Shown: positions 1 through 64,000 of the stretch, piece after piece | Position numbering within the stretch: the stretch's first letter is position 1 | Layout of the letters: every line of letters begins with the position of its first letter | Origin: a bacterium | Lineage (GTDB): Bacteria; Sysuimicrobiota; Sysuimicrobiia; Sysuimicrobiales; Humicultoraceae | Direction of reading: 5' to 3' | DNA: 64,000 bases | Assembly: GCA_031082185.1 (NCBI GenBank) | Contig: JAVHLI010000001.1 | Span: 313,980-377,979, forward strand | Made by a program: the position numbers and the translations under genes | Notes under the pieces: model-generated | Databases searched by the model: none | What the model saw: the letters and a program-made list of their open reading frames with translations, nothing else | Told to the model about the DNA's origin: nothing

Positions 1-242
1 GGGCCTCGCACCTGCACGTTCCCCACGCTGGCGCTGCCCTTCCCGGGCACGACCAGGCCGGCCAGGACCTTGAGCAGAGTGGTCTTGCCGCAGCCGCTGG
101 GCCCAGCCACCACCACGAACTCGCCCCGCCGCACCGTGAGACTCACGTCCTCGACGGCGCGGACCGCCTGGCCCTCGTGTTGGTAGTCCAGCGTGACGTT
201 ATCGAGGCGGACGAAGGTCTCTTCAGCGGTGAGGTTGGTCAA
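1..242 (-). CDS. ABC transporter ATP-binding protein, NitT/TauT (SsuB/TauB-like) family; N-terminal part only, gene runs off window start
   Basis: Minus-strand translation from TTG(242): [63 protein letters not shown]..., Walker [10 protein letters not shown]; start overlaps stop of upstream LLM gene (TTGA). Absent from ORF track because truncated. Confidence 0.6.
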
Positions 243-1252
243 AACCGTCCCTCTGCGAAGGCATCAATCATGGCGCGCACGTCGTCTCCAAGGGGATACA
301 GGATGGGGCAGGTGCACCCGGCGGCCACGTACTCACGGACCTTGGCGCGGCACTCCGCTGGGGTGCCCGAGGCGGTTATCATCTGGACCACTTCGTCGGG
401 CACCAGGCGCATTGCCCTGTGGATCTCCTCCGGCCCGGCCGGCCAGGTAAGCTCTTTGCCGATCTCGTCCAGCAGCGCCGGGTTCACCCCGCTGGCCTTC
501 ATGATGTGGGGCTGCTGGCCGAGGTACTGCGTCACCAGTTCGCGGGCGCGGTCCAGTGCCAAAGAGCGATCCTCGTCCAGGGAGCAGACCACGAGCTGGG
601 GCCGGTCGAGGTCCTCGACCCTCCGCCCGGCCCTGGCGGCGCCGGCGGCAAGCGCTTCCATCGCCGTCTTGTTGTAGCCGGGGCTGACCAGGTAGTTCAG
701 CAGCACGCCGTCGGCGATCTCACCGGTCAGCTCCATCATCTTCATGCCCGTCGCGCCGATGTAGATGGGCACCTTCTTGGGCGAACGGTCGCCGTGCACG
801 ATGTCGAGCTCGATGTCGGTGACGTGCACGAACTCGCCGTGGTAGGTCACCCTCTCCATGGCCAGCAGCCGCCGGGTGACCTCGACGACCTCGCGCATCG
901 CCTGCAGCGGCTTGCGCCGGTTCACCCCGACCTTTGTGGCCAGCGGCTCCCACCAAGCGCCGACCCCGAGCATTACCCGGCCCGGCGCCAGGTCGTCGAG
1001 GGTGGAGAACGTTGCCGCCAGCAGTCCCACGTTGCGCGTCCAGAGGCTGACGACCCCCGAACCCACCTTGATCCGGTCGGTGACCGCCGCGAACGCGGCC
1101 AGCGGGATCGTGGCCTCGCGGACCAGGCGGCTCTCCGCCTGCCACACCGCCTCGAACCCGCGCTCCTCGGCGTACCGCACGTACTCCATTCCTTGGCGAA
1201 TGGGATGCTTGTCCTGCAGGTACAGGGCTACGCGTCCGCCGCCTGGTGTCAT
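239..1252 (-). CDS. Luciferase-like monooxygenase (LLM) family, F420-dependent-type oxidoreductase
   Basis: ORF 239..1603 trimmed to internal ATG ([17 protein letters not shown]...); LLM fold motifs ([20 protein letters not shown]); ATGA overlap with upstream amidohydrolase stop. Confidence 0.75.
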
Positions 1253-2589
1253 GGCCTCGGTCCTCCTGCGGGTTCGAACTCGTGGGGTCCTATCTCCTCG
1301 AGGCGGCGCCACAGCCGCTCTGTCTGCGTTCTTGCCTGCGCGGCAAGCCGGTCCTGGTCTACCTTTGTCAGCCGCCGATCCGCCACCACGATCTCGCCGC
1401 CCACAACAACGTCGCGCACGTGTCGCGCCGAGAGGCCGAAGATCCAGTGGCCGGCCAGGTTGCCCTCGTGCAGCGGCGTTGGGGTAGGGTAGTCCAGCAC
1501 CGTGATGTCTGCCGGCGCGCCGGGCTCGATTCGGCCCAGCGCGGGTTCGCCCAGGATCCTCCCGGCCATGCGCGCGCCTGCGGCCATGCGCTGGAGCGGC
1601 CATGCGAAGTCGAGGAAGAGATCGTCCTCCCGGGCCCGCCAGTACGCGGCCGCCGATTCGGCGAACATGTCGGCGCCGATGCCGTCGGTGCCGAGCACCA
1701 CGCGCTCTCCGAGGCGGCCCACCCGCGCGCGGCCGACCGAGTTGTTCATATTGGACCGCGCGTTGTGCGCCACGGTCGCTCCGGAGCGGAGAATCGCGGC
1801 GATCTCGCCATCGTCCACGTGCACGCAGTGGACCAGGATTGCCCGATCATCCAGCGCGCCGGCATCGGCCAGCCGGTGCACCACGCGCCGGCCAAAGCGG
1901 GCCAGGGCATCGCGCTGGTCTGCTCCGTCTTCGGCCACGTGGACGTGAACGCCTGCGCTTGCCTGGCGCGCAAGCTCGACACAGGCGGCCAGCGTGTCCG
2001 CCGAGAGAGTGAACGACGCGTGCGCGCCCACCAGGCCCATTGCCAGGGGCCGCTGCGCGGCCAGGAACCGCCGGTTCTCCTCGACCCCGGCGCGCGCACG
2101 TTCGGGCCCATCGCGATCGGTGACCTCGTAGCAGAGAACCGAACGCAGGCCGAGTTCGCCGAGCGCGTCCGCAATGACATCGAGCGAGCCCGCGATGGCG
2201 TAGGGCGAGGCGTGGTGATCAACGACGGTGGTTGTGCCGGAAAGCAGCGCGCTCATCGCGCCGGCCAGTGCCGACGCGCGGACCGTCTCCTCGTCCAGGA
2301 CCCGGTCCAGCCGCCACCAGACGCGCCGGAGGATCTGCGTGAAGTTGGCCGGCGGCTCCAGGCCGTAGGGCATGCCTCGCGCCAGCGCAGAGTATAGATG
2401 CGTGTGCGCGCAGACGTTACCAGGGATGATCAGGCAGCCCGAGCAGTCGCGGCGCGGAAGACCCTCCGGAGCCCGGCCGACCGCGGTCACCCGGCCTCCC
2501 TCGATCAGCACGTCGGCCTGGAGAAGCGCTGGCGCGTCCAGCGACGCAAGCACGGTACCGCCGGTCAGGGCGAGACCCATCTCAGGCAT
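1249..2589 (-). CDS. Amidohydrolase-superfamily protein, SsnA/chlorohydrolase-like (cyclic amidine/aminohydrolase)
   Basis: HTHLYS metal-binding motif, amidohydrolase_1 architecture, ~446 aa; start chosen at ATG with GAGG 6 nt upstream (GTG at 2601 also possible); lies beside XdhD-like gene as ssnA does in E. coli. Confidence 0.75.
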
Positions 2590-2597
2590 TCTCAACC

Positions 2598-5249
2598 TCA
2601 CACACCCTCAACGCGGCCGGGCCGCGCCCTTTTGGGCACGAACCCTCGGGCCGCGGGAGAATCCTTCATGGGCAGCCGGGTCCGGCGAATGCCGTCATAG
2701 GACCACAGCGCGCCGGCGATCGCCGCGGCCGTGGGGATGTTGCCGATCTCTCCAACTCCCTTGGCCCCGTATGGTCCCTCGGGCTGGAACTCCTCGACGA
2801 AGATGCACTCAACCGCAGGCATCCCCACCGCAGGCACGATGCCCAGCGACTTGAGGGTGTCGGTCACCGGCACCCCTCCCTCCAGCACCAGTTCCTCGGA
2901 GAGCGCGTACCCCATCCCCATGTGGACGGACCCCTCTATCTGGCCTTCCAGCAGCGTCGGATTCATAACCCGGCCGACGTCGTGGGCCGCGATCACCCTG
3001 GCCACCCGCCCGTCATCGTCGAGGATTGCTACCTGGGTGGCCCAGCCGTACGCGAAGTGCGTCACCTGATCCTCCACGCCCGGGGTCGGCTTGGAGGTCC
3101 AGTCAATCACGGTCTCGCCGTAGAACTCCTGCCCGGCCAGCGACTCCAGCCGAGCATCCCCGCTCCGTCCACCCCCGAGCCGACCGCCCCCGAGATGGCC
3201 ACCCCCGAGCGCGGCCCGCAGGCGCTTCGCCGCCTCGATGACCGCCAGCCCGCCGAGGACCGTGGCGCGGGAAGCCGTGGTCTCACCGGTGCCCAACTCG
3301 CGCACCGTGTCAACCGCGACCGCCACCCGGTCGGGTGTCAGGCCGAGTTCCTCGCAGGCCACCTGTTGAAGGATGGTATGAACTCCCTGTCCCATCTCGG
3401 TCCAGGAGTGAAACACCGTGACCGTGCCGCCCTCCTCGACGCGCAGCACCGCCCTGCCGTACTCGGTCAGGCCGTTGCCGATCCCGGTGTTCTTTACGGC
3501 GCAGGCGATGCCGGCGTAGCGCGCCGAGCGAAAGGCGTCGCGCACCGCGAGCAGCGTCTTCTTGAGGCCGACGCCCGGCCCCAGCTTCTGGCCGGTGGCG
3601 AAGACGTCGCCGACGTCCAATGCGTTACGCCATCGGATCTCCCAGCGGTCTATGCCCACCCGCAGGGCCAGTGTGTCCATCATCGCTTCCATCGCGAAGC
3701 TGACTTGGTTGACCCCGAACCCGCGCATGGCGCCGGCGGGCGGGTTGTTGGTGAAGACCGCCCTTGACTCGACGTCCACGTTCGGCACGCGGTATGGGCC
3801 GCAGGCGTGGCCCGCCGCCCGCTCCAGGACTTTGTCCCCGACGCTGGCGTAGGCGCCGGTGTCCCCCACGATCCGCGCGCGCACCGCGAGCAGGCGTCCC
3901 GCCTCGTCGCAGCCGACCGTGTACTCCATGGTCATGGGATGGCGCTTGGGATGGAACCGGATGCTCTCCCGCCGTGACAGCGCCAGCATCACCGGCCGAC
4001 CGGTCATCACGGCCAGCAGTGAGGCGTGCGCCTGGACGCTCAGATCCTCCTTGCCGCCGAAGCCGCCGCCGCTGGAAACCAGCGTGACCCGGACCCTTTC
4101 CTCAGGGAGCGCGAGCACCGATGCCACCTGCCGGCGGTCCTCCCAGATGCCCTGCCCCTGCGAGAAGAAGTGCACGCCGCCGTCGCCGGAAGGCACTGCC
4201 AGGCAGGCCTCCGGCTCGAGAAACGCGTGCTCGATGGATTGGGTGCGGAAAGTCTCCCCGGCTACGAACGCAGCGCCTGCGAGCGCCGCGCCCGCGTCGC
4301 CGCGCTGCACCTTCGTCACGGAGAGCAGGTTGCCCATTTCGTGGACCACCGGGGCGCCCTCGGCCAGCGCCTCGAACGGATCGGTGACCGGGGGCAGTAC
4401 CTCGTACTCCACCTCGATGAGGGCCGCGGCCGCGCGGGCGGCGGCCCTGGACTCGGCCGCGACGACCGCCAGGATGTCCCCGACGTAGTTTGTGACCTCG
4501 CCCTCGGCCACGAACTGCCGCCAGTCGCTGAAGATCAGGCCCACCCGGCGCTCTCCAGGCACGTCGCGCCAGGTGGCCACCGCGACGACGCCGGGATGGG
4601 CGCATGCCCTCGATACGTCAATGCGCAATACCTTTGCCCGAGGGTGATCGGACCACCGCACGGCGCCGTGGAGCATGCCGGGTACGCGCATGTCGGCCAC
4701 GAACGGCTTCTGGCCCAGCACCAGATCTCGACCCTGGTACCGCGCGGTGCGCGATCCCACCTTGCCGCTGCGATCGGGCGCAGGAACCGGTTCCCCGCGC
4801 CGCGCCCCGGCGGCGTAGCTGATGGCGTCAATGATCTTGATGTAGCCGGTGCACCGGCAGAGGTTGCCGGCCAGGGCCCTGGCGATCTCCTCGCGAGAGG
4901 GATCGGGATTACGGTCCAGCAGGGATTCGGCCTTCATCACGATGCCCGGTGTACAGAATCCGCACTGGGACGCGCCGGAGGCGACGAAGCAGTCCGCCCA
5001 CTGCGCGCGGTGCTCCTCGGGCAGTCCTTCAAGCGTGGTGACCTGCCGTCCGGCGGCCCTCTCCGCCGGCTGGGCGCACGATACCACCGCCCTGCCATCC
5101 AGGAGCACCGTGCACGCGCCGCAGGAGCCCTCCGGTGCGCACCCGTCCTTCATCGAGGTCAGGCCGCACTGCTCGCGGAGCACCTCCAGCAGGCTCGCGC
5201 CCTTGCGGGCTTCCAGCGAGACCTGCCGTCCGTTGAGCGTGAACTCCAC
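2598..5249 (-). CDS. Xanthine-dehydrogenase-family molybdoenzyme, fused N-terminal [2Fe-2S] ferredoxin domain + molybdopterin-binding catalytic domain (XdhD/selenium-dependent Mo-hydroxylase-like)
   Basis: N-terminus MEFTLNGRQV...CGACTV...QCGFCTPG (two 2Fe-2S Cys clusters) followed by aldehyde-oxidase/XDH a/b hammerhead and MoCo-binding domains; 883 aa; GTG start. Confidence 0.85.
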   Translation of the reverse strand: MEFTLNGRQVSLEARKGASLLEVLREQCGLTSMKDGCAPEGSCGACTVLLDGRAVVSCAQPAERAAGRQVTTLEGLPEEHRAQWADCFVASGASQCGFCTPGIVMKAESLLDRNPDPSREEIARALAGNLCRCTGYIKIIDAISYAAGARRGEPVPAPDRSGKVGSRTARYQGRDLVLGQKPFVADMRVPGMLHGAVRWSDHPRAKVLRIDVSRACAHPGVVAVATWRDVPGERRVGLIFSDWRQFVAEGEVTNYVGDILAVVAAESRAAARAAAALIEVEYEVLPPVTDPFEALAEGAPVVHEMGNLLSVTKVQRGDAGAALAGAAFVAGETFRTQSIEHAFLEPEACLAVPSGDGGVHFFSQGQGIWEDRRQVASVLALPEERVRVTLVSSGGGFGGKEDLSVQAHASLLAVMTGRPVMLALSRRESIRFHPKRHPMTMEYTVGCDEAGRLLAVRARIVGDTGAYASVGDKVLERAAGHACGPYRVPNVDVESRAVFTNNPPAGAMRGFGVNQVSFAMEAMMDTLALRVGIDRWEIRWRNALDVGDVFATGQKLGPGVGLKKTLLAVRDAFRSARYAGIACAVKNTGIGNGLTEYGRAVLRVEEGGTVTVFHSWTEMGQGVHTILQQVACEELGLTPDRVAVAVDTVRELGTGETTASRATVLGGLAVIEAAKRLRAALGGGHLGGGRLGGGRSGDARLESLAGQEFYGETVIDWTSKPTPGVEDQVTHFAYGWATQVAILDDDGRVARVIAAHDVGRVMNPTLLEGQIEGSVHMGMGYALSEELVLEGGVPVTDTLKSLGIVPAVGMPAVECIFVEEFQPEGPYGAKGVGEIGNIPTAAAIAGALWSYDGIRRTRLPMKDSPAARGFVPKRARPGRVEGV

Positions 5250-5254
5250 TGCGA

Positions 5255-6205
5255 TCAGCCCAGGGTGATGCGCGTGCCGGTTTCCCCGCCCAGCGCCCGC
5301 TCCAGGTTCTCAGGGTTGGTGATCAACGCCTCGCCCCCGCCCCGCTCCAGGTAGCCGATGACCGCCTCCATCTTGGGAGCCATGCTGCCCTTCGCAAAGT
5401 GCACGCCCTCGGCCAGGTACTCCTTGGCCTGGGACAGGGTCATCCGCCGGATCGTCTGCTGGTTGGGCTTGCCGAAGTTGAGGGCTACCTGTTCCACCGA
5501 GGTGGTGATTACGAATAGGTCGGCGCCTATGACCGTGGCCAGCAGTGACGATGCCAGGTCCTTGTCAATGACCGCGGCCACCCCACGCAGGTTGCCTTCC
5601 GCGTCGGCTACGACCGGGATTCCGCCTCCGCCCACGGTGATGACCACGAACCCCTCGCCGATCAGGCGCTTGACCGCCTCCTCTTCGACGATGCGGATCG
5701 GGACCGGCGAGGCCACGACGCGCCGCCAGCCCCTTCCCGCGTCCTCAACCACGCTCCAGCCCTCCTCGGCTTGTCGGCGCCGGGCCTTCTCCGCGTCCAT
5801 GAACGACCCGATCGGCTTGGTCGGTTTCTGGAAGGCAGGATCGTCCGCGCTCACCTCGACCTGCGTTACCACGGTCACGGCGTCCTTCTTGATGCCGAGC
5901 CGGCGGAACTCATTGTACAGGTTCTGCTGGAGCGCATAGCCGATGGCGCCCTGGCTGTCGGCGCCGCAAACGTCGAGCGGCACCTCGTGCAGCTCGTGGG
6001 CGGCCAGCTCCGACCGGCGCAGGATGAAGCCGACCTGAGGTCCGTTGCCGTGCCCGATTGTTACGTCCCAGCCGTCCCGGATCATGCCGGCGATGCGCCG
6101 GCAGGTCTCCCTGGCGGCCTCGTACTGGTCCTGCACCGTCTGGCGTTTTGAATCCTTGATCAGCGAGTTCCCGCCGATCGCCACTACCGCGGTACGCCCG
6201 GCCAT
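5255..6205 (-). CDS. arcC: Carbamate kinase
   Basis: AVVAIGGNSL...GHGNGPQVG carbamate-kinase signature, 316 aa; GGAGG 7 nt upstream of ATG. Confidence 0.9.
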   Translation of the reverse strand: MAGRTAVVAIGGNSLIKDSKRQTVQDQYEAARETCRRIAGMIRDGWDVTIGHGNGPQVGFILRRSELAAHELHEVPLDVCGADSQGAIGYALQQNLYNEFRRLGIKKDAVTVVTQVEVSADDPAFQKPTKPIGSFMDAEKARRRQAEEGWSVVEDAGRGWRRVVASPVPIRIVEEEAVKRLIGEGFVVITVGGGGIPVVADAEGNLRGVAAVIDKDLASSLLATVIGADLFVITTSVEQVALNFGKPNQQTIRRMTLSQAKEYLAEGVHFAKGSMAPKMEAVIGYLERGGGEALITNPENLERALGGETGTRITLG

Positions 6206-6272
6206 GCGCTTCCCTCCCGCAGCCCTCTTCCCGCCGCTCTCTTCCTGGGCGCGTCGCCGTATCCGGTGCGCG

Positions 6273-7250
6273 TCAGCTCATCGTCAGGGCCATCACGGCC
6301 TTCTGTCCGTGCAGCCGGTTTTCGGCCTCGTCGTAGACCACCGATTGAGGCCCGTCAATCACCGCGTCGGTGACCTCGATGTTGCGGTCGGCGGGCAGGG
6401 GGTGCATGTAGATCGCGTCATCCCCGGCCATTGCCATGCGCCGCTCATCGGTGATCCAGTCCTTGTACTTGGCGGAGTGCTTCGCGCCTTCCTCATCGCT
6501 CTTAACGGTCAGCAGGGCGCCCCAGCTCTTCGCGTAGACGACGTCGGTGCCGCGAATGCCGGCCTCGAAGTCGTCCATGATCTCAAACCCAACCTTGGCG
6601 CGGCGTGCGTTCTCCTGCGCCTGTCCCACGATCTCGGGCATCAGCTGGAATCCCGGCGGGTGGACCAGCCGGACGTTCATGCCGAAGCGGGGCATCAGGA
6701 GGATCAGACTCTGCGGCACGCTGATCGGCTTCTGGTAGCTGGCGGCGTAGGCCCAGCTCACGGTGATGGTCTTCCCGCGCGGATCGCCCTTCTTCTCGAT
6801 AATGGTCAGCAGGTCCGCGAGGGCCTGGAACGGGTGGTAGATGTCGCACTGCATGTTCAGCACGGGCACACGGCTGGCCGCGGCGACCTCGCGGATGTAC
6901 TTGTTGCCCCCCATCCAGTCCACGTGCCTGATGGCTAGGCCGTCGTTGTAGCGTCCCAGGATCTCGCCGATCTCCTTGGCGGTGTCGCCGTGGGCGATCT
7001 GGGTGGTGCGGCTCTCGATGAACTGCGCGTGGCCGCCCAACTGCGCCATGCCGGCCTCGAACGAGGCGCGGGTGCGCGTGCTGGAGAAGAAGAACAGCAT
7101 CGCCAGCACCTTGTCGCGCAGGATGGCGTGCGGCTGGCTGAGGGCTCGGCTGCGCTTGAGATCCAAGGCCACGTCCAGCGCGGTATCGATCTCCTCCTTG
7201 GTCCACTCCTGCAGGGTGATGAGGTCACGTCCGCGGAGATATGTCTGCAT
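6273..7250 (-). CDS. Ornithine-carbamoyltransferase-like transcarbamylase (OTCase/YgeW-like, probably catabolic)
   Basis: STRTR carbamoyl-phosphate motif, HPLP motif, 325 aa; beside carbamate kinase. Confidence 0.75.
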   Translation of the reverse strand: MQTYLRGRDLITLQEWTKEEIDTALDVALDLKRSRALSQPHAILRDKVLAMLFFFSSTRTRASFEAGMAQLGGHAQFIESRTTQIAHGDTAKEIGEILGRYNDGLAIRHVDWMGGNKYIREVAAASRVPVLNMQCDIYHPFQALADLLTIIEKKGDPRGKTITVSWAYAASYQKPISVPQSLILLMPRFGMNVRLVHPPGFQLMPEIVGQAQENARRAKVGFEIMDDFEAGIRGTDVVYAKSWGALLTVKSDEEGAKHSAKYKDWITDERRMAMAGDDAIYMHPLPADRNIEVTDAVIDGPQSVVYDEAENRLHGQKAVMALTMS

Positions 7251-7261
7251 CGGGACTCCTC

Positions 7262-8215
7262 CTATTCCACTGCGCCCAGCACGAGGGCCAGCAGCGCCAT
7301 GCGAACGACCACGCCGTTGAACGCCTCGGTCCAGTACCGAGCGTGGCGGGTGATGTCAACGTCGGGGGTAAGCTCGTCCATGCGCGGCAGGGAGTGCAGC
7401 ACGATCGCGCTGCTCTTGCCCCGCTCCCGCAGCAACTGGCGGGTGATCTTGTAGGCCGCCGGGGTGAGCCCCACGTCGCCGGAGCGCTCGTCACGGGACT
7501 TCGTGTAGTCGGGCTGGACCACGGGCTCCATGTAGATCACGTCTGCCTCGCCGATGACTTCCTCGGCCGTGGCTACCTCACGGTACCGGACGCTGAGCGC
7601 GTCGAGCTCCGCCTTGAACTCGGGAAGAAGGGACATCTCGGGCGGCGAGACCACGAACGCCTCCATGTCGAACTGCGACATCGCGTAGAGGATTGAGTGC
7701 ATCGTGCGCATCCGCATGTCGCCCACGCACAGCACCTTGAGGCCGTCCAGCGTGCCCAGCTCGCGCTGGATCGTGTATAGGTCTATCAGTACCTGGGTGG
7801 GGTGCTCCCCCCAGCCGTCGCCGCAGTTGATGATCGGCACCGAGGCCCAGCGGGCCGCCTCGTGCGGCGCGCCCTGCTGGAAATGGCGCATGGCGATGAC
7901 GTCGCCGTAGTACTCGAGCATGTGCACGGTGTCCTTGATAGACTCCTGGTAGAAGTCGCCGGCACGGGTCATCTTGGCGTCCGAGAACCCCAGCACGCTG
8001 CCTCCCAGCCGGATCATGGCCGCCTCCGTGGCCAGGCGCGTGCGGGTGCTGGGCTGGTAGAACGCGGTGACCAGGGTCTTGTGCTTCAGCAGGTCGGTGT
8101 TGCGCCGGTCGCGCGCGTAGGGCTTCAGGTCGTCCGCCACCTGGAAGACACGGAAAAACTCGTTGCGCTCGAAATCCTTGAGCGACAGGATGTCCCTACC
8201 GAGAAAGCTTCTCAT
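7262..8215 (-). CDS. Aspartate-carbamoyltransferase-like transcarbamylase (ATCase/OTCase superfamily)
   Basis: STRTR and HPTQ (ATCase-type) motifs, HSLPR motif, 317 aa; no pyrI nearby. Confidence 0.7.
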   Translation of the reverse strand: MRSFLGRDILSLKDFERNEFFRVFQVADDLKPYARDRRNTDLLKHKTLVTAFYQPSTRTRLATEAAMIRLGGSVLGFSDAKMTRAGDFYQESIKDTVHMLEYYGDVIAMRHFQQGAPHEAARWASVPIINCGDGWGEHPTQVLIDLYTIQRELGTLDGLKVLCVGDMRMRTMHSILYAMSQFDMEAFVVSPPEMSLLPEFKAELDALSVRYREVATAEEVIGEADVIYMEPVVQPDYTKSRDERSGDVGLTPAAYKITRQLLRERGKSSAIVLHSLPRMDELTPDVDITRHARYWTEAFNGVVVRMALLALVLGAVE

Positions 8216-8261
8216 TAACCGATCCCTCCCTTTATGCCGGCCGTTCGGCCCTCGTATTGTC

Positions 8262-9626
8262 TCATCGTTTCACGCCGGTGAACAACACCGCCACGCGCTC
8301 ACCCGACCCGATGCCGCCCTCGCGATGAAGGCGCAGCAGCCCGGCCAGCCCGGCGGAGCCGGTGTGATCCACACCGATCCCCGTGGCTGCCTGCGCGAGC
8401 GCGTTGGCTTCCTTCAGTGTCTCCTCAGATACCAGGACCGGAGTGCCCCCGGTGGTTGCCATCCCCCGGAGAACCGCCAGCCAGTCGTAAGTCTCGTCAT
8501 CGAGGATGCCGTGTGCGATGCTCTTCGGCTCCTCCTCCCACGGCCACATGAACTGCGAACGGTGGGTGGCGGCGTAGCGCAATGCCTCCTCGATCCTCTC
8601 GCGGCCCTCCGGCCCGCCCTCAGGAGACGGCCCGATCCGCTCCATGAGCCGGCCGTAGGCCCGCTCCAAAGGATGGCCGCCCAGGGTCTGGACCGCGTGG
8701 ATCCGCGGCATCCGCTCCAGCGCGCCCAGGCGCACCGCGTCCTGGAGCGCCTGGATCACGGAGCTGGCCAGCGCACCGCCGCCTGTCTGGATGAACAGGC
8801 GGTCCAGCGTACTGCCGGCGGACGCCAGATCCGAGGCGATCTCGTATCCCAGGGTCTTGCCGCCGTCTATCGTCAGCCCATTGTCAGGCCCCTGGCAGGT
8901 GAACGGCAGGGCGCCCTCGCGCACCGCCTGCTGCAGCCGGTGGTAGGTAGGATCGCCGGGGGAGCCTTCCTCCCTGGGGCAGATAGTCAGGTGCGCGCCC
9001 AGCGCCTCCAATCGTGATACCACCACCGGGTCGGCGCTCGTGGGCACGAACACCTGGAGCCGCCGCCCGCCGGCCCGGGCCACCACTGCGGCGGCCAGTG
9101 CCGCGTTGCCGCAACTCGCGATGGCCAAATCGGGCGCGCCCGCGCCGGCCTGTTCGGTCCCGGCCCGAGCGGTCAGGCCGGCCCGCTCGACTACCTCCAG
9201 GTGGATCAGCAGCCCCATCAGGTGGCGCGCCTTGTGCGACCCGGAAACATTGCCGGTTTCGTTCTTCACCCAGACGCCGCCCCCGGCGAATCCAAGACGG
9301 TCGCCTAGCGGACCGCTGCGGAAGAACGGGGTGGCCTCAAACCCGCCCCCGTCCACCTGCGCCACCGCGAGGTCGAGCCGCTCGACCAGGCCGACATAGT
9401 CGGCGTCGGTGAGGCCGTGCGCCAGGGCCAGGTGGTAAGAGTGTGAGAGCTCGCGATATCGGACGAACGGGTTGGCCGGACCGTAGGCGGGAAACCGAAG
9501 GCCCGCCGGGTCCAGCACCGCGGTCATCACGTGGTCGGTATCGTCGCCCCGGCCTGCGTTGGGACACCTGAAGGGGTAGGGATCGCCGGGCGGTGCCGCG
9601 GCGCCACACCCGGTACAGGCAATCAT
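8262..9626 (-). CDS. PLP-dependent enzyme, tryptophan-synthase-beta-like (fold type II) with Cys-rich N-terminal extension
   Basis: [14 protein letters not shown] Schiff-base lysine region; N-terminus MIACTGCG...RCPNAG (CxxC...CP); 454 aa; ATGA overlap with upstream PLP gene. Confidence 0.6.
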
Positions 9627-11116
9627 GCGGCCGCTCCCGTCCTTCCGTTGAACTCCTCGATCAGATGGTCCCAGGCTGGGATGATCGCCCGCATCTCCTG
9701 CCAGAACCGCTGATCCCGCCTGGCCTCGAACTCCTCGATCGAGATCCCCTGCTGTTCCACCCAGGTGAAGTAGCCCAGGTTGAAGATGCGGTCCCGGTCC
9801 ACGCGGGTCAACTCCAGCAGGTGGTCGTTGGTGACGCTGCCCAGGTGTCCGGCGAACGTCGCGCCGGCGGCGACCGCATCGAATCCGCCTGGGAAGTACT
9901 TCCGGAGGGATTTCTCCCGCTCGGTGGCGTACATCGCCGCGCCGTCGGTGGCGACGGTGACGACGACATCTTGTGGCCCCATCCCGAAGTGCTTCGCGGT
10001 CTTGATCGCCCCGAGCACGTTGCAGATGCTGGAGAGCCCCAGCGCCGGCAGCAGTTCAATCACCGCGGGCGGTACACCCTGCCGGCTCACGAGATACTCG
10101 CGGCCGGCAGGAGTGTTGAACAACACGTCGAGCCGATCGGTGCTCTGGTCCGAGACCGCCGCCACCAAGTCGGTGTTCGTCACGTTGTGGATCAGAGGGA
10201 TGTGCTTGTCACCTATGCCCTGGATGTTGTGCTCGCCGAAACCGTTGTACAGCATGGTTGGGCACTCAAGGGCCTCCATGGCCACAATCTTGGCGCCGTA
10301 CTGTTCCTTGAGGTAGTCACCGGCGCCCAGGGTGCCGGCCGAGCCGGAGGCGGAGACAAAGGCGCGCATCCGCAGGCCGGGCTCGGAGGCAGCCAGCGAC
10401 TCGAACAGATTCCCCAGCGCCTTTCCCGTGACCAGGTAATGCACCAGATGGTTTCCGAACTCGCAGAACTGGTTGAAGATGATGTTGGTCGGATCGCGCT
10501 CCAACTCCGCGCACTTGTCGTAGATCTCTTTGACGTTGCTCTCTGTGCCCGGCGTCCGGATGATGTCCGCGGGGTCGGCTATCCACCGCTCCAACCATGC
10601 GAACCGCTCCCGGCTCATCCCCTGCGGCAGCACGGCGATTCCCCGGCAGCCCATGATGCGCGAGATGGCCACGCCGCCGCGGGCATAGTTGCCGGTGGAC
10701 GGCCAGACAGCCCGATGGGCCGTCGGGTCGAACTGCCCGGTGATTATCCGCGGGGCTATGCACCCGTAGGCGGCCAGCACCTTGTGGGCGCGGATCATCG
10801 GGAAGCGGTCTCCGAGTGCGACCACGATGCGCGCTTCCACCCCGGTGAGCGCCTTGGGCAGCACCACGTGCTCGGGCGACGCCACCCGGTCGGTGCGGGT
10901 TGCACCGTTGAACCAGTGCACCCTAAAGAGGTTCAGCGGGTGTGGGGCATCCGGGTCCACGCCGGAGAGGGCCTCCCGGATCCGCGGCGGAATCCGGGCC
11001 GGGTCCGTCAGTTCTGCGAAGGTGGGCAGCACGATCCCGGCATCGCGGAAACGTCCCACCGCCCGCTCATAAACAGTCTTATCTACGAGCTCACGTTCGA
11101 GCCCAAGTCGCCTCAT
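9623..11116 (-). CDS. PLP-dependent enzyme, TrpB-like/fold type II family (function unknown)
   Basis: [10 protein letters not shown] lysine motif and glycine-rich PLP-phosphate loop ([12 protein letters not shown]); 497 aa; GAGGGG upstream of ATG. Confidence 0.55.
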
Positions 11117-11164
11117 CTGTCTACCCCTCTTGCGCTAGGTTGGCCTATCCCTGCAGCGCCTATT

Positions 11165-12211
11165 CTACCTCACGGGAAGCATACGCTCCGCCTTGGGCGG
11201 GAGGAACTTGTCGGTGAAGACCTGCTGCCACCTGGGCTTGACCGGGAGCGCGAACGCTTCCGTCAGCAGATCAACGGACCGGCTCATGCGCTCGCCCTTG
11301 ATTGCGCCGAAGCCGTGGGATTGCACATCTTTGGTCAGGATGTTGTGCCGGAGCGCGAGCTGCAGGCGCTCAAGCTCTACGTCCTCGCGCAGCAGCGGGT
11401 CGCGCCGCTTGACGATGGCGACGGCCTCTGAGGGGTTGTTGATCGTGTCCTTCAACGCGCGCACAAACGCCCTGAGGAACCCGCGGACCGCCTCGGGCTC
11501 CTTCTCGAGCAGGGTCGCCGGCGCCATGATGGCGTTGCCGTAGAGGGGAAGGCCCTGGTCGTTGTACATGAACGCCACGATCTCGGCCGGATCTACCCGC
11601 GCGGCCTTCAGGTTGAGGAACGAGGTGAAGTAGAAGCCGGAGATGGCGTTGACGTCGCCCCTGACCAGCATCGGCTCACGTAGCGGCACGTCCATGGTGA
11701 TCCACTCGACCGAGGCCGGGTGCATGCCCACAGCCCGGGCGAAGAGCGGCCAGAGGCGGCGCGGCGCATCGCCGGCCGGCGCGCCCAGCTTCTTCCCGTA
11801 GAGCTCGATCGGCCGCGTGATGCCCTCGCGCCTCAGCGTGATGATCGAGAAGGGAGGCTCGTTCAACAGGACCGCTATGGCCACGAGCTCCCGGCCTGGG
11901 TTCCTGGCGTTGAACTCGATCATTGAGTTGATGTCGGCGTAGCCCAGGTTGTAGGCGCCGCCGGCGATCTTGGTCACCGCGTCGGCCGAGCCGAAGCCGC
12001 GGTCAACCGTGATGTTCAGGCCTTCCGCCGCATAGTAGCCCTTCTCCAGGGCGACCAGGAAGGGCGCCTGCGGTCCCTGTACGATGAAGTCCAGGGTGAA
12101 CTTCCACGTCGTCTGCTTACCTGGTCTGGCGGGCGGCTGGGCAAGGCCAAATCCGGCGGCCAGCACGACAACTGCCAGCACCGCCGCAAACACTGCCAAG
12201 AGGCTTCTCAC
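11165..12211 (-). CDS. ABC transporter substrate-binding protein, NMT1/THI5-like (NitT/TauT, SsuA-type); paralog 1
   Basis: Signal peptide MRSLLAVFAAVLAVVVLAAG; NMT1/THI5-like core; ~75% identical to neighbouring paralog. Confidence 0.8.
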   Translation of the reverse strand: MRSLLAVFAAVLAVVVLAAGFGLAQPPARPGKQTTWKFTLDFIVQGPQAPFLVALEKGYYAAEGLNITVDRGFGSADAVTKIAGGAYNLGYADINSMIEFNARNPGRELVAIAVLLNEPPFSIITLRREGITRPIELYGKKLGAPAGDAPRRLWPLFARAVGMHPASVEWITMDVPLREPMLVRGDVNAISGFYFTSFLNLKAARVDPAEIVAFMYNDQGLPLYGNAIMAPATLLEKEPEAVRGFLRAFVRALKDTINNPSEAVAIVKRRDPLLREDVELERLQLALRHNILTKDVQSHGFGAIKGERMSRSVDLLTEAFALPVKPRWQQVFTDKFLPPKAERMLPVR

Positions 12212-12341
12212 TTCTGGTCCCTCCTTGAGATAGGACAGAGATTCTCCGGATGCTAGAGTATTATGGTTGGATTCCGGTGTAACCTAAAAGGTTCGCGATT
12301 GGCGAAGAAACCCCCTTCTCCGCACCCTACTCCCGGCTAGG

Positions 12342-13403
12342 CTACCTTGCGGGCAGCATGCGCTCAGACTTGGGAGGCAGGAACTTGTCCGAGAAGACGC
12401 GCTGCCAGGCGGGCTTGGTCGGGAGACTGAACGCCTCGGCCAGCAGGTCAATGGACCGGCTCAGGCGCTCGCCCTTGACGCCGCCGAAGCCGCCCGATCT
12501 GACGTCCTTGGTCAGGACGACGTGCTGGAGGGCCAGCACCAGGCGTTCCCGTTCCACGTCCTCGCTAATCATCGGGTCGCGGCGCTTGAGGGAGCTGATG
12601 GCCTCGGAGGGGTTTGCGACCGCATCCTTCCAGGCGCGCGTTATCGCCCTGACGAAACCTCGCAGAGCTTCGGGCTCGTCCTTCAGGAGGGAAGGCGGCG
12701 CGATGATGGCGTTCCCGTAGAGCGGCAGGCCGTACTCGTTGTATGGGAAGATCACGATGTCCGCGGGATCCACCCTGGCAGTCTTGAGCGTGATGAAGGC
12801 GTTGAACGAGAAGGCGGCAACCGCGCTGACCTCACCCCGCAACAGCATCGGCTCCCGCAGCGGCGGGGACATCGTCACCCACTCCACGGAGGCCGGGTGC
12901 ATGCCGACCGCTTTGGCGAACAGCGGCCAGAGCACGCGCGGAGCAGAGCCGGCCGGCGCACCCAGCTTCTTCCCGTAGAGGTCGATCGGCCGGGTGATGC
13001 CCTCCTTCCGCAGCGTAACGATGCTGGAAGGCAACGCGTCGAAGGGCACGGCAACGGCGATCAGGTCCCTGCCGGGATTCCTGGCGTTGAACTCGATCAT
13101 GGTGTTGATGTCGGCGAATCCCAGGTTGTAGGCGCCGGCCGCGACCTTGGACACGGCGTCGGCAGAGCCGAACCCGCGGTCAATGGTGAGGGAGATACCT
13201 TCCGCGGCGTAGTAGCCCTTCTCTAGCGCCAGCAGGAAGGGCGCGTACGACCCGTCAAAGACCCAGTCAATCGTGAACTTCCACTGCACCGTTCGGCCGG
13301 GCTTGGCCGGCGTCTGGGCGAGTCCAGATCCGGTGGCGGCTGCGGTGATGATCAGCGCGACGACGATCATCGCGGCGACGGTCAGCGAGAGCAGGCGTTT
13401 CAT
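12342..13403 (-). CDS. ABC transporter substrate-binding protein, NMT1/THI5-like (NitT/TauT); paralog 2
   Basis: ORF 12342..13502 trimmed to ATG (MKRLLSLTVAAMIVV..., signal peptide) with AGGAGG 7 nt upstream. Confidence 0.8.
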   Translation of the reverse strand: MKRLLSLTVAAMIVVALIITAAATGSGLAQTPAKPGRTVQWKFTIDWVFDGSYAPFLLALEKGYYAAEGISLTIDRGFGSADAVSKVAAGAYNLGFADINTMIEFNARNPGRDLIAVAVPFDALPSSIVTLRKEGITRPIDLYGKKLGAPAGSAPRVLWPLFAKAVGMHPASVEWVTMSPPLREPMLLRGEVSAVAAFSFNAFITLKTARVDPADIVIFPYNEYGLPLYGNAIIAPPSLLKDEPEALRGFVRAITRAWKDAVANPSEAISSLKRRDPMISEDVERERLVLALQHVVLTKDVRSGGFGGVKGERLSRSIDLLAEAFSLPTKPAWQRVFSDKFLPPKSERMLPAR

Positions 13404-13592
13404 GGGTGGTCCTCCTCTTGGGATTCTTGTTGCGAATGATTCGAGGCCGCCCTGTCGCTCCCTTTCCCGGGGCGGTAGGCAGAGGAAGGCGCTCGGCTGC
13501 ACCCTTTTGGCACTCTTGGGCGTCGCCTGGGGTACAATCGTGACGTTACCGTTCTTCTGAGGATCGCGCTCTTGGGCAGCGGGGAGGACAGC

Positions 13593-14039
13593 ATGAGCAG
13601 GCAGGTATCTGCTGGCAGAAAGACCGCCTACTACCTGGGCGTCGTTGTCATGATCATCGGCGGCCTCATGTTCGCATCCGTGTTTGTCACGCTTGCGATG
13701 CTTGCCGGGAGAGACTCAGATCCAGAAACGGTGATCGGGTCCTTCCTGATTCGCGCCTTCGGGGGACTGGCGCTCGTGGCCGTTGGTGGCGCAATCAGGG
13801 CAGTTGGAGCCCGTGGCCTGGCCGGTTCTGGCGTGGTTCTGGATCCGGAACGGGCACGGCAGGAACTCGAACCCTACGCTCGAATGGCAGGCGGCATGGT
13901 CAAAGATGCATTGGATGAGGCCCAGATCAAGGCCGGAACAGGCGGGCCGCAGAGAATCGTTATGGTCAGATGTCCCTCCTGCCGAAAGCTGAACGAAGAG
14001 GACTCTAAGTTCTGCCAAGAATGCGGGAAGGGCCTCTGA
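13593..14039 (+). CDS. Hypothetical membrane protein with C-terminal zinc ribbon
   Basis: Two predicted TM helices then CPSC...CQEC; ATG at 13593 preceded by GGAGGA. Confidence 0.5.
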   Translation: MSRQVSAGRKTAYYLGVVVMIIGGLMFASVFVTLAMLAGRDSDPETVIGSFLIRAFGGLALVAVGGAIRAVGARGLAGSGVVLDPERARQELEPYARMAGGMVKDALDEAQIKAGTGGPQRIVMVRCPSCRKLNEEDSKFCQECGKGL

Positions 14040-14521
14040 TCAACTCCTTTGTGCAGGGGGTTGCTTCGTCTCGGCTGGGAGCCTGGTTCCTTTCTCGCAC
14101 CCTGCACCATCTCGACCGCCTCGTTCTCAGGGTGACCGGGGGCCGCACGACCATGACCGGCCTCTTGACAGGTCTGCCGGTCGTCGTCTTGACAGCCACC
14201 GGCGCCAGGAGCGGGCTGCCGCGCACGCTTCCTCTGCTGTGCGTTCGCGACGAGCTTACCCCGAATGCTTTCGCCCTCGTCGCCTCGAACTGGGGAGGGC
14301 GACACAACCCGGCCTGGTACTCTAACCTGAAGGCGAACCCCCGCGCGGTGGTTTCCGTGGGCGGTCAGGTTGGGGAGTACGTCGCACGCGAAGCAAGCGG
14401 AGGGGAGTACGAGAGGCTCTGGCGGCTGGCAGAGGACACCTATGCGGGCTTCCGGCTGTACAAGGCGCGCGCTTGTGGGAGGCGCATCCCGATAGTGATC
14501 ATGACGGTGAGCACCGCGTGA
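14021..14521 (+). CDS. Deazaflavin(F420)-dependent nitroreductase-family oxidoreductase (Ddn-like, PNPOx fold)
   Basis: TGARSGLPRT...NWGG..NPAWYSNLKANP signature of F420H2-dependent reductases; start uncertain (ATG 14021 overlaps previous gene by 19 nt). Confidence 0.7.
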   Translation: MREGPLINSFVQGVASSRLGAWFLSRTLHHLDRLVLRVTGGRTTMTGLLTGLPVVVLTATGARSGLPRTLPLLCVRDELTPNAFALVASNWGGRHNPAWYSNLKANPRAVVSVGGQVGEYVAREASGGEYERLWRLAEDTYAGFRLYKARACGRRIPIVIMTVSTA

Positions 14522-15492
14522 GGCGGCTGCGCGTCGGCGTGCTCATGGGCGGCCCGTCGCCGGAGCGCGAGATATCGCTCTCCACCGGCCGCCACGTCGC
14601 GGCTGCGCTCGATCCCACACGCTACGATGTGGTACCGTTGGAGGCGCCGGCCGCAGGCGCGTGGTTCCCTCCCACGGACATGGACGTGGCGTTTGTCGCC
14701 ATGCACGGTCCTTTCGGAGAGGACGGAACGGTTCAGGGCATGCTGGAGTTCGCCGGCATTCCCTACACGGGCTCCGGCGTCCTGGCCAGCGCCCTGGCCA
14801 TGGACAAGCGACGGTCGCGCCAGCTTATGGCGTTCAACGGCGTGCCGGTGCCCGGCTACTTGGTAGTGGACCGCGCCTTGCTCGCGGCCAGAGGCTCCTC
14901 GCTGGTGGAGGAGGTGCGGCAGACGTTGGGCTTCCCCTGCGTGGTCAAGCCTAATGCCCTGGGCAGCAGCATCGGGGTAAGCTTGGTTCGCCAGCCGGAG
15001 GGCCTGGCGGATGCGCTGGCGGCAGCACTGGCCCTGGATCAGACGGCTCTCGTGGAAGAGTACCTGACGGGCACCGAGCTGACCTGCGCTATCCTCGACG
15101 ATCCCGAGCGCGGCGCGCCGGTGGCGCTGCCCCTGGTGGAGATCGTGCCCAAGCGGGAGTTCTTCACCTTCGAAGCCAAGTATACTCCGGGCGCGGCCGA
15201 CGAAATCTGCCCGGCGCGCCTGCCCGCTGCGGCGGTCTGGCGGGCGCAGGCGGCCGCGCTGCGCGCCTACCGCGTGCTGGGTTGCAGGGACTTCGCGCGC
15301 GTGGACCTCTTCGTCCGCGAGGCGGACGTCGCGGTGCTCGAGGTGAATACGATTCCCGGCCTGACCGAGCGGAGTCTCTTTCCGAAGGCCGCGCTGGCCG
15401 CGGGGCTGGAGTTCCCGGCCCAGGTGGAGCGCCTTATCGCGGCCGCGCTACGCCGTGCCCGGAGGCCATCCCAGGAGGTGCAAGAAGGATGA
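14518..15492 (+). CDS. ddl: D-alanine--D-alanine ligase
   Basis: VRRLRVGVLMGGPSPEREISL N-terminus and ATP-grasp motifs; GTG start overlapping Ddn stop (GTGA). Confidence 0.85.
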   Translation: MRRLRVGVLMGGPSPEREISLSTGRHVAAALDPTRYDVVPLEAPAAGAWFPPTDMDVAFVAMHGPFGEDGTVQGMLEFAGIPYTGSGVLASALAMDKRRSRQLMAFNGVPVPGYLVVDRALLAARGSSLVEEVRQTLGFPCVVKPNALGSSIGVSLVRQPEGLADALAAALALDQTALVEEYLTGTELTCAILDDPERGAPVALPLVEIVPKREFFTFEAKYTPGAADEICPARLPAAAVWRAQAAALRAYRVLGCRDFARVDLFVREADVAVLEVNTIPGLTERSLFPKAALAAGLEFPAQVERLIAAALRRARRPSQEVQEG

Positions 15493-16370
15493 CGCCCCCC
15501 CCAGGGCAGAACTGGATAGTGAAGTCCCACGCGCTGGGCAACGACTACCTGGTGCTCGACCCCTCCGCGCTCACCTTCGAGCTGACCTCCCGGGCGATAC
15601 AGCGCATCTGCGACCGGCACCTGGGTGTCGGTTCCGATGGGATCCTGGCGCTCGTTCCGACTTCGCGCGCGGATTTCGGCCTGCGCATCTACAACCCCGA
15701 CGGCAGCGAGGCCGAGAAGAGCGGCAACGGCCTGCGCATCTTCGCCAAGTTCCTCTTCGACCACGGGTACACCGATCGGACGGCCTTCACCGTGGACACG
15801 CCCGGCGGGATCGCAGGCATGACGCTTCACCTGGCTGGCGGTCGTATCGAGCAGATGACGGTGGACGTGGGGCGCGCGACCTTTCAAAGCACCGAGATCC
15901 CGGCCACGGGACCGCCCCGCGAGATGGTGGACGAGATCATCGAAGTTGGCGACCAGCGGCTGGAGATCACGGCGGTTTCGGTCGGCAACCCGCACTGCGT
16001 CGTCTTCGTGCCGGACCTGGATCTGATTGACCTGCACCGGCTCGGGCCGCTCCTGGAGACCCATCCTCTCTTTCCCAAACGCACGAACGTGCAGTTCGCG
16101 CAGGTGGTTGCGCGCGACCGGGTGCAGATCCTCATCTGGGAGCGCGGCGTCGGCGAGACGATGGCTTCGGGTACCAGCGCCAGCGCCGTCGCGGCCGCCT
16201 CGGTGCGCGAGGACATGACCGACCGCGAGATCACAGTCTCGGCCCCCGGAGGAGACCTGCGCGTAGTCGTGGGCGAAGACTGGAGCATTCGGGTGACCGG
16301 CCCGGCGTCCGAGGTCTACTCGGGGACGCTCAGCGCCGATCTCGTGGCAGCGATTGGAGGGTTCTCATGA
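15489..16370 (+). CDS. dapF: Diaminopimelate epimerase
   Basis: HALGNDYLVLD, SGNG, GNPHCV motifs; ATGA overlap with ddl stop. Confidence 0.85.
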   Translation: MTPPPGQNWIVKSHALGNDYLVLDPSALTFELTSRAIQRICDRHLGVGSDGILALVPTSRADFGLRIYNPDGSEAEKSGNGLRIFAKFLFDHGYTDRTAFTVDTPGGIAGMTLHLAGGRIEQMTVDVGRATFQSTEIPATGPPREMVDEIIEVGDQRLEITAVSVGNPHCVVFVPDLDLIDLHRLGPLLETHPLFPKRTNVQFAQVVARDRVQILIWERGVGETMASGTSASAVAAASVREDMTDREITVSAPGGDLRVVVGEDWSIRVTGPASEVYSGTLSADLVAAIGGFS

Positions 16371-17644
16371 GCCGCAAGATCCTCTATGTGATCCTGGATG
16401 GTGTCGGCGACCGGCCGATCCCCTCGCTTGGAGGCCGCACGCCCTTGGAGGCCGCGCATACCCCGCACCTTGACCGCCTGGCCGCCTCCGGCGAGCAGGG
16501 TCTGGTTACCACTGTCGGGGAAGGGATCGCGCCCGAATCTGACGTGGCCGTGGTCGCCATCCTCGGGTACGATCCGATGGTCTATCACGTCGGCCGGGGC
16601 CCGCTGGAGGCGCTGGGCGCCGGGCTGGACTTCGGCGGGGGCGACTTGGCGCTGCGCGGCAACTTCGCCACCGGCGGGGAGGGCGCCCTGATCGTTGACC
16701 GGCGCGTAGGCCGCAACCTTTCCTCACAAGAGGCGCACGTGCTGGCCGAAGCGGTCACCGCGCAGATCGATCTAGAGAGCGCGCCCGCCAGGGTAGTCGT
16801 GGCCGCGACGATCGGCCACCGCTGCGCGGTGGTTTTTCATCCCACAGAGGGACGCCTGAGCGCCCAGATCTCGAACACCGATCCGGCCTATGCGCGCATC
16901 GGCGGCATGGGCGTCGCCCGCGCCACGTTCGGGAACCAGGTCGAGGAGTGCGTGCCGCTCGATGGATCGACCGAGGCGCGCGCGGCTGCGGCGCTGGTGA
17001 ACGAGTTCACCCGGAAGAGCCGCAAGATCATGGATGCGCACCCACTCAACGCCCGGCGGCGGGCCGCGGGAAAGCTGGCCGGCAACCTGATCCTGCTGCG
17101 CGACGGCGGCGACCATCTGCCGCAGGTTCCCTCGATACACGAGCGTTTTGGCGTACGGCTGGGGTGCTTCGTGGAGATGCCGGTCGAGCGTGGGATCGCG
17201 CGCTACCTTGGGATGGGCGTGGTTGAGATACCTCACGGCACCTCCGGCAGCCGCGCCGAGGCCTACCAGACATGGGCGCGCCGCGCGCTGGAAGTGCTAC
17301 CCCAGTACGACGGTCTCTACATGCACCTGAAGGGGCCGGATGAGCCCGGGCACGACGGGGATTTCACGGCCAAGCAGCAGGTCATCGAGGAGATTGACGC
17401 GCACTTCTTCGGCAATCTGCTACCGGCGCTCGATCCCTCCGCGGCCATCGTCGCCGTGACCGCGGACCACGCGACCCCCTGCGAGGTGCGCGGTCACTCG
17501 CCCGACCCGGTGCCCCTTCTGATAGGCGGCGGGAGCACGGTGCCCGACGGCGCCGGCCGATTCACCGAGGCCGCCGCGGCCAAAGGAGCGCTGGGGCACC
17601 TGCGCGGCATCGAGATCCTGCCGCTGCTGGTGGGGCGGAGGTAG
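16367..17644 (+). CDS. apgM: 2,3-bisphosphoglycerate-independent phosphoglycerate mutase, archaeal type (alkaline-phosphatase superfamily)
   Basis: ILDGVGD N-terminus, metalloenzyme-superfamily His/Asp motifs, ~425 aa; ATGA overlap with dapF. Confidence 0.75.
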   Translation: MSRKILYVILDGVGDRPIPSLGGRTPLEAAHTPHLDRLAASGEQGLVTTVGEGIAPESDVAVVAILGYDPMVYHVGRGPLEALGAGLDFGGGDLALRGNFATGGEGALIVDRRVGRNLSSQEAHVLAEAVTAQIDLESAPARVVVAATIGHRCAVVFHPTEGRLSAQISNTDPAYARIGGMGVARATFGNQVEECVPLDGSTEARAAAALVNEFTRKSRKIMDAHPLNARRRAAGKLAGNLILLRDGGDHLPQVPSIHERFGVRLGCFVEMPVERGIARYLGMGVVEIPHGTSGSRAEAYQTWARRALEVLPQYDGLYMHLKGPDEPGHDGDFTAKQQVIEEIDAHFFGNLLPALDPSAAIVAVTADHATPCEVRGHSPDPVPLLIGGGSTVPDGAGRFTEAAAAKGALGHLRGIEILPLLVGRR

Positions 17645-17690
17645 GAGGCCCATCGCTACGGATCGCCGCTGTGAATCGCCGGGGTAGACA

Positions 17691-18929
17691 GTGAAGGAGC
17701 GCGCCCAGCCCGACCTTTGGCTGCCGGGGATCTGCGCCTCGCGCTTCTTCATGAACATGATCCACATGACTTATGCCGCATGCCTGCCCGTGCTCAGGGC
17801 GTCGTGGGGCATGTCCGCGGCCCAGGCAGGTTCGGTGGCCACCGGTTTCCAGGTCGGCTACGCGATCTCCCTGCTGGGCTTCTCTTGGCTGGCCGATCGG
17901 GTCGGCGCCCGGCGCATCTTCCTGATTTCCGGCGCCATGAGCACGATTGCCGCGCTGGGGTTTGCGCTCTTTGCGCGGTCGTACGCTTCCGGGCTGGCGC
18001 TGTTCACGCTGACCGCGCTCGCACAGGGAGGCACGTACACCACGGCCATCATGCTTATCTCCGACCGCTACCGTTCGCAGCACCGCGGCGCGGCCCTGGG
18101 CTGGCTGATCGCTGCCTCTTCGCTGAGCCACGCGGCGTCGCTGCTGGTCACGGGTGCCGTGCTGCCTCGGGGCGGCTATCAGGCGGCGTTCCTGGTGACC
18201 GCCGCCGGCCCACTTGCAGGGATGCTCGTCGGATGGTTCGCCCTGCGGGGGACGGCCAACGTGATCCATCCTGGCGAGGAGGGGTCCGGTGCCGGGGTCG
18301 AACTGCTGCGCAACCCGCATGCAACGCGCCTGATCGTCAGCTACACGGGCCATTCGTGGGAACTGCTGGGCATGTGGGCGTGGGCGCCGGCGTTTGTGGC
18401 CGCCAGCCTGGCCGTATCCGGGGCGATGACGCTACGGGCCGCCGAGCTCGGCGCCTACCTTTCGGCTTCCTTCCACCTCATGGGTTGGGTGGCGTCATCG
18501 TCTATGGGGTACCTTTCGGACAAGCTCGGGCGCCGCACGGTTATTCTCGCCCTGGCCGCGACTAGCGCCGCATGCTCGTTCAGTTTCGGGTGGCTGGTGG
18601 GAGGGCCGCTCTTGATCATCGCCGTCGTGGGCGCGGTCTACGGCTTCACGGCGCTGGGCGACTCGCCGGTGCTCTCGGTCGCCCTGACGGAGGCGGTGCG
18701 CCCTGCCTATCTCGGTTCGGCCCTGGCCATCCGGTCGCTCGTGGGATTCGGCGCTGGTGCGGTATCGCCGGTCGTCTTCGGCCTGGTACTGGACGCGACC
18801 AATCCCGCAGGGGCGCCCGCATCCGGCTGGGGATGGGCTTTTGCCGTGCTGGGCATCGGAGGGCTGGCTGCGGTGCTGTCCGCCTGGGGCCTGCCGCGCA
18901 CGCGGCGGGTATCCTTCCGGGAGGTGTGA
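17691..18929 (+). CDS. MFS transporter
   Basis: 12-TM hydrophobic profile, ADRVGARR loop motif; GTG start tentative. Confidence 0.75.
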   Translation: MKERAQPDLWLPGICASRFFMNMIHMTYAACLPVLRASWGMSAAQAGSVATGFQVGYAISLLGFSWLADRVGARRIFLISGAMSTIAALGFALFARSYASGLALFTLTALAQGGTYTTAIMLISDRYRSQHRGAALGWLIAASSLSHAASLLVTGAVLPRGGYQAAFLVTAAGPLAGMLVGWFALRGTANVIHPGEEGSGAGVELLRNPHATRLIVSYTGHSWELLGMWAWAPAFVAASLAVSGAMTLRAAELGAYLSASFHLMGWVASSSMGYLSDKLGRRTVILALAATSAACSFSFGWLVGGPLLIIAVVGAVYGFTALGDSPVLSVALTEAVRPAYLGSALAIRSLVGFGAGAVSPVVFGLVLDATNPAGAPASGWGWAFAVLGIGGLAAVLSAWGLPRTRRVSFREV

Positions 18930-18934
18930 TCTGC

Positions 18935-19429
18935 GTGGACCACCCTGAGATCACCAACAGATGGCCGGGCCACTGCTTCGGCTGCTCGCCGTCCAACCCG
19001 CGCGGGCTGCGCCTTCGCTTCTGGCGCTCGGAGCAGGGCTGCTATACCAAGTACGCCGTCCCCGAGCACCTTTGCGGCTTCGACAGGGTTGCCCACGGAG
19101 GGATCATCGCGACGCTCTTGGATGAAGTGTCGGCCTGGACCGTCATAGCGTGTCTGGGCCGGCTGGGGGTCACCCGCGAGATCTCGATCCGCTACCTCAG
19201 GCCCGTGCCGACAGGCACCGAGGTGTACGTCAGGGGGCAGGTCGTCAGCCACGATGATAGGATCGCGGTGGTGAGCGCGTCCATCACTCTTCCCGGGCGC
19301 TCGGAACACGAGGTGCTCGTTGACAGCACGAGCACGTGGGCGCTGCCAAAACTCTCTAGCATCGCCAGGATGGCAGGGCTGGATGAGCAGGCCCTGCGGG
19401 AGTACCTGGAAGCCATGGGGCAGAGCTAG
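18935..19429 (+). CDS. PaaI/hotdog-fold acyl-CoA thioesterase
   Basis: WPGHCFGCSPSNPRGLRLRF...HGGIIATLLDE hotdog thioesterase motifs; GTG start ~10 nt after GGAGG. Confidence 0.7.
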   Translation: MDHPEITNRWPGHCFGCSPSNPRGLRLRFWRSEQGCYTKYAVPEHLCGFDRVAHGGIIATLLDEVSAWTVIACLGRLGVTREISIRYLRPVPTGTEVYVRGQVVSHDDRIAVVSASITLPGRSEHEVLVDSTSTWALPKLSSIARMAGLDEQALREYLEAMGQS

Positions 19430-19436
19430 GCGAGAG

Positions 19437-19901
19437 TCAGGCGACCGCCTTCCGTCGCACCAGCAGCCAGATCCCAAGCACGATCAGCAGCATGGGCCAC
19501 CATGCGGCCATCACTTGCATAATGCCTGCGCCCCGCAAGACCCGCAGCAGCCCGACTGCCACGAGGATCCCGCCCGGGACGAGCGGCCACCATTCGGCGG
19601 CCTGCCTGCCGCTCCTCGCAAGATCCACCACGTAGACGAACAGGAAGCCGACGCCCAGCCCGAGCAGCACCGGCGCGCGATCGGCGCCGACCCAGTCGCG
19701 CGCCGCGATGCCGGCGCCCAGCCCGGTCAGGATCCCGGCCGGCACAAGGAGGCCGTACCTGCCCGTAAAGGCATAGGCCACCAACAGGAGCGCACCGACG
19801 ACCAGGACGCTCTGGTCACCGATGGGGTACGCCCGCATGGCCAGCAGCAGGACGACACCGACGACTATCAGTACCAGGCCCTGCACGTATCTCCGCTCCA
19901 T
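19437..19901 (-). CDS. Hypothetical integral membrane protein (4 TM)
   Basis: C-terminal 154 aa of ORF 19437..20846 from ATG (MERRYVQGLVLIVVG...) with GAGGTG upstream; the rest of that ORF is antisense to the GntR gene. Confidence 0.5.
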   Translation of the reverse strand: MERRYVQGLVLIVVGVVLLLAMRAYPIGDQSVLVVGALLLVAYAFTGRYGLLVPAGILTGLGAGIAARDWVGADRAPVLLGLGVGFLFVYVVDLARSGRQAAEWWPLVPGGILVAVGLLRVLRGAGIMQVMAAWWPMLLIVLGIWLLVRRKAVA

Positions 19902-19976
19902 CGTCCACCTCGTCCGGAGGCTAGTGTGTTTCGTTGACAGTCTCTTCACGACGCGCGACAATTGCCCTGCCTGCAG

Positions 19977-20696
19977 ATGTCGGACCATCGGACCAATCCA
20001 CAGCCCGTGCGCCGCACGAAGATCTACGAAGAGGTGGCGGCGCGTATTCGGCGCCTCATCTCCGAGGGGCGGCTTAAACCCGGAGATAAGCTCCCGCCCG
20101 AGCGCGAACTGGCCGCGGCCATGGGCGTAAGCCGCACCTCGGTCCGCGATGCCATCCGCACGCTGGAAGCGACCGGCCTGCTTGAGCCCCGGCAGGGCCA
20201 CGGCACGGTGATTCGGGAACTCTCTGCCGCCGGAGTGGTGGCGCCCATCGCATCGGCACTGTGGGTCAGTCCCGACCTCGTGGCCGATGTCATGGCCTTC
20301 CGCAAAGTGATTGAACCCGCCCTGGCCCGTCAGGCCGCCCTGCGCGCGACACCCGACGAGGTACGCCAGTTGGAGGCGATCCTCGCAGGCCAGGCGGCCC
20401 GCGTCGAGGCGGGAGGCGCCTTCCACGGCCTGATTGCGCGTGCGGCGCGCAACCAGGTGGCGCTGATGGTAGTCGAGTTGCTGATGCACCTGCTGCGCGA
20501 TGACCGCGAGCGGGCGCTTCGGGGACGGGGCCGGCCGCAGCATTCGCTGCGCGGGCACCGGCTCATCATGGAGGCCATCCGCCGGCGGGATGGTGGCGCG
20601 GCCGAACTGGCCATGCTGGCGCACCTCGAGCAGATCGAAGCGATGCTGCTTCCCGTCCGGGCGCGCGTGCCCGCGGGAACGGACGGCAGCGAGTAG
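19977..20696 (+). CDS. GntR-family transcriptional regulator, FadR/FCD subfamily
   Basis: N-terminal wHTH (IYEEVAARIRRLISEGRLKPGDKLPPERELAAAMGVSRTSVRDAIRTLEATG) plus FCD C-terminal domain. Confidence 0.8.
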   Translation: MSDHRTNPQPVRRTKIYEEVAARIRRLISEGRLKPGDKLPPERELAAAMGVSRTSVRDAIRTLEATGLLEPRQGHGTVIRELSAAGVVAPIASALWVSPDLVADVMAFRKVIEPALARQAALRATPDEVRQLEAILAGQAARVEAGGAFHGLIARAARNQVALMVVELLMHLLRDDRERALRGRGRPQHSLRGHRLIMEAIRRRDGGAAELAMLAHLEQIEAMLLPVRARVPAGTDGSE

Positions 20697-20699
20697 CCG

Positions 20700-21320
20700 T
20701 TGGGCCGCCACCACTGGCCGCGCGAGACTCGGCTGTTCTGGGCGTGGTGGGTTGCCGTGCGGGCCCTCCTTAGACCCCTCTTCTGTTTCCGGGTCGAAGG
20801 CCTCGAACGCTTTCCCGCAGGCCCTGCGGTCCTCGTCGCCAACCACCCAAGCGCGCTGGACCCCCTGTTTCTGGCCGCGGCCGTGTCCGAGCGCCTGCTG
20901 TTTCTAGCCGCGGCGGAGTTCTTCGCGCTGCCCGCGGTGGGATGGGCGATGCGGACCTACGGGTGCATACCGGTGCGCCGCGGCGAGGTGGATTCCGGTG
21001 CGGTGCGCGAGGCGCTGCGCGCGTTGGCGGCGGGGCGCAAGGTGGCGGTCTTCCCTGAAGGCCGCGTGACCCCACATCCGGATGGGCGCCCGGGGCTTCG
21101 TGGCGCCGCGCTGCTGGCCTCACGCGCCACGGTGCCGTTGATTCCGTTTGCGATCGCGGGGACTGGGCGGGTTTTCCCTCTGGGTGCTTGGTTTCCCAGG
21201 CCCGGCCGGGTGGCTGTGCGGATCGGCCCGCCGCTGCCGCCGCCTGGTGCCGAACGGGCGTCGCAGGACGCGGCCACCGAGGCGGCCATGACCTGGATCC
21301 ACGCGCACAGCGCGCGCTAG
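20700..21320 (+). CDS. 1-acyl-sn-glycerol-3-phosphate acyltransferase (PlsC/LPLAT family)
   Basis: NHPSALD (HX4D) and FPEGR motifs; TTG start tentative. Confidence 0.7.
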   Translation: MGRHHWPRETRLFWAWWVAVRALLRPLFCFRVEGLERFPAGPAVLVANHPSALDPLFLAAAVSERLLFLAAAEFFALPAVGWAMRTYGCIPVRRGEVDSGAVREALRALAAGRKVAVFPEGRVTPHPDGRPGLRGAALLASRATVPLIPFAIAGTGRVFPLGAWFPRPGRVAVRIGPPLPPPGAERASQDAATEAAMTWIHAHSAR

Positions 21321-22570
21321 CGCAGCCAGAGGATGTAGAGCAGGATGTGGGCTACGCCCACGGCCACCAGGGTGAAGGGCACGCTGATCTTCATGTAGCG
21401 GCCCAGGTCTACCCGCTCGCCGTGCTTCTCCAGAAAGCCGCAGGCGAAGACGTTGGCCGTGGCGCCGACCGGGGTAATGTTTCCGCCGCTGCCGGTGCCG
21501 ACCAGCATTCCGAACAGCAGCGGCCACGCGCTCGTCCCCAGCAGCCCGGCCAGGTCCTGGGCCACCGGAATCATCAACACCGTGAACGGCACGTTGTCCA
21601 CGAACGAAGAGATCGCCACCGAGATCCAGATCAGGGCGCCCATGGCCAGAGCAGGCGTCTTGAGCCCTGCCCCGTGCAGCAGCCCCGCGAACTCCCGCAG
21701 CAGCCCGGTGGACCGCAGCGAGTGCGCCACCACGAAGATGCCCATGATGAAGGCGAACGAGTTCCAGTCGAACTCGACGAACATCGCGCGGAACCGCCGG
21801 CGGTTGAGCAACAGCGCAGCGCCGCCGGCCGCCACGCCTACGATCCCGGGCGAGAGGCCGCGCCCGTGGCCGAAGGCCAGGATTGCGACCGAGACCACGA
21901 ACAGGACCGTCGCCCCGTAGGTGACCGGCACCTCGTCCACCGCCAGGTCAATCCGCCTGGACATGTGGCGGAACTGGAACAGCAGGGTGAGCAACGCCGC
22001 GATGACCGCGACGACCGTCAGCGTTCCCAGCCCTATCCGCCCCTGGAACCAGTAGAAGTCCATGAACTTCATCCCGGTCTCGATGGCAAGGATGATTGAC
22101 GGCGGGTCTGCCACCATGGTCACGGTCGTGACGACGTTGGACGATATTCCTATGACGACCATGTACGGGAAGAGGGAGGTGTTCAGCCGCCTGCTGATCG
22201 CCAGCGCGATCGGCGCCATCATCAGAACCACGCCCACGTTCTCCATCCAGACGGACAGGAACGCGGTCGAGGCGGCCAGGTAGAGGATGGCGTGCTTCTC
22301 GGCGTGGGCGGCCTTCAGGATGCGCTCCGCCAGGAGCTTTGGAGCCCCGCTGTCCATGAAGGCTATCGAGACCATCATGAAGCCCCAGTAGATGCCCAGA
22401 ACGTCCCACTTCAGGGCCTGCGTGAGGACCTCGTGCGGCGTCAGGATGCGCAGCGCGACCAGCAGCACCGCCGCGGTCAGCGACACGTAGGCGATCTTGA
22501 TCCGGCGGCTCAGGGCGAGGGCGTACGTCGCGATGAAGATCGCCAGTGCCAGGATCTGTTCGAGGCTCAT
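21317..22570 (-). CDS. ArsB/NhaD-superfamily anion permease (citrate-transporter-like)
   Basis: 417 aa polytopic membrane protein, CitMHS/ArsB fold. Confidence 0.7.
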   Translation of the reverse strand: MSLEQILALAIFIATYALALSRRIKIAYVSLTAAVLLVALRILTPHEVLTQALKWDVLGIYWGFMMVSIAFMDSGAPKLLAERILKAAHAEKHAILYLAASTAFLSVWMENVGVVLMMAPIALAISRRLNTSLFPYMVVIGISSNVVTTVTMVADPPSIILAIETGMKFMDFYWFQGRIGLGTLTVVAVIAALLTLLFQFRHMSRRIDLAVDEVPVTYGATVLFVVSVAILAFGHGRGLSPGIVGVAAGGAALLLNRRRFRAMFVEFDWNSFAFIMGIFVVAHSLRSTGLLREFAGLLHGAGLKTPALAMGALIWISVAISSFVDNVPFTVLMIPVAQDLAGLLGTSAWPLLFGMLVGTGSGGNITPVGATANVFACGFLEKHGERVDLGRYMKISVPFTLVAVGVAHILLYILWLR

Positions 22571-22761
22571 TAGGGAGGGGCCTCCTAGAGTCTTGTCGCG
22601 AGAGTCTCATCGCGCGGACGGGTGAGCGGCGGCGCCGGGTCACGCCTCCGGTAACCAGCCCCCAACCTAGCAGGGCCGCATGCGGGCCGTCAACAAGGTG
22701 CACTTGTCCACGTGGCAAAAACAGCGTACTTTAGGGTAACACCTGCAGAGGAGGTAGGATA

Positions 22762-24318
22762 TTGACACGCTTGGCGCTTCGCATCTTCGTGCTGGCGCTC
22801 GTCGTCACGCTGGTGGCGATTCCGACCACCCCCACAGGGGCGCAGCAGCCCCGCCGCGGAGGGGTTCTTCGCATGGCGCACATCGGTGAGCCGCCCACCC
22901 TGGACCTGCACACGACCACGGCGCTCATCGTCCAGGACATCATGCTGCACGTCTACGAGGGGCTCTTCACGTTGAACAGCGGGTTTGCGCCGAAGCCGAT
23001 GCTGGTTGACACCTGGAAGATCAGCCCGAACCGGTTGACCTACACGTTCAATCTGCGCAAGGGCGTGCGCTTCCACCACGGCCGGGAATTGAACGGCGAC
23101 GATGTGGTGGTTTCGCTCTCGCGTTGGGGTCGACTGTCCACGCGCGGCCGGGCGCTGTTCGCGGTGACCCAGTCGCTGTCTACGCCGGACGCCCACACCA
23201 TCGTGCTCAGACTCAAGGAACCCTACGGGCTGGTCCTGGTGGACCTGGCCTTAGCGCTGCAGGGGGCGGTCATCTATCCTAAGGAGGTCATCGAGGAGGC
23301 CGGGGCAGGACCCGTTCGCCGCTTCATCGGTACCGGACCATACCGATTCGTCGAGTACGCACCCGACCGGCACGTACGGCTCGATCGGTTCGACGGGTAC
23401 AGCGCGCGGAGTGAGGAGCCCGATGGGTTCGCGGGCCGCAAGGTGGCATACTTCGACTCGATTTACATCGTGCCCGTTCCCGATGTAGCCGTCCGCATCG
23501 CCGGCGTCACGCGCGGCGAGTTCCAGTTCGCCGAGAGCGTGCCCCAGGATGACTTCACAAGGCTGCAGGGCGATCCCAACCTGGTGCCCTTTGTCCCGCC
23601 GGTGCCGCTGTGGCTGACCACCGTGTTCAACAAGCGGTCCGGTCCGTTTGTCAACCCCAAGATGCGGCAGGCATGGCTGGCAGCCCTGGACATGGAAGCG
23701 ATCATGCGCGGGACGTTCGGCAACCCGAAGTTCTGGCGTCTGGATCCGGCGCTGCTCCCGAAGCCGCACTACATGTGGACCGACGTCGGCAAGGAGCGGT
23801 ACAACCAGAAGAACACCGAGCGGGCGCGCCAGCTCCTGACCGAGGCGGGGTACCGCGGCGAGCCGATCAAGTGGATGACCACCATGGAGTACCAGGCCTA
23901 CGGGATTTCGGCCCAGATCGCCAAGCCGATGTTGGAGCGGGCGGGTTTCGTGTTCGACTTCCAGGTGGTGGACTGGGCGACGCTGATCTCGCGTCGGGCG
24001 CGGCCGGAGCTTTGGGACGCGCTCAACACAGCGCAGCTCACCTTCCCTGACCCCACGCAGGTGCTGGTGCTCAGCTCGACCTGGCCGGGTTGGTACGAGA
24101 GCCGCGACATGCAGGCGATGATGACGCTGCTCGCCCGGCACACCGACCCGAAGGTCCGCATGGATATCTGGAAGCGCGCGCAGCGACTGTTTTGGGAGGA
24201 CGTGCCGGCTATCAAGTACGGCGACTACTTCCCACTGCACCTGCACCGGAAGGAGCTGAAGGGTTACACCGGACAGCCCGGGCACGCATTCTGGAACGTG
24301 TGGTGGGAGGGGCGATAG
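22762..24318 (+). CDS. ABC transporter substrate-binding protein, family 5 (peptide/nickel/opine, DppA/OppA-like)
   Basis: Signal peptide and SBP_bac_5 architecture, 518 aa; TTG start preceded by GAGGAGG. Confidence 0.8.
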   Translation: MTRLALRIFVLALVVTLVAIPTTPTGAQQPRRGGVLRMAHIGEPPTLDLHTTTALIVQDIMLHVYEGLFTLNSGFAPKPMLVDTWKISPNRLTYTFNLRKGVRFHHGRELNGDDVVVSLSRWGRLSTRGRALFAVTQSLSTPDAHTIVLRLKEPYGLVLVDLALALQGAVIYPKEVIEEAGAGPVRRFIGTGPYRFVEYAPDRHVRLDRFDGYSARSEEPDGFAGRKVAYFDSIYIVPVPDVAVRIAGVTRGEFQFAESVPQDDFTRLQGDPNLVPFVPPVPLWLTTVFNKRSGPFVNPKMRQAWLAALDMEAIMRGTFGNPKFWRLDPALLPKPHYMWTDVGKERYNQKNTERARQLLTEAGYRGEPIKWMTTMEYQAYGISAQIAKPMLERAGFVFDFQVVDWATLISRRARPELWDALNTAQLTFPDPTQVLVLSSTWPGWYESRDMQAMMTLLARHTDPKVRMDIWKRAQRLFWEDVPAIKYGDYFPLHLHRKELKGYTGQPGHAFWNVWWEGR

Positions 24319-24338
24319 GGCACCAACCTGAGGTTCGA

Positions 24339-24367
24339 TTGACGCGTTTGTGAGCGCGTGCTATTAT
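24339..24367 (+). promoter_or_regulatory. Sigma70-type promoter for SAM-riboswitch/metY-metA operon
   Basis: TTGACG - 17 nt - TATTAT immediately upstream of the riboswitch. Confidence 0.6.
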
Positions 24368-24385
24368 CGCGCCTAACTGAATAGC

Positions 24386-24490
24386 TGCTCTTATCAAGAG
24401 TGGGTGAGGGACGGGCCCGATGACCCCCGGCAACCTGCCAGTCAGGTAAGGTGCCAACCCCCGCGGGAACTAGTTCCGGCGGATAAGAGG
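24386..24490 (+). promoter_or_regulatory. SAM-I (S-box) riboswitch
   Basis: CTCTTATCAAGAGTGGGTGAGGGACGGGCCCGATGACCCCCGGCAACC...GGTGCCAACCCCCGCGGGAAC...GGATAAGAGG matches the S-box consensus. Confidence 0.85.
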
Positions 24491-24495
24491 GATGA

Positions 24496-25863
<1,368 letters not shown>

Positions 25864-25925
25864 GCGCGTGCCATGCGCCCTTCTGCTCTACCGCCTAGTG
25901 GAAAGAGGGCGAGATGAGGTGGGCA

Positions 25926-26852
25926 ATGCCAGTACGAATCTCTGACGACCTGCCGGCCAAGGACGTGCTGATGAGCGAGAACATCTTCGTGATGGAAGAG
26001 CGACGGGCCCTGCACCAAGATATCCGACCCCTCGAGATCGCCGTGCTCAACCTGATGCCGACAAAGATCGCCACCGAAACCCAGCTTCTCCGCCTGCTGG
26101 GAAACACGCCGCTGCAGATCAACATCACGCTCTTCTATCCCGACTCTTACCAGCCCAAGAACACTCCTGCAGAGCACCTGCTGGCCTTCTATCAGCCTTT
26201 CGCCCAGATACGTGAGCGCAAGTTTGACGGGTTGGTGATCACCGGTGCGCCCGTCGAGCATCTGCCGTTCGAGGAGGTTGACTACTGGCAGGAGTTGCAG
26301 GAGATCATGGACTGGTCACTCAGCCATGTATTTGCCGCGCTGCACATCTGCTGGGGAGCGCAGGCGGCACTGTACTATCACTACGGGATTCCCAAGCATC
26401 CCCTTCCCGTGAAGCAGTTTGGGGTCTTCGAACACTATGTGACCCGCCAGAACATCAAGCTGCTGCGTGGCTTTGACGACACATTCTACGCGCCGCATTC
26501 TCGCCATACCGAGGTGGAGAGCGAGGCCATTGCGCGGGTGTCAGATCTGGAGATCCTGTCTCAGTCGAGGGGCTCCGGGGTCTATCTAATCATCTCACGC
26601 GACGGCCATCAGGTATTCGTTCTAGGCCATCCGGAGTACGACTCGCTAACCCTACACGGGGAATACCAGCGCGATCTTCGGCGAGGGCTGCCGATTACAA
26701 TCCCCAGGAACTACTACCAGGATGACGCCCCCGACCGGCCGCCGGTTGTTCGCTGGCGGGGGCACGCCAATCTGTTGTATTCGAATTGGTTGAACTACTA
26801 CGTGTACCAGGAAACCCCATACGACCTACGCCGTATTCCGCACGGTTCGTAG
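25926..26852 (+). CDS. metA: Homoserine O-acyltransferase, MetA family
   Basis: [15 protein letters not shown]...[14 protein letters not shown]...[10 protein letters not shown]; GAGGTG upstream. Confidence 0.85.
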
Positions 26853-26868
26853 GAGGAAAGCAGAGACC

Positions 26869-26898
26869 TTGCCCGCTGTTTCTGCGCCATGCTAGACT
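26869..26898 (+). promoter_or_regulatory. Sigma70-type promoter for proS leader
   Basis: TTGCCC - 18 nt - TAGACT. Confidence 0.5.
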
Positions 26899-26904
26899 CA
26901 CCGT

Positions 26905-27083
26905 ACAGTTGGCGATGACGGGGCCAACCCACCCCTGAGCCGCGGCCGAGAAAGCCGCCGGGCGCGCCCGATAAACGCGGCAAGTGCCGGTCCTCCGCCG
27001 CAGGCGCCGGGCCGGAACAAGGGTGGTACCGCGGGAGCCTCCCGTCCCTTGGGGTGGGGGGCCATATCGTTTCAGGGGGATGT
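26905..27083 (+). promoter_or_regulatory. T-box leader RNA upstream of proS
   Basis: Conserved T-box sequence AACAAGGGTGGTACCGCGGGAG ~50 nt before the start codon; upstream GAUGA K-turn-like element in a putative stem I; no U-tract terminator, so possibly translational. Confidence 0.6.
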
Positions 27084-28526
27084 ATGTCAACCGAGGGCCA
27101 GACGTTTGTCAAGGAGATTCCCAGCAAGTCCGAGCAGTTCTCGGACTGGTACACCGCCGTCGCCCTCAAGGCCGAGTTGGCCGACTACTCACCGGTGCGC
27201 GGGTGCATGGTCATCCGGCCCTACGGCTACGCGCTGTGGGAAGGCATCCAGCGCTGGTTGGACGAGCGGTTCAAGGCGACCGGTCACGTCAACGCCTACT
27301 TCCCGCTGTTCGTCCCTGAGTCGTTCCTCAAAAAGGAAGCCGAGCACGTTGAGGGATTCGCTCCCCAGGTCGCCTGGGTAACCCACGGCGGCGATGAGGA
27401 ACTGGCCGAACGGCTGGCGGTGCGGCCGACCTCCGAGGCGATCATCCTGCCGATGTACGCCAAGTGGATCCAGTCGTACCGCGACCTGCCGGTGCTGCTG
27501 CTGCAGTGGAACAGCGTGGTGCGCTGGGAGAAGTCCACACGGCTGTTCCTGCGGACCAGCGAGTTCCTCTGGCACGAAGGGCACACGGCGCACGCCACGC
27601 TGGAGGAGGCCGACCAGGAGTGCCTGACAATCCTGGAGATCTACCGGCAGTTGCTCGAGGACGTGCTGGCCATCCCCGTCCTGGTGGGCCGCAAGTCGCC
27701 GACCGAGAAGTTCGCCGGTGCCGACTGGACCTACACGCTGGAGGCGTTGATGCCCGACCGCCAGGCCCTGCAGGTCGGAACCAGCCACTTCCTCGGCCAG
27801 AACTTCGCCAAGGCCTTCGGCGTGAAGTTCCTCGACCGCGACAACACCGAGAAGTTCGTCTGGTCCACCTCGTGGGCGGTCTCGACGCGCCTGATCGGCT
27901 CGCTCATCATGGCGCATGGCGACGACCGTGGGCTGGGCCTGCCGCCTCGCATCGCGCCGATCCAGGTTGTGATCGTTCCGATCCTCGGCAAGGGCAATGA
28001 GCGCGTCCTGGCCGCCGCCCGGGGGCTCGCGGATCGCCTGGGGAAGGTGGCGAGAGTGCGGCTGGACGACCGCGATGAGTACACGCCCGGCTGGAAGTTC
28101 AACGAATGGGAGATGCGGGGCGTGCCGCTCCGCCTGGAGATCGGGCCGCGGGACGTGGCAGCCGGCGCCGCGGTGATGGTGAAGCGGACCGGCGGCGGCA
28201 AGACGACCGTCGCGCAGGACGGCATCGAGCAGGTTGTGCTCGCGGCGCTGGAGGACGTGCAGAAGGACTACTTCGGCAGGGCCAAGGCGTTCATGGATGA
28301 GCACACGGTCTCCGCCGAGACGATTGAGCAGCTCGCGGAAGCGATCCGGGACCGGCGTGGGTTCGTGCGCACCGGGTGGTGCCAGGAGCAGGCGTGCGAG
28401 GACGCCATCCGCGAGAGGACAGGCGCCTCGCCGCGGGTCACCCCGCTGCACGACGCCCCGGAGGGGACCTGTCCGGCGTGTGGCAAACCCTCGACCGCAA
28501 CTGTGTACTACGCGCGGGCGTACTGA
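27084..28526 (+). CDS. proS: Proline--tRNA ligase, archaeal/eukaryotic-type class II
   Basis: ~480 aa ProRS lacking bacterial INS domain, C-terminal YYARAY; GGGGGA upstream. Confidence 0.85.
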   Translation: MSTEGQTFVKEIPSKSEQFSDWYTAVALKAELADYSPVRGCMVIRPYGYALWEGIQRWLDERFKATGHVNAYFPLFVPESFLKKEAEHVEGFAPQVAWVTHGGDEELAERLAVRPTSEAIILPMYAKWIQSYRDLPVLLLQWNSVVRWEKSTRLFLRTSEFLWHEGHTAHATLEEADQECLTILEIYRQLLEDVLAIPVLVGRKSPTEKFAGADWTYTLEALMPDRQALQVGTSHFLGQNFAKAFGVKFLDRDNTEKFVWSTSWAVSTRLIGSLIMAHGDDRGLGLPPRIAPIQVVIVPILGKGNERVLAAARGLADRLGKVARVRLDDRDEYTPGWKFNEWEMRGVPLRLEIGPRDVAAGAAVMVKRTGGGKTTVAQDGIEQVVLAALEDVQKDYFGRAKAFMDEHTVSAETIEQLAEAIRDRRGFVRTGWCQEQACEDAIRERTGASPRVTPLHDAPEGTCPACGKPSTATVYYARAY

Positions 28527-28557
28527 TGCCGACCGGTTGCGGCGGGTCACTCGGGCG

Positions 28558-29343
28558 ATGAAGCACCTGGCCTTGCGCCGCCCGCTCGTCTTTCTCGACC
28601 TGGAGACCACGGGCGTCAACCCCGCTTCCGACCGCATCGTAGAGATTGGCCTGACAAAGGTCCATCCCGATGGCCGGCGTGAAACGCTGACCCGCCGAGT
28701 GAATCCAGGGATGCCGATTCCTCCCGCTTCCACCCGCATACACGGGATCACCGACACCGATGTGGCCGGAGTGCCGCGGTTTGCGCAGATCGCCGCCGAG
28801 GTGGTGGGTTTCATCGGAGACGCCGATCTGGCCGGTTTCAACGTCCAACGGTTCGACATTCCGGTGCTCCACCGCGAACTGGCGATGGCCGGCGCGCGCC
28901 TGGATATGGAGGGCCGCGCGGTCGTGGACGCGCAGGTGATCTTCCACCGAAAGGAACCGCGCGACCTGACCGCCGCCTTCAGGTACTACTGCGGCAGGGA
29001 GCTGGAGGGAGCCCACGGCGCCCAGGTGGACGTTGAGGCGTGCGTGGAGATCCTAGACGCCCAACTCGCGGCTTATCCCGACCTGCCGAGAGCCCCGCAG
29101 GAACTCGCAGACCTGTTCAACCCGCGCGATCCCAACGCGATAGATCCCGATGGAAAGTTCGTGTGGGAGCGCGGGGAAGCAGTCTTGATGTTCGGGCCGG
29201 ACGGTGTGCGCGGCCGGTCCCTGCGCGATCTGGCGGAGAAGGATCGGGGGTTCCTGGAATGGATCCTGCGCAAGGAGTTCGGCCCGGAGGTCAAGGCGAT
29301 CGTGCAGGAGGCGCTCCTGGGCCGGTTCCCGACCCGGCAGTAG
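28558..29343 (+). CDS. 3'-5' exonuclease, DnaQ-like (DEDDh)
   Basis: VFLDLETTG Exo I motif, H-x4-D near C-terminus; trimmed from ORF 28234..29343. Confidence 0.7.
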   Translation: MKHLALRRPLVFLDLETTGVNPASDRIVEIGLTKVHPDGRRETLTRRVNPGMPIPPASTRIHGITDTDVAGVPRFAQIAAEVVGFIGDADLAGFNVQRFDIPVLHRELAMAGARLDMEGRAVVDAQVIFHRKEPRDLTAAFRYYCGRELEGAHGAQVDVEACVEILDAQLAAYPDLPRAPQELADLFNPRDPNAIDPDGKFVWERGEAVLMFGPDGVRGRSLRDLAEKDRGFLEWILRKEFGPEVKAIVQEALLGRFPTRQ

Positions 29344-29350
29344 GCCGGTG

Positions 29351-29824
29351 ATGTCTTCCGCCACCGATCGCGTGCACCAGGCGCTATCTGCACTGGGCCT
29401 CTCCGTGCAGATACAGGAGTTCCCGCAGGGAACGCGCACGGCGCAGGATGCGGCCGGCGCGATCGGCACCACGCTCGGCCAGATCGTGAAGTCCCTGGTG
29501 TTCCTGGCGGACGGGCTGCCGGTGCTGGTCCTGGCCTCGGGCAAGAACAGGGTAGATGCGGGGAAGCTCGCCCGCGCCGCCGGTGCTGCGCGGATCGAAC
29601 GCGCCGACGCCGAGCGGGTCCGCGCGGCCACCGGGTTTGCGATCGGCGGCGTCCCACCCGTGGGGCACGCCACGCCGCTGGAAACGTACATAGACGAAGA
29701 CCTGCTCGCGTACGAGATCGTCTACGCGGCGGCCGGCACGCCGAATGCGATCTTCCCCATCACCCCGCCCGATTTGGTGAGGGTGACCGGCGGCCGGATC
29801 GCGGAGCTTGCCCCGCCGCAGTAG
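29351..29824 (+). CDS. ybaK: YbaK/ProX-type aminoacyl-tRNA trans-editing deacylase
   Basis: YbaK/ProX deacylase-domain similarity (MSSATDRVHQALSALG...IGGVPPVGH); immediately downstream of proS. Confidence 0.7.
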   Translation: MSSATDRVHQALSALGLSVQIQEFPQGTRTAQDAAGAIGTTLGQIVKSLVFLADGLPVLVLASGKNRVDAGKLARAAGAARIERADAERVRAATGFAIGGVPPVGHATPLETYIDEDLLAYEIVYAAAGTPNAIFPITPPDLVRVTGGRIAELAPPQ

Positions 29825-29846
29825 CCGAAACAGAAGAGGTGACCGG

Positions 29847-31181
29847 ATGCACTTCCTGCGTCGTCGCGTCGTTTCGATCCTGCTCGTGCTCGCCGTCTGT
29901 GCGCTTGCACCCGCGCCGGCCATGGGGCAGCCGGCGGCGCCGTCGGGCGAGGCGGCGTTTGCGCACGTGCAGCACCTCGCAGGCGTGATCGGGCCCCGAC
30001 CCACTGGGACGCCATCCGAGCGTCAGGCCGCGGAGTACCTGGCAGCGCAGTTCCGCCAGTTCGGGTATCAGGTAGACCTCCATTCGTTCCGGTTCCCGTA
30101 CTTCGAGGCACGGCGGGTCGAGCTGCAGCAGTTGGGCGCGGCCTCCCGTCCGGTACCTGCCATGGCGTTCTTCTACTCAGCGCCCAGCGCGCCCGGAGGC
30201 CTCGAGGCCGACGTCGTGCACGTCGGGTTGGGCCGGCCGTTGGACTACGAGGGGCGGCAGGTTACAGGTGCGATCGCGCTGGTGGCCCGCGGCTCGATCA
30301 CCTTCGGCGATAAAGCGACCAACGCGGCTGCGCGCGGCGCTGTGGCAGTGGTGATCTACAACAACCAGCCCGAAGGAATCATGGCAGGGGTGCTGACCCA
30401 ACCATCGCGTATTCCGGCCGTGGCGATTTCCAACGAAGACGGCGTCCGCCTGATCGAGGCGGCGCAGCAGGGGCGTCTCCGTGTCCGCCTGCTCGTGGAC
30501 GCGGTGCTCGAGACGCGCTCTACCGTAAACGTTGTGGCCACCAAGCGGGGCGTGGCGCGACCAGAGGAGATCATAGTGGTCGGGGCTCACTATGACTCGG
30601 TGCCGGGTAGTCCCGGCGCCAACGACAACGCGTCCGGGGTTGCGGTCGTGCTCGAGGCGGCGCGCGTGCTTGCCGGTACGCCCACCCCGCGCACCGTACA
30701 GTTCGTCCTGTTCGCGGCAGAGGAGCTGGGCCTGTTCGGATCGGTCGCGTTCGCGGACGAGCGCCGGAGGGGCGTCGTTGCCATGATCAACATAGACATG
30801 GTGGGATGGGGGAGCACCCTGATGGCGGGCAGCTCGCCGGGACGCGACGAGGCCATGGTGAACGCCGCGATCGAGGTGGCGCGGGCGCTTGGGATCTCCG
30901 CCAGCCGGTTCCGGATGGCGGGCAGCGATCATGCCAGCTTCGAGCGGGTGGGGATCCCCGCCGTCCTCCTGCACCGCGGGGTGGATCCGCACTACCACCG
31001 ACCGACCGACCTGCCGGCCATCGTGGATCCAAGGAACCTGGAGGAAGCGGCCCGATTGGTTGTGGGGATGCTGCTACATCCAGCGCTCCCGTCCGCGGTA
31101 GTAGACCGCCGGCGCATCGGGGTGGCGGCGCCGGAACTCCCTATATTGCCGCAGCAGGTGCCGGTAGCGCGCGTCGGATGA
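29847..31181 (+). CDS. M28-family aminopeptidase with PA domain, secreted
   Basis: Signal peptide, HYDSV...GANDNASG...EE motifs of M28 zinc peptidases; AGAGGTG upstream. Confidence 0.75.
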   Translation: MHFLRRRVVSILLVLAVCALAPAPAMGQPAAPSGEAAFAHVQHLAGVIGPRPTGTPSERQAAEYLAAQFRQFGYQVDLHSFRFPYFEARRVELQQLGAASRPVPAMAFFYSAPSAPGGLEADVVHVGLGRPLDYEGRQVTGAIALVARGSITFGDKATNAAARGAVAVVIYNNQPEGIMAGVLTQPSRIPAVAISNEDGVRLIEAAQQGRLRVRLLVDAVLETRSTVNVVATKRGVARPEEIIVVGAHYDSVPGSPGANDNASGVAVVLEAARVLAGTPTPRTVQFVLFAAEELGLFGSVAFADERRRGVVAMINIDMVGWGSTLMAGSSPGRDEAMVNAAIEVARALGISASRFRMAGSDHASFERVGIPAVLLHRGVDPHYHRPTDLPAIVDPRNLEEAARLVVGMLLHPALPSAVVDRRRIGVAAPELPILPQQVPVARVG

Positions 31182-31742
31182 ACGCAGCGGCATGTGCGGA
31201 GCGACAATCAGGTGGCGCTCCAGCTTCCACATGTTGCGCCGGTTGAACCGCCAGTCGTAGTCTCCCAGGTCGCGGAGGTCTACCAGTGAGTAGCCGGTGA
31301 GCCGTCCGGTGAAGTCCACATAGGGGTCGTAGTAGCTCCACACAAGGTCGCGGATTGACCGAAAGACCGGTCTGCGCCCGTGCAACCCGGCGTCCCGGGA
31401 TCGTGCCACGGCGCCCCACCGTCCGCGCCGCCTGAAGACGAAGAGCACGTGATCCAGGTTGTCCTGCGACTCCAGGCTCACCACGAGCGGTGGGTATCCA
31501 TGTTGTTCCATGATCACCGCCGCCACCAGCGCCGACTCCATGCAGTGCGACTCACCCTCGCGGATCACCTCGCGGAACGACCGCAGGGTGGCTCCGACGC
31601 GGTGGTGGTTGTAGCGCACGGCATTGAGGAACCGCTGGACCTGCCGGGGCGTGCGGTGGGTTTCGATGATGGCCTTCTCGCGGGGTAGGAAAGCGGTCCG
31701 CGGCGGTGGGGCGGCGTGCTTCATGGCTCGTGTATTTCGCAT
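31074..31742 (-). CDS. Hypothetical protein, transglutaminase-like/papain-fold Cys-His-Asp hydrolase
   Basis: ESHCMESALVAAVIMEQHG...DHVLFVF...SRD arrangement; 3' end overlaps M28 gene by ~108 nt (convergent) so one C-terminus is doubtful. Confidence 0.4.
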   Translation of the reverse strand: MRNTRAMKHAAPPPRTAFLPREKAIIETHRTPRQVQRFLNAVRYNHHRVGATLRSFREVIREGESHCMESALVAAVIMEQHGYPPLVVSLESQDNLDHVLFVFRRRGRWGAVARSRDAGLHGRRPVFRSIRDLVWSYYDPYVDFTGRLTGYSLVDLRDLGDYDWRFNRRNMWKLERHLIVAPHMPLRSSDARYRHLLRQYREFRRRHPDAPAVYYRGRERWM

Positions 31743-31780
31743 ACAAGCAGACGGATGCCTTCCTGACGCGGCGGTTTGTG

Positions 31781-31809
31781 TTGCCCGGGACCTCGTTCGG
31801 TGGTAAACT
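31781..31809 (+). promoter_or_regulatory. Sigma70-type promoter for rib operon leader
   Basis: TTGCCC - 17 nt - TAAACT. Confidence 0.5.
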
Positions 31810-31827
31810 GTACTTGTAGTTCAATCG

Positions 31828-31976
31828 AATAGCAGGCCTTCAGGGCAGGGTGAGCCGGCGCGTAAGTGCCGGCAATTCCCGATCGGCGGTACAGCCCGCG
31901 AGCCCGGCTGAACAAGCAGCCAGGCAGATCCGGTGAGACTCCGGGGCCGACGGTATAGTCCGGATGGAAGAAGGTC
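31828..31976 (+). promoter_or_regulatory. FMN riboswitch (RFN element)
   Basis: CAGGGCAGGGTGAGCCGGCG...AATTCCCGATCGGCGGTACAGCCCGCGAGCC...CAGATCCGGTGAGACTCCGGGGCCGACGGTATAGTCCGGATGGAAGAAGG matches RFN consensus. Confidence 0.85.
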
Positions 31977-32108
31977 AGAAGGGGAACCCGGGATTCGGTA
32001 GCCGGGACCGACGGCCCGCTATGTGTGAGCCGCGGCCTCCAGCCCGAACCCCCGTTCCACTACACCTGCGCCCGGAGGTCTCTGGACCCCGGGCGTGAGC
32101 GTTTGTCC

Positions 32109-33230
32109 ATGGAAACGCACCACGACAACAACAGGATGATGCAGCAGGCCCTCCGGCTCGCGCGGCGGGCGGCGGGTCGCACCAGTCCGAACCCGCTGGT
32201 CGGAGCGGTCATCGCATCCGGCGGCGTGGTGGTCGGCCGCGGCCATCATGCCAGGGCCGGGACCGATCACGCCGAGATCGTTGCCCTTCGCAGGGCGGGC
32301 AACCGCGCCCGCGGCGCCACCCTCTACGTGAACCTCGAACCGTGCGCTCACACCGGGCGCACCGGTCCCTGCACCGAGGCGCTGATTGATGCTGGCATCC
32401 GCCGCGTCGTGGCCGCCATGCGCGATCCCGATCCCCGGGTGGACGGCAGGGGTATCGCGCGGCTGCGTGAAGCCGGCATCGAGGTGGAAGTCGGCCTGCT
32501 CGAGGACCAGGCCCAGCGGCTGAACGAGCCCTACGTCAAGCACCGCCGGACCGGAATGCCTTTCGTAACGCTCAAGTGGGCGATGAGTCTGGACGGCAAG
32601 ATCGGCGCTGATCGCAGGAGCGCGACCGCGCTCACCGGCGAAGCGGCGCGGCAGTACGCGCACTCCCTGCGCAACACCCACGACGCGGTGCTGGTGGGAG
32701 TGCAGACCGTACTGGCCGACGATCCCCAACTGACGTGCAGGCTGAGCGGCGGCCGCAATCCGCTGCGCGTGGTCCTGGACTCGCGACTGCGCACCCCACT
32801 GGAGGCGCGCGTGGTCGCGGGCATGGCCGAAGCGCCGACCCTGATTGCCACGACGGCAGCGGCACCCCCTGCTCAGGTCGAGGCGATGAGGCGGGCCGGC
32901 GTGGAGGTGCTCGTTTTAGATCAGGCGCCGCAGGGAGTGGACCTGCGCGCTCTCATGGAGGAGTTGGGGCGTCGGGGGGTGCTCAGCGTCCTGGTTGAGG
33001 GCGGCGGAACCGTGAACGCCTCCGCGCTTGCCGCCGGCGTCGTTGACAAGGTGATCGCACTCGTGGCGCCTCGACTGATCGGTGGATCCCTGGCAGCTAC
33101 CCCGGTGGACGGCCCTGGACTCGCGGGCGTCTCCGGGGCCGTACGGCTGTCGGAGGTGCGCACTCGGAGGCTGGGAGAGGACATATCAATCGAAGGGAAG
33201 GTGGAAGCTCGATGTTCACAGGCCTGGTAG
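32109..33230 (+). CDS. ribD: Bifunctional diaminohydroxyphosphoribosylaminopyrimidine deaminase / 5-amino-6-(5-phosphoribosylamino)uracil reductase
   Basis: CMP/dCMP deaminase zinc motif (HAEIVAL...LEPCAHTGRTGPC) plus RibD C-terminal reductase domain. Confidence 0.85.
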   Translation: METHHDNNRMMQQALRLARRAAGRTSPNPLVGAVIASGGVVVGRGHHARAGTDHAEIVALRRAGNRARGATLYVNLEPCAHTGRTGPCTEALIDAGIRRVVAAMRDPDPRVDGRGIARLREAGIEVEVGLLEDQAQRLNEPYVKHRRTGMPFVTLKWAMSLDGKIGADRRSATALTGEAARQYAHSLRNTHDAVLVGVQTVLADDPQLTCRLSGGRNPLRVVLDSRLRTPLEARVVAGMAEAPTLIATTAAAPPAQVEAMRRAGVEVLVLDQAPQGVDLRALMEELGRRGVLSVLVEGGGTVNASALAAGVVDKVIALVAPRLIGGSLAATPVDGPGLAGVSGAVRLSEVRTRRLGEDISIEGKVEARCSQAW

Positions 33231-33823
33231 AAGAGCTCGGCAAGATCCAAAGCATTACCGGTAACGCCGATGGTGTGCGCCTGAAGGTGCGGGCAGGAGC
33301 GGTGCTCGACGGCGCTCGCGTAGGGGAGAGTATCGCCGTCAGCGGCGTGTGTCTGACGATCGTGGACCTCGAGGGCCGGTCGTTCGCGGCCGACGTGGTG
33401 GCCGAAACGCTGCGGCGGACCACGCTGGGCGGGCTGCAACCGGGGGATCCGGTGGACCTGGAGCGGCCGCTGCGATTTGACCAGCGCCTGGGAGGACACA
33501 TAGTCCAGGGACACGTGGACGGTGTGGGCACGATCACCTCGATCAAGCCGGAGGGCGAGGGCGTGTGGATGGAGATTGCGCCGCCGCCGGCGCTCATGCG
33601 CTACCTGGTGGAGAAAGGCTCCGTCGCCGTGAACGGTGTCAGTCTCACCGCCGCAGCGATCACGGACGCACCTGGGTTTGCGATTGCGCTGATACCGCAC
33701 ACCCTGGCCGTAACGACGTTGGGGCATTGGGGCGTGGGCGGCCGGGTGAACATCGAGGTGGACATCCTGGCCAAGCACGTGGAAAAGCTGCTGGAAGGGG
33801 TGGCGGGGCGGTGGACGACCTGA
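33212..33823 (+). CDS. ribE: Riboflavin synthase alpha subunit
   Basis: [11 protein letters not shown]-terminus and internal lumazine-binding repeat. Confidence 0.85.
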
Positions 33824-35049
33824 CAGGCAAGGCGGCGTTCCCGCAGGCCTCGGTGGCCGAAGCGGTTGAGGAGCTACGCGCCGGGCGGATGCTCGTGGTC
33901 GTGGACGACGAAGACCGCGAGAACGAGGGCGACCTCATCATGGCCGCCGAGTTCGCTACGCCCGAGGCGATAAACTTCATGATGATGCACGCGCGCGGAC
34001 TGATCTGTGCGCCGCTCACCCCCGAGCGGTGCGATGAACTGCGGATTCCCATCATGGTGACCGAGAACACCTCCCAACACGGGACCGCGTTCACGGTTTC
34101 GGTGGACGCGCGCCGCGGCGGGACCGGCACCTCAGCACACGATCGTGCGCTGACGATTCGGCTGCTGGCCGGAGCCGAAGGGGACGGCAACACAAGCCCC
34201 GACGACCTGGCCCGCCCGGGACACGTCTTTCCCCTGCGTTCAGCTCCGGGGGGCGTGCTGCGCCGCGCCGGGCACACCGAGACAGTGATTGACCTGACCC
34301 GCCTGGCCGGGCTGAAACCGGCTGGGGTGATCTGCGAGATCGTGGGTGAGGACGGGGCCATGGCGCGCTTCCCGGAGCTGCGCGAGTTTGCGGCCCGCCA
34401 CGGCCTTAAGATGCTGACGGTTAGAGAGTTGATCCGGCACCGGCTGCGGCACGATCCCTTCGTGCGGCGGGAAGGGCAGACCCGCCTGCCCACCGCAATC
34501 GGGGAGTTCTCCGCCGTGGTATACGAGAACACGCTCGACGGCTCGCACCACCTGGCGCTGGTTAAGGGTATCCTAGACGACGGTGCGCCGCCACTGGTGC
34601 GGGTGCAATCGGAGTGCCTGACCGGCGAGGTCTTCGGATCACTGCGGTGCGACTGCCGCGAGCAGTTGCAGACGGCAATGCGGGCGGTTGAGCGCGAGGG
34701 GCGCGGCGCGATCGTCTACATCAGGCAGGAAGGCCGCGACATCGGGCTGGGTAACAAGATCAAGGCCTACGCGCTCCAGGACCAGGGCGCGGACACCGTG
34801 GAGGCCAACGAGCTGTTGGGATTCCCGCCGGATCCGCGCGACTACGGCGTAGGCGCGCAGATCCTGGCCGATCTCGGGTTGAAGCGCATACGGCTGCTGA
34901 CCAACAATCCTCAGAAGCGCGCGGGCCTCGAAGGGTACGGCATTCAAGTCGTGGAACGCGTGCCGCTGGAAACCACACCCACCAGCGAGAACTATGCCTA
35001 CCTCAAGACCAAGCGCCACCGCCTCGGGCACCTCCTCAGCATCGAGTGA
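33811..35049 (+). CDS. ribBA: Bifunctional 3,4-dihydroxy-2-butanone-4-phosphate synthase / GTP cyclohydrolase II
   Basis: [13 protein letters not shown] (DHBP synthase) and CDCREQL...GRDIG (GCH II zinc site); GTG start 13 nt inside ribE. Confidence 0.85.
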
Positions 35050-35052
35050 GGG

Positions 35053-35616
35053 ATGGCCGGGTCTGGTGATGGAAGGGTGATGATCCAAATGGGAACGACC
35101 TTTCGCGGCGGAGGCGACGCCGCCGGGCTGGCCTTCGCGGTAGTGGTCAGCCGGTACAACGAACCGATCACGCAGCGCCTGCTCGATGGGGCATTGGAGG
35201 TTCTGACGGCGCAGGGGGCGACGCGTGTGGACGTGGCCTGGGTGCCCGGCGCGCTGGAAATCCCCCTGGTCGCCCGACGCATGGCCGAGGCGTCGGCCAA
35301 GGTGCCGGGGGAGGCGTCCGGGGAGGACGGCGCCGGGCGGCGCAGTGCGCGCCGTTACGATGCCGTCATCTGCCTGGGATGCGTCATCAAGGGAGACACG
35401 CTGCACTTCGACCTGGTGGCCCAACAGGCCGCGGCAGGGATCGCCAGGGTCTCGCTGGAGACCGGTGTTCCGGTGATCAACGAGGTGCTGGCGGTGTTTG
35501 AACCCGAGCAGGCCGCCTCTCGCGCCGGAGGCAGGGTTAACCTCGGAGCCGATGCCGCCCACGCGGCCATCCAGATGGCCAACCTGATGCGGGAACTGGA
35601 GGCATCCGACAGATGA
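35053..35616 (+). CDS. ribH: 6,7-dimethyl-8-ribityllumazine synthase
   Basis: Lumazine-synthase family similarity (VVSRYNEPITQRLLDGA...VPGALEIPL...HFD); start could be ATG 35080/35089. Confidence 0.8.
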   Translation: MAGSGDGRVMIQMGTTFRGGGDAAGLAFAVVVSRYNEPITQRLLDGALEVLTAQGATRVDVAWVPGALEIPLVARRMAEASAKVPGEASGEDGAGRRSARRYDAVICLGCVIKGDTLHFDLVAQQAAAGIARVSLETGVPVINEVLAVFEPEQAASRAGGRVNLGADAAHAAIQMANLMRELEASDR

Positions 35617-37244
35617 CCGTCACGATATTCGCGCCCGCGGACGTGCGGCCCGACGGCGGACCGGTATCGCGGGGAGGCGCCTTGGCCGTCGCCGGCGGCC
35701 GCGTGCTGGCCGTCGGAGGCGCCGCCGAAGTGGCCGCCGCTTTCCCCCGTGCGCGTCGCGTGGACCTTGGGGGGCTGCCGGTCTTCCCCGGGCTCATTGA
35801 TGCGCACCTCCACCTCATCGGCTACGGTTTCAGCCTGCTCGAGGTGGAACTGCGCGAAGCCGGGTCGCCCGGGGAAGCCGCCCGGCTCGTCTCTGCCGCG
35901 GCCGCACGCCTGCCGGCGGATGCCTGGGTGTTGGGGCGGGGGTGGGACAAGAACACGTGGCCCGAAGATCGCTTTCCCTCGCGAGGGGATCTCGATCCGG
36001 CCACGGCCGGCCGGCCCGCGGTGATGGCGAGCAAGGACGGCCACCTGCTCTGGGTCAACTCAGCGGCCCTGCGGGCGGCCGGGATCACGCGCGATACTCC
36101 TGACCCGCCTGGAGGCGTGGTAGGCCGTGATACCGCGGGCGAGCCCGACGGCATCCTCAAGGAAGAAGCCGCCGCGCTTGTAAGGCGGGTCGTGCCGCCT
36201 CCGACTCCCGGGATGCGTGAGCGGGCCGCGCTGGAGGCAGTCGCCGATCTTCACCGCTTTGGGATTACCGGAGTGCACGCCTTCACGGGCACCACGACCG
36301 AGGGCCCCGAGGGCTTCGCGACGCTCCAACGCCTGCATGCGCGTGGCGATCTGGGTGTACGCGTTGTCGCGACCCTGCCCGACCGGCACCTGGAGGCCGC
36401 CGCGGCCTGTGGGATGCGCACGGGCCTGGGCGATGAGATGCTGCGCGTTGGGCCGGTCAAGATCTTCGCCGACGGTGCCCTGGGATCGCAGACCGCCAGC
36501 ATGCTTGCGCCCTATGACGGCCAGCCGGGCAACCTGGGAGTGCAGGTGCGGTCGCCCGCCGAGCTGGACCATCTGGTGGCCCGCGCGATCGATGCCGGGC
36601 TGTGGACCGCGATCCATGCCATAGGCGACCGCGCCAACAGAGAAGTCCTCGACGTCTTCGAGCGCCACCAGGCCGCATCGCAGCGCCTGGGAGCCCGCCA
36701 CCGCATAGAGCACGTGCAGCTCCTGCACCCGGACGATCTGCCGCGACTCGCACGGATCGGCGTGGTGGCCTCGATGCAGCCGATCCATGCCACGGAAGAT
36801 CGCGAGATCGCCGAGCGCTACTGGGGACCGCGCGCACGGTGGGCCTATGCATGGCGAGCGATCACCGCCAGCGGCGCGGCCCTGGCTTTCGGATCGGACG
36901 CGCCGGTGGAGACGCCGGATCCGTGGCGGGGGATGTACGCGGCGGTCACCCGTCGTCGCGAGCACGGGCGCGAGCACGGGAAGGACCGCAGCGCATGGTA
37001 TCCAGAGGAGTGCATCCCTCTGGAGGAAGCCATCCGTGCCTACACCACCGGTGCCGCCTACGCCGCCGGGACCGAGGGGTGGCAGGGGGCACTTCGTCCC
37101 GGGAGCGCGGCCGACTTCATTGTGCTCGACCGCGACCCGTACGCGGGCCCGCCCGAGGAGTTGTTGCAGGTCAGGGTGCTGGCGACCGTGGTTGGCGGCC
37201 GTCTTATGCACGCGGCCGGCGCACTTGATGGGGTGATGGGGTAG
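35613..37244 (+). CDS. Amidohydrolase-family metal-dependent hydrolase (Amidohydro_3/YtcJ-like)
   Basis: PGLIDAHLHLIGYG HxH motif, 543 aa; ATGA overlap with ribH. Confidence 0.7.
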   Translation: MTVTIFAPADVRPDGGPVSRGGALAVAGGRVLAVGGAAEVAAAFPRARRVDLGGLPVFPGLIDAHLHLIGYGFSLLEVELREAGSPGEAARLVSAAAARLPADAWVLGRGWDKNTWPEDRFPSRGDLDPATAGRPAVMASKDGHLLWVNSAALRAAGITRDTPDPPGGVVGRDTAGEPDGILKEEAAALVRRVVPPPTPGMRERAALEAVADLHRFGITGVHAFTGTTTEGPEGFATLQRLHARGDLGVRVVATLPDRHLEAAAACGMRTGLGDEMLRVGPVKIFADGALGSQTASMLAPYDGQPGNLGVQVRSPAELDHLVARAIDAGLWTAIHAIGDRANREVLDVFERHQAASQRLGARHRIEHVQLLHPDDLPRLARIGVVASMQPIHATEDREIAERYWGPRARWAYAWRAITASGAALAFGSDAPVETPDPWRGMYAAVTRRREHGREHGKDRSAWYPEECIPLEEAIRAYTTGAAYAAGTEGWQGALRPGSAADFIVLDRDPYAGPPEELLQVRVLATVVGGRLMHAAGALDGVMG

Positions 37245-37326
37245 CGGGCATACACAAGGTGGGCACCGCGTTTCACCTTGTGCAGGTACAGAGTACCGGC
37301 GCTGCGCGCCAGAAGGGGTGAGCAAG

Positions 37327-37941
37327 ATGGCATATCCAAAGTACGAGCCCAAGAAGTTCCGCTCGTTTGACGTAGAGCTGGACGGCATCTCGAAGAAGAC
37401 CATGGAGGAGCATTACAAGCTCTATCAGGGTTACGTCAACAAGGCCAACGAGATCCACGATAAGCTCGCCGCCCTCGACAAGGACCCGGCCAAGGCCAAC
37501 CCTACCTTCTCCGAGATCCGCGAGCTCAAGGTCGAGCTTACGCGGGCCGTCGGCGGCGTGAAGAACCACGAGATCTACTTCTCTCACCTGGGTGTTGGGG
37601 GCGGGAAGCCGTCGGGCAAGTTGCTCAGCATGATCGAGCGGGACTTCGGCAGCTTCGAGGACTGGCAGCGCGATCTGAAGGCCACCGCGATCGCGGCCCG
37701 AGGCTGGGCCTGGACCGCGTTTGACTGGGACACGATGCGGCTGTTCAACTACATCGGGGATGAGCAGAATACCTTCCCGATCTGGAATGCGACGGTCGTT
37801 GTCGCGCTGGACGTCTTCGAGCACGCGTACTACCTGGACTACCAGACCGCGAAGGCGGCGTACGTGGACGCGTTCTTCCGCAACCTGGACTGGGCGGCGG
37901 TGGCGGACCGGGCGAAGGTGGTGCTGGAGGCGGTCCAGTAA
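37327..37941 (+). CDS. sodA: Fe/Mn superoxide dismutase
   Basis: MAYPKYEP...HH..YY...DVWEHAYYLDYQ metal-ligand motifs; GGGGTGA upstream. Confidence 0.9.
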   Translation: MAYPKYEPKKFRSFDVELDGISKKTMEEHYKLYQGYVNKANEIHDKLAALDKDPAKANPTFSEIRELKVELTRAVGGVKNHEIYFSHLGVGGGKPSGKLLSMIERDFGSFEDWQRDLKATAIAARGWAWTAFDWDTMRLFNYIGDEQNTFPIWNATVVVALDVFEHAYYLDYQTAKAAYVDAFFRNLDWAAVADRAKVVLEAVQ

Positions 37942-37970
37942 ACCTAAGGTGCCATTCCGACCGTCACACA

Positions 37971-38546
37971 ATGGGTACAGAGGGGGCGGGCGTGGACGCT
38001 GAGGACCGGCAACTGCTCCGGGCTTTCGCGCGCGGGGAGGAGAGCGCCTTCACGGCGCTCGTGATCAAGTACCGGGAGAGCGTCTACCGCGTGGCGCGCC
38101 GCATGCTCGGCAGTCACGAGGACGCCGCGGACGTCGCCCAGGAAGTGTTCATCCGCGCGCACCGGGCGTTGCCGCGATTCGACGGCCGGTCGCAACTCTA
38201 CACCTGGCTGTACCGCATTACGGTCAATCTCTGCCTGGACCTGCGCGGCCGGTCCTCCAGGTTGCCCCTGCTTGACGACGAGGACGGCGCGCGCGATCGC
38301 AGCGGTATCCCGGCCGCGGAGGACGAGGCCGAGGGCCGGGAGGCCGGACGTCTGGTGGCGCGCGCCGTTGCCCAACTGCCACCGCGCCAGCGGGCGATGG
38401 CCGTCCTGCGGCTCTACCAGGATCTGCCCTACCAGGAGATCGCCCGCATCATGGGCTGCTCCGAGGGCACGGTGAAGGCAACGATGTTCGCGGCGCTGCG
38501 CAAGCTGCGCCGCGCGCTGGTCGAGGAGGGCGTCCGCGCCCCATGA
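37971..38546 (+). CDS. RNA polymerase ECF-subfamily sigma-70 factor
   Basis: Sigma70 region 2 (YRESVYRVARRMLG...DVAQEVFIRA) and region 4 (PYQEIARIMGCSEGTVKA). Confidence 0.85.
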   Translation: MGTEGAGVDAEDRQLLRAFARGEESAFTALVIKYRESVYRVARRMLGSHEDAADVAQEVFIRAHRALPRFDGRSQLYTWLYRITVNLCLDLRGRSSRLPLLDDEDGARDRSGIPAAEDEAEGREAGRLVARAVAQLPPRQRAMAVLRLYQDLPYQEIARIMGCSEGTVKATMFAALRKLRRALVEEGVRAP

Positions 38547-39049
38547 CGGACCGCTGCGCAGAGGTGCTGGAGCGCCTGGTCGAAGGGGTGACCGGGACGG
38601 TGCCGCCGGACGAACGCGTCGACGTCGCCGGCCATCTGGCTTCGTGCGCCCGCTGCCGCGACGAGGCAGTCTCGCTGGAAGCCGTTGCTTCGCGCCTGCG
38701 TGCCGGGGGCAGGTTTGTCGCGCCGCCCGGTTTCTGGGAGGAGTTCATGCGGCGGATTGCCGACCGCATCGAGGAGGAGAGGGTGCCGGCAGGCGCCCGC
38801 CTCCGGCGGTGGCTGGCTTCCCCGCGCCACGCGCTGGGCACGGCCGTGGTTACCGCGGTCACGGTGCTGGCGGTCTTCGCGGCGGTCCGGACCATCCCGC
38901 CCCCGCCTGATCCCGTATTGATTCGCGCGCGCGGGCTGGTGACCGCAACGATGACTTCCAGTCTTCCCTCACTGGGCGAGATGCTCGATATCTGGCGCGC
39001 CGGGCTGGCTCACGAAACCGACGCGGTCGTGGACCGAAGGACGAGGTAG
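38543..39049 (+). CDS. Anti-sigma factor, zf-HC2 (ZAS-like) with one TM segment
   Basis: HLASCARCRDE zinc motif at N-terminus, ATGA coupling to sigma factor gene. Confidence 0.7.
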   Translation: MTDRCAEVLERLVEGVTGTVPPDERVDVAGHLASCARCRDEAVSLEAVASRLRAGGRFVAPPGFWEEFMRRIADRIEEERVPAGARLRRWLASPRHALGTAVVTAVTVLAVFAAVRTIPPPPDPVLIRARGLVTATMTSSLPSLGEMLDIWRAGLAHETDAVVDRRTR

Positions 39050-39054
39050 TGAGA

Positions 39055-39549
39055 GTGGCCGCCTTGCGCCGCCTTGCGCCCGCGCTCCTGGTCGTGATGA
39101 TGGCGCTGGCTCTGCCCGCGGTAGGGCAGGAGCCGCCGCCGCCGCGGGGAGAGCGGATCATCGAGGCGATCTTCATATGGCGCCTGGTGGACGAGCTCGA
39201 TCTCACGGAGGGGCAGATCACCCGAATACTGCCCCGACTCAAGGCGCTCAAAGCCATCCGGATGGAGATGGGCCGGCGGGTACCGTTGCTGCGGCGGGAG
39301 ATCCGGCAGCTTTCCGCGCAGCAGCCCCGTGACGAGGAGGCCATACGGGTCAAGGTCTCCGAGCTCAACCTGCTGCGCACCGAGATGGAGTCGGGCAGGC
39401 GGCGCCAGCTTCAGATGATCACCGCCGCGCTCACCCCTGAACAGCAGGCCAAGTTCGCGTTGATTCAAGAAACCTTCGAGATGGACACCCTCCGGCTGCT
39501 GGAGGAGATGCGCCGCATCGTGGAGGAGCAGCCGCCACCCCGCCGTTAG
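39055..39549 (+). CDS. Periplasmic LTXXQ-motif protein (Spy/CpxP-like envelope-stress chaperone family)
   Basis: Signal peptide then LTEGQ and LTPEQQAKF motifs; GTG start after GGACGAGG. Confidence 0.6.
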   Translation: MAALRRLAPALLVVMMALALPAVGQEPPPPRGERIIEAIFIWRLVDELDLTEGQITRILPRLKALKAIRMEMGRRVPLLRREIRQLSAQQPRDEEAIRVKVSELNLLRTEMESGRRRQLQMITAALTPEQQAKFALIQETFEMDTLRLLEEMRRIVEEQPPPRR

Positions 39550-40019
39550 CCCAGCGGTCGGAAGTGCGCGATGTCCAGGATCGAGCCCGTCCGGTCCTCC
39601 GCGGGCCTGAAGGCGGCCTCCACGCGCAGGCCGATATTCGCATCGGCCGCATCCACGCCGCTAAGTCGGTGGTAGAGTACGGTATCGGCGCCGTCCAGTC
39701 GTACCAGCGCCATCAACAAGGGAGGGTCGAGGAGGGTTCCATCCAGGTCCAGGTGCACCACCGTTACCGCCTCTACGGTGCCCGATGGCCCCACCTCTAT
39801 CCAATCCGTCAGCTCGTCGAAGCACCGCTCACAGAACAGCTTTCCCGGCACATAGGTCAGGTTGCACCGTCCGCAGCGGGTTCCCAGGATGCGGGCTTCG
39901 TCCTTCATTGCGCGGAAGAACCGCTCGCCTGCCGGGCCGAGGGTGTAGCGGCTGGCTACGGGCATGCTCCCATGCCAGGTCCGGAGATCGTCCGCGTGCA
40001 GCGTGGGATCAAGCGGCAT
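39546..40019 (-). CDS. DUF35 Zn-ribbon/OB-fold protein (thiolase partner)
   Basis: CGRC...CERC zinc ribbon then OB fold; trimmed from ORF 39546..40094 to ATG (MPLDPT...). Confidence 0.7.
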   Translation of the reverse strand: MPLDPTLHADDLRTWHGSMPVASRYTLGPAGERFFRAMKDEARILGTRCGRCNLTYVPGKLFCERCFDELTDWIEVGPSGTVEAVTVVHLDLDGTLLDPPLLMALVRLDGADTVLYHRLSGVDAADANIGLRVEAAFRPAEDRTGSILDIAHFRPLG

Positions 40020-40021
40020 GG

Positions 40022-40537
40022 TTATCCTCTCCTCAGCGGCTTGAAGTACCGAATGTCGGTGATGGCGCCCTGGCGCGCCCGCTCGGGCTTCCACACCGCA
40101 CGGACCCGCATACCGATGTGCACCCGGTCCGGGGCGACCCCGCCCATCAGGTGCATGATGCCCGCGGGCGGCGACGTGCCGTCCAGGTCAATCACCGCGG
40201 GGATCAGTGGTTCGGCGATCCGCTTCACGTCCCAGGTGACATAGCACAGCGAGAAGGTGTTCACGGTTCCGACGTCTGAGAGGGGCACGAAGGCGTCCAT
40301 CGGGGCGAAGCACTGCTCGCAGAACGCGCGCGGCGGCACGACCGTGCGCTCGCACCGGGTGCATCGGACCCCTAGGATCACGCCTGCCTTCAGGCCATCG
40401 AGGTACAGGCCGACGGCCAAGCCCGCATCCCAGGCATAGTCGGCCCGGAGCCGGTCGTGGACGGAGAGCACGCGTCCCTGCTCGATATCCTCTTCGCTGA
40501 GGGCGGTGCCCGGGTAGGACGCAATCCGCTGGGTCAT
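40022..40537 (-). CDS. DUF35 Zn-ribbon/OB-fold protein (thiolase partner), second copy
   Basis: CTRCERT...CEQC zinc ribbon + OB fold. Confidence 0.7.
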   Translation of the reverse strand: MTQRIASYPGTALSEEDIEQGRVLSVHDRLRADYAWDAGLAVGLYLDGLKAGVILGVRCTRCERTVVPPRAFCEQCFAPMDAFVPLSDVGTVNTFSLCYVTWDVKRIAEPLIPAVIDLDGTSPPAGIMHLMGGVAPDRVHIGMRVRAVWKPERARQGAITDIRYFKPLRRG

Positions 40538-40552
40538 CTCCTCACCCCTCGC

Positions 40553-41731
40553 TCACGCGGGCCGCTGCGTGCCCAGGATCGTTACTGTTCCCACCTGCAT
40601 CAGGTCGCCCCAGGCCTGGGCCAGGCCGCGCTCAGGCGTCCCCGGTACCTGGCGTGCTCCTGCTTCGCCGCGCAACTGCCAGAAGAGCTCCGCGACCTTC
40701 ATCAGGCCGGCCGCGGTGATCGGATTGCCTACTCCGAGCAGGCCGCCGGACGGGCAGACCGGCATGGCCCCGTTGCGCGCGGTCACGCCCTGAGCGGTCA
40801 GCTCCGGCGCCTTGCCGCGGTCGGCGAGGAGCAGTCCTTCCAGGTGGTGTAGCTCTTTGTAGTCGAACGGGTCGTAGGGCTCGACGATGTGGATCTCCTT
40901 CCGGGGTTCACGCACTCCGGCCATATCGTACGCCATGCGCGCGGCCCGCTCCACGTACTCCGGGTAGGCCAGGTCGCGGTTGGTCCAGTAGGCGGTGTCG
41001 AGGTTCCAGCCCACTCCCTGCACCCACACTGGCCGGTCGGTGATCCGCTCCGCCACGCCTTCGGCGGCCATGACGATGGCGACCGCTCCATCGCTGACCG
41101 GGCTGACGTCGAGGCGCTGCACCGGCCAGGCCAACACCTCGGAATTCAAGACGTCTTCAACCGTTATGTTGGCTTCACCGAGCATCGCGCACGGGTGGTC
41201 GGCGGCGTTGCGCTTGTTCTTCACGGCGACCTGCGCGATGTCGCGCTTGGAGATGCCGTAGGCCTGCATGTAGCGGTTCATCTCCAGGGCGAAGATCCAC
41301 AGCAGGTTGGGTTCCAGCGGGCGCTCGGTGGTGTGGTCGAAGATGGTCAGGAACGCCGCCTGGGCGTGCGGGTAGAAGCTCGACATCTTCTCCTCGGCGA
41401 CCACCAGCACCACGTCGAACAGGCCGCTGGCGACGTGGTACCAGCCGTGCGGGCCAAGGAACACACCGGTTCCGCCTCCAACGTACGACCGCATCACCGG
41501 CTTGCCCCAGGCCCCGCTCCCGTCAGAGAGGTACTCGCCCTTCATGTGCACGCCGTCGAAGGCGTCGGGCGCGCTGCCGATGCAGACGCCGCCGACGTCG
41601 TTCAGCGTGAGCCCGCAGGAGTCCAGGGCCATCCGGGCGGCGTGCCAGGCCAGTTCTTTCGGCGTTTCCATGGCCCGCCGCACGAACCGGGTCATTCCGG
41701 CGCCTACCACGGCGACGCGTCGCATGCTCAT
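40553..41731 (-). CDS. Thiolase-superfamily protein, SCP-x/Ltp-type (condensing or retro-aldol enzyme)
   Basis: Thiolase N/C domains; trimmed to ATG (MSMRRVAVVGAGMTRF) with GGGAGGG upstream and ATGA overlap. Confidence 0.75.
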   Translation of the reverse strand: MSMRRVAVVGAGMTRFVRRAMETPKELAWHAARMALDSCGLTLNDVGGVCIGSAPDAFDGVHMKGEYLSDGSGAWGKPVMRSYVGGGTGVFLGPHGWYHVASGLFDVVLVVAEEKMSSFYPHAQAAFLTIFDHTTERPLEPNLLWIFALEMNRYMQAYGISKRDIAQVAVKNKRNAADHPCAMLGEANITVEDVLNSEVLAWPVQRLDVSPVSDGAVAIVMAAEGVAERITDRPVWVQGVGWNLDTAYWTNRDLAYPEYVERAARMAYDMAGVREPRKEIHIVEPYDPFDYKELHHLEGLLLADRGKAPELTAQGVTARNGAMPVCPSGGLLGVGNPITAAGLMKVAELFWQLRGEAGARQVPGTPERGLAQAWGDLMQVGTVTILGTQRPA

Positions 41732-42900
41732 GATTCCCTCCCGCCCAACTGGTTGCTCAGCACAGCCACGGCGCCGCCGGTAGTGGGCACCCCGCGCCAG
41801 GACTGAGCGAGCCCGGTGTGGACATCGCCGAGCTGTCGGGAGCCCGCCTGCCCCCGCAGCTGCAGCACCACTTCCAGGACGCGTGCCAGCCCGGAGGCCT
41901 CCAGCAGGTGGCCGACTCCCAGGCTCCCGCCGGATACGTTGACCGGCAGGCATCCGTCCGGGGCAGTCGCGCCTTCCACGGTAAGCGGTCCGGCCCTCCC
42001 TTGGGCGCAGAGCCCCAGTGCCTCCAGGTGCTGGAGTTCCTTGTAAGCGTAGGTGTCGTCCACCTCGGCGAACTGGATCTCTTCCGCCGGGTTACCGATA
42101 CCGGCCATCTTGTACGCCATCGCCGCCGCCCGCTCCGCGTACACTGCCCTGGCCCAGCACCGGCTCTCCAGCGAGGGGCTGTCGTTGGCCCAGCCGATTC
42201 CGCGTATCCAAGCAGGATGGGGCGAGAGGCGCCCGGCGGTCTCGGCGTCTGCCAGGACGATGACGATCGCGCCGTCGGCGTGGTCGCTGATCTCCAGACG
42301 GGCCAGCGGTGAGGCCACTGCTTCGGACGCCAGCACGTCCTCGGTTCGGAGGTCGGCCCCGTACGCGGCGGCAGGGTTGCGCAGCGCGTTGCGCCGGTTC
42401 TTTGTGACCACCGCCGCGCATTGCTCGCGCGTCGCCCCGGACTCGTGCGTGTAGCGGCAGGCCTCCAGCCCGGCCACGGCGAGCGGGTTGGCCGCCAGCG
42501 GCCTGTTGAGGATCGGGTCCAGCGCGTAGGCCGTGATGTGCGGAAGGGTGAGGATGTTGCTGGCCTTGCTGTGTCCTTCCACAACTACGACCCGGAACCG
42601 GCCGGTCAGGATCTGCATCACCGCGGCAGCCAGCCCGTGCAGGCCGTCGCCGGTGATTGTGTGTACGGGTCGCTGCGCCCCGCCGATCTGGTCGGGCACG
42701 TACTCATCGAAGATGCTCGTGCCCTCGTGGAAGTCCTCGGACACGGTCACGAAGCTGTCCACGTCGCGCCGTGGGTTCACGCCGGCATCGGCGTAGGCAC
42801 GGACCGCGGCTTCGTAGATCAACTCCTTGTAGGAGGCCTCGGGTGTGACAGGCCGGAAGCCGGCCCAGCCTACGCCGATGATTGCAACGGGGTGCGTCAT
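41728..42900 (-). CDS. Thiolase-superfamily protein, SCP-x/Ltp-type, paralog
   Basis: MTHPVAIIGVGWAGF thiolase N-terminus; 390 aa. Confidence 0.75.
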   Translation of the reverse strand: MTHPVAIIGVGWAGFRPVTPEASYKELIYEAAVRAYADAGVNPRRDVDSFVTVSEDFHEGTSIFDEYVPDQIGGAQRPVHTITGDGLHGLAAAVMQILTGRFRVVVVEGHSKASNILTLPHITAYALDPILNRPLAANPLAVAGLEACRYTHESGATREQCAAVVTKNRRNALRNPAAAYGADLRTEDVLASEAVASPLARLEISDHADGAIVIVLADAETAGRLSPHPAWIRGIGWANDSPSLESRCWARAVYAERAAAMAYKMAGIGNPAEEIQFAEVDDTYAYKELQHLEALGLCAQGRAGPLTVEGATAPDGCLPVNVSGGSLGVGHLLEASGLARVLEVVLQLRGQAGSRQLGDVHTGLAQSWRGVPTTGGAVAVLSNQLGGRES

Positions 42901-43133
42901 GGAATCCTCCTGACGGACTTGGGGCGGGGGCTCACTCCATGTGGCTTCTTCGCCTGGTGTCGCGGTACCTTCCGTCCGGGAAGTCGGCCCGGGCCGCGGT
43001 CCCCCTCTGTAACCGGCAGGGATAGGATCCTCGTACCAAACGCAGGCACTCTTGCAAATAGTGACGCCATACGCAAGAACAGACTCGTGCGGTGGGGTTA
43101 CTCCCCCCCGCTGAACTCTGATACCATAACCTC

Positions 43134-44378
43134 GTGAGTTCCCCCCGCGACGATGTGGTTGTAACCGGCCTGGGGGCCGTCACCCCCGTAGGTTTGAGCG
43201 CGTCCGCCACATGGCAGGCCCTGTGTGCCGGCCGGTCCGGCGTCGGACGCCTTACGCAGTTCGACGCCTCGGGGCTCCCGGTGCAGATCGCCGCCGAGGT
43301 GAAGGAGTTCGATCCGTCACGGTACGTGGACGGCAAGATGGCCGGCCGCCTGGAACGGTTTGCGCAGTTCGCGCTGGCGGCCGCTACCGAGGCGCTCGCG
43401 GACGCGGGTCTGAACGTGGGGGAGGCCGAGGCGGACCGGATCGGCGTGGTGATGAACACCGGCGGCGGCGGGCTCGGACTGATGGAGCGGGAGAAGGCCG
43501 TGCTGGACTCACGCGGCCCACGCCGCGTGAGTCCGCTGTTCGTCCCGATGATGATGTCCAACATCGCCTCCTGCCAGATCTCGATCTCGCTGGGGCTTCG
43601 CGGTCCGGTCCTCACCTCGACCGCAGCGTGCGCGGCGGGTGTGCTCGCGGTGGTGGACGCGGCCCGGCTGATCCGGGACGGTGAGGCGGACGTTATCATC
43701 GCCGGCGGGTGCGAGTCGGCGCTGACTCCCCTCTCGTTTGCCGCGATGTCGAACATGCGGGCCCTGTCCAGGCGCAACGACGAGCCCGAACGGGCCAGTC
43801 GGCCCTTCGATCTGAACCGGGACGGGTTCGTCTTCGGGGAGGGATCGGTCGCGCTGGTGCTGGAGCGCCGGGACCATGCAGAGGCCCGAGGGGCGCGGAT
43901 CTATGCCGCGGCCATGGGGGGCGCCGTTACCGCCGATGCGTACCACGTCGCCGCGCCCGATCCCGAGGGCCGCGGGGCGGCACGGGCGATGACTCGCGCG
44001 CTGCAGTACGCTGGGCTCTCCCCGGATGACGTGGACTACATCTGCGCTCACGCCACGGCCACCGAGGTTGGCGACGTGGCCGAGGCCCGCGCGATCCGGC
44101 AGGCTCTGGGGCACCGCGCGGACCGCGTCGCGGTCAGCGCTCCGAAGTCCATGGTAGGGCACCTTATGGGCGCAGCCGGCGCTTTAGGCGCGCTTGTTGC
44201 GGTCAAAGCAATCCACGAAGGCGTTGTCCCTCCCACCATCAACCTCGAACGGCAGGATCCGGAGTGCGATCTGGACTGCGTGCCGAACGTGGCCCGGCGC
44301 ATGGAGGTCGGTGTCGCCATGGTCAACGGTTTCGGCTTCGGCGGTCAGAACATCGTCGCCGTATTCGCGCGCGCGTGA
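43134..44378 (+). CDS. fabF: Beta-ketoacyl-[ACP] synthase II
   Basis: VVVTGLGAV N-terminus, active-site Cys region ACAAG, His-His motifs (HATATEVGD, GHLMGAAG), GFGFGG. Confidence 0.85.
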   Translation: MSSPRDDVVVTGLGAVTPVGLSASATWQALCAGRSGVGRLTQFDASGLPVQIAAEVKEFDPSRYVDGKMAGRLERFAQFALAAATEALADAGLNVGEAEADRIGVVMNTGGGGLGLMEREKAVLDSRGPRRVSPLFVPMMMSNIASCQISISLGLRGPVLTSTAACAAGVLAVVDAARLIRDGEADVIIAGGCESALTPLSFAAMSNMRALSRRNDEPERASRPFDLNRDGFVFGEGSVALVLERRDHAEARGARIYAAAMGGAVTADAYHVAAPDPEGRGAARAMTRALQYAGLSPDDVDYICAHATATEVGDVAEARAIRQALGHRADRVAVSAPKSMVGHLMGAAGALGALVAVKAIHEGVVPPTINLERQDPECDLDCVPNVARRMEVGVAMVNGFGFGGQNIVAVFARA

Positions 44379-44383
44379 GCGAG

Positions 44384-44400
44384 CAGCGTGAACAAGCAGC

Positions 44401-44409
<9 letters not shown>
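44384..44409 (+). repeat. Perfect 13-bp tandem duplication AGCGTGAACAAGC x2 at fabF stop / ATPase start
   Basis: Read directly from sequence; the second copy supplies the GTG start of the ATPase. Confidence 0.7.
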
Positions 44410-46551
<2,142 letters not shown>

Positions 46552-46595
46552 TGCGCGGCCAGAAGCGTCTGCACACCGGGATGTCGTAGCCCAGT

Positions 46596-48026
46596 AATCC
46601 TGTCACCCTAATGGCTCTATGAATATGTCACCCCTGGGTTTGGAGCTGCCTACGTCGCGCAGTGGTTATGGTCGCTTGCCGCCAGGGGTGATCCGGCGGC
46701 GGGATGTACCTCTCCCGGGGTGGCTGTTCGCCGTTGCCTGGGAGAGGGGTACTCGGATGCGGCTTGCCCTCAACGAATCGCTCCAGGGGCTGTCCAGAGG
46801 GGTGCTTCTCTGGCGTGAGCGCCTTGGCGGCGAGGCGCTGGCCGCGGTAATACACAGCGAGCGTGCCATCCAGATGTGCGTGGACATCGACGCGGGCTCG
46901 GGCATAGCTGCGTCCACCTGATCCGGGTCGGAGCTGGAGGAGACGGCCGTCGAGTTGGATGGTGTTATCGTTTTGGACGGTGCGCTGGTACTTGAAGCAG
47001 CAGATGCGGTCGAGGTCTCTCTGGGCCGGGGCCGGGCGCCAAGCGGGCTCGGGGTGCGCAGGGGCGTGAGTGAAGCGAGCATTGTAGCGTGGGAGAAAGC
47101 GATCGAGCACGCACTGGGCCTGAGAGAGCGTGCGCGCCTGGGCGAGGCGGAGCTCGATGACCAGGCGATCCTGGAAGGTGCCAAAGAGCCGCTCGATCCG
47201 CCCCTTGGCCTGTGGGGAATGCGCACCGATCCAGCGGATGCCGAGTTCCTGGAGGGCGCGTCCTACCTGGGTGGACGCGGGCCGGCCCTGGAGCTGCTCA
47301 GCCAGGGTGAGTGGGGCGCGGGGATCGCGGTGGAAGATCCCGTGGCGGTCGGTGTAGGCCGCAGTGGGGAGGCCATAGCGCCGGATGATCTGGCGGAGGA
47401 GCAGGAAGTAGCCGTGGGCATCTTCCTCCAGGCGGAAGACGCCGCCGAGGACCTGGCCCGTGGCGTCATCGATGGCGGCGTGGAGCACGAGGCGCGGCCC
47501 GCGATCTTCGAGCCAGGGGTGATGGCTGCCGTCCATCTGGACGAGGAGGCCGGCTTGGGGCATGCGTTCCCGGCGGCTGCGATGGCGTGGGGGACGGCGG
47601 GTACGGGGGCTGCCGATCCCGGCCGCGCGGAGGAGCCGCTGCACGGTCTGGCGGGAAAGCCGGAGGCCCTCGCGCTCCCGGAGCAACTCGGTGAGGTGGT
47701 GATCGTTCACGCCCTCATAGGTGGTACGGGCCAGGGTGAGGATGCGGTCCCTGACGGCCTCCGGGAGGCGCCGCGAGGAGGGGCGGCCGCGGTTGCCATG
47801 GGCGAGGGCAGCGAGGCCCTGCTGGCGCAGGCAGGCCAGCAGCCGTCGGAGAGGTGGCGAAGGGAAAGGCCCAACAGCACAGCGGCCTCCGTAGCCCGTA
47901 GAACGCCGTGCTGAACCCGGGCCAAGACTTGGACACGGTGTTGCTCCTTCTGGGTCAAGATAATCGTCTCCCTAGTCATGCTCCCAGGGTGACAGATTCA
48001 TTGGCCCGTTGGCGGGTGACAAAATC
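46596..48026 (-). mobile_element. Insertion sequence (~1.4 kb) with imperfect ~40-bp terminal inverted repeats; family uncertain (IS481- or ISNCY/IS1202-like)
   Basis: Left end TGTCACCCtaatggctctATGAATATGTCACCCCTGGG vs right end CCCAGGGTGACAGATTCATtggcccgttggcGGGTGACA; encloses rve-type transposase. Confidence 0.7.
46628..47979 (-). pseudogene. DDE/rve-type transposase with N-terminal HTH domains, disrupted by frameshift (apparent 2-bp insertion near 47846-47853)
   Basis: ORF 47707..47979 (MTRETIILTQKEQHRVQVLARVQHGVLRATEAAVLLGLSLRH) continues in another frame as LRRLLACLRQQGLAALAHGNRGRPSS...VNDHHLTELL... (ORF 46628..47710); DDE residues in QMDGS / YTDRHGIF / GRIERLF. Confidence 0.7.
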
Positions 48027-48176
48027 ATTGACCTATTACACGTCTGCACACCGGGATTGACCCCTCGATCCCACCGTGATAGTCTTTCACAAAACAAGCC
48101 GACCGAGCTTCTATTTTCCGGTATTCGCAATCCTCCTGCCCCCTGCTTAGGAATTCAGAGTACGGAGGTGCCTGGA

Positions 48177-48983
48177 ATGCGGGGACTCTATCTCGTTCCT
48201 GGAGAGATAACACGTTGGCGGGGAGGCGCGCAGGAATTGGCGCGCCGGCGCGACGTGGTTCAGCGCGTCGCCGGTCCCACGTGGGCCATAGAGGCCTGGG
48301 ACGTGAAGGGCGGGCCGCTGTCGATAGAGTCCGCGTACGAGGAGTACCTGTCCATACCCGGTTCCGTGGAGCGCCTGGTTGAGGCCGAGCGCGCCGGGTT
48401 CGACGGCGCCATCCTGGGATGCTTCGGGGATCCGGGGATCGACGCGATCCGCGAGATGGTCTCGATACCCGTGATCGGCCCGGGCGAGGCGGCGATGCTG
48501 CTGGCCGCGACGCTGGGACACAGGTTCAGCATCGTGACGGTCCTCCCATCGGTGATACCCTTGCTCGAGCGGCTGGCATGGCAGGTGGGGGTGGACCGTA
48601 AACTTGCCTCGGTGCGCGCGGTCGACATCCCGGTGCTCGAGATCGCCAAGGATCCGGGCAGGACCTTCTCCCGGATGGTCCGTGAGGCCGAGGCGGCGCG
48701 CGACCAGGAGCGGGCGGACGCCATCGTGATGGGCTGCATGACGATGGCCTTCCAGGGCGCGCAGGACGAGATGTCCGAGCGCCTCGGCATCCCAGTCGTC
48801 AACCCCGTGCACGCGGCGACGAAGATGATGCAGATGTTGTGCGAGCTCGGCTTGCGCCACAGCCGCAGGGCCTACCCGGTACCCCCGAAGATCACGAAGC
48901 AGGCCTCGCGTCAGGTCAAACGCCAGGCCAAGCGCAAGGGCGAAGCCAAGGCCACAGGGGTGGTTTCCCGTGGGCCGCGTTAG
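48177..48983 (+). CDS. Asp/Glu/hydantoin racemase-family protein
   Basis: Two catalytic-Cys motifs GCFGDPG and GCMTMA; trimmed from ORF 48009..48983 to ATG (MRGLYLVPGE) after GGAGG; K/R-rich C-terminal tail. Confidence 0.7.
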   Translation: MRGLYLVPGEITRWRGGAQELARRRDVVQRVAGPTWAIEAWDVKGGPLSIESAYEEYLSIPGSVERLVEAERAGFDGAILGCFGDPGIDAIREMVSIPVIGPGEAAMLLAATLGHRFSIVTVLPSVIPLLERLAWQVGVDRKLASVRAVDIPVLEIAKDPGRTFSRMVREAEAARDQERADAIVMGCMTMAFQGAQDEMSERLGIPVVNPVHAATKMMQMLCELGLRHSRRAYPVPPKITKQASRQVKRQAKRKGEAKATGVVSRGPR

Positions 48984-49566
48984 CCATCTGGACGCGCTCG
49001 ACAAGGGCATCATCCGCGCGCTGCAGCGCGACGGGCGCGCCAGCTTCAGCACCATGGCAAGGGCGCTGGGCGTCACCGAGGGAACGGTGCGCAACCGCCT
49101 CTCCCGCCTCCTTGCCGACCGGGTAATCCGGGTGGTGGCCGTGGCCGACCTACTGAAGGTCGGGATGCACGCGGCGGCCATCACCGGCATGAACGTCCAG
49201 CGCAGCAAGATGAGCCGGGCCCTGGCCCGCCTGATGGAGATGCCCGAGGTCCGCTACGTCGCGGTCACCACGGGCACCTTCGACATCATCGTCGAGGTCG
49301 TGCTACCCGATACCGACAGCCTGCACGACTTCCTGGTGGACGGCCTGGCGAGCGTGCCCGGCCTGATCAGGACCGACACCTCAATGATCCTGAAGATCCA
49401 CAAGCAGAGCTACATCTGGCTTCCGGAACCGGCCGGTGTGGCTCCGAGTGACTCCAGCGTGAAATCGAAGCAGCGTCACGCGAAGCAGGGCGAATCTAAG
49501 CAGCGCGAATCTAAGCAGCGCCGGGGCGATTCGAAGCCACGGCGACGCAAGACAAAGGGGGAGTAA
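48970..49566 (+). CDS. Lrp/AsnC-family transcriptional regulator with basic low-complexity C-terminal tail
   Basis: HTH_AsnC (LDALDKGIIRALQRDGRASFSTMARALGVTEGTVRNRL) + RAM domain; tail ...SKQRHAKQGESKQRESKQRRGDSKPRRRKTKGE encoded by near-tandem repeats. Confidence 0.75.
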   Translation: MGRVSHLDALDKGIIRALQRDGRASFSTMARALGVTEGTVRNRLSRLLADRVIRVVAVADLLKVGMHAAAITGMNVQRSKMSRALARLMEMPEVRYVAVTTGTFDIIVEVVLPDTDSLHDFLVDGLASVPGLIRTDTSMILKIHKQSYIWLPEPAGVAPSDSSVKSKQRHAKQGESKQRESKQRRGDSKPRRRKTKGE

Positions 49567-49568
49567 TC

Positions 49569-51149
49569 ATGCGCTTCCGCACCATTGGCATCCTTGTGGT
49601 GGGTCTGGTCCTGGTCGTCGGAGGGCTTCCGCCGGCGAGCGGTGGGCCGGCGTCGGGCGGGGGATCCGTTGTGTTCCCGATCGTTGCCGACCCCACATTC
49701 AACCCGTGGCACCCTCGAGCGTTCGTCGAGTCGGTGTTTCCGAACCGCGTGATCTACAATGGGCTGACGAAGCCTGGCAAGAACCTCCAGCCCGCGCCCG
49801 ACCTAGCGGAGCGCTGGGAGATCTCGTCCGATGGGCTCGTCTGGACGTTTTTCTTGCGCAAGGGCGTCAAGTGGCACGACGGAAGGGACTTCACTTCAGA
49901 GGACGTCAAGTTCACCTACGACATCGTCATGGACCCCAAGCTTGCCGCGTCGGGGTCCGCGAACTTCCGGACGGTGAAGGAGGTCAAGATCGTCGATCCG
50001 CACACGGTGCAGTTCGTGCTCCACAGTCCCGTGGCGAGCTTGGCGGCGTTTGTTGGTACGAACGCCGGCATTATCCCCAAGCACGCCTTCCAGGGGATCG
50101 CCGACCCCTGGACCCACGACGCCTTCAACAAGCGCGCACCGATCGGCACCGGCGCTTTCAAGATGAAGGAGTACGTGCCGGGGGCGTACGTCACGCTGGA
50201 GCGCAACCCCAACTACTTCGCGGGAACGCCGACGCTCGATACGGTCACCTTCAAGGTGTTGCCCGACATCAACGCGCAGGTCGCGCAGCTGCTCTCGGGC
50301 GACCTGACCCTCGTTTTCATCGACAACCCGGCGCTGGTACGTGCGGTCAGGGGCCGGCCGAACATAGACGTCACGACCGTGCCGCAGACCAACTTCTACT
50401 ACCTGGCGCCCAACTTCCAGACCGCGGTGTTCCAGGACCGCCGGGTCAGGCAGGCGATCATGCACTCCTGGGACCGGCCCGCGATGATCAACGGGTTCCT
50501 GCAGGGCTTCGCGCAGCCCGCGACAGGCCCGGTCTCACCTGCGCTGCGGGCGTACTACAACCCGAACGTCAAGACCTACGACTTCGACCGCAGCAGGGCG
50601 CGCGCCCTGCTGGCCGAGGCCGGCTGGCGGCCGGGCCCCGACGGGATGCTCACGAAGGACGGCCAGAGGTTCCGTTTCACCCTGACCTACGCGACCGTGC
50701 AGTACTTCGAGCCGCTGGCGGCGCTGGTGCAGCAGTACCTGAAGGCGGTCGGGATCGACGTCGTTCTCGAAGGCCTGGAGTTCAACCAGTTCATCACGCA
50801 GCGGCTGCTGCCGCGCAAGTTCGAGGCCTTGCTGGGTTGGTGGGTCACACCAGCCGACCCCGACTTCTTCAACTACCTGCACTCCAGCGCTGCCGAAAAG
50901 GGCTTCAACTTGCCGCTCTACAACAACAAGGAAGTCGATGCCCTCCTCGAGGCGGGACGCCAGGCGACCAACGTGCGCGACCGCCAGAAGGCGTACACTA
51001 GGTTCCAGGAGCTCGTGGCCGAGGACCTGCCCTACCTGTACCTCTGGTGGCCGAGCGAGATCCGCGCCGTCAACAAGCGCCTGAGCGGTCTGCCCAACAT
51101 CGGCCTGCGGGACGCCTTCCAGTACACGCACGAGTGGAGGTGGCAGTAG
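49569..51149 (+). CDS. ABC transporter substrate-binding protein, family 5 (peptide/opine/nickel type)
   Basis: Signal peptide and SBP_bac_5 architecture, 526 aa; GGGGGAG upstream. Confidence 0.8.
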   Translation: MRFRTIGILVVGLVLVVGGLPPASGGPASGGGSVVFPIVADPTFNPWHPRAFVESVFPNRVIYNGLTKPGKNLQPAPDLAERWEISSDGLVWTFFLRKGVKWHDGRDFTSEDVKFTYDIVMDPKLAASGSANFRTVKEVKIVDPHTVQFVLHSPVASLAAFVGTNAGIIPKHAFQGIADPWTHDAFNKRAPIGTGAFKMKEYVPGAYVTLERNPNYFAGTPTLDTVTFKVLPDINAQVAQLLSGDLTLVFIDNPALVRAVRGRPNIDVTTVPQTNFYYLAPNFQTAVFQDRRVRQAIMHSWDRPAMINGFLQGFAQPATGPVSPALRAYYNPNVKTYDFDRSRARALLAEAGWRPGPDGMLTKDGQRFRFTLTYATVQYFEPLAALVQQYLKAVGIDVVLEGLEFNQFITQRLLPRKFEALLGWWVTPADPDFFNYLHSSAAEKGFNLPLYNNKEVDALLEAGRQATNVRDRQKAYTRFQELVAEDLPYLYLWWPSEIRAVNKRLSGLPNIGLRDAFQYTHEWRWQ

Positions 51150-51189
51150 CCTGAGCAGGTTCCTGCTGCTGCGCGCGGCCCAGGCGCTG

Positions 51190-52098
51190 GTGGTGCTCTT
51201 CGTCGTCTCCACGCTGACGTTCTTGATGGTCAGCCTGGCCCCTGGCGGGCCGGCCATCATGGCGACGATGGAGACGACCGCGGAGATGCGCGACGCCCAC
51301 CGGCGCCGGCTTGGGCTCGACGAGCACGTGGCGATCCGGTTCGCCAAGTGGACCGCTGCCGCGGTGCGTCTTGAGTTTGGCCGCTCGTTCAACGACGGAC
51401 GCCCTGTCGCCGAGGTTATAGGGGAGAGGCTGCCCAACACCCTGCTCCTCGGCGGCACGGCGCTCCTGCTCTCTGTGCTCGTAGGCATCCCTGCGGGTAT
51501 CGTCTCTGCCACCCGCCGCTACTCGGCAACCGACCACATTGTCACCTTCTTGAGCTTCGTCGGGGTCTCGATCCCCGCGTTCTGGTTTGCGATCCTGCTG
51601 ATCCTTGCGTTCTCAGTGCGTCTCGATTGGCTTCCGGCCTCCGGGATGGCCACCATCGGCGCCTCGTTCTCGCTCGGCGACCGCGTGGCGCACCTGACCC
51701 TGCCGGCGCTGGTGCTGGCGACGGCGACGCTCCCGAATCTGGTCCGATTCATGCGGTCGGCGCTGATCGAGGAGATCGACCAGGACTACGTGCGCACGGC
51801 GCGCGCGAAGGGGCTCGCCAACCGCCGCGTCCTCTCGCACCACGCGATCCGCAACGCCCTCATTCCCGTGATCACGATGCTCGGTGTACTGATCCCGAGG
51901 CTCGTCGGCGGTGCCGTCATTACCGAGACCATCTTCGCCTGGCCCGGCATGGGCCAGCTCGCGGTCTCGTCGGCCGTGGGCCGCGACTACCCGCTCGTCA
52001 TGGGGCTGACGATCGTGGTGGCGATGGTGGTCATCGTCTCCAACCTGATGGTGGACGTCGCCTACGGCTGGCTCGACCCGCGGATCACCTATGGCTAG
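51190..52098 (+). CDS. ABC transporter permease, DppB/OppB-like
   Basis: EAA-loop region and 6 TM; the family N-terminus (LSRFLLLRAAQALVV) lies upstream of the first canonical start, so the true start may be non-canonical. Confidence 0.7.
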   Translation: MVLFVVSTLTFLMVSLAPGGPAIMATMETTAEMRDAHRRRLGLDEHVAIRFAKWTAAAVRLEFGRSFNDGRPVAEVIGERLPNTLLLGGTALLLSVLVGIPAGIVSATRRYSATDHIVTFLSFVGVSIPAFWFAILLILAFSVRLDWLPASGMATIGASFSLGDRVAHLTLPALVLATATLPNLVRFMRSALIEEIDQDYVRTARAKGLANRRVLSHHAIRNALIPVITMLGVLIPRLVGGAVITETIFAWPGMGQLAVSSAVGRDYPLVMGLTIVVAMVVIVSNLMVDVAYGWLDPRITYG

Positions 52099-52984
52099 TG
52101 CGTCCGAGCCCGTAGACGCGACGACGGCCGGTTCGCACCCGCCACGTAAGCTCTGGCGGATCGCCGCCCAGCGGCTACGCCGGAACCCGCCGGCCCTTAT
52201 CGCGGCGGGATTCCTGGTCCTGATTCACCTGGGTGCGGTCCTTGGCCCGTCGGTGTTGGGCCGCGACCCGTTTCTCACCGATCCGCTCTCCACGCTGCAC
52301 GCCATCAGCCTCCGGCACCCTCTGGGCACCGATGAGGTGGGCCGCGACGTGCTGGCCCGCCTGATGTTGGGCTCGCGCGTCTCGCTGACGGTCGGGTTCG
52401 TGGCGATGGCCATTTCGGTCTCGGTGGGCATCACGGTGGGAGCGCTGTCGGGCTACTTCGGACGGTGGCCGGACGTCGCGCTGATGCGGTTCACCGACGC
52501 GATGATGGCGCTGCCCACGTTCTTCGTGATCCTGGCCGCGCTGGCGGTCTTCGGCGGAGGGCCGGTGGCCGCCACGGTGGTCATCGGGTTGACCGCGTGG
52601 ATGCCGGTGGCGCGCATCGTGCGCAGCGAGTACCTTCGCTGGCGCGTCACGGAGTTCGTCGAGGCCGCGCGGGCCATCGGCGCGGGCGACGGTCGGATCA
52701 TGGTTCGGCACATCCTGCCACAGGTTACCCCCTCGATCATTGTGGCCGCCACGCTCAACGTCGCCTTTGCGATCCTGACCGAGTCGGCGATCTCGTACCT
52801 GGGGCTCGGAATCAGGCCGCCGCTGCCCTCTTGGGGGAACATGCTGCAGAACGCGCAGATCTACCTTTGGTCGGCGCCGAACCTGGCGATGTACCCCGGC
52901 ATGCTGATCCTGGCCACGGTGCTGGCTTACAACTTCCTGGGCGACGGCCTGCGCGACGCCCTTGATCCGAGGCTGAAGCTATGA
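52091..52984 (+). CDS. ABC transporter permease, DppC/OppC-like
   Basis: BPD_transp_1 fold; overlaps previous gene. Confidence 0.8.
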   Translation: MASASEPVDATTAGSHPPRKLWRIAAQRLRRNPPALIAAGFLVLIHLGAVLGPSVLGRDPFLTDPLSTLHAISLRHPLGTDEVGRDVLARLMLGSRVSLTVGFVAMAISVSVGITVGALSGYFGRWPDVALMRFTDAMMALPTFFVILAALAVFGGGPVAATVVIGLTAWMPVARIVRSEYLRWRVTEFVEAARAIGAGDGRIMVRHILPQVTPSIIVAATLNVAFAILTESAISYLGLGIRPPLPSWGNMLQNAQIYLWSAPNLAMYPGMLILATVLAYNFLGDGLRDALDPRLKL

Positions 52985-54132
52985 AGGGAACCCACGCCTC
53001 CCGCGCCTGGACCCTGGCCGCGGCGGGCGACATCATGCTGGAACACCTGCCCGCCGCGAACCCCCTCCACGACCTGCTCCGGCGCGCGGACTTTGCGTTC
53101 GCGAACGTGGAGGCGCCGCTCTCCGACCGCGGCCACCCTGCGGACAAGCTCATCGTGCTGCGGTCAGCGCCCTCTCTCGCGTCCGTCCTGCCGAATCTAG
53201 GGCTCTCCGTAGTGTCATTTGCCCACAACCACGCCCTCGACTTCGGGATCCCGGCCCTGGAGCAGACGCTCGAGGTGGTGCGGGCCGCGGGCGTCCGGGT
53301 CGTAGGCGCCGGGGCCACCCTGGACGAGGCGCTACGGCCGGCGTTCACGGAGTGTCCGTCCGTCGAGCCCTCTTCCATTCGGCGCGCACCCTCCGGGCAC
53401 CCGCCGGTGCGCGTCGCGTGGCTCGGGTTTGCCTCGACGCTGCCGACCGGATCCGCCGCTGCGCCCGGGCGGCCGGGCGTTGCGCCCCTGCGCGTGCGCG
53501 TGCGGATCGAGGCCGACGCTTCGGTCGCCGAGGAGCAGCCCGGTACCTCGCCGTACGTCTCCACGGAGGTAGTCGCGGAGGATCTCGACCGCGCCGCCGC
53601 GGCGGTGCGCGCGGCAACCCGAGAGTCGGACGCCGTAATCGTGAGCGTCCATTGGGGCGTGCCGCCTGGGTGGGCGGCGCCGTTCCAGGGCATCCTGGCG
53701 GACTACCAGCAGCCGGCGGCGCACGCGCTCATCGAGGCCGGAGCTGCCGCCATACTGGGTCACCACCCGCACTGCCTGCACGGCGTTGAGGTCTACCGCG
53801 GCAGGCCTATCCTCTACAGCATGGGGAACTTCTTGTTCCACGCCATGGGCGAGGGGAGGCGCTTCGAGCTGGGTAGGCCGGCGCCGCCCTACCGCATGGA
53901 GGCAGTCAGCACCCCCGAGCTGGCGGAGTCGGCGGTCTTCGTGCTTGAGTTCGACGGCGCAAGCTGCAGGCGTCTCGTGGTACACCCCACCGCCAGCGAC
54001 CCGGCAGGCGAGCAGTGCGCGGCGGCCCCGGAGCAGGTCTTTCGGATACTGGCGCGGATGCGGGCGATGAGCGCTGCGCTCGGGACGGAACTGAGGACGG
54101 CCGGAGAGACAGGGTATATCGATCTCACTTGA
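52981..54132 (+). CDS. CapA/PGA_cap-family metallophosphatase-like protein
   Basis: GDIML, FANVE, NHALDFG, HWG, GHHPHCLHGVEVYRGRPILYSMGNF motifs. Confidence 0.7.
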   Translation: MKGTHASRAWTLAAAGDIMLEHLPAANPLHDLLRRADFAFANVEAPLSDRGHPADKLIVLRSAPSLASVLPNLGLSVVSFAHNHALDFGIPALEQTLEVVRAAGVRVVGAGATLDEALRPAFTECPSVEPSSIRRAPSGHPPVRVAWLGFASTLPTGSAAAPGRPGVAPLRVRVRIEADASVAEEQPGTSPYVSTEVVAEDLDRAAAAVRAATRESDAVIVSVHWGVPPGWAAPFQGILADYQQPAAHALIEAGAAAILGHHPHCLHGVEVYRGRPILYSMGNFLFHAMGEGRRFELGRPAPPYRMEAVSTPELAESAVFVLEFDGASCRRLVVHPTASDPAGEQCAAAPEQVFRILARMRAMSAALGTELRTAGETGYIDLT

Positions 54133-54175
54133 GAGTTCATCCGACGAGAACCCACCCTAAGGAGGCGTACGACAT

Positions 54176-55951
54176 ATGAGCACGGTCAGCGACTGGCGCA
54201 ACCAGGCCGACGAGCAGGCGCTCGTCGAAGACGTATCGCTGGACGAGCCCTGGCCGCTCGTCGAGAAGTTCAACGGGCTGGTCCGCGAGTCCGGCACCAA
54301 GCAGGAGAAGCGGGCCTTCGATTACATCAGCAAGCGTCTGAAGAAGCACTGCGTTCCCCACACCATCCACACGCCTACGCTGCTGATCAGCGTGCCCCGG
54401 CGCGCGCGGTTGGAGATCCTGGCGCCCGAGCGCCGCGCGGTGGCCGCGAAGACGCCTTCGATGTCGCACTCCACCGGCGGTCGGTGGAAGCGCGGCCAGG
54501 TTGTGTACGTTCCCACGCACCACATGGGCCACATCCGAGGGCTATTCGAGGGCGTGGGGAGGGATATGCCCGAGGTCGCGGGCAAGATCGTCCTGACCGA
54601 GGGCTACGCCTCGCCTGGCAAGGTGGCCGACTTCACCAAGGCAGGCGCGATCGGCGTCATCTTCATCAGTCCTGGCGAGCGGATCCACGAGGGCATCTGT
54701 ACGACCATCTGGGGCTCGCCCGACCTGGACTCGTGGGAGCGCAAGCCGACGATTCCTGTAGTCTCCGTGAACAAGACCGACGGCGCCTGGCTGCGCGACC
54801 TGGCTCAGGGCGGCGAGGTCAAGGCCCGCCTTTCCACGAAGCTGGACGAAGGCTGGGTCGAGTGCCCGGTGTGTGTGGCCGAAATCCCCGGCCGCGAGGC
54901 GCCCGAGGAGTTTGTCCTGGTCCACGGCCACCTGGACGGCTGGCACCAGGGCATCGGCGACAACGCCACGGGCAACGCCACCCTTCTGGAACTCGCGCGC
55001 GTCCTCTGGAAGCACCGGGACCGGCTGGCGCGCACGGTGCGGATCGCCTGGTGGTCAGGTCACTCCCAGGGCCGGTACGCCGGTTCGGTATGGTACGCTG
55101 ACGAGTTCGGGCTCGACATCGACGCCAACTGCGTCGCGCACATCAACTGCGACTCCACGGGCTGCCGGTGGGCCACCGTGTACGAGGACGTCTTCTGGAT
55201 GAGCGAGGCCGAGGGCATCGGGAAGGCGGTCATCAAGGACGTGACCGGCCTCGATGCCGCCGGCGGGCGGCCGCTGCGCGCGGGTGACTGCTCGTTCTCG
55301 AACGTCGGCGTCTCGACCTTCTACATGCTGTCATCCACGATGCCCAAGCCGCTCTTGGAGGAGAAAGGCTACTACCCCGTGGGCGGTTGTGGCGCCAACA
55401 TCGCCTGGCACACCGAGGACGATACACTCGAGATTGCCGACCGCGACAACCTGCTGCGCGACACGAAGGTCTACACCGTCGCGGCCTACCGGGCGGCCAA
55501 CGCCCCGCTGCACCCGCTCGATTTCCGCGCGCTGGCCGAGGAGATGGCCGGCACGCTGAAGGCATACGGCGATGCGGCAGGGGGCGCGTTCGATCTCAGC
55601 CAGCCGCTCGCAGAGGCGAAGGCGCTGCGAGCCGACCTCGACCGCTGGTACCTCGACCGCGCTGGCCTGGGCGGCCGACCGGCATCCGACCCCGCGGTGC
55701 GGGCGGCCAATACCACGCTGCGGAAACTCGCGCGCGTCCTTGTGCGGATCAACTACACCCGCGCCGGCCGGTTCCGCCACGACCCGGCGGTGGACGTGCC
55801 TCCGCTGCCCGATCTGGCTCCGGCCAAGACCCTGGCGGGAATCGAGCCGGGGGGGCACCGATACCGCGTGACGCTGACGCACCTGGTGCGCGGCCGTAAC
55901 CGCGTGACCGCGGCGCTGCGTGAGGCACGGGGGCTGGTGGCGGCACCATGA
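54176..55951 (+). CDS. M28-family peptidase with PA domain (glutamate-carboxypeptidase-II/transferrin-receptor-like)
   Basis: HGHLDGW...GDNATGNA zinc-ligand region and PA insert; GGAGG upstream. Confidence 0.7.
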   Translation: MSTVSDWRNQADEQALVEDVSLDEPWPLVEKFNGLVRESGTKQEKRAFDYISKRLKKHCVPHTIHTPTLLISVPRRARLEILAPERRAVAAKTPSMSHSTGGRWKRGQVVYVPTHHMGHIRGLFEGVGRDMPEVAGKIVLTEGYASPGKVADFTKAGAIGVIFISPGERIHEGICTTIWGSPDLDSWERKPTIPVVSVNKTDGAWLRDLAQGGEVKARLSTKLDEGWVECPVCVAEIPGREAPEEFVLVHGHLDGWHQGIGDNATGNATLLELARVLWKHRDRLARTVRIAWWSGHSQGRYAGSVWYADEFGLDIDANCVAHINCDSTGCRWATVYEDVFWMSEAEGIGKAVIKDVTGLDAAGGRPLRAGDCSFSNVGVSTFYMLSSTMPKPLLEEKGYYPVGGCGANIAWHTEDDTLEIADRDNLLRDTKVYTVAAYRAANAPLHPLDFRALAEEMAGTLKAYGDAAGGAFDLSQPLAEAKALRADLDRWYLDRAGLGGRPASDPAVRAANTTLRKLARVLVRINYTRAGRFRHDPAVDVPPLPDLAPAKTLAGIEPGGHRYRVTLTHLVRGRNRVTAALREARGLVAAP

Positions 55952-57042
55952 GAGCCGCCGTCATCCACCGTCACGGCGGTCCCGAGGTCCTGAACATCGA
56001 GGAGGTTCCGATTCCCACGGCCGGCCCAGGCGAGGCCCTGATCCGGGTCGGCGCCTGCGCGCTGAACAACATGGACATCTGGGCGCGCTCGGGCCCGCCC
56101 GGGGGCCGGGTCGTCTTCCCCTGGCGTGAGCGGAAGTTCCCACTCACGACGGGCGGGGACGTGGCAGGGACGGTGGTGGCTGTAGGGTCCGAGACGGGAG
56201 TGCCCGCGGGGCCCGGTGTCCTGCCCGCCGCCTCCGGCGCCCAAGAGTGGCAGCCCGGCGACCGCGTCGTGATCAACCCGATCCTGGCGTGCGGACGGTG
56301 CGGGTTCTGCCTCGCTGGCGAGCAGACGATGTGCCTCTCGTACAAGATCTTCGGCGAGCACACGCCCGGCGGGCTGGCCGAGTATGTGGTCGCGCCCTTC
56401 GCGAACCTGATCCGTGTCCCAGACCACGTGTCCTTCGAGAAGGCGGCCGTGCCCGCGGCCTACTGCACCGCCTGGCGGATGATGATCACCGCCGGGGGCC
56501 TCCGCGCGGGTGAGGACGTGCTGGCCGTCGGCGCCTCAGGCGGCGTGGGAACCGCGGTGCTTCTGATCGCGCGGATGGCCGGCGCGCGCCGGATCTTCGC
56601 CGTATTGGGCGGGCCCGAGAAGGCGGCCAAGGCCGCGGCCGCCGGCGCAATCCCCATAGACCACAGGGAGCACCCGAACTTCAGCGAGCAGATACTGGCC
56701 GCCACCGACGGCGCCGGAGTGCACCTCGCGGCCGACCCCGTCGGCGCGCCGTCTTGGCAGCAGACAATTCGCAGCCTCCGCCGCGGCGGCCGCATGACGA
56801 TCTGCGGCGCCTCCGGCGGCGAGCGGCCCGACTTCGACATCCGCGAGGTCTACCAGTGCCACCGCCGGATCATAGGCGCGCCGATGGGCAACGCGAGTGA
56901 CTTGCGCGCGGTTATGTCCGCGATCTTCACTGGCGCGATAGATCCCATCCTGCACGCTGTGCTGCCCCTTTCCGAGATCCGGGAAGCCCACCGGATCATG
57001 GGCGCGCGGGAGCACTTCGGCAAGGTGGTGATGGTGCCGTAG
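55948..57042 (+). CDS. Zinc-binding medium-chain dehydrogenase/reductase (alcohol dehydrogenase/quinone oxidoreductase family)
   Basis: GroES-like N-domain with CGRCGFC structural-zinc motif, Rossmann motif GASGGVG. Confidence 0.75.
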   Translation: MRAAVIHRHGGPEVLNIEEVPIPTAGPGEALIRVGACALNNMDIWARSGPPGGRVVFPWRERKFPLTTGGDVAGTVVAVGSETGVPAGPGVLPAASGAQEWQPGDRVVINPILACGRCGFCLAGEQTMCLSYKIFGEHTPGGLAEYVVAPFANLIRVPDHVSFEKAAVPAAYCTAWRMMITAGGLRAGEDVLAVGASGGVGTAVLLIARMAGARRIFAVLGGPEKAAKAAAAGAIPIDHREHPNFSEQILAATDGAGVHLAADPVGAPSWQQTIRSLRRGGRMTICGASGGERPDFDIREVYQCHRRIIGAPMGNASDLRAVMSAIFTGAIDPILHAVLPLSEIREAHRIMGAREHFGKVVMVP

Positions 57043-57113
57043 GGTGTTGCGTTAGGAGCAACCGACGCACCCTATTGACAGGGGTGCACCGTACGGGTCA
57101 TGCTTAAGAGGCG

Positions 57114-57833
57114 ATGTCATCTAGACGTCTAGTGCGGTCCACGATTAACCCCCACTCCCGCGTTCCCAAGTATCTTCAGCTCAAAGCAAAGTTCATGCGC
57201 GAGATCCAGGAGGGACGGTGGACTGAGGGTGCACGATTCGCGTCTGATCAGGAGCTGACCTCGCAGCTCGGGGTTAGCAGGATGACGGTGCGACAGGCCG
57301 TCTCCGAACTGGTCAACGATGGCTTCCTCCGCCGCGATCATGGGAAGGGTACCTTCGTCACGCGGCCCCGCGCCCTGCGTCGGTTCTGGACGGTGATTTC
57401 ATTCACTGAGGAAATGAGGTCCCGGGGGCTGGAGGTTCAGAACAAGCTGCTCGGCGTCCGGCGGGTGATCCCGTCCGGCCCGATCCAGAAGGCGCTGCGC
57501 CTGGGGCCAGGGGAGCGCGTGCTGCAGATCCGGCGCATCCGCGCGGTACACGGCCAGCCCATTGCCTACAACGTTTCCAACATCCCACTGTCCCGCTGTC
57601 CCGACCTGGACCGCTGCAACCTCGAGGAGGACTCGCTCTACCTCATCATCCAGAACCGGTACGGCTATCGGATCACGCGGGGCGACCGGGCCTACCGCGC
57701 GGCCAAACCCAGCCGAGCAGAGGCGGCGCTGCTGGGGGTCGCGCCGGGCGACCCGGTGTTGGTCGTGGAGGGCACGACGTTCGTGGACCGGGAGATCCCC
57801 ATTGACTACTGCTACGAGGTCTACCGTGAATAG
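57114..57833 (+). CDS. GntR-family transcriptional regulator, HutC/UTRA subfamily
   Basis: N-terminal wHTH (ASDQELTSQLGVSRMTVRQAVSELV) + UTRA effector domain. Confidence 0.8.
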   Translation: MSSRRLVRSTINPHSRVPKYLQLKAKFMREIQEGRWTEGARFASDQELTSQLGVSRMTVRQAVSELVNDGFLRRDHGKGTFVTRPRALRRFWTVISFTEEMRSRGLEVQNKLLGVRRVIPSGPIQKALRLGPGERVLQIRRIRAVHGQPIAYNVSNIPLSRCPDLDRCNLEEDSLYLIIQNRYGYRITRGDRAYRAAKPSRAEAALLGVAPGDPVLVVEGTTFVDREIPIDYCYEVYRE

Positions 57834-58374
57834 GCCGGTGCGGATCGGCGTGATAGGTGAGCAGGACGCCTCTCCGGCGCTTGTTGCTGTGGCCGAGGAA
57901 GTCGGCCGGGAGGTCGCCCGCAGGGGCGGCGTGGTTGTCTGCGGCGGGATGGGAGGGGTGATGGCCGGCGCGGCGCGGGGTGCGGCCCGCGAGGGGGGCG
58001 TCGTCGTTGGCATCCTCCCAGGGTCCACCGCCGATGGAGGCAGCCCTCACGTGACCATACCCATCGTTACGGGCATGGGAGAGGGGCGCAATGTCCTGAT
58101 CGCGCGCACGGCGGAGGCGGTGATTGCGATAGGAGGCGCCTACGGAACGCTTTCGGAGATCGCCTACGCGCTCAAGATGGGCGTCACGGTGGTGGGTTAC
58201 GGGACCTGGGTGATGCAACGGGCCGGGATTGAGGCCGATCCCATCCGGCGCGTGGACAAACCCATTGAGGCAGTGGCACTTGCCTGGGAGGCGGCCGTCG
58301 AGCGCCGGCGCTCTGCGGAGGGTAACGTGCCTCACGAAGAACGTTCCCCAAAGGGGAGGAGGGAAGAACCATGA
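57826..58374 (+). CDS. TIGR00725/SLOG-family protein (LOG-like Rossmann nucleotide-binding)
   Basis: VRIGVIGEQD...VVVCGGMGGVMAGAARGA...IAIGGAYGTLSEI; GTG start overlapping GntR stop, GAGGT upstream. Confidence 0.6.
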   Translation: MNRPVRIGVIGEQDASPALVAVAEEVGREVARRGGVVVCGGMGGVMAGAARGAAREGGVVVGILPGSTADGGSPHVTIPIVTGMGEGRNVLIARTAEAVIAIGGAYGTLSEIAYALKMGVTVVGYGTWVMQRAGIEADPIRRVDKPIEAVALAWEAAVERRRSAEGNVPHEERSPKGRREEP

Positions 58375-59519
58375 GAAGGCTGATTGCAGTCCTTGTGGTG
58401 CTGGTGGTCGTCGCGGCCGCTGGCCCCGCAGGGTACGGACAGTCTCGCGTGACGCTGCAGGTGGCCATTGCAGCGGACGTCAACGTCGTAGAGGTTCATC
58501 GGAACTTCCTGGGCGTGGCGTTCAGCAAGAACCACCCGACGGTAGGTTTCAACGTTGTGGGCACCGGCACCGGCGAGGCAGCCAGCCGGGCGATCTATAC
58601 CAAGCTCAAGGCGCAGGCCGACGCCGGGCGCCGCAACTGGGACATTGACGTGGCGGTGGTCTCGATGCGATACGCTGCGCAGATGGTGAGGGAGAACCTG
58701 CTGCACAGGTTCACCTCCGACCTCCAGTTCGCACCCTACGTGGTGGGTCCCGACACGGTACGGGCGTTCGGGGTGGACATCAAGGGCTACGTGGTCCCCA
58801 TGTTTCGCAATCAGATAGCCATAGCCTACAACCCGCAGTTCGTGAGCAAGCCACCCCGGACATTCGCCGAGCTAGAGGCCTGGGTGCGGGCCAACCCCCG
58901 GCGGTTCGGCTACAACGGAATACGGGGCGGTGTCTCTGGTATCGGTTTCACCATGGGGTGGGTGTTCTACAAGACCGGGCAGTACGATCTTCTCCTCCAG
59001 GGACCCTACGACAAAGCCCATGAGGGGATGATCCGCTCGTCCATCGAGCAGCTTCGGGAGTTCAACCGGAATGTCACGGTCACCTCGGGCAATGCCGGCA
59101 CCTTGGACGCCTTGAACCGCGGCGAGATATGGATGGGCGCGGTGTGGGTGGACCAGCTCGTGGCCTGGAAGAACGAGGGGCGCATGAACCCGGATATCAC
59201 CCCGGTGCTGATCGCGCCCGGGCTGCCCATCTACCCGCTCTACCTGACGGTGCCGCGCGAGGCGGCCAACCGCGACTGGGCCGCGAAGTACATAGACCTG
59301 GTGGCCAACCCACACATCCAGGCCAAGGTCATCGTGGAGCAGTTCGGTTGGTACCCGGGGATTGACCCCAACCGGGTGATGCCGCTGGTGTCGGACAAGG
59401 CCAAGGCGCTGCTGTTCCGAGGCGTGACCGCCGAGGACCTAGCCCGCTACTCGCGGCAGATGCCGCTGGCCGAGTACTATGACTTCATCCTGCTGGCCTA
59501 CGAGGAGATCGTGCGTTAG
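58371..59519 (+). CDS. ABC transporter substrate-binding protein, family 1 (PotD/AfuA-like polyamine/iron type)
   Basis: Signal peptide, SBP_bac_1-like; GAGGAGG upstream. Confidence 0.7.
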   Translation: MRRLIAVLVVLVVVAAAGPAGYGQSRVTLQVAIAADVNVVEVHRNFLGVAFSKNHPTVGFNVVGTGTGEAASRAIYTKLKAQADAGRRNWDIDVAVVSMRYAAQMVRENLLHRFTSDLQFAPYVVGPDTVRAFGVDIKGYVVPMFRNQIAIAYNPQFVSKPPRTFAELEAWVRANPRRFGYNGIRGGVSGIGFTMGWVFYKTGQYDLLLQGPYDKAHEGMIRSSIEQLREFNRNVTVTSGNAGTLDALNRGEIWMGAVWVDQLVAWKNEGRMNPDITPVLIAPGLPIYPLYLTVPREAANRDWAAKYIDLVANPHIQAKVIVEQFGWYPGIDPNRVMPLVSDKAKALLFRGVTAEDLARYSRQMPLAEYYDFILLAYEEIVR

Positions 59520-60344
59520 GTGAACGCGGCACGGCCGGCGGAGCAGGTCCTGTGGTGGCTGGCGGCAATACCGGCCACCATGGTGATCATCGTCGGCTTT
59601 GGGTTTCCGCTGGTGCAGTCGCTTGTCGCGTCGTTCACGCGCGACGGCGTTCTGACGCTGGCGAACTACGAGCTGGTCTACAGGTTATACAGGCAAGACG
59701 TCGTCTACACGGTCTTGGTGGCCGCTGCGGGGTTGGTGCTGACCTTCGGGATCGGCATCCCCCTCAGCGGCTACCTGCGGCTGCACCACTCGCAGACCGC
59801 CGAATTTCTATTGAAGGTCCCGCTCTTCGTTCCGTTCGTGGTCGTCGGGCATGCGATGCGCATCTTCCTGGCCCCGCGTGGCACGCTGCTGATCTTCCTG
59901 CACGCGCTGGGGCTGGTATCCCAGGACACAACCCTGGCGATCAGCGAGGGATGGCTGGGGCTTTCAATAGCGCTGGCGTGGAAGCACCTGGCCCTGGTGG
60001 TCCTGCTGCTGATGGGCGCGTTCCGGGGGGTGGGCGAGGAGTACCTGGAGGCCGCGCGGGGCTTCGGCGCCGGGACGCTTCGGCAGATCTGGGCGGTTAT
60101 GGTGCCCATGGCGGCACCGTCAATCGGGCTGGCAGTGGTGCTATCGCTTACGTCGATGCTGGCCTCGTTCTCTATCCCCCTTATGATGACGAAGGGGTCC
60201 GGGCCTCAGATGTTGATGATTGACCTCTACCACCGTTACGGGCTGCACGGCGACTTCGGCACGGCCAGCGCGATCGGCGTAGTGTCCTACCTCCTGGCCG
60301 CGGGAGCCGCCTACTACTACCTGAAGGGCGTCGTGCGGCAGTGA
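59520..60344 (+). CDS. ABC transporter permease (PotB-like)
   Basis: 6 TM with EAA loop. Confidence 0.75.
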   Translation: MNAARPAEQVLWWLAAIPATMVIIVGFGFPLVQSLVASFTRDGVLTLANYELVYRLYRQDVVYTVLVAAAGLVLTFGIGIPLSGYLRLHHSQTAEFLLKVPLFVPFVVVGHAMRIFLAPRGTLLIFLHALGLVSQDTTLAISEGWLGLSIALAWKHLALVVLLLMGAFRGVGEEYLEAARGFGAGTLRQIWAVMVPMAAPSIGLAVVLSLTSMLASFSIPLMMTKGSGPQMLMIDLYHRYGLHGDFGTASAIGVVSYLLAAGAAYYYLKGVVRQ

Positions 60345-61186
60345 ACGCGACCGTGCCGCCTGCGGCCCACCAGCGAGACCGGCCCAGGGGACTGCTGGCG
60401 CTGGTTCTGCGGGCGGCGCTTGTGGCCGTGCTCCTGGCAGCCGTCGTCGGGCCGCTGGCAGGGCTGGTGCTGTGGTCGGTCGCCGAGCGCTGGCACTGGC
60501 CGGCGCTGCTGCCCCAGCAGGTAGGGCTGAAGTACTGGGCCCGCATTACCCAAGGAGATCTGCTGGCCGCCCTTACCCGCGGCGTGGCTATCGCATCGGT
60601 GACCACCGTGGTGGCTTTGGTGGCCGCAATCCCGGTCTCCTACGGGGCCGCCAGGGCGCGCCTGCCGCTGGGTCCGGTGTTGCTCATGCTGTTCCTTCTG
60701 CCACAGGCCTTTCCGCAGTTGCCGGTCTTCGCCAGCGCCGCGGTGTTGTTCTACCGCTGGAACCTGGCGGGCACGTATGCAGGCGTCGTTCTGATCCACC
60801 TGGTGGGCGGGCTGGTCTACGCCGTCTGGACAATGACCGCCGTCTTCCGCGCGATCGGGGAGGACATTGAAGAGGCGGCAATAAACCTCGGCGCCTCGGT
60901 GACGCGGACGTTCTTCCGGATCTCGCTGCCGCTGGCGCTGCCGGGGGTGGTGGCCAGCTCGATCCTGGTCTTCATATACTCACTGGATGAGTTCACCGGT
61001 ACCCTGCTGGTGGGCGCACCGTACGTTACGACGCTGCCCGTTTACATGTACACGGCGAGCCTGGGATATGAACTCCAGATTGCTTCGGTTACCGCGCTTG
61101 TCCTGATGGTACCTGGGGTGCTCCTCCTGGTGCTCATGGAGCGCTTCCTGCGGGCCGAGTACCTGGCGTTCTTCGGGCGTCTGTGA
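60341..61186 (+). CDS. ABC transporter permease (PotC-like)
   Basis: 6 TM with EAA loop; GTGA coupling. Confidence 0.75.
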   Translation: MNATVPPAAHQRDRPRGLLALVLRAALVAVLLAAVVGPLAGLVLWSVAERWHWPALLPQQVGLKYWARITQGDLLAALTRGVAIASVTTVVALVAAIPVSYGAARARLPLGPVLLMLFLLPQAFPQLPVFASAAVLFYRWNLAGTYAGVVLIHLVGGLVYAVWTMTAVFRAIGEDIEEAAINLGASVTRTFFRISLPLALPGVVASSILVFIYSLDEFTGTLLVGAPYVTTLPVYMYTASLGYELQIASVTALVLMVPGVLLLVLMERFLRAEYLAFFGRL

Positions 61187-61212
61187 GCACGTTCGGAGGG
61201 TGACTTAGAAAG

Positions 61213-62223
61213 ATGGATGTTCGCGTCGAAGACCTAACCAAGCGGTACGGACAGGTTACCGCGCTGGATGGCGTGAGCCAGGCTTTCCCATCGGGCGCTC
61301 TGACCGCGGTGGTCGGCCCCTCGGGGTGCGGCAAGACCACGCTTCTGCGCTGCCTGGCCGGATTCGTGGCTCCGGACCGCGGCCGGATCCGGATGGGTGA
61401 TCGGGACGTCACGTACACGCAGCCTCAATCGCGCGACGCGGCCATGGTCTTTCAGAGCTACGCACTCTGGCCACACATGACGGTCTTTGAGAACCTGGCC
61501 TTCGCCCTGCGATTGCGCAAGGTCTCCCGCCGCGACGTCGAGCAGAGAGTGCGCGAGGCGCTGGATCTTGTGGAGCTCGATCGCGTCCCCGGGATAGAGG
61601 GGCGAAAGCCCCGCCAGCTTTCAGGCGGGCAGCAGCAGCGCGTGGCGCTGGCCCGGGCCATCGCCGTCCGTCCTCAGGTGTTGCTGCTGGACGAGCCGCT
61701 CAGCAACCTGGACGCGAAGATCCGCCACCGCGTGCGCGTCGAGATTCGGGCGCTGCAGCGCCGCACCGGCATCACCGCAATCTACGTCACCCACGACCAA
61801 GAAGAGGCGATGAGCATCGCGGATATGGTCGTGGTCATGGAGGGTGGGCGCGTCGCTCAGGCCGGTCGTCCCGAAGAGGTCTATGCGCACCCCAAGAGCC
61901 CGTTCGTGGCGGAATTTCTGGGCTCCACGAACGTGCTTGCGGCGGTGATGGATCCTGACGGCCGGATCCTGCCCTCCGCGGCCGGCTCTCTCATCTTCCG
62001 CGCGGAGGACATTCAACTGGCGTCGCCGCAGGAACCAGCGCCTGCCGGTTCGGCCTGGGTGGACGGTGAGGTCGTGGATGTGCTCTTCCTCGGGGCGGGC
62101 TACCGCGCTTACATAAGGGTGGGTGAAGAGGTAGTGATGGCCGACCACCGCACCCCGATGCCACGCGGAGCCGTGCGCGCGGTGATTCCTCTCGATAAGG
62201 TCTTCGCGTTCGGTCGGAACTGA
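61213..62223 (+). CDS. ABC transporter ATP-binding protein (PotA/FbpC-like with C-terminal TOBE domain)
   Basis: [35 protein letters not shown]-loop. Confidence 0.85.
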   Translation: MDVRVEDLTKRYGQVTALDGVSQAFPSGALTAVVGPSGCGKTTLLRCLAGFVAPDRGRIRMGDRDVTYTQPQSRDAAMVFQSYALWPHMTVFENLAFALRLRKVSRRDVEQRVREALDLVELDRVPGIEGRKPRQLSGGQQQRVALARAIAVRPQVLLLDEPLSNLDAKIRHRVRVEIRALQRRTGITAIYVTHDQEEAMSIADMVVVMEGGRVAQAGRPEEVYAHPKSPFVAEFLGSTNVLAAVMDPDGRILPSAAGSLIFRAEDIQLASPQEPAPAGSAWVDGEVVDVLFLGAGYRAYIRVGEEVVMADHRTPMPRGAVRAVIPLDKVFAFGRN

Positions 62224-62296
62224 GTGGGCGGGACTCCACCAGTTGTGATACCATGTGGATAGTGCTCCAGAGTCAGAGGGTTTGAGAAGTGGTTTC

Positions 62297-62734
62297 ATGA
62301 GGCACGCCTCCGGAGAGCGGGCCTACTCGCTCATAGAGTTAGTGGCTGTGCTGTCCCTTGTGGGGATCCTGCTTTCGGCCGCCGTCCACGGGATTCGCCT
62401 GGCCGCCGCCCGCGAGGAAGTTGACGGGTGGGTCCGTGGCGTGGCGGCCGACCTCAGCTCCGGGCAGCAGGATGCGATCACCCGGCGAGTTAGCGTGCGT
62501 GCGACGTTCCTGAATCAGACATACACGATCGCCGTGGTCGGCGGCGCAACCCTCCGACAGGAAGTCCTGCCCGGGCACATCACATTTGGGTCTCCACAGC
62601 AGCAGGTGGTCTTCGACCGCAGGGGCGTGCCCTCGACACCGCTGACGCTGACGGTAAGCAGCACCTCTACCGGGCGGTCGTACACCATTCGGGTGGAAGA
62701 CGGCACAGGCCGGGTGAGCTACAGTGAACCGTAG
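62297..62734 (+). CDS. Prepilin-type N-terminal cleavage/methylation-domain protein (pilin/pseudopilin-like)
   Basis: MRHASGERAYSLIELVAVLSLVGILL; atypical residues around the cleavage site; start could be GTG 62255. Confidence 0.55.
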   Translation: MRHASGERAYSLIELVAVLSLVGILLSAAVHGIRLAAAREEVDGWVRGVAADLSSGQQDAITRRVSVRATFLNQTYTIAVVGGATLRQEVLPGHITFGSPQQQVVFDRRGVPSTPLTLTVSSTSTGRSYTIRVEDGTGRVSYSEP

Positions 62735-63161
62735 GAGGCCCGGGCGCGGCTTCACCCTGATAGAAGTGGTCGTGGCCGTGGCCGTCCTGGGAATGATGGC
62801 CACCACCGTGCTGGGGGGTGTGCTCTTCAGCCTGACCCAGTCGCGCAGGGCCTTCATCCGGGCGCAGGCCGCGGCCTGGGTGCAGTCGGAGCTGGACTTC
62901 CTGCGTGTCCAGGGCTACGGGGTACCGATCACGACCGCACCGCGCAGGTTCCCCGACACCGCTTTGGCCAACAACGGATACCTTGACTACGCGGATCTAC
63001 TGGAGCCCCGCGTGCCGGCCGGGTTCCACCAAGCAGAGGTGGAGGTTACCCCGATCTCCGGTCTGCCGCTCAAGCGACTCGTGGTACGGCTGTACCAGAC
63101 ACCGGCCTCGCCGCCATACACTATCCTGGTGACCTATGTGGCGAACTTCACCTACCAGTAG
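62724..63161 (+). CDS. Pseudopilin (type IV pilin-like, GspH/I-like)
   Basis: Classic GRGFTLIEVVVAVAVL class III signal. Confidence 0.7.
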   Translation: MNRRRPGRGFTLIEVVVAVAVLGMMATTVLGGVLFSLTQSRRAFIRAQAAAWVQSELDFLRVQGYGVPITTAPRRFPDTALANNGYLDYADLLEPRVPAGFHQAEVEVTPISGLPLKRLVVRLYQTPASPPYTILVTYVANFTYQ

Positions 63162-63885
63162 GGCTGCGGCCAGGGCCCCGGCGCAGGCGGGCCAGGCCGG
63201 GACAACCCTGGTTGAGATGCTGGTTGCCGTCCTGGTGATGGTGATGATTATTGGGACGATGTCGGTGCTTGTGGGCGCAGCGATGCGCGGCAAGATGATC
63301 GTCGCGGTGCGTTCCGCCGACACCGAATCGGCGCGGCAGACCCTTGAGTGGATGTCCGAACGGCTGCGCAACGCCGGCCTGAACGTCTATCCCGACGCCC
63401 AGGCGCAGGTGCGCTGCAAGGACATGGTGGTGGCAGAGGACTCAGGTCTTCGCCCGCAGTCGGGGAGCGTTTACGTGAGCGGCGAGATCCTCAACTCGGA
63501 CACCGTGGCCGGGAACGAGGTCATCACCCTGGGCTACCGTCTGGAGAACGGGGCGGTTGTCGAGGAGAGGGCTCCGTGCTCTGTGGCCTGGAACTCGTCC
63601 ACCGTCTCTTCGTCGGTGGTCTCCAACCCGCGCATCCCGGTGACCGCGCTGGTGTTCAGATACTTCGCGCGCACCGGCGATCTGATTTCCGTCCCCATGG
63701 GCGGGCAGATCACCGACCCGGAGCAGGTCCGCGGCATCAGGCTCATCGAGATCACGCTGACGGTCCAGGGGGAAGAAGGCACGTCAGGTCCGCAGGCACA
63801 GACCTTCACACGCTTGGTCATGTTGCGGAACCCCCGGCCCGACGTGAACAACTGGCTCAGCCCAACGGAGACGTATCCGCCATGA
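63136..63885 (+). CDS. Pseudopilin, GspJ/PilW-like
   Basis: ...QAGTTLVEMLVAVLVMVMIIG prepilin motif after an unusually long leader. Confidence 0.55.
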   Translation: MWRTSPTSRAAARAPAQAGQAGTTLVEMLVAVLVMVMIIGTMSVLVGAAMRGKMIVAVRSADTESARQTLEWMSERLRNAGLNVYPDAQAQVRCKDMVVAEDSGLRPQSGSVYVSGEILNSDTVAGNEVITLGYRLENGAVVEERAPCSVAWNSSTVSSSVVSNPRIPVTALVFRYFARTGDLISVPMGGQITDPEQVRGIRLIEITLTVQGEEGTSGPQAQTFTRLVMLRNPRPDVNNWLSPTETYPP

Positions 63886-64000
63886 GAACCGCAAGAACCA
63901 TGGAACGGGGCGCGGCCCTGCTCTCCACGATCCTCGTCCTCATCATAATCATGATTGTTACCGCCACCGTGATGATCGTCGTCAGGTCCGACCTGGCGGC
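63882..64000 (+). CDS. GspK/PilX-like minor pseudopilin, 5' fragment (runs off window end)
   Basis: MRTARTMERGAALLSTILVLIIIMIVTATVMIV; ATGA overlap with previous gene. Confidence 0.5.
   Translation, partial: MRTARTMERGAALLSTILVLIIIMIVTATVMIVVRSDLA

Follow-up and report, generated by a model that had tools for sequence, protein, structure and literature searches.

What would a bacterium gain from keeping in one run of genes an importer, a molybdenum hydroxylase, an amidohydrolase, two transcarbamylases, a carbamate kinase and two PLP enzymes? Such a run occupies positions 1–13502 of the window, by which we mean the whole 64-kb stretch of DNA analysed. The initial annotation had read it as import of an N-heterocycle, action of a Mo-hydroxylase, ring opening by the amidohydrolase, passage of ureido carbamoyls to phosphate and ATP formation by carbamate kinase, a general logic that the family assignments support. 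The likeness it saw to the ygeW-yqeA / ssnA-ygfM-xdhD region of E. coli was borne out (SsnA 37%, YqeA 51% and YgeW 35% identity), but that region can no longer be called poorly defined. It is now assigned to the reductive uric acid, or 2,8-dioxopurine, pathway, reported in 2025 in gut bacteria, which runs without oxygen chemistry and yields ATP; the E. coli genes are xdhD-ygfM, ygfK, ssnA, hyuA, ygeW, yqeA, ygeY and ygeX, and the pathway is also found in C. sporogenes and C. difficile (PMC12507026; bioRxiv 10.1101/2025.04.24.650524). Because of this assignment, the likely substrate is urate and the pathway class is a known one. We conclude that the operon probably serves to take up uric acid, or a very close purine, and to degrade it reductively by an F420-dependent form of the 2,8-dioxopurine ('yanthine') pathway, the steps of which we infer from sequence. 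Most likely it is an environmental, F420-using version of the gut-bacterial urate pathway. The claim of an undescribed pathway thus fails for the pathway class and stands for its lower half, where an ATCase-derived second transcarbamylase and a coupled PLP pair would take the places of YgeY and YgeX, and which appears undescribed in the literature searched.

Layout of the operon and its recurrence in relatives

All eleven genes are present, co-directional on the minus strand, and belong to the families first assigned. Start and stop codons overlap by 4 nt at four junctions (ABC ATPase/LLM, LLM/SsnA, SsnA/Mo enzyme and PLP454/PLP497), the other intergenic gaps are 5, 11, 46, 48, 67 and 130 nt, and most genes are preceded by GGAGG-type ribosome-binding sites. 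Most likely the 13-kb cluster is one operon.

Recurrence was surveyed around the LLM gene, with 80 loci kept out of 591 confirmed matches in species-representative genomes (LLM at least 71% identical across the loci kept). Among the 46 LLM-centred loci of at least 18 kb, SsnA was found in 38, the Mo enzyme in 37, PLP497 in 35, the YgeW-like transcarbamylase TC_O in 28, PLP454 in 27 and the ATCase-derived transcarbamylase TC_A in 26; 21 had all six partner genes within 10 kb. Armatimonadota, Actinomycetota and unclassified MAGs repeat the order Mo enzyme–SsnA–LLM together with PLP497–PLP454–TC_A and a TC_O-type gene, and both blocks were together in all three further PLP497-centred loci examined. 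Since the same gene set recurs in dozens of genomes, the arrangement is far beyond chance, and the cluster survives the comparison with other genomes that the initial annotation had proposed. In relatives, genes for a three-subunit XDH, adenine deaminase and 8-oxoguanine deaminase (624 bits, cutoff 532) often lie nearby, and IMPDH is found there too. As first noted, ygeX, ygeY and hyuA are absent from the whole 64-kb window; among the relatives surveyed, a YgeX homolog and a YgeY homolog were each found in only one locus, and TC_A and the PLP pair would therefore fill their place.

The importer lies at the two ends of the operon. The NitT/TauT-type ABC ATPase (1..242, minus strand) is represented by its N-terminal 80 codons, with a Walker A motif (GPSGCGKT), and runs off the left end of the window; its TTG start overlaps the LLM stop. 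In a 98%-identical relative (L008) the full 268-aa ATPase gene is followed by a 258-aa permease gene, and both are also present in a second locus (L009). At the other end stand two NMT1/THI5 binding proteins, tandem paralogs of 68% mutual identity: binding protein 1 (348 aa, signal peptide, 11165..12211, minus strand; PF09084 113.6 bits) and binding protein 2 (353 aa, 12342..13403, minus strand; PF09084 121.3 bits), the latter counted from the ATG at 13403, with the longest ORF reaching a GTG at 13502. The solved structure nearest to binding protein 1 is the pyrimidine-binding ThiY (3ix1). A terminator-like hairpin (12306–12292) lies between the two genes. With these binding proteins, the importer would bring in the purine.

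Proposed route from purine to diureide

The fused 2Fe-2S and molybdopterin hydroxylase (883 aa, 2598..5249, minus strand) has Fer2, Fer2_2, Ald_Xan_dh_C, MoCoBD_1 and MoCoBD_2 domains and no FAD domain. It belongs to the purine-type family TIGR03311 (995.6 bits, cutoff 830.45), not to an unrelated aldehyde oxidoreductase family, the possibility raised initially. Its Mo domain starts at residue 307, matching C. sporogenes DOPDH as published. In the proposed pathway it would perform the DOPDH step, dehydroxylating urate at C6 to 2,8-dioxopurine. It might instead oxidise xanthine rather than reduce urate, since TIGR03311 is named 'selenium-dependent xanthine dehydrogenase' and identity to EcXdhD is 27% (29% to EcXdhA). 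No yqeB, yqeC or selD was found within the 64-kb window.

Next would act the LLM, a Mer-like, F420-type luciferase-like oxidoreductase (337 aa, 239..1252, minus strand; PF00296 236 bits), which with F420H2 would reduce 2,8-dioxopurine, standing in for the NAD(P)H-dependent YgfK/UacX. Its top NCBIfam matches are nearly all F420-LLM families, Mer first and all under cutoff (177 bits against the Mer equivalog, far under its cutoff of 276), and among solved structures Mer enzymes come nearest (8qq8, E 2.6e-39). Both LLM and Mer would move hydride between F420 and an N-bonded carbon of a bicyclic N-heterocycle; the LLM differs in its score, its non-methanogenic bacterial hosts and its purine-catabolic gene context. 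Chloroflexota orthologs stand directly downstream of fno-cofE-cofD-cofC, and a gene of the F420H2-quinone-reductase family was noted at 14021–14521 of the window. On these matches and neighbours we propose that the LLM uses F420. Orthologs of 73–78% identity are also found where purine genes are missing: in Acidobacteriota the neighbour is a D-aminoacylase-like amidohydrolase, and in some Anaerolineae the LLM gene is accompanied by cof genes alone.

The SsnA gene adjoins the LLM gene in 55 of the 80 loci. The SsnA-like amidohydrolase (450 aa, 1249..2601, minus strand, with a true start possibly 7 codons downstream) is 37% identical to E. coli SsnA and, like the LLM and TC_O, scores below the NCBIfam equivalog cutoffs (NF005540 433 bits, cutoff 444; TIGR03314 415 bits, cutoff 455.5); SsnA is nevertheless by far its best family, the next scoring 155 bits. 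It would hydrolyse dihydro-yanthine, opening a ring to give ureidomethyl-hydantoin or 5-ureido-dihydrouracil. A hydantoinase would then open the second ring to 2,3-diureidopropionate. This step has no gene here, since a HyuA-like hydantoinase was not found in the 64-kb window; HyuA-like genes (40–44% to EcHyuA) are present in 10 relative loci.

Transcarbamylases and PLP enzymes of the lower half

TC_O (325 aa, 6273..7250, minus strand), first labelled OTCase-like, is a short relative of YgeW. It scores under every OTC, AOTC, PTC and YgeW cutoff of the NCBIfam profiles, aligns better with E. coli YgeW (35% identity, 197 bits) than with ArgI (29%, 133 bits), carries the YgeW motifs QCDIxHPxQ, WAYxxSYxKPxSVPQ and YAKSW, and is without the ornithine-binding OTC motifs DxxxSMG and HCLP. 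The YgeW-specific motifs and the greater YgeW identity speak against assignment as an OTCase. TC_O would phosphorolyse one ureido group of 2,3-diureidopropionate; published accounts disagree on the order in which YgeW cleaves the ureido groups.

The 'ATCase-like' label of TC_A (317 aa, 7262..8215, minus strand) holds for overall similarity, but not for the aspartate site. TC_A passes the aspartate carbamoyltransferase model TIGR00670 (252.9 bits, cutoff 236.95), is 39% identical to EcPyrB, and keeps the carbamoyl-phosphate site, the STRTR, HPTQ and HxLPR motifs, R105 and R167. Unlike PyrB, it carries R229→P, K84→Y and K83→D, each in 26 of 26 family members, as well as S80→R, P266→S and a 230s loop lengthened by an insertion of 5 residues; moreover, it has no pyrI and, like carbamate kinase, is part of a catabolic operon. 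Judged by these replacements, TC_A has lost the binders of the aspartate side chain. A site in which the alpha-carboxylate Arg is kept and the cationic beta-carboxylate binders are replaced fits a side chain bearing -NH3+ or ureido, not -COO-. In place of the hydrolase YgeY, TC_A would phosphorolyse the second (2-ureido) group, the likeliest target being the alpha-N-carbamoyl group of 3-amino-2-ureidopropanoate. If TC_O and TC_A phosphorolyse both ureido groups, then both carbamoyls become carbamoyl phosphate, each of which the carbamate kinase (316 aa, 5255..6205, minus strand; TIGR00746 373 bits, cutoff 358; NF009007 402 bits, cutoff 266; 51% identical to E. coli YqeA) would turn into ATP.

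The two fold-type II PLP enzymes had been called TrpB-like paralogs, which is correct at the superfamily level only. No TrpB model among the NCBIfam profiles matches either protein, and they were ruled out as TrpB paralogs. PLP454 (454 aa, 8262..9626, minus strand; PALP 122.7 bits, with a weak ThrC match) has an N-terminal Cys motif and an invariant lysine motif, SGSHK; top Foldseek matches of its AF2 model (pLDDT 89.6) are ThrC, serine racemase and TdcB, and by its predicted structure it is of the ThrC/serine racemase/threonine deaminase type. PLP497 (497 aa, 9623..11116, minus strand) matches PALP at only 37 bits, has extra N- and C-terminal helices and keeps the motifs AHK and STGNY invariant; its AF2 model (pLDDT 87.7) has CBS and CysK as top Foldseek matches, placing it with the CysK/CBS/beta-cyanoalanine synthase type. 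At least 120 homologs of PLP497 were found among 8000 candidates scored, those listed being all at least 71% identical. The PLP proteins come nowhere near the cutoffs for CysK (66 vs 351 bits) and ThrC (81 vs 303 bits), and neither has specific similarity to diaminopropionate ammonia-lyase (YgeX). The coupled pair would replace YgeX, turning 2,3-diaminopropionate into pyruvate and ammonia, possibly as racemase plus lyase or as a heteromeric lyase. Chemically, a single lyase would be sufficient for this step, which counts against such a role for the pair.

Alternative readings and relation to known pathways

The same chemical logic might be applied to another N-heterocycle (xanthine, 8-oxoguanine, a pterin or lumazine, or a substituted pyrimidine), with the LLM, SsnA and transcarbamylases acting on its ring-opened ureides. 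The pyrimidine ligand of ThiY, the pterin reduced by Mer, the merely 27–29% identity of the Mo enzyme to both EcXdhD and EcXdhA, and the LLM orthologs that stand with other amidohydrolases outside purine clusters all point this way. We regard this as unlikely, since SsnA, YgeW-like, carbamate kinase and HyuA-like enzymes form a set experimentally shown to act on urate-derived intermediates, and the XDH, adenine deaminase and 8-oxoguanine deaminase beside the relatives' loci all funnel into urate. Slightly less probable still is a pair of independent adjacent modules, one for purine (Mo enzyme–SsnA–LLM) and one (PLP497–PLP454–TC_A–TC_O–CK) for catabolism of an imported ureido or carbamoyl amino acid, such as albizziin, citrulline-like ureides or an N-carbamoyl amino acid. 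One genome (L002) indeed has PLP497–PLP454–TC_A–CK beside an amino-acid-type ABC transporter, with neither the Mo enzyme nor SsnA encoded up to 10 kb away, and lineages differ in how the two blocks are ordered. A transposase adjoins the L002 module, however, so rearrangement is suggested; the blocks are together in most long loci and in the extra PLP497-centred ones, and here the modules are interleaved, with only the 5-nt gap between the carbamate kinase and Mo enzyme genes. Moreover, because YgeX and YgeY are absent, the purine module alone would stop at the diureide, without downstream enzymes.

It is highly improbable that these are chance neighbours of biosynthetic function near a xanthine dehydrogenase, with PyrB as TC_A, ArgF as TC_O, and CysK and ThrC as the PLP enzymes. 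The TIGR00670 score and the source annotation of the PLP proteins ('cysteine synthase', 'threonine synthase') would suit such a reading. Against it stand the loss of R229 and K84 from every TC_A family member, the missing SMG and HCLP motifs and sub-cutoff OTC scores of TC_O, the low CysK and ThrC scores, the catabolic carbamate kinase inside the operon, and the retention of the set as a unit with SsnA and LLM. Nor were pyrI, pyrC or arg genes found nearby, and the anabolic context considered initially was thus not borne out.

Reductive catabolism of urate, the preferred reading, shares with the E. coli and Clostridia pathway a fused FeS/Mo hydroxylase, SsnA, a YgeW-type transcarbamylase, carbamate kinase, a co-located transporter and, in related clusters, HyuA homologs, as well as the plan of reducing the purine, opening two rings and stripping two ureido groups off a C3 backbone. 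It differs in having an F420-type LLM as reductase rather than YgfK or UacX, a TIGR03311-type Mo enzyme without the YgfM FAD subunit, an ATCase-derived transcarbamylase for YgeY, two unrelated fold-type II PLP enzymes for YgeX, and, instead of UacT, an ABC importer that has NMT1-family binding proteins; hyuA, yqeB/C and ygeV are missing from the window, and the carriers are environmental bacteria of high GC content (Armatimonadota, Actinomycetota and Chloroflexota), not anaerobes of the gut. From bioinformatics, Li et al. 2025 noted that a PF00296 F420-type enzyme replaces YgfK/UacX in some SsnA neighbourhoods of Chloroflexota, with Pfam-level colouring only, PF00185 being counted as 'YgeW' and PF00291 as 'YgeX' (PMC12507026). 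That variant shares with our operon SsnA beside the luciferase-family enzyme; the second transcarbamylase with its lost Asp-binding residues, the two PLP enzymes and the ABC importer go beyond it, as does the occurrence in Actinomycetota and Armatimonadota. The Chloroflexota loci examined are again different from ours: their Mo enzyme is of the EcXdhD type, they contain cof genes, and their PLP497-like protein has 43% identity. As in the arginine and agmatine deiminase pathways (catabolic OTC/PTC with CK), ureido phosphorolysis would lead through carbamoyl phosphate to ATP; what sets the present operon apart is that its substrates would come from a purine ring, that it holds two different transcarbamylases and that it has no deiminase.

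The lower half would thus be built from three enzyme families so far uncharacterised in the literature searched, and its two carbamoyl phosphates, if the proposal is true, would give up to 2 ATP per urate compared with 1 in E. coli.

Gene content and limits of the cluster

The minus strand of window positions 1-13502 carries eleven co-directional genes, the family of each of which was confirmed by Pfam and NCBIfam, as the initial annotation had described. In transcription order, the genes for two NMT1/THI5-family binding proteins (13403/13502-12342 and 12211-11165) are followed by those for two PALP-type PLP enzymes of 497 aa (PLP497; 11116-9623) and 454 aa (PLP454; 9626-8262), which overlap by 4 nt, an ATCase-like transcarbamylase (TC_A; 8215-7262), an OTC/YgeW-like transcarbamylase (TC_O; 7250-6273), a carbamate kinase (6205-5255), a fused 2Fe-2S/molybdopterin enzyme (Mo enzyme; 5249-2598), an SsnA-like amidohydrolase (2601-1249), a luciferase-like oxidoreductase (LLM; 1252-239) and the 5' part (80 codons) of an ABC ATPase (242-1), which begins with a TTG codon overlapping the stop of the LLM. 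Neighbouring genes overlap by 4 nt at four junctions and are otherwise separated by 5-130 nt; the G+C content of the region is 63-70% in 2-kb steps. Past 13.5 kb the opposite strand carries unrelated genes (one of the F420H2-quinone reductase family, ddl, dapF and apgM), and therefore the cluster begins there. Exact-sequence searches with the carbamate kinase and the LLM of the window matched no record. Gene content past the left edge of the window was inferred from L008, a 98%-identical 4.7-kb contig, where a complete ATPase, a permease and an isochorismatase-family hydrolase were found. Promoter and terminator scans of the region were uninformative, with 0 promoter-like sites and only 2 terminator-like sites, fewer than in shuffled sequence. 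A terminator-like hairpin within the 130-nt gap separating the binding-protein genes (12292-12306, minus strand) could allow differential expression of the first binding protein, but such hairpins are fewer here than in the shuffled control.

The set for a NitT/TauT-type ABC importer is complete: two PF09084 proteins with 68% mutual identity and the N-terminus of the ATPase in the window, and the full ATPase with a BPD_transp_1-type permease in L008 and in L009, the closest non-Armatimonadota relative. Among the related loci this NMT1-type importer is confined to the lineage of the window and L009, so the transported ligand is uncertain. After the permease, L008 (3917-4543) encodes a 208-aa isochorismatase-family cysteine hydrolase that could hydrolyse a ureide. 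As a candidate for the missing ring or ureido hydrolase it was left out of the model, because its matches to biuret amidohydrolase (BiuH) and RutB are weak and it is absent from all other loci. Three lake-metagenome relatives (L005, positions 1-7251; also L006 and L007) carry a defence-like island ahead of the binding-protein genes, with an Eco57I-type enzyme, an SLFN/AlbA_2 ATPase, a Fic-like protein and an SNF2/PLD helicase, at the place where the window has housekeeping genes.

Comparison with the reductive urate pathway and the proposed upper-pathway enzymes

The likeness to an E. coli region was recognised from the start, when that region was taken to be poorly defined; two 2025 studies have since given its function as a reductive uric acid pathway (PMC12507026; bioRxiv 10.1101/2025.04.24.650524; commentary PMC12990295). 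Urate is converted to 2,8-dioxopurine (yanthine) by XdhD, or by C. sporogenes XdhAC, and reduced by YgfK; SsnA opens the pyrimidine ring to give ureidomethyl-hydantoin, and HyuA yields 2,3-diureidopropionate. One ureido group is phosphorolysed by YgeW, the carbamoyl phosphate being used for ATP formation by YqeA, the other is hydrolysed by YgeY, and YgeX converts 2,3-diaminopropionate to pyruvate (PMC12507026; bioRxiv 10.1101/2025.04.24.650524). With the E. coli region (L088) as the reference for protein identities, counterparts of SsnA (37%), YqeA (51%) and YgeW (35%) were found in the window. In contrast, homologs of YgfK, HyuA, YgeY, YgeX, YqeB and YqeC were detected nowhere in the 64-kb window, in line with the early observation that ygeX, ygeY and hyuA are missing. 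Where E. coli has the YgfK/UacX reductase, the position adjoining SsnA is held by the F420-type LLM, and neither the YgeY (M20) hydrolase nor YgeX of E. coli is present. A YgeX-like gene was seen in only one related locus, and a YgeY-like gene likewise in only one. Chloroflexota SsnA neighbourhoods lacking YgfK/UacX and containing a PF00296 'putative F420-dependent' enzyme were noted by Li et al., in whose colouring scheme every PF00185 protein counts as YgeW and every PF00291 protein as YgeX (PMC12507026). Full-text literature searches turned up no subsequent study of the F420 variant or its lower pathway.

The Mo enzyme scored above the cutoff of TIGR03311 (995.6 vs 830.45 bits), a family distinct from TIGR03313, the type to which E. 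coli XdhD belongs; it is only 27% identical to E. coli XdhD and 29% to XdhA. Its Mo domain begins at residue 307, the same residue from which the Dodd group places the Mo-binding domain of C. sporogenes DOPDH, and E. faecalis, which degrades urate, carries in its cluster a single fused enzyme with the same domain layout (PMC2276186). We infer that the Mo enzyme would convert urate to 2,8-dioxopurine, presumably by C6 dehydroxylation. The selenium-trait accessory genes yqeB, yqeC and selD were not found in the 64-kb window; YqeB-like genes occur in 9 related loci, beside enzymes of the E. coli XdhD type. Between the two MoCo-binding stretches of the Mo enzyme, a 15-nt unit in about 4 copies (3148-3216) encodes a Gly-rich loop (GGGHLGGGRLGGGRSG), and the 96%-identical copy in L001 has another sequence at exactly this loop (KDDQLGGAHLGDRQLG). 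In one cluster (L091, 14834-16288) the TC_O-type gene and the Mo enzyme are separated by an inserted BBE/FAD_binding_4 oxidase gene, whose product might serve as electron-transfer partner of the Mo enzyme, which lacks FAD.

For the amidohydrolase, SsnA models ranked top by more than 250 bits, with scores just below the curated cutoffs (433 vs 444; 415 vs 455.5), and the identity to E. coli SsnA extends over the full length. SsnA was used as the marker enzyme by Li et al. (PMC12507026). A tblastn search with E. coli HyuA returned nothing specific in the 64-kb window. HyuA-like genes with 40-44% identity to the E. coli protein are present in 10 related loci, and in L009 such a gene lies immediately upstream of PLP497. 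The protein family to which these belong (fam10) is mixed: ten of its members resemble HyuA, but the one in L016 is an allantoinase and was therefore not counted.

The LLM matches PF00296. Its top NCBIfam matches, all of which missed their cutoffs, are nearly all F420-LLM families with Mer first, FMN types scoring much lower, and its nearest PDB structures are Mer enzymes (E 2.6e-39), with F420-dependent glucose-6-phosphate dehydrogenase (FGD) next. In Chloroflexota loci (L087, 6286-9930; also L066 and L082), fno, cofE, a nitroreductase-domain gene, cofD and cofC immediately precede the LLM ortholog. Shortly before the start of the cluster, the other strand of the window (14021-14521, plus strand) encodes a 166-aa protein of the PF04075 F420H2-dependent quinone reductase family (103.7 bits), and this family assignment is independent evidence for a predicted use of coenzyme F420 by the organism. 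Because the NCBIfam and PDB neighbours, the Chloroflexota cof/fno genes and the PF04075 gene point the same way, F420 is well supported as the predicted cofactor of the LLM. The same three Chloroflexota loci share a conserved 821-876-aa protein, free of any Pfam or NCBIfam match, 3' of the LLM ortholog; it adjoins the ortholog in L087 (11036-13501), and a small 4HBT thioesterase gene intervenes in L066 and L082. In two Acidobacteriota MAGs (L026, 7791-10996; L043, 8168-11008) an LLM of 75-78% identity is divergently paired with a D-aminoacylase-like (Amidohydro_3) protein. Purine genes are absent from the surrounding 10 kb, so members of the LLM family may act in more than one pathway. In some Anaerolineae the LLM ortholog stands beside cof genes only, in a non-purine context.

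Two transcarbamylases and a pair of PLP enzymes

The carbamate kinase exceeded both equivalog cutoffs (TIGR00746, 373.3 vs 358.25; NF009007, 402.6 vs 266) and is the 51% counterpart of E. coli YqeA. TC_O had been annotated as OTCase-like. It is nearer to E. coli YgeW (35% identity, 197 bits) than to ArgI (29%, 133 bits), falls under all OTC cutoffs (257.6 vs 306; 240 vs 281) and carries YgeW-specific motifs; the ornithine-binding DxxxSMG and HCLP motifs are missing, with YAKSWG in place of DVWVSMG and HPLP in place of HCLP. It is also 70 residues shorter than YgeW and far under the YgeW equivalog cutoff (194 vs 453 bits).

TC_A passed the TIGR00670 cutoff (252.9 vs 236.95 bits), and to this extent its description as ATCase-like stands. 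In ATCase, aspartate is bound by R167, R229 and Q231 together with K84 from the neighbouring chain (E. coli numbering), R229 and K84 binding its carboxylates. When 26 family members were aligned with E. coli PyrB, the replacements R229->P, K84->Y and K83->D were invariant, the carbamoyl-phosphate site and R167 were intact, the Q231 column held T, E or S, and a 5-residue insertion was present. Since the carboxylate binders R229 and K84 are replaced, TC_A is predicted not to be an aspartate enzyme, and its family, above the TIGR00670 cutoff without these two residues, is likely misnamed PyrB by automatic annotation. An anabolic PyrB/ArgF role for TC_A and TC_O was rejected in view of the active-site residues and the gene context. 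The cationic side-chain binders of ATCase are exchanged in TC_A for Pro, Tyr and Asp while the alpha-carboxylate Arg is kept, and the most natural substrate would therefore be an alpha-N-carbamoyl amino acid whose side chain is cationic or neutral, namely 3-amino-2-ureidopropanoate or diureidopropionate. Such a specificity would agree with, though not prove, the order of cleavage put forward by Liu et al., in which the 3-ureido group is removed first by YgeW.

The two PLP enzymes had been described as TrpB-like paralogs, a label that did not hold: no NCBIfam TrpB model matched either PLP497 or PLP454. PLP497 is a very divergent CysK/CBS-type protein with a PALP score of only 37 bits, and its AF2 model (pLDDT 87.7) has CBS, CysK and beta-cyanoalanine synthase as Foldseek neighbours. 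PLP454 (AF2 model, pLDDT 89.6) was placed by sequence and structure among threonine synthase (ThrC), serine racemase and threonine deaminase (TdcB). The PLP-lysine motif, the Asn/Gly substrate loop and the Gly-rich phosphate loop are invariant columns in both families. That either protein might be a divergent YgeX was considered and rejected, as BLAST gave no match and HHalign probabilities were 40.7% for PLP454 and 1.8% for PLP497, reflecting generic fold likeness only. A 665-aa homolog (P0008) that might have signalled a PLP497-PLP454 complex by gene fusion proved to contain an internal duplication. With no specific YgeX likeness, and one lyase being chemically enough, the model is weakest in the roles that it gives to the PLP proteins. 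They might be a serine-racemase-like protein working with an L-specific CysK-type eliminase, an idea drawn from the R (D) configuration proposed for the pathway intermediates (PMC12990295), or else form a heteromeric lyase.

Conservation and the proposed pathway

An LLM scan of species-representative genomes confirmed at least 591 relatives, and 80 loci were kept, with LLMs 71-98% identical to that of the window, from MAGs labelled Thermoleophilia, Gaiellaceae, Acidimicrobiia, Streptosporangiaceae, Nocardioides, Anaerolineae, Ardenticatenia, Blastocatellia and others. Gene counts rest on tblastn with the window proteins; spurious antisense ORFs called in high-GC loci (e.g. families 8, 12 and 16) were ignored. 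The recurring order is PLP497-PLP454-TC_A-Mo enzyme-SsnA-LLM, then a TC_O-type gene and carbamate kinase. Other loci have the genes rearranged as Mo enzyme-SsnA-LLM-TC_A-TC_O-(carbamate kinase)-PLP497-PLP454, and Armatimonadota-labelled MAGs with almost the same gene order were found too. SsnA was present in 38 of the 46 loci of at least 18 kb, the Mo enzyme in 37, PLP497 in 35, a TC_O-type gene in 28, PLP454 in 27, TC_A in 26 and carbamate kinase in 17, and all six non-kinase partners occurred together in 21. Each TC_A locus also has exactly one TC_O-type gene, either of the window type (75-87% identical) or of a second group (47-56%) that has HCLP and HPTQ and resembles YgeW even more closely. 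Purine-funnelling genes flank the actinobacterial loci (three-subunit XDH, adenine deaminase, 8-oxoguanine deaminase at 624 bits against a cutoff of 532, and IMPDH). One genome has a PLP-PLP-TC_A-carbamate kinase block without the upper genes, beside a transposase. Look-ups centred on PLP497 found the Mo enzyme and an amidohydrolase in 3/3 cases and the LLM in 2/3, with a 4Fe-4S protein instead in 1/3. In one PLP497-containing cluster (L089, 4307-9820), a 602-aa 4Fe-4S protein and a shorter, 344-aa amidohydrolase, rather than LLM and SsnA, lie by the Mo enzyme, which may represent a further reductase and ring-opening variant.

These data suggest a nine-step scheme, every step of which is predicted from gene content. 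Urate would be imported by the ABC system, converted to 2,8-dioxopurine by the Mo enzyme and reduced by the LLM with F420H2. The SsnA-like amidohydrolase would open the first ring and a hydantoinase, not encoded in the 64-kb window, the second. TC_O, the YgeW counterpart, would then phosphorolyse one ureido group and TC_A the other, each carbamoyl phosphate would yield ATP through carbamate kinase, and the PLP pair would convert 2,3-diaminopropionate to pyruvate and ammonia. The cluster may encode a complete, uncharacterised lower branch of reductive urate catabolism that combines a two-transcarbamylase harvest, a two-protein PLP system and F420H2-dependent, Mer-like ring reduction, a reading that we hold tentatively, our own judgement leaning somewhat against it. 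The undescribed pathway of the initial annotation survives in part. The pathway class has been known since 2025, published work already mentions the F420 substitution, and the PLP and OTCase identities were not upheld; not described in the literature searched are the lower half, with its second, ATCase-derived transcarbamylase and coupled PLP pair, the ABC importer and the broad environmental distribution.

If the reading is true, both ureido groups of 2,3-diureidopropionate would be recovered as carbamoyl phosphate by two different transcarbamylases, doubling the substrate-level ATP yield. TC_O would be a short enzyme of the YgeW type and TC_A a new ATCase-derived N-carbamoyl-diaminopropionate transcarbamylase, and diaminopropionate ammonia-lyase would be replaced by a new PLP system of two proteins. 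The alpha-N-carbamoyl specificity expected of an ATCase-type enzyme would bear on the order of ureido cleavage. The operon offers an independent handle on the first-removed ureido group and on the stereochemistry of the C3 intermediates. Three large, highly conserved uncharacterised families are singled out, the ATCase look-alike and the two PLP enzymes (annotated as cysteine/threonine synthase), and the predicted substrates of TC_A are concrete and can be purchased or synthesised. The reductive urate pathway, solved in 2025, has been described as limited to selected anaerobes, mainly of the gut. On our reading it would occur in at least several dozen, possibly hundreds, of Actinomycetota, Chloroflexota and Armatimonadota, mostly from soil and freshwater, and would therefore not be confined to the gut or to obligate anaerobes. 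The operon suggests that high-GC bacteria of the environment widely carry an F420 cofactor-swapped version that may conserve more energy, and it offers a candidate physiological role for F420 in non-methanogenic bacteria.

Follow-up and report, generated by a model that had tools for sequence, protein, structure and literature searches.

Do the two transcarbamylase genes that stand side by side in this DNA serve pyrimidine and arginine biosynthesis, as their NCBI names PyrB and ArgF state, or do they act elsewhere in metabolism? The window, by which we mean the whole 64-kb stretch that was analyzed, holds both as complete open reading frames on the minus strand, here called TC-A and TC-B. They belong to a minus-strand operon spanning approximately 239-13502, whose members are as follows.

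239..1252, minus strand: F420-type luciferase-like (LLM) oxidoreductase, 337 aa; exact match to MDQ7839712.1
1249..2601, minus strand: SsnA-like amidohydrolase; PRK07203 433 bits (cutoff 444), 37% identical to E. coli SsnA over the full length
2598..5249, minus strand: Se-dependent XDH-type Mo hydroxylase with a fused 2Fe-2S domain; TIGR03311 995.6 bits (cutoff 830)
5255..6205, minus strand: carbamate kinase (YqeA/ArcC type); TIGR00746 373 bits (cutoff 358), 51% identical to E. coli YqeA
6273..7250, minus strand: TC-B, compact YgeW-like (putatively knotted-type) transcarbamylase, 325 aa; labelled ornithine carbamoyltransferase, proposed equivalent of YgeW
7262..8215, minus strand: TC-A, pseudo-ATCase, 317 aa; labelled aspartate carbamoyltransferase by NCBI, proposed to phosphorolyse a 2-(alpha-)ureido group with release of carbamoyl phosphate
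8262..9626, minus strand: PALP454, uncharacterised fold-type II PLP enzyme, remotely threonine synthase-like, with an N-terminal Cys-rich segment
9623..11116, minus strand: PALP497, uncharacterised fold-type II PLP enzyme, remotely cysteine synthase-like; 4-nt overlap with PALP454
11165..12211, minus strand: NMT1/SsuA-type ABC substrate-binding protein, putatively for purine-substrate uptake; syntenic in L002, L004, L007 and L008
12342..13502, minus strand: second NMT1/SsuA-type substrate-binding protein, from profile matches

The preliminary description had claimed two different transcarbamylases in tandem beside a carbamate kinase, and the coordinates, the domains and the sequences agree with this. 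PF02729 and PF00185 were found in both TC-A and TC-B, with Pfam E-values of 1e-24 to 1e-45, and the two proteins are 29% identical. The spacer between their genes is 11 nt and contains a GGAGGAG ribosome-binding site; the median gap in 53 related loci is likewise 11 nt. The carbamate kinase gene lies 67 nt downstream of TC-B, and this enzyme converts carbamoyl phosphate and ADP to ATP. TC-A carries the motifs STRTR (aa 56-60), HPTQ (138-141) and HSLP (274-277), and TC-B carries STRTR (57-61), HPFQ (139-142) and HPLP (283-286). The HPTQ of the one had been set against the HPLP of the other, which had been called OTCase/YgeW-type. Both strings exist, but they are two different motifs, HPTQ being a form of HPxQ and HPLP a form of HxLP. 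Moreover, the HxLP motif is usually HPLP in ATCases, HCLP in OTCases and H[AVC]LP in YgeW (PMC4016543, Table 1), and HPTQ and HPLP are not the features that separate both enzymes.

We then compared the residues of TC-A with those of ATCases. The carbamoyl-phosphate site (S52, T53, R54, T55, R105, H134 and Q137) is invariant in 84 sequences of the TC-A family, as are L267 and R167. Other positions differ: E50Q, K84Y, T228E, R229P, R234D and P266S were observed in 84/84 sequences and Q231V in 83/84. The 80s loop reads TRAGDFYQE, with an invariant Arg at position 80 and an invariant Tyr at position 84 in the places of the ATCase residues S80 and K84, which come from the neighbouring chain (PMC4581275). 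RxQxER of the 240s loop is lost through R229P, Q231V and R234D. In ATCases, R229 and Q231 bind the beta-carboxylate of aspartate, and R167 and K84 the alpha-carboxylate (PMC4581275). Retention of R167 together with loss of R229 and Q231 therefore suggests that the reacting nitrogen is alpha to a carboxylate. The substitutions are identical across the family, indicating that TC-A is a pseudo-ATCase, a type in which STRT and HPTQ are kept, HxLP is altered and RxQ is missing; the corresponding TC-A strings are STRTR, HPTQ, HSLP and P-V-V. These residues are the same whether TC-B is present or absent.

TC-A also has features in common with PyrB. It shares fold, length, carbamoyl-phosphate site and R167 with the enzymes of E. 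coli (39% identity) and Pyrococcus abyssi (PDB 1ML4), and its best matches among solved structures are true ATCases. The curated family models are divided, with a score above the cutoff for TIGR00670 (252.9 bits, cutoff 236.95) and below it for PRK00856 (222.8, cutoff 263). Unlike in PyrB, both the aspartate-binding positions (K84, R229, Q231) and those of domain closure (E50, R234) are replaced in TC-A, its 240s loop is longer by approximately 6 residues, and it comes without PyrI: no PyrI homologue was found in any of 83 related loci, whose context was always purine-catabolic. Identity within the TC-A family is 77-99% among the 80 best genome loci. Clustering at 50% identity kept the family tight, with nearest neighbours at most 51% identical, all of them without RxQ. 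The nearest relative outside the family (P0128; 50% identity) is encoded among regulators, an HMGL-like enzyme and an aminotransferase, a context unrelated to purine breakdown. A neighbour-joining tree was built from Kimura distances (numpy) with 100 bootstraps. In this tree the pseudo-ATCases arise from within a paraphyletic set of RxQ ATCases. The three members of the TC-A family formed one group in 100/100 bootstraps, and TC-A lies in a cluster of non-RxQ sequences only, inside the ATCase branch. A position of TC-A outside the ATCase clade was obtained in only 21/100 bootstraps and is not claimed.

TC-B resembles a different enzyme. Residues Q98, H101, Q160, C161, D162, S200, Y201, K203, K270, D334 and E344 of YgeW are common to TC-B, and the putative YgeW pocket (Q98, Q160, S200, K203, K270 and D334/E344) is conserved throughout, or almost throughout, the 60 TC-B sequences compared, whereas AOTCase and OTCase deviate at several pocket positions, for example Q160, S200, Y201 and D334. 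Like the knotted YgeW of E. coli (PDB 3Q98), TC-B has the 80s loop TQIAHGD, NxQCDIxHPxQ, the proline-rich loop SY.KP.SVPQ (here SYQKPISVPQ) and Y[AP]KSW, and it adjoins carbamate kinase. Unlike YgeW, which it matches at 35% identity, TC-B is 325 rather than 396 aa long, has neither the extra N- and C-terminal helices nor the 240s-loop insertion, and carries HPLP instead of HCLP; the YgeW model gave 193.8 bits against a cutoff of 453. TC-B scored below every NCBIfam cutoff. The best OTCase model reached 257.6 bits (cutoff 306), and in the alignment D231 is replaced by K and SMG by ALL, with HPLP in place of HCLP. For AOTCase, the N-acetylornithine carbamoyltransferase (242.7 bits, cutoff 288), K252 is present, E144 is replaced by Q, and the 80s loop is short and without Trp (W77). 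In place of HDLP and (T/S)RWQTTG, the motifs of 2,3-diaminopropionate carbamoyltransferase (DPTCase), TC-B has HPLP and YAKSWG; TC-A has HSLP.

The preliminary description had named an anabolic PyrB and ArgF as the outcome that would speak against its reading. This outcome was not found: TC-A lacks R229 and Q231 of RxQxER as well as K84, and TC-B lacks DxxxSMG. Judged by these residues, neither TC-A nor TC-B is an anabolic PyrB or ArgF, and the public annotations look wrong.

Next, we considered the surrounding genes. The reductive urate cluster of E. coli and Clostridium consists of xdhD/xdhAC, ygfK, ssnA, hyuA, ygeW, yqeA, ygeY as well as ygeX (Li et al. 2025, PMC12507026; Liu et al. 2025, bioRxiv 10.1101/2025.04.24.650524). 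As in that cluster, a Se-dependent XDH-type Mo hydroxylase, an SsnA-like amidohydrolase, a YgeW-type transcarbamylase and a carbamate kinase stand here in one operon, and the XdhD/XdhAC-type hydroxylase, SsnA and carbamate kinase occur together with TC-A in most of the 83 loci. In contrast to that cluster, YgeW and the hydrolase YgeY give way to a pair of transcarbamylases, YgeX to two unrelated PLP enzymes and the UacT permease to an ABC transporter with NMT1-type binding proteins, and HyuA is missing. HyuA, YgeY, YgeX and YgfK/UacX were not detected in the window at E < 1e-4, and neither PALP454 nor PALP497 shows significant similarity to YgeX. The places of the missing pathway enzymes are taken by the LLM reductase, TC-A and the two PLP enzymes. 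We propose that the Se-dependent XDH-type enzyme performs the urate to 2,8-dioxopurine step and that the LLM oxidoreductase replaces YgfK as the dioxopurine reductase; an F420-type reductase in place of YgfK has been reported for Chloroflexota (Li et al. 2025, PMC12507026). Uricase and allantoinase were absent from Pfam/NCBIfam scans of the operon and approximately 26 other large open reading frames of the window. We read the operon as the Chloroflexota/Actinomycetota version of a pathway described in 2025, the reductive breakdown of urate through 2,8-dioxopurine, and the catabolic direction that had been suggested for the pair is supported by this context. The urate-degradation operon itself had gone unrecognised in the preliminary description.

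The same arrangement recurs across the 83 related loci. Close relatives and L004 also supplied context for the window. TC-B was found in 64 of the 83 loci; of the 77 in which the sequence reaches far enough downstream, 50 have it immediately after TC-A. PALP497 was present in 63, the Se-dependent XDH in 60, SsnA in 59 and carbamate kinase in 49. YgeY-like genes were found in only 2-3 and YgeX in 1 of the 83, and HyuA is absent from most. An M20 fragment at the end of L004 proved not to be YgeY-like (E = 0.2). One locus, L082, combines carbamate kinase and TC-A with a true YgeW (59% identical), indicating that TC-A complements the YgeW-type enzyme rather than duplicating it.

From the observed gene identities, residue patterns and conserved synteny, we infer the substrates, the ureido group attacked by each enzyme, which step comes first and how much ATP is gained. 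In E. coli, YgeW removes one ureido group of 2,3-diureidopropionate by phosphorolysis and YgeY hydrolyses off the other, and YgeW and YqeA together make ATP via carbamoyl phosphate (PMC12507026, bioRxiv 2025.04.24.650524, PMC12990295). We consider it probable, at roughly 0.6, that this locus encodes a two-transcarbamylase variant of the reductive urate pathway, in which TC-A and TC-B each phosphorolyse one ureido group, so that both would be removed by phosphorolysis. TC-B would perform the YgeW step, most likely on the 3-ureido group. TC-A would replace the hydrolase YgeY and phosphorolyse the 2-ureido (alpha-N) group of 2,3-diureidopropionate-type intermediates. One carbamate kinase would serve both reactions and turn the two carbamoyl phosphates into ATP, giving 2 ATP per urate instead of 1. 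The two PLP enzymes encoded upstream would stand in for YgeX and form pyruvate by deamination of free 2,3-diaminopropionate, or possibly of albizziin. The earlier suggestion of two distinct carbamoylated groups fits well with this scheme, as the known intermediate 2,3-diureidopropionate has two ureido groups (PMC12507026, PMC12990295). The ureido group that YgeW attacks is disputed between two papers of 2025 and has been listed as an open question (PMC12990295), and the regiochemistry assigned to TC-B by analogy is uncertain for this reason. HyuA is needed to make 2,3-diureidopropionate, and its absence from the window and most loci means that the real substrates could differ. Counting against the proposal is stereochemistry: the published intermediates were proposed to be R (D), and ATCases use L-aspartate.

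Enzymes of similar character have been described. UGTCase, the pseudo-ATCase of Rubrobacter xylanophilus named ureidoglycine carbamoyltransferase, phosphorolyses the diureido acid allantoate in vitro (PMC4016543), and in Nocardioides JS614 a pseudo-ATCase paralogue that adjoins ygeW, xdhABC and hyuA was noted in 2013 (Barba et al., PMC4016543). Given these precedents, it had been overstated that an ATCase-like enzyme acting catabolically would be unusual. TC-A is like the pseudo-ATCases of Barba et al. in its place in the ATCase branch, the retention of STRT and HPTQ, the altered HxLP, the loss of RxQ, the annotation as ATCase and the position beside carbamate kinase in a purine-catabolic context. 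Its HSLP falls within the UGTCase pattern H(T/S)LP, in which the variable residue was predicted to contact the second ureido group (PMC4581275). However, TC-A combines HSLP with P-V-V at 229-231 and YMEPVVQ[PA]D, a combination without a match in the UGTCase group, and its family forms a separate tight clade. The context also differs, being reductive (SsnA, Se-XDH) rather than one of uricase and allantoinase.

Among the alternatives, the one that survives best, though we regard it as unlikely, is that TC-B alone acts on 2,3-diureidopropionate and TC-A on another carbamoylated compound. Candidate targets of TC-A would then be an exocyclic ureido group, that of ureidomethyl-hydantoin or that of 5-ureido-dihydrouracil, or another N-carbamoyl amino acid that the two PLP enzymes make or use, and the downstream route would differ from the E. 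coli scheme, for example with urea leaving albizziin by a PLP-dependent beta-elimination. It is indeed the PLP pair, and not TC-B, to which TC-A is most tightly linked, PALP454 being directly upstream of TC-A in 43/78 loci, and the missing HyuA and the loci without TC-B point the same way. Furthermore, a YgeY-like M20 peptidase is encoded beside both transcarbamylases in L008 and L011, indicating that TC-A is not a strict replacement of YgeY. Nevertheless, the retained R167 and the lost beta-carboxylate pocket fit an open-chain alpha-ureido acid, and YgeY is absent from approximately 80 of the 83 loci, where one ureido group would have no enzyme if TC-A did not act on it.

A heteromeric enzyme, which the preliminary description had offered as its second explanation, is improbable. 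TC-A and TC-B would then form a mixed trimer with intersubunit active sites and a single substrate. The close coupling of the two genes agrees with this, as does the use of the neighbouring chain's 80s loop in transcarbamylase active sites (PMC4581275). However, the low identity between the two proteins argues against it, the residues of TC-A are independent of the presence of TC-B, and the family review describes no heterotrimeric transcarbamylase (PMC4581275). In addition, TC-A occurs with carbamate kinase and without TC-B in L001, L024, L027 and L055. The arrangement PALP497-PALP454-TC-A-carbamate kinase with no TC-B within reach is seen in four loci in all, and the 800 bp that separate TC-A from the kinase gene in L001 contain no remnant of a decayed TC-B. 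In Gaiellales-type loci, three genes separate TC-A from a divergent, 50%-identical TC-B, and in L082 TC-A is paired with the true YgeW.

The remaining two alternatives are far weaker. That the annotation is right, with the cell's PyrB and ArgF beside a catabolic cluster by chance, agrees with the NCBI names, the TIGR00670 score and the structure matches but is hardly credible, because the aspartate residues are replaced throughout the TC-A family and its neighbours lack RxQ as well, TC-B has neither DxxxSMG nor HCLP and stays under every OTCase cutoff, no pyrI was found in any locus, and XDH, SsnA and carbamate kinase accompany the pair from phylum to phylum. A pair that works anabolically and supplies a natural product with ureido amino acids, albizziin for instance, like the viomycin/zwittermicin diaminopropionate transcarbamylases, is equally remote: transcarbamylase equilibria favour carbamoylation (PMC4016543) and diaminopropionate-carbamoylating enzymes exist (PMC4581275), but TC-B lacks HDLP and (T/S)RWQTTG, and the context is one of carbamate kinase, XDH and SsnA without biosynthetic genes.

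Elucidation of the anaerobic urate pathway came only in 2025 and was confined to gut Proteobacteria and Firmicutes (PMC12507026, bioRxiv 2025.04.24.650524). In the published survey every protein with PF00185 counted as YgeW, and a tandem pair goes unmentioned (PMC12507026). We regard the tandem two-transcarbamylase form as new, and the F420-type reductase replacement was already known (PMC12507026). With regard to the two-transcarbamylase pathway, the locus suggests that environmental lineages keep both ureido groups as carbamoyl phosphate. If true, the energy yield would be doubled, a widespread family now labelled PyrB would gain a function, and the question of which ureido group is cleaved by YgeW would gain comparative data. 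In hundreds of genomes, the labels aspartate and ornithine carbamoyltransferase would mislead reconstructions of pyrimidine and arginine biosynthesis. Taken jointly, at odds that we put slightly short of even, TC-A may represent a new activity, the alpha-ureido phosphorolysis of 2,3-diureidopropionate or 3-amino-2-ureidopropionate, in uncultured species, at least several hundred of them, from the Actinomycetota, the Chloroflexota and Sysuimicrobiota-like groups; with the compact YgeW-like enzyme it would give the 2 ATP per urate, the PLP pair would be a new kind of diaminopropionate or albizziin lyase, and the pairing would argue that YgeW attacks the 3-ureido group.

Regulatory elements were also searched. 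At the Rfam gathering threshold, the whole window contained only FMN and SAM riboswitches, located elsewhere. An element of the purine, xanthine or NMT1 type was looked for upstream of the operon and not found, also when 11000-14500 was scanned permissively. The scan of 1-14500 yielded no promoter-like sites and fewer terminator-like sites than shuffled sequence, and was uninformative. Lastly, the true start of the SsnA-like gene is probably the ATG at 2589 or 2580.

The two transcarbamylase genes stand in tandem beside a carbamate kinase, as the preliminary description had proposed. Both are complete ORFs, and a Pfam scan placed two transcarbamylase domains in each (E = 1e-24 to 1e-45). The upstream protein, the ATCase-like TC-A, and the downstream one, the YgeW-like TC-B, share 29% identity. 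The TC-A stop codon and the TC-B start codon are separated by 11 nt, inside which lies a GGAGGAG ribosome-binding site. The operon genes are all on the minus strand, head to tail, with overlaps or short gaps between them.

Genes of the operon around the transcarbamylase pair
12342-13502, minus: NMT1/SsuA-type binding protein (NCBIfam/Pfam profile matches)
11165-12211, minus: second NMT1/SsuA-type binding protein (NCBIfam/Pfam profile matches)
9623-11116, minus: PALP497, uncharacterised fold-type II PLP enzyme
8262-9626, minus: PALP454, uncharacterised fold-type II PLP enzyme
7262-8215, minus: TC-A, complete ORF, 317 aa
6273-7250, minus: TC-B, complete ORF, 325 aa
5255-6205, minus: carbamate kinase, above the TIGR00746 cutoff, 51% identical to E. 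coli YqeA
2598-5249, minus: selenium-dependent xanthine-dehydrogenase-type enzyme (TIGR03311 score 995 bits, cutoff 830)
1249 to about 2589, minus: SsnA-like amidohydrolase, sharing 37% identity with E. coli SsnA
239-1252, minus: F420-type luciferase-like (LLM) oxidoreductase

On a 99%-identical contig (L004, 13606-15858), the LLM gene is followed by the ATPase and permease genes of an ABC transporter and by the gene of an isochorismatase-family hydrolase, a family that takes in ureido and amide hydrolases. In the window, a partial ORF at 3-263 (minus) is probably the start of the ABC ATPase gene. No homologue of HyuA, YgeY, YgeX or YgfK was found in the whole window (1-64000), and the remaining scanned ORFs were housekeeping genes.

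This gene set resembles the reductive urate pathway, which was established by Li et al. 2025 (PMC12507026) and Liu et al. 2025 (bioRxiv 10.1101/2025.04.24.650524). There, urate is converted to 2,8-dioxopurine by XdhD/XdhAC, to the dihydro form by YgfK, to ureidomethyl-hydantoin by SsnA and to 2,3-diureidopropionate by HyuA. YgeW turns the latter into a mono-ureido compound and carbamoyl phosphate, from which YqeA makes ATP; hydrolytic YgeY then gives 2,3-diaminopropionate, and YgeX pyruvate. Each of the two studies has YgeW removing a different ureido group. In Chloroflexota SsnA clusters, an F420-type LLM enzyme takes the place of YgfK (Li et al., PMC12507026).

The residues of TC-A were analyzed by aligning 84 family sequences with the E. 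coli, P. abyssi and human ATCases (E. coli ATCase numbering). The carbamoyl-phosphate site (S52, T53, R54, T55, R105, H134, Q137 and L267) and Arg167 were invariant. All TC-A sequences showed K84 replaced by Y, R229 by P, T228 (no listed ATCase role) by E, E50 by Q, R234 by D and P266 by S, the last turning the HxLP motif into HSLP; Q231 was replaced by V in all or nearly all (83/84). The 240s loop was about six residues longer than in ATCase, where E50 and R234 serve domain closure. In ATCase, K84 helps to position the aspartate alpha-carboxylate from the adjacent chain, R167 helps hold it, and R229 and Q231 bind the beta-carboxylate (PMC4581275). Judged by these residues, TC-A is not an ATCase. 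Because R167 is kept and the beta-carboxylate pocket is lost, the nitrogen attacked by TC-A should still lie alpha to a carboxylate, and the substrate should carry a neutral or cationic C3 group rather than a carboxylate.

The TC-A family is very tight, with at least 81% identity among the best 120 database matches; clustering at 50% left two full-length representatives, and the next relatives were at most 51% identical. These relatives (P0128-P0258) form a large, diverse ATCase-branch set without RxQ or RxQxER; their shared features are Q50, a TRAGD-[FY]Y.E 80s loop and the loss of one residue ahead of R167. They are likely mostly labelled ATCase, and one of them, P0128, adjoins an HMGL-like enzyme and an aminotransferase. 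True RxQxER ATCases were about 36-44% identical to TC-A, which a neighbour-joining tree placed in a cluster purely of non-RxQ sequences nested in the ATCase branch. TC-A thus fits the group that Barba et al. 2013 (PMC4016543) called "pseudo-ATCases", which lack RxQ within that branch. Of these, the Rubrobacter UGTCase phosphorolyses allantoate in vitro, and a Nocardioides member adjoins ygeW, xdhABC and hyuA (PMC4016543).

TC-B scored below every NCBIfam cutoff, was 35-38% identical to each of P. furiosus OTCase, E. coli YgeW and Xanthomonas AOTCase, and lacked the OTCase DxxxSMG motif. Several features were kept in all 60 family sequences or nearly so: the knotted-group lysine (YAKSWG), a proline-rich loop resembling that of YgeW (SYQKPISVPQ), NMQCDIxHPxQ with its Q160, a YgeW-type 80s loop with its Q98, and D334 and E344. 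At several positions, such as Q160, S200, Y201 and D334, TC-B and YgeW are set apart from AOTCase and OTCase. YgeW's extra terminal helices and 240s-loop insertion are absent from TC-B, which by its sequence features is a compact YgeW-type enzyme. The subgroup in Gaiellales-type clusters, at about 50% identity to TC-B, resembles YgeW even more (D69, D124, HCLP).

The preliminary description had assigned an ATCase-type HPTQ to one copy and an OTCase/YgeW-type HPLP to the other. Both strings are present, but one is a form of the HPxQ motif (HPTQ in TC-A, HPFQ in TC-B) and the other of the HxLP motif (HSLP and HPLP, respectively), and HPLP is the usual ATCase form, not that of OTCase or YgeW (PMC4016543). 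The public NCBI names, aspartate carbamoyltransferase for TC-A and ornithine carbamoyltransferase for TC-B, are probably wrong.

In a genome scan that took a single genome for each species, a TC-A relative was encoded at a minimum of 586 loci, the best 80 being 77-99% identical. The loci were mostly from Actinomycetota and Chloroflexota MAGs, and also from Sysuimicrobiota (Ca. Fervidifonticultor), Phycisphaerae and others. Synteny was counted across 83 loci, with the proteins of the window and those of the E. coli pathway as tblastn queries. TC-B was present in 64/83; among the 77 loci whose sequence extends far enough downstream, 50 have it immediately downstream of TC-A. PALP497 (63/83), the selenium-dependent xanthine-dehydrogenase-type enzyme (60/83), the SsnA-like protein (59/83), carbamate kinase (49/83) and the LLM reductase (34/83) were also found, as were HyuA (about 17/83), YgeY-like proteins (2-3 of 83) and YgeX (1/83); PyrI gave 0/83. 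Next to TC-A, some loci carry a further amidohydrolase that shares about 30% identity with SsnA. In L008 (4434-12918), YgeY-like, HyuA-like, PALP497, PALP454, TC-A, TC-B and carbamate kinase genes form a single run, and in L011 (6320-10734) a gene 55% identical to YgeY diverges from TC-A-TC-B-carbamate kinase. In L082 (8000-16000), a true YgeW, with 59% identity to the E. coli protein, lies near carbamate kinase and TC-A. In four loci (L001, L024, L027 and L055), TC-A and carbamate kinase occur and TC-B was not found within reach.

The PLP genes (497 and 454 aa; 8262-11116, minus) share a 4-nt overlap, and no other genes are linked to TC-A as tightly; PALP454 lies immediately upstream of it in 43/78 loci. 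They showed remote similarity alone to known enzymes (CysK 1e-14, ThrC 1e-10) and none to YgeX.

The idea of two carbamoylated groups processed catabolically, raised in the preliminary description, is supported by this context; that of a heteromeric enzyme is not. We infer every substrate assignment for TC-A, TC-B and the PLP pair, and the most economical reading is a double phosphorolysis. TC-B would serve as the YgeW equivalent, and TC-A would perform YgeY's step by phosphorolysis, whereas YgeY is hydrolytic in E. coli. Both ureido groups of 2,3-diureidopropionate would end as carbamoyl phosphate, and one carbamate kinase would yield two ATP per urate. The residue logic points TC-A to the 2-ureido group; complementarity, together with TC-B's membership in the branch carbamoylating side-chain nitrogens, points TC-B to the 3-ureido group. 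As for order, HSLP, by analogy with UGTCase (PMC4581275), and the loci without TC-B would favour TC-A as the first enzyme, with the diureido compound as its substrate. Glu228 would also suit a C3 ammonium group, which would suggest that TC-A acts second. The PLP pair would probably take YgeX's place, because PLP chemistry needs the alpha-amino group freed first, and may represent a diaminopropionate or albizziin lyase of a new kind. The double-phosphorolysis reading is weak in three respects: the absence of HyuA, the presence of YgeY as well in a few loci, and D/L stereochemistry.

Neither Li et al. nor Liu et al. mention a tandem pair or an ATCase-like member, and a full-text literature search gave no other description; the survey of Li et al. 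scored any PF00185 protein as "YgeW" (PMC12507026). The system is a variant form, itself new, of a known, very recent pathway, with precedent for its pseudo-ATCase component, and is of moderate to high relevance to workers on purine catabolism and transcarbamylases.

Elsewhere in the window, an Amidohydro_3 protein of 543 aa (35613-37244, plus) belongs to the Pfam family of UacY, the hydrolase in place of YgeW in C. difficile. The gene lies 27 kb off the cluster, between riboflavin genes and superoxide dismutase, and is therefore probably unrelated. Two riboswitches look ordinary: an FMN riboswitch (31832-31979, plus) upstream of ribD/ribBA (32025-35049), and a SAM riboswitch (24388-24489, plus) before a Cys/Met-metabolism PLP enzyme and homoserine O-acyltransferase (24529-26852). 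At 40553-44378, two neighbouring thiolase-like genes (minus) stand beside a beta-ketoacyl synthase (plus), followed by a heavy-metal P-type ATPase (44401-46551).
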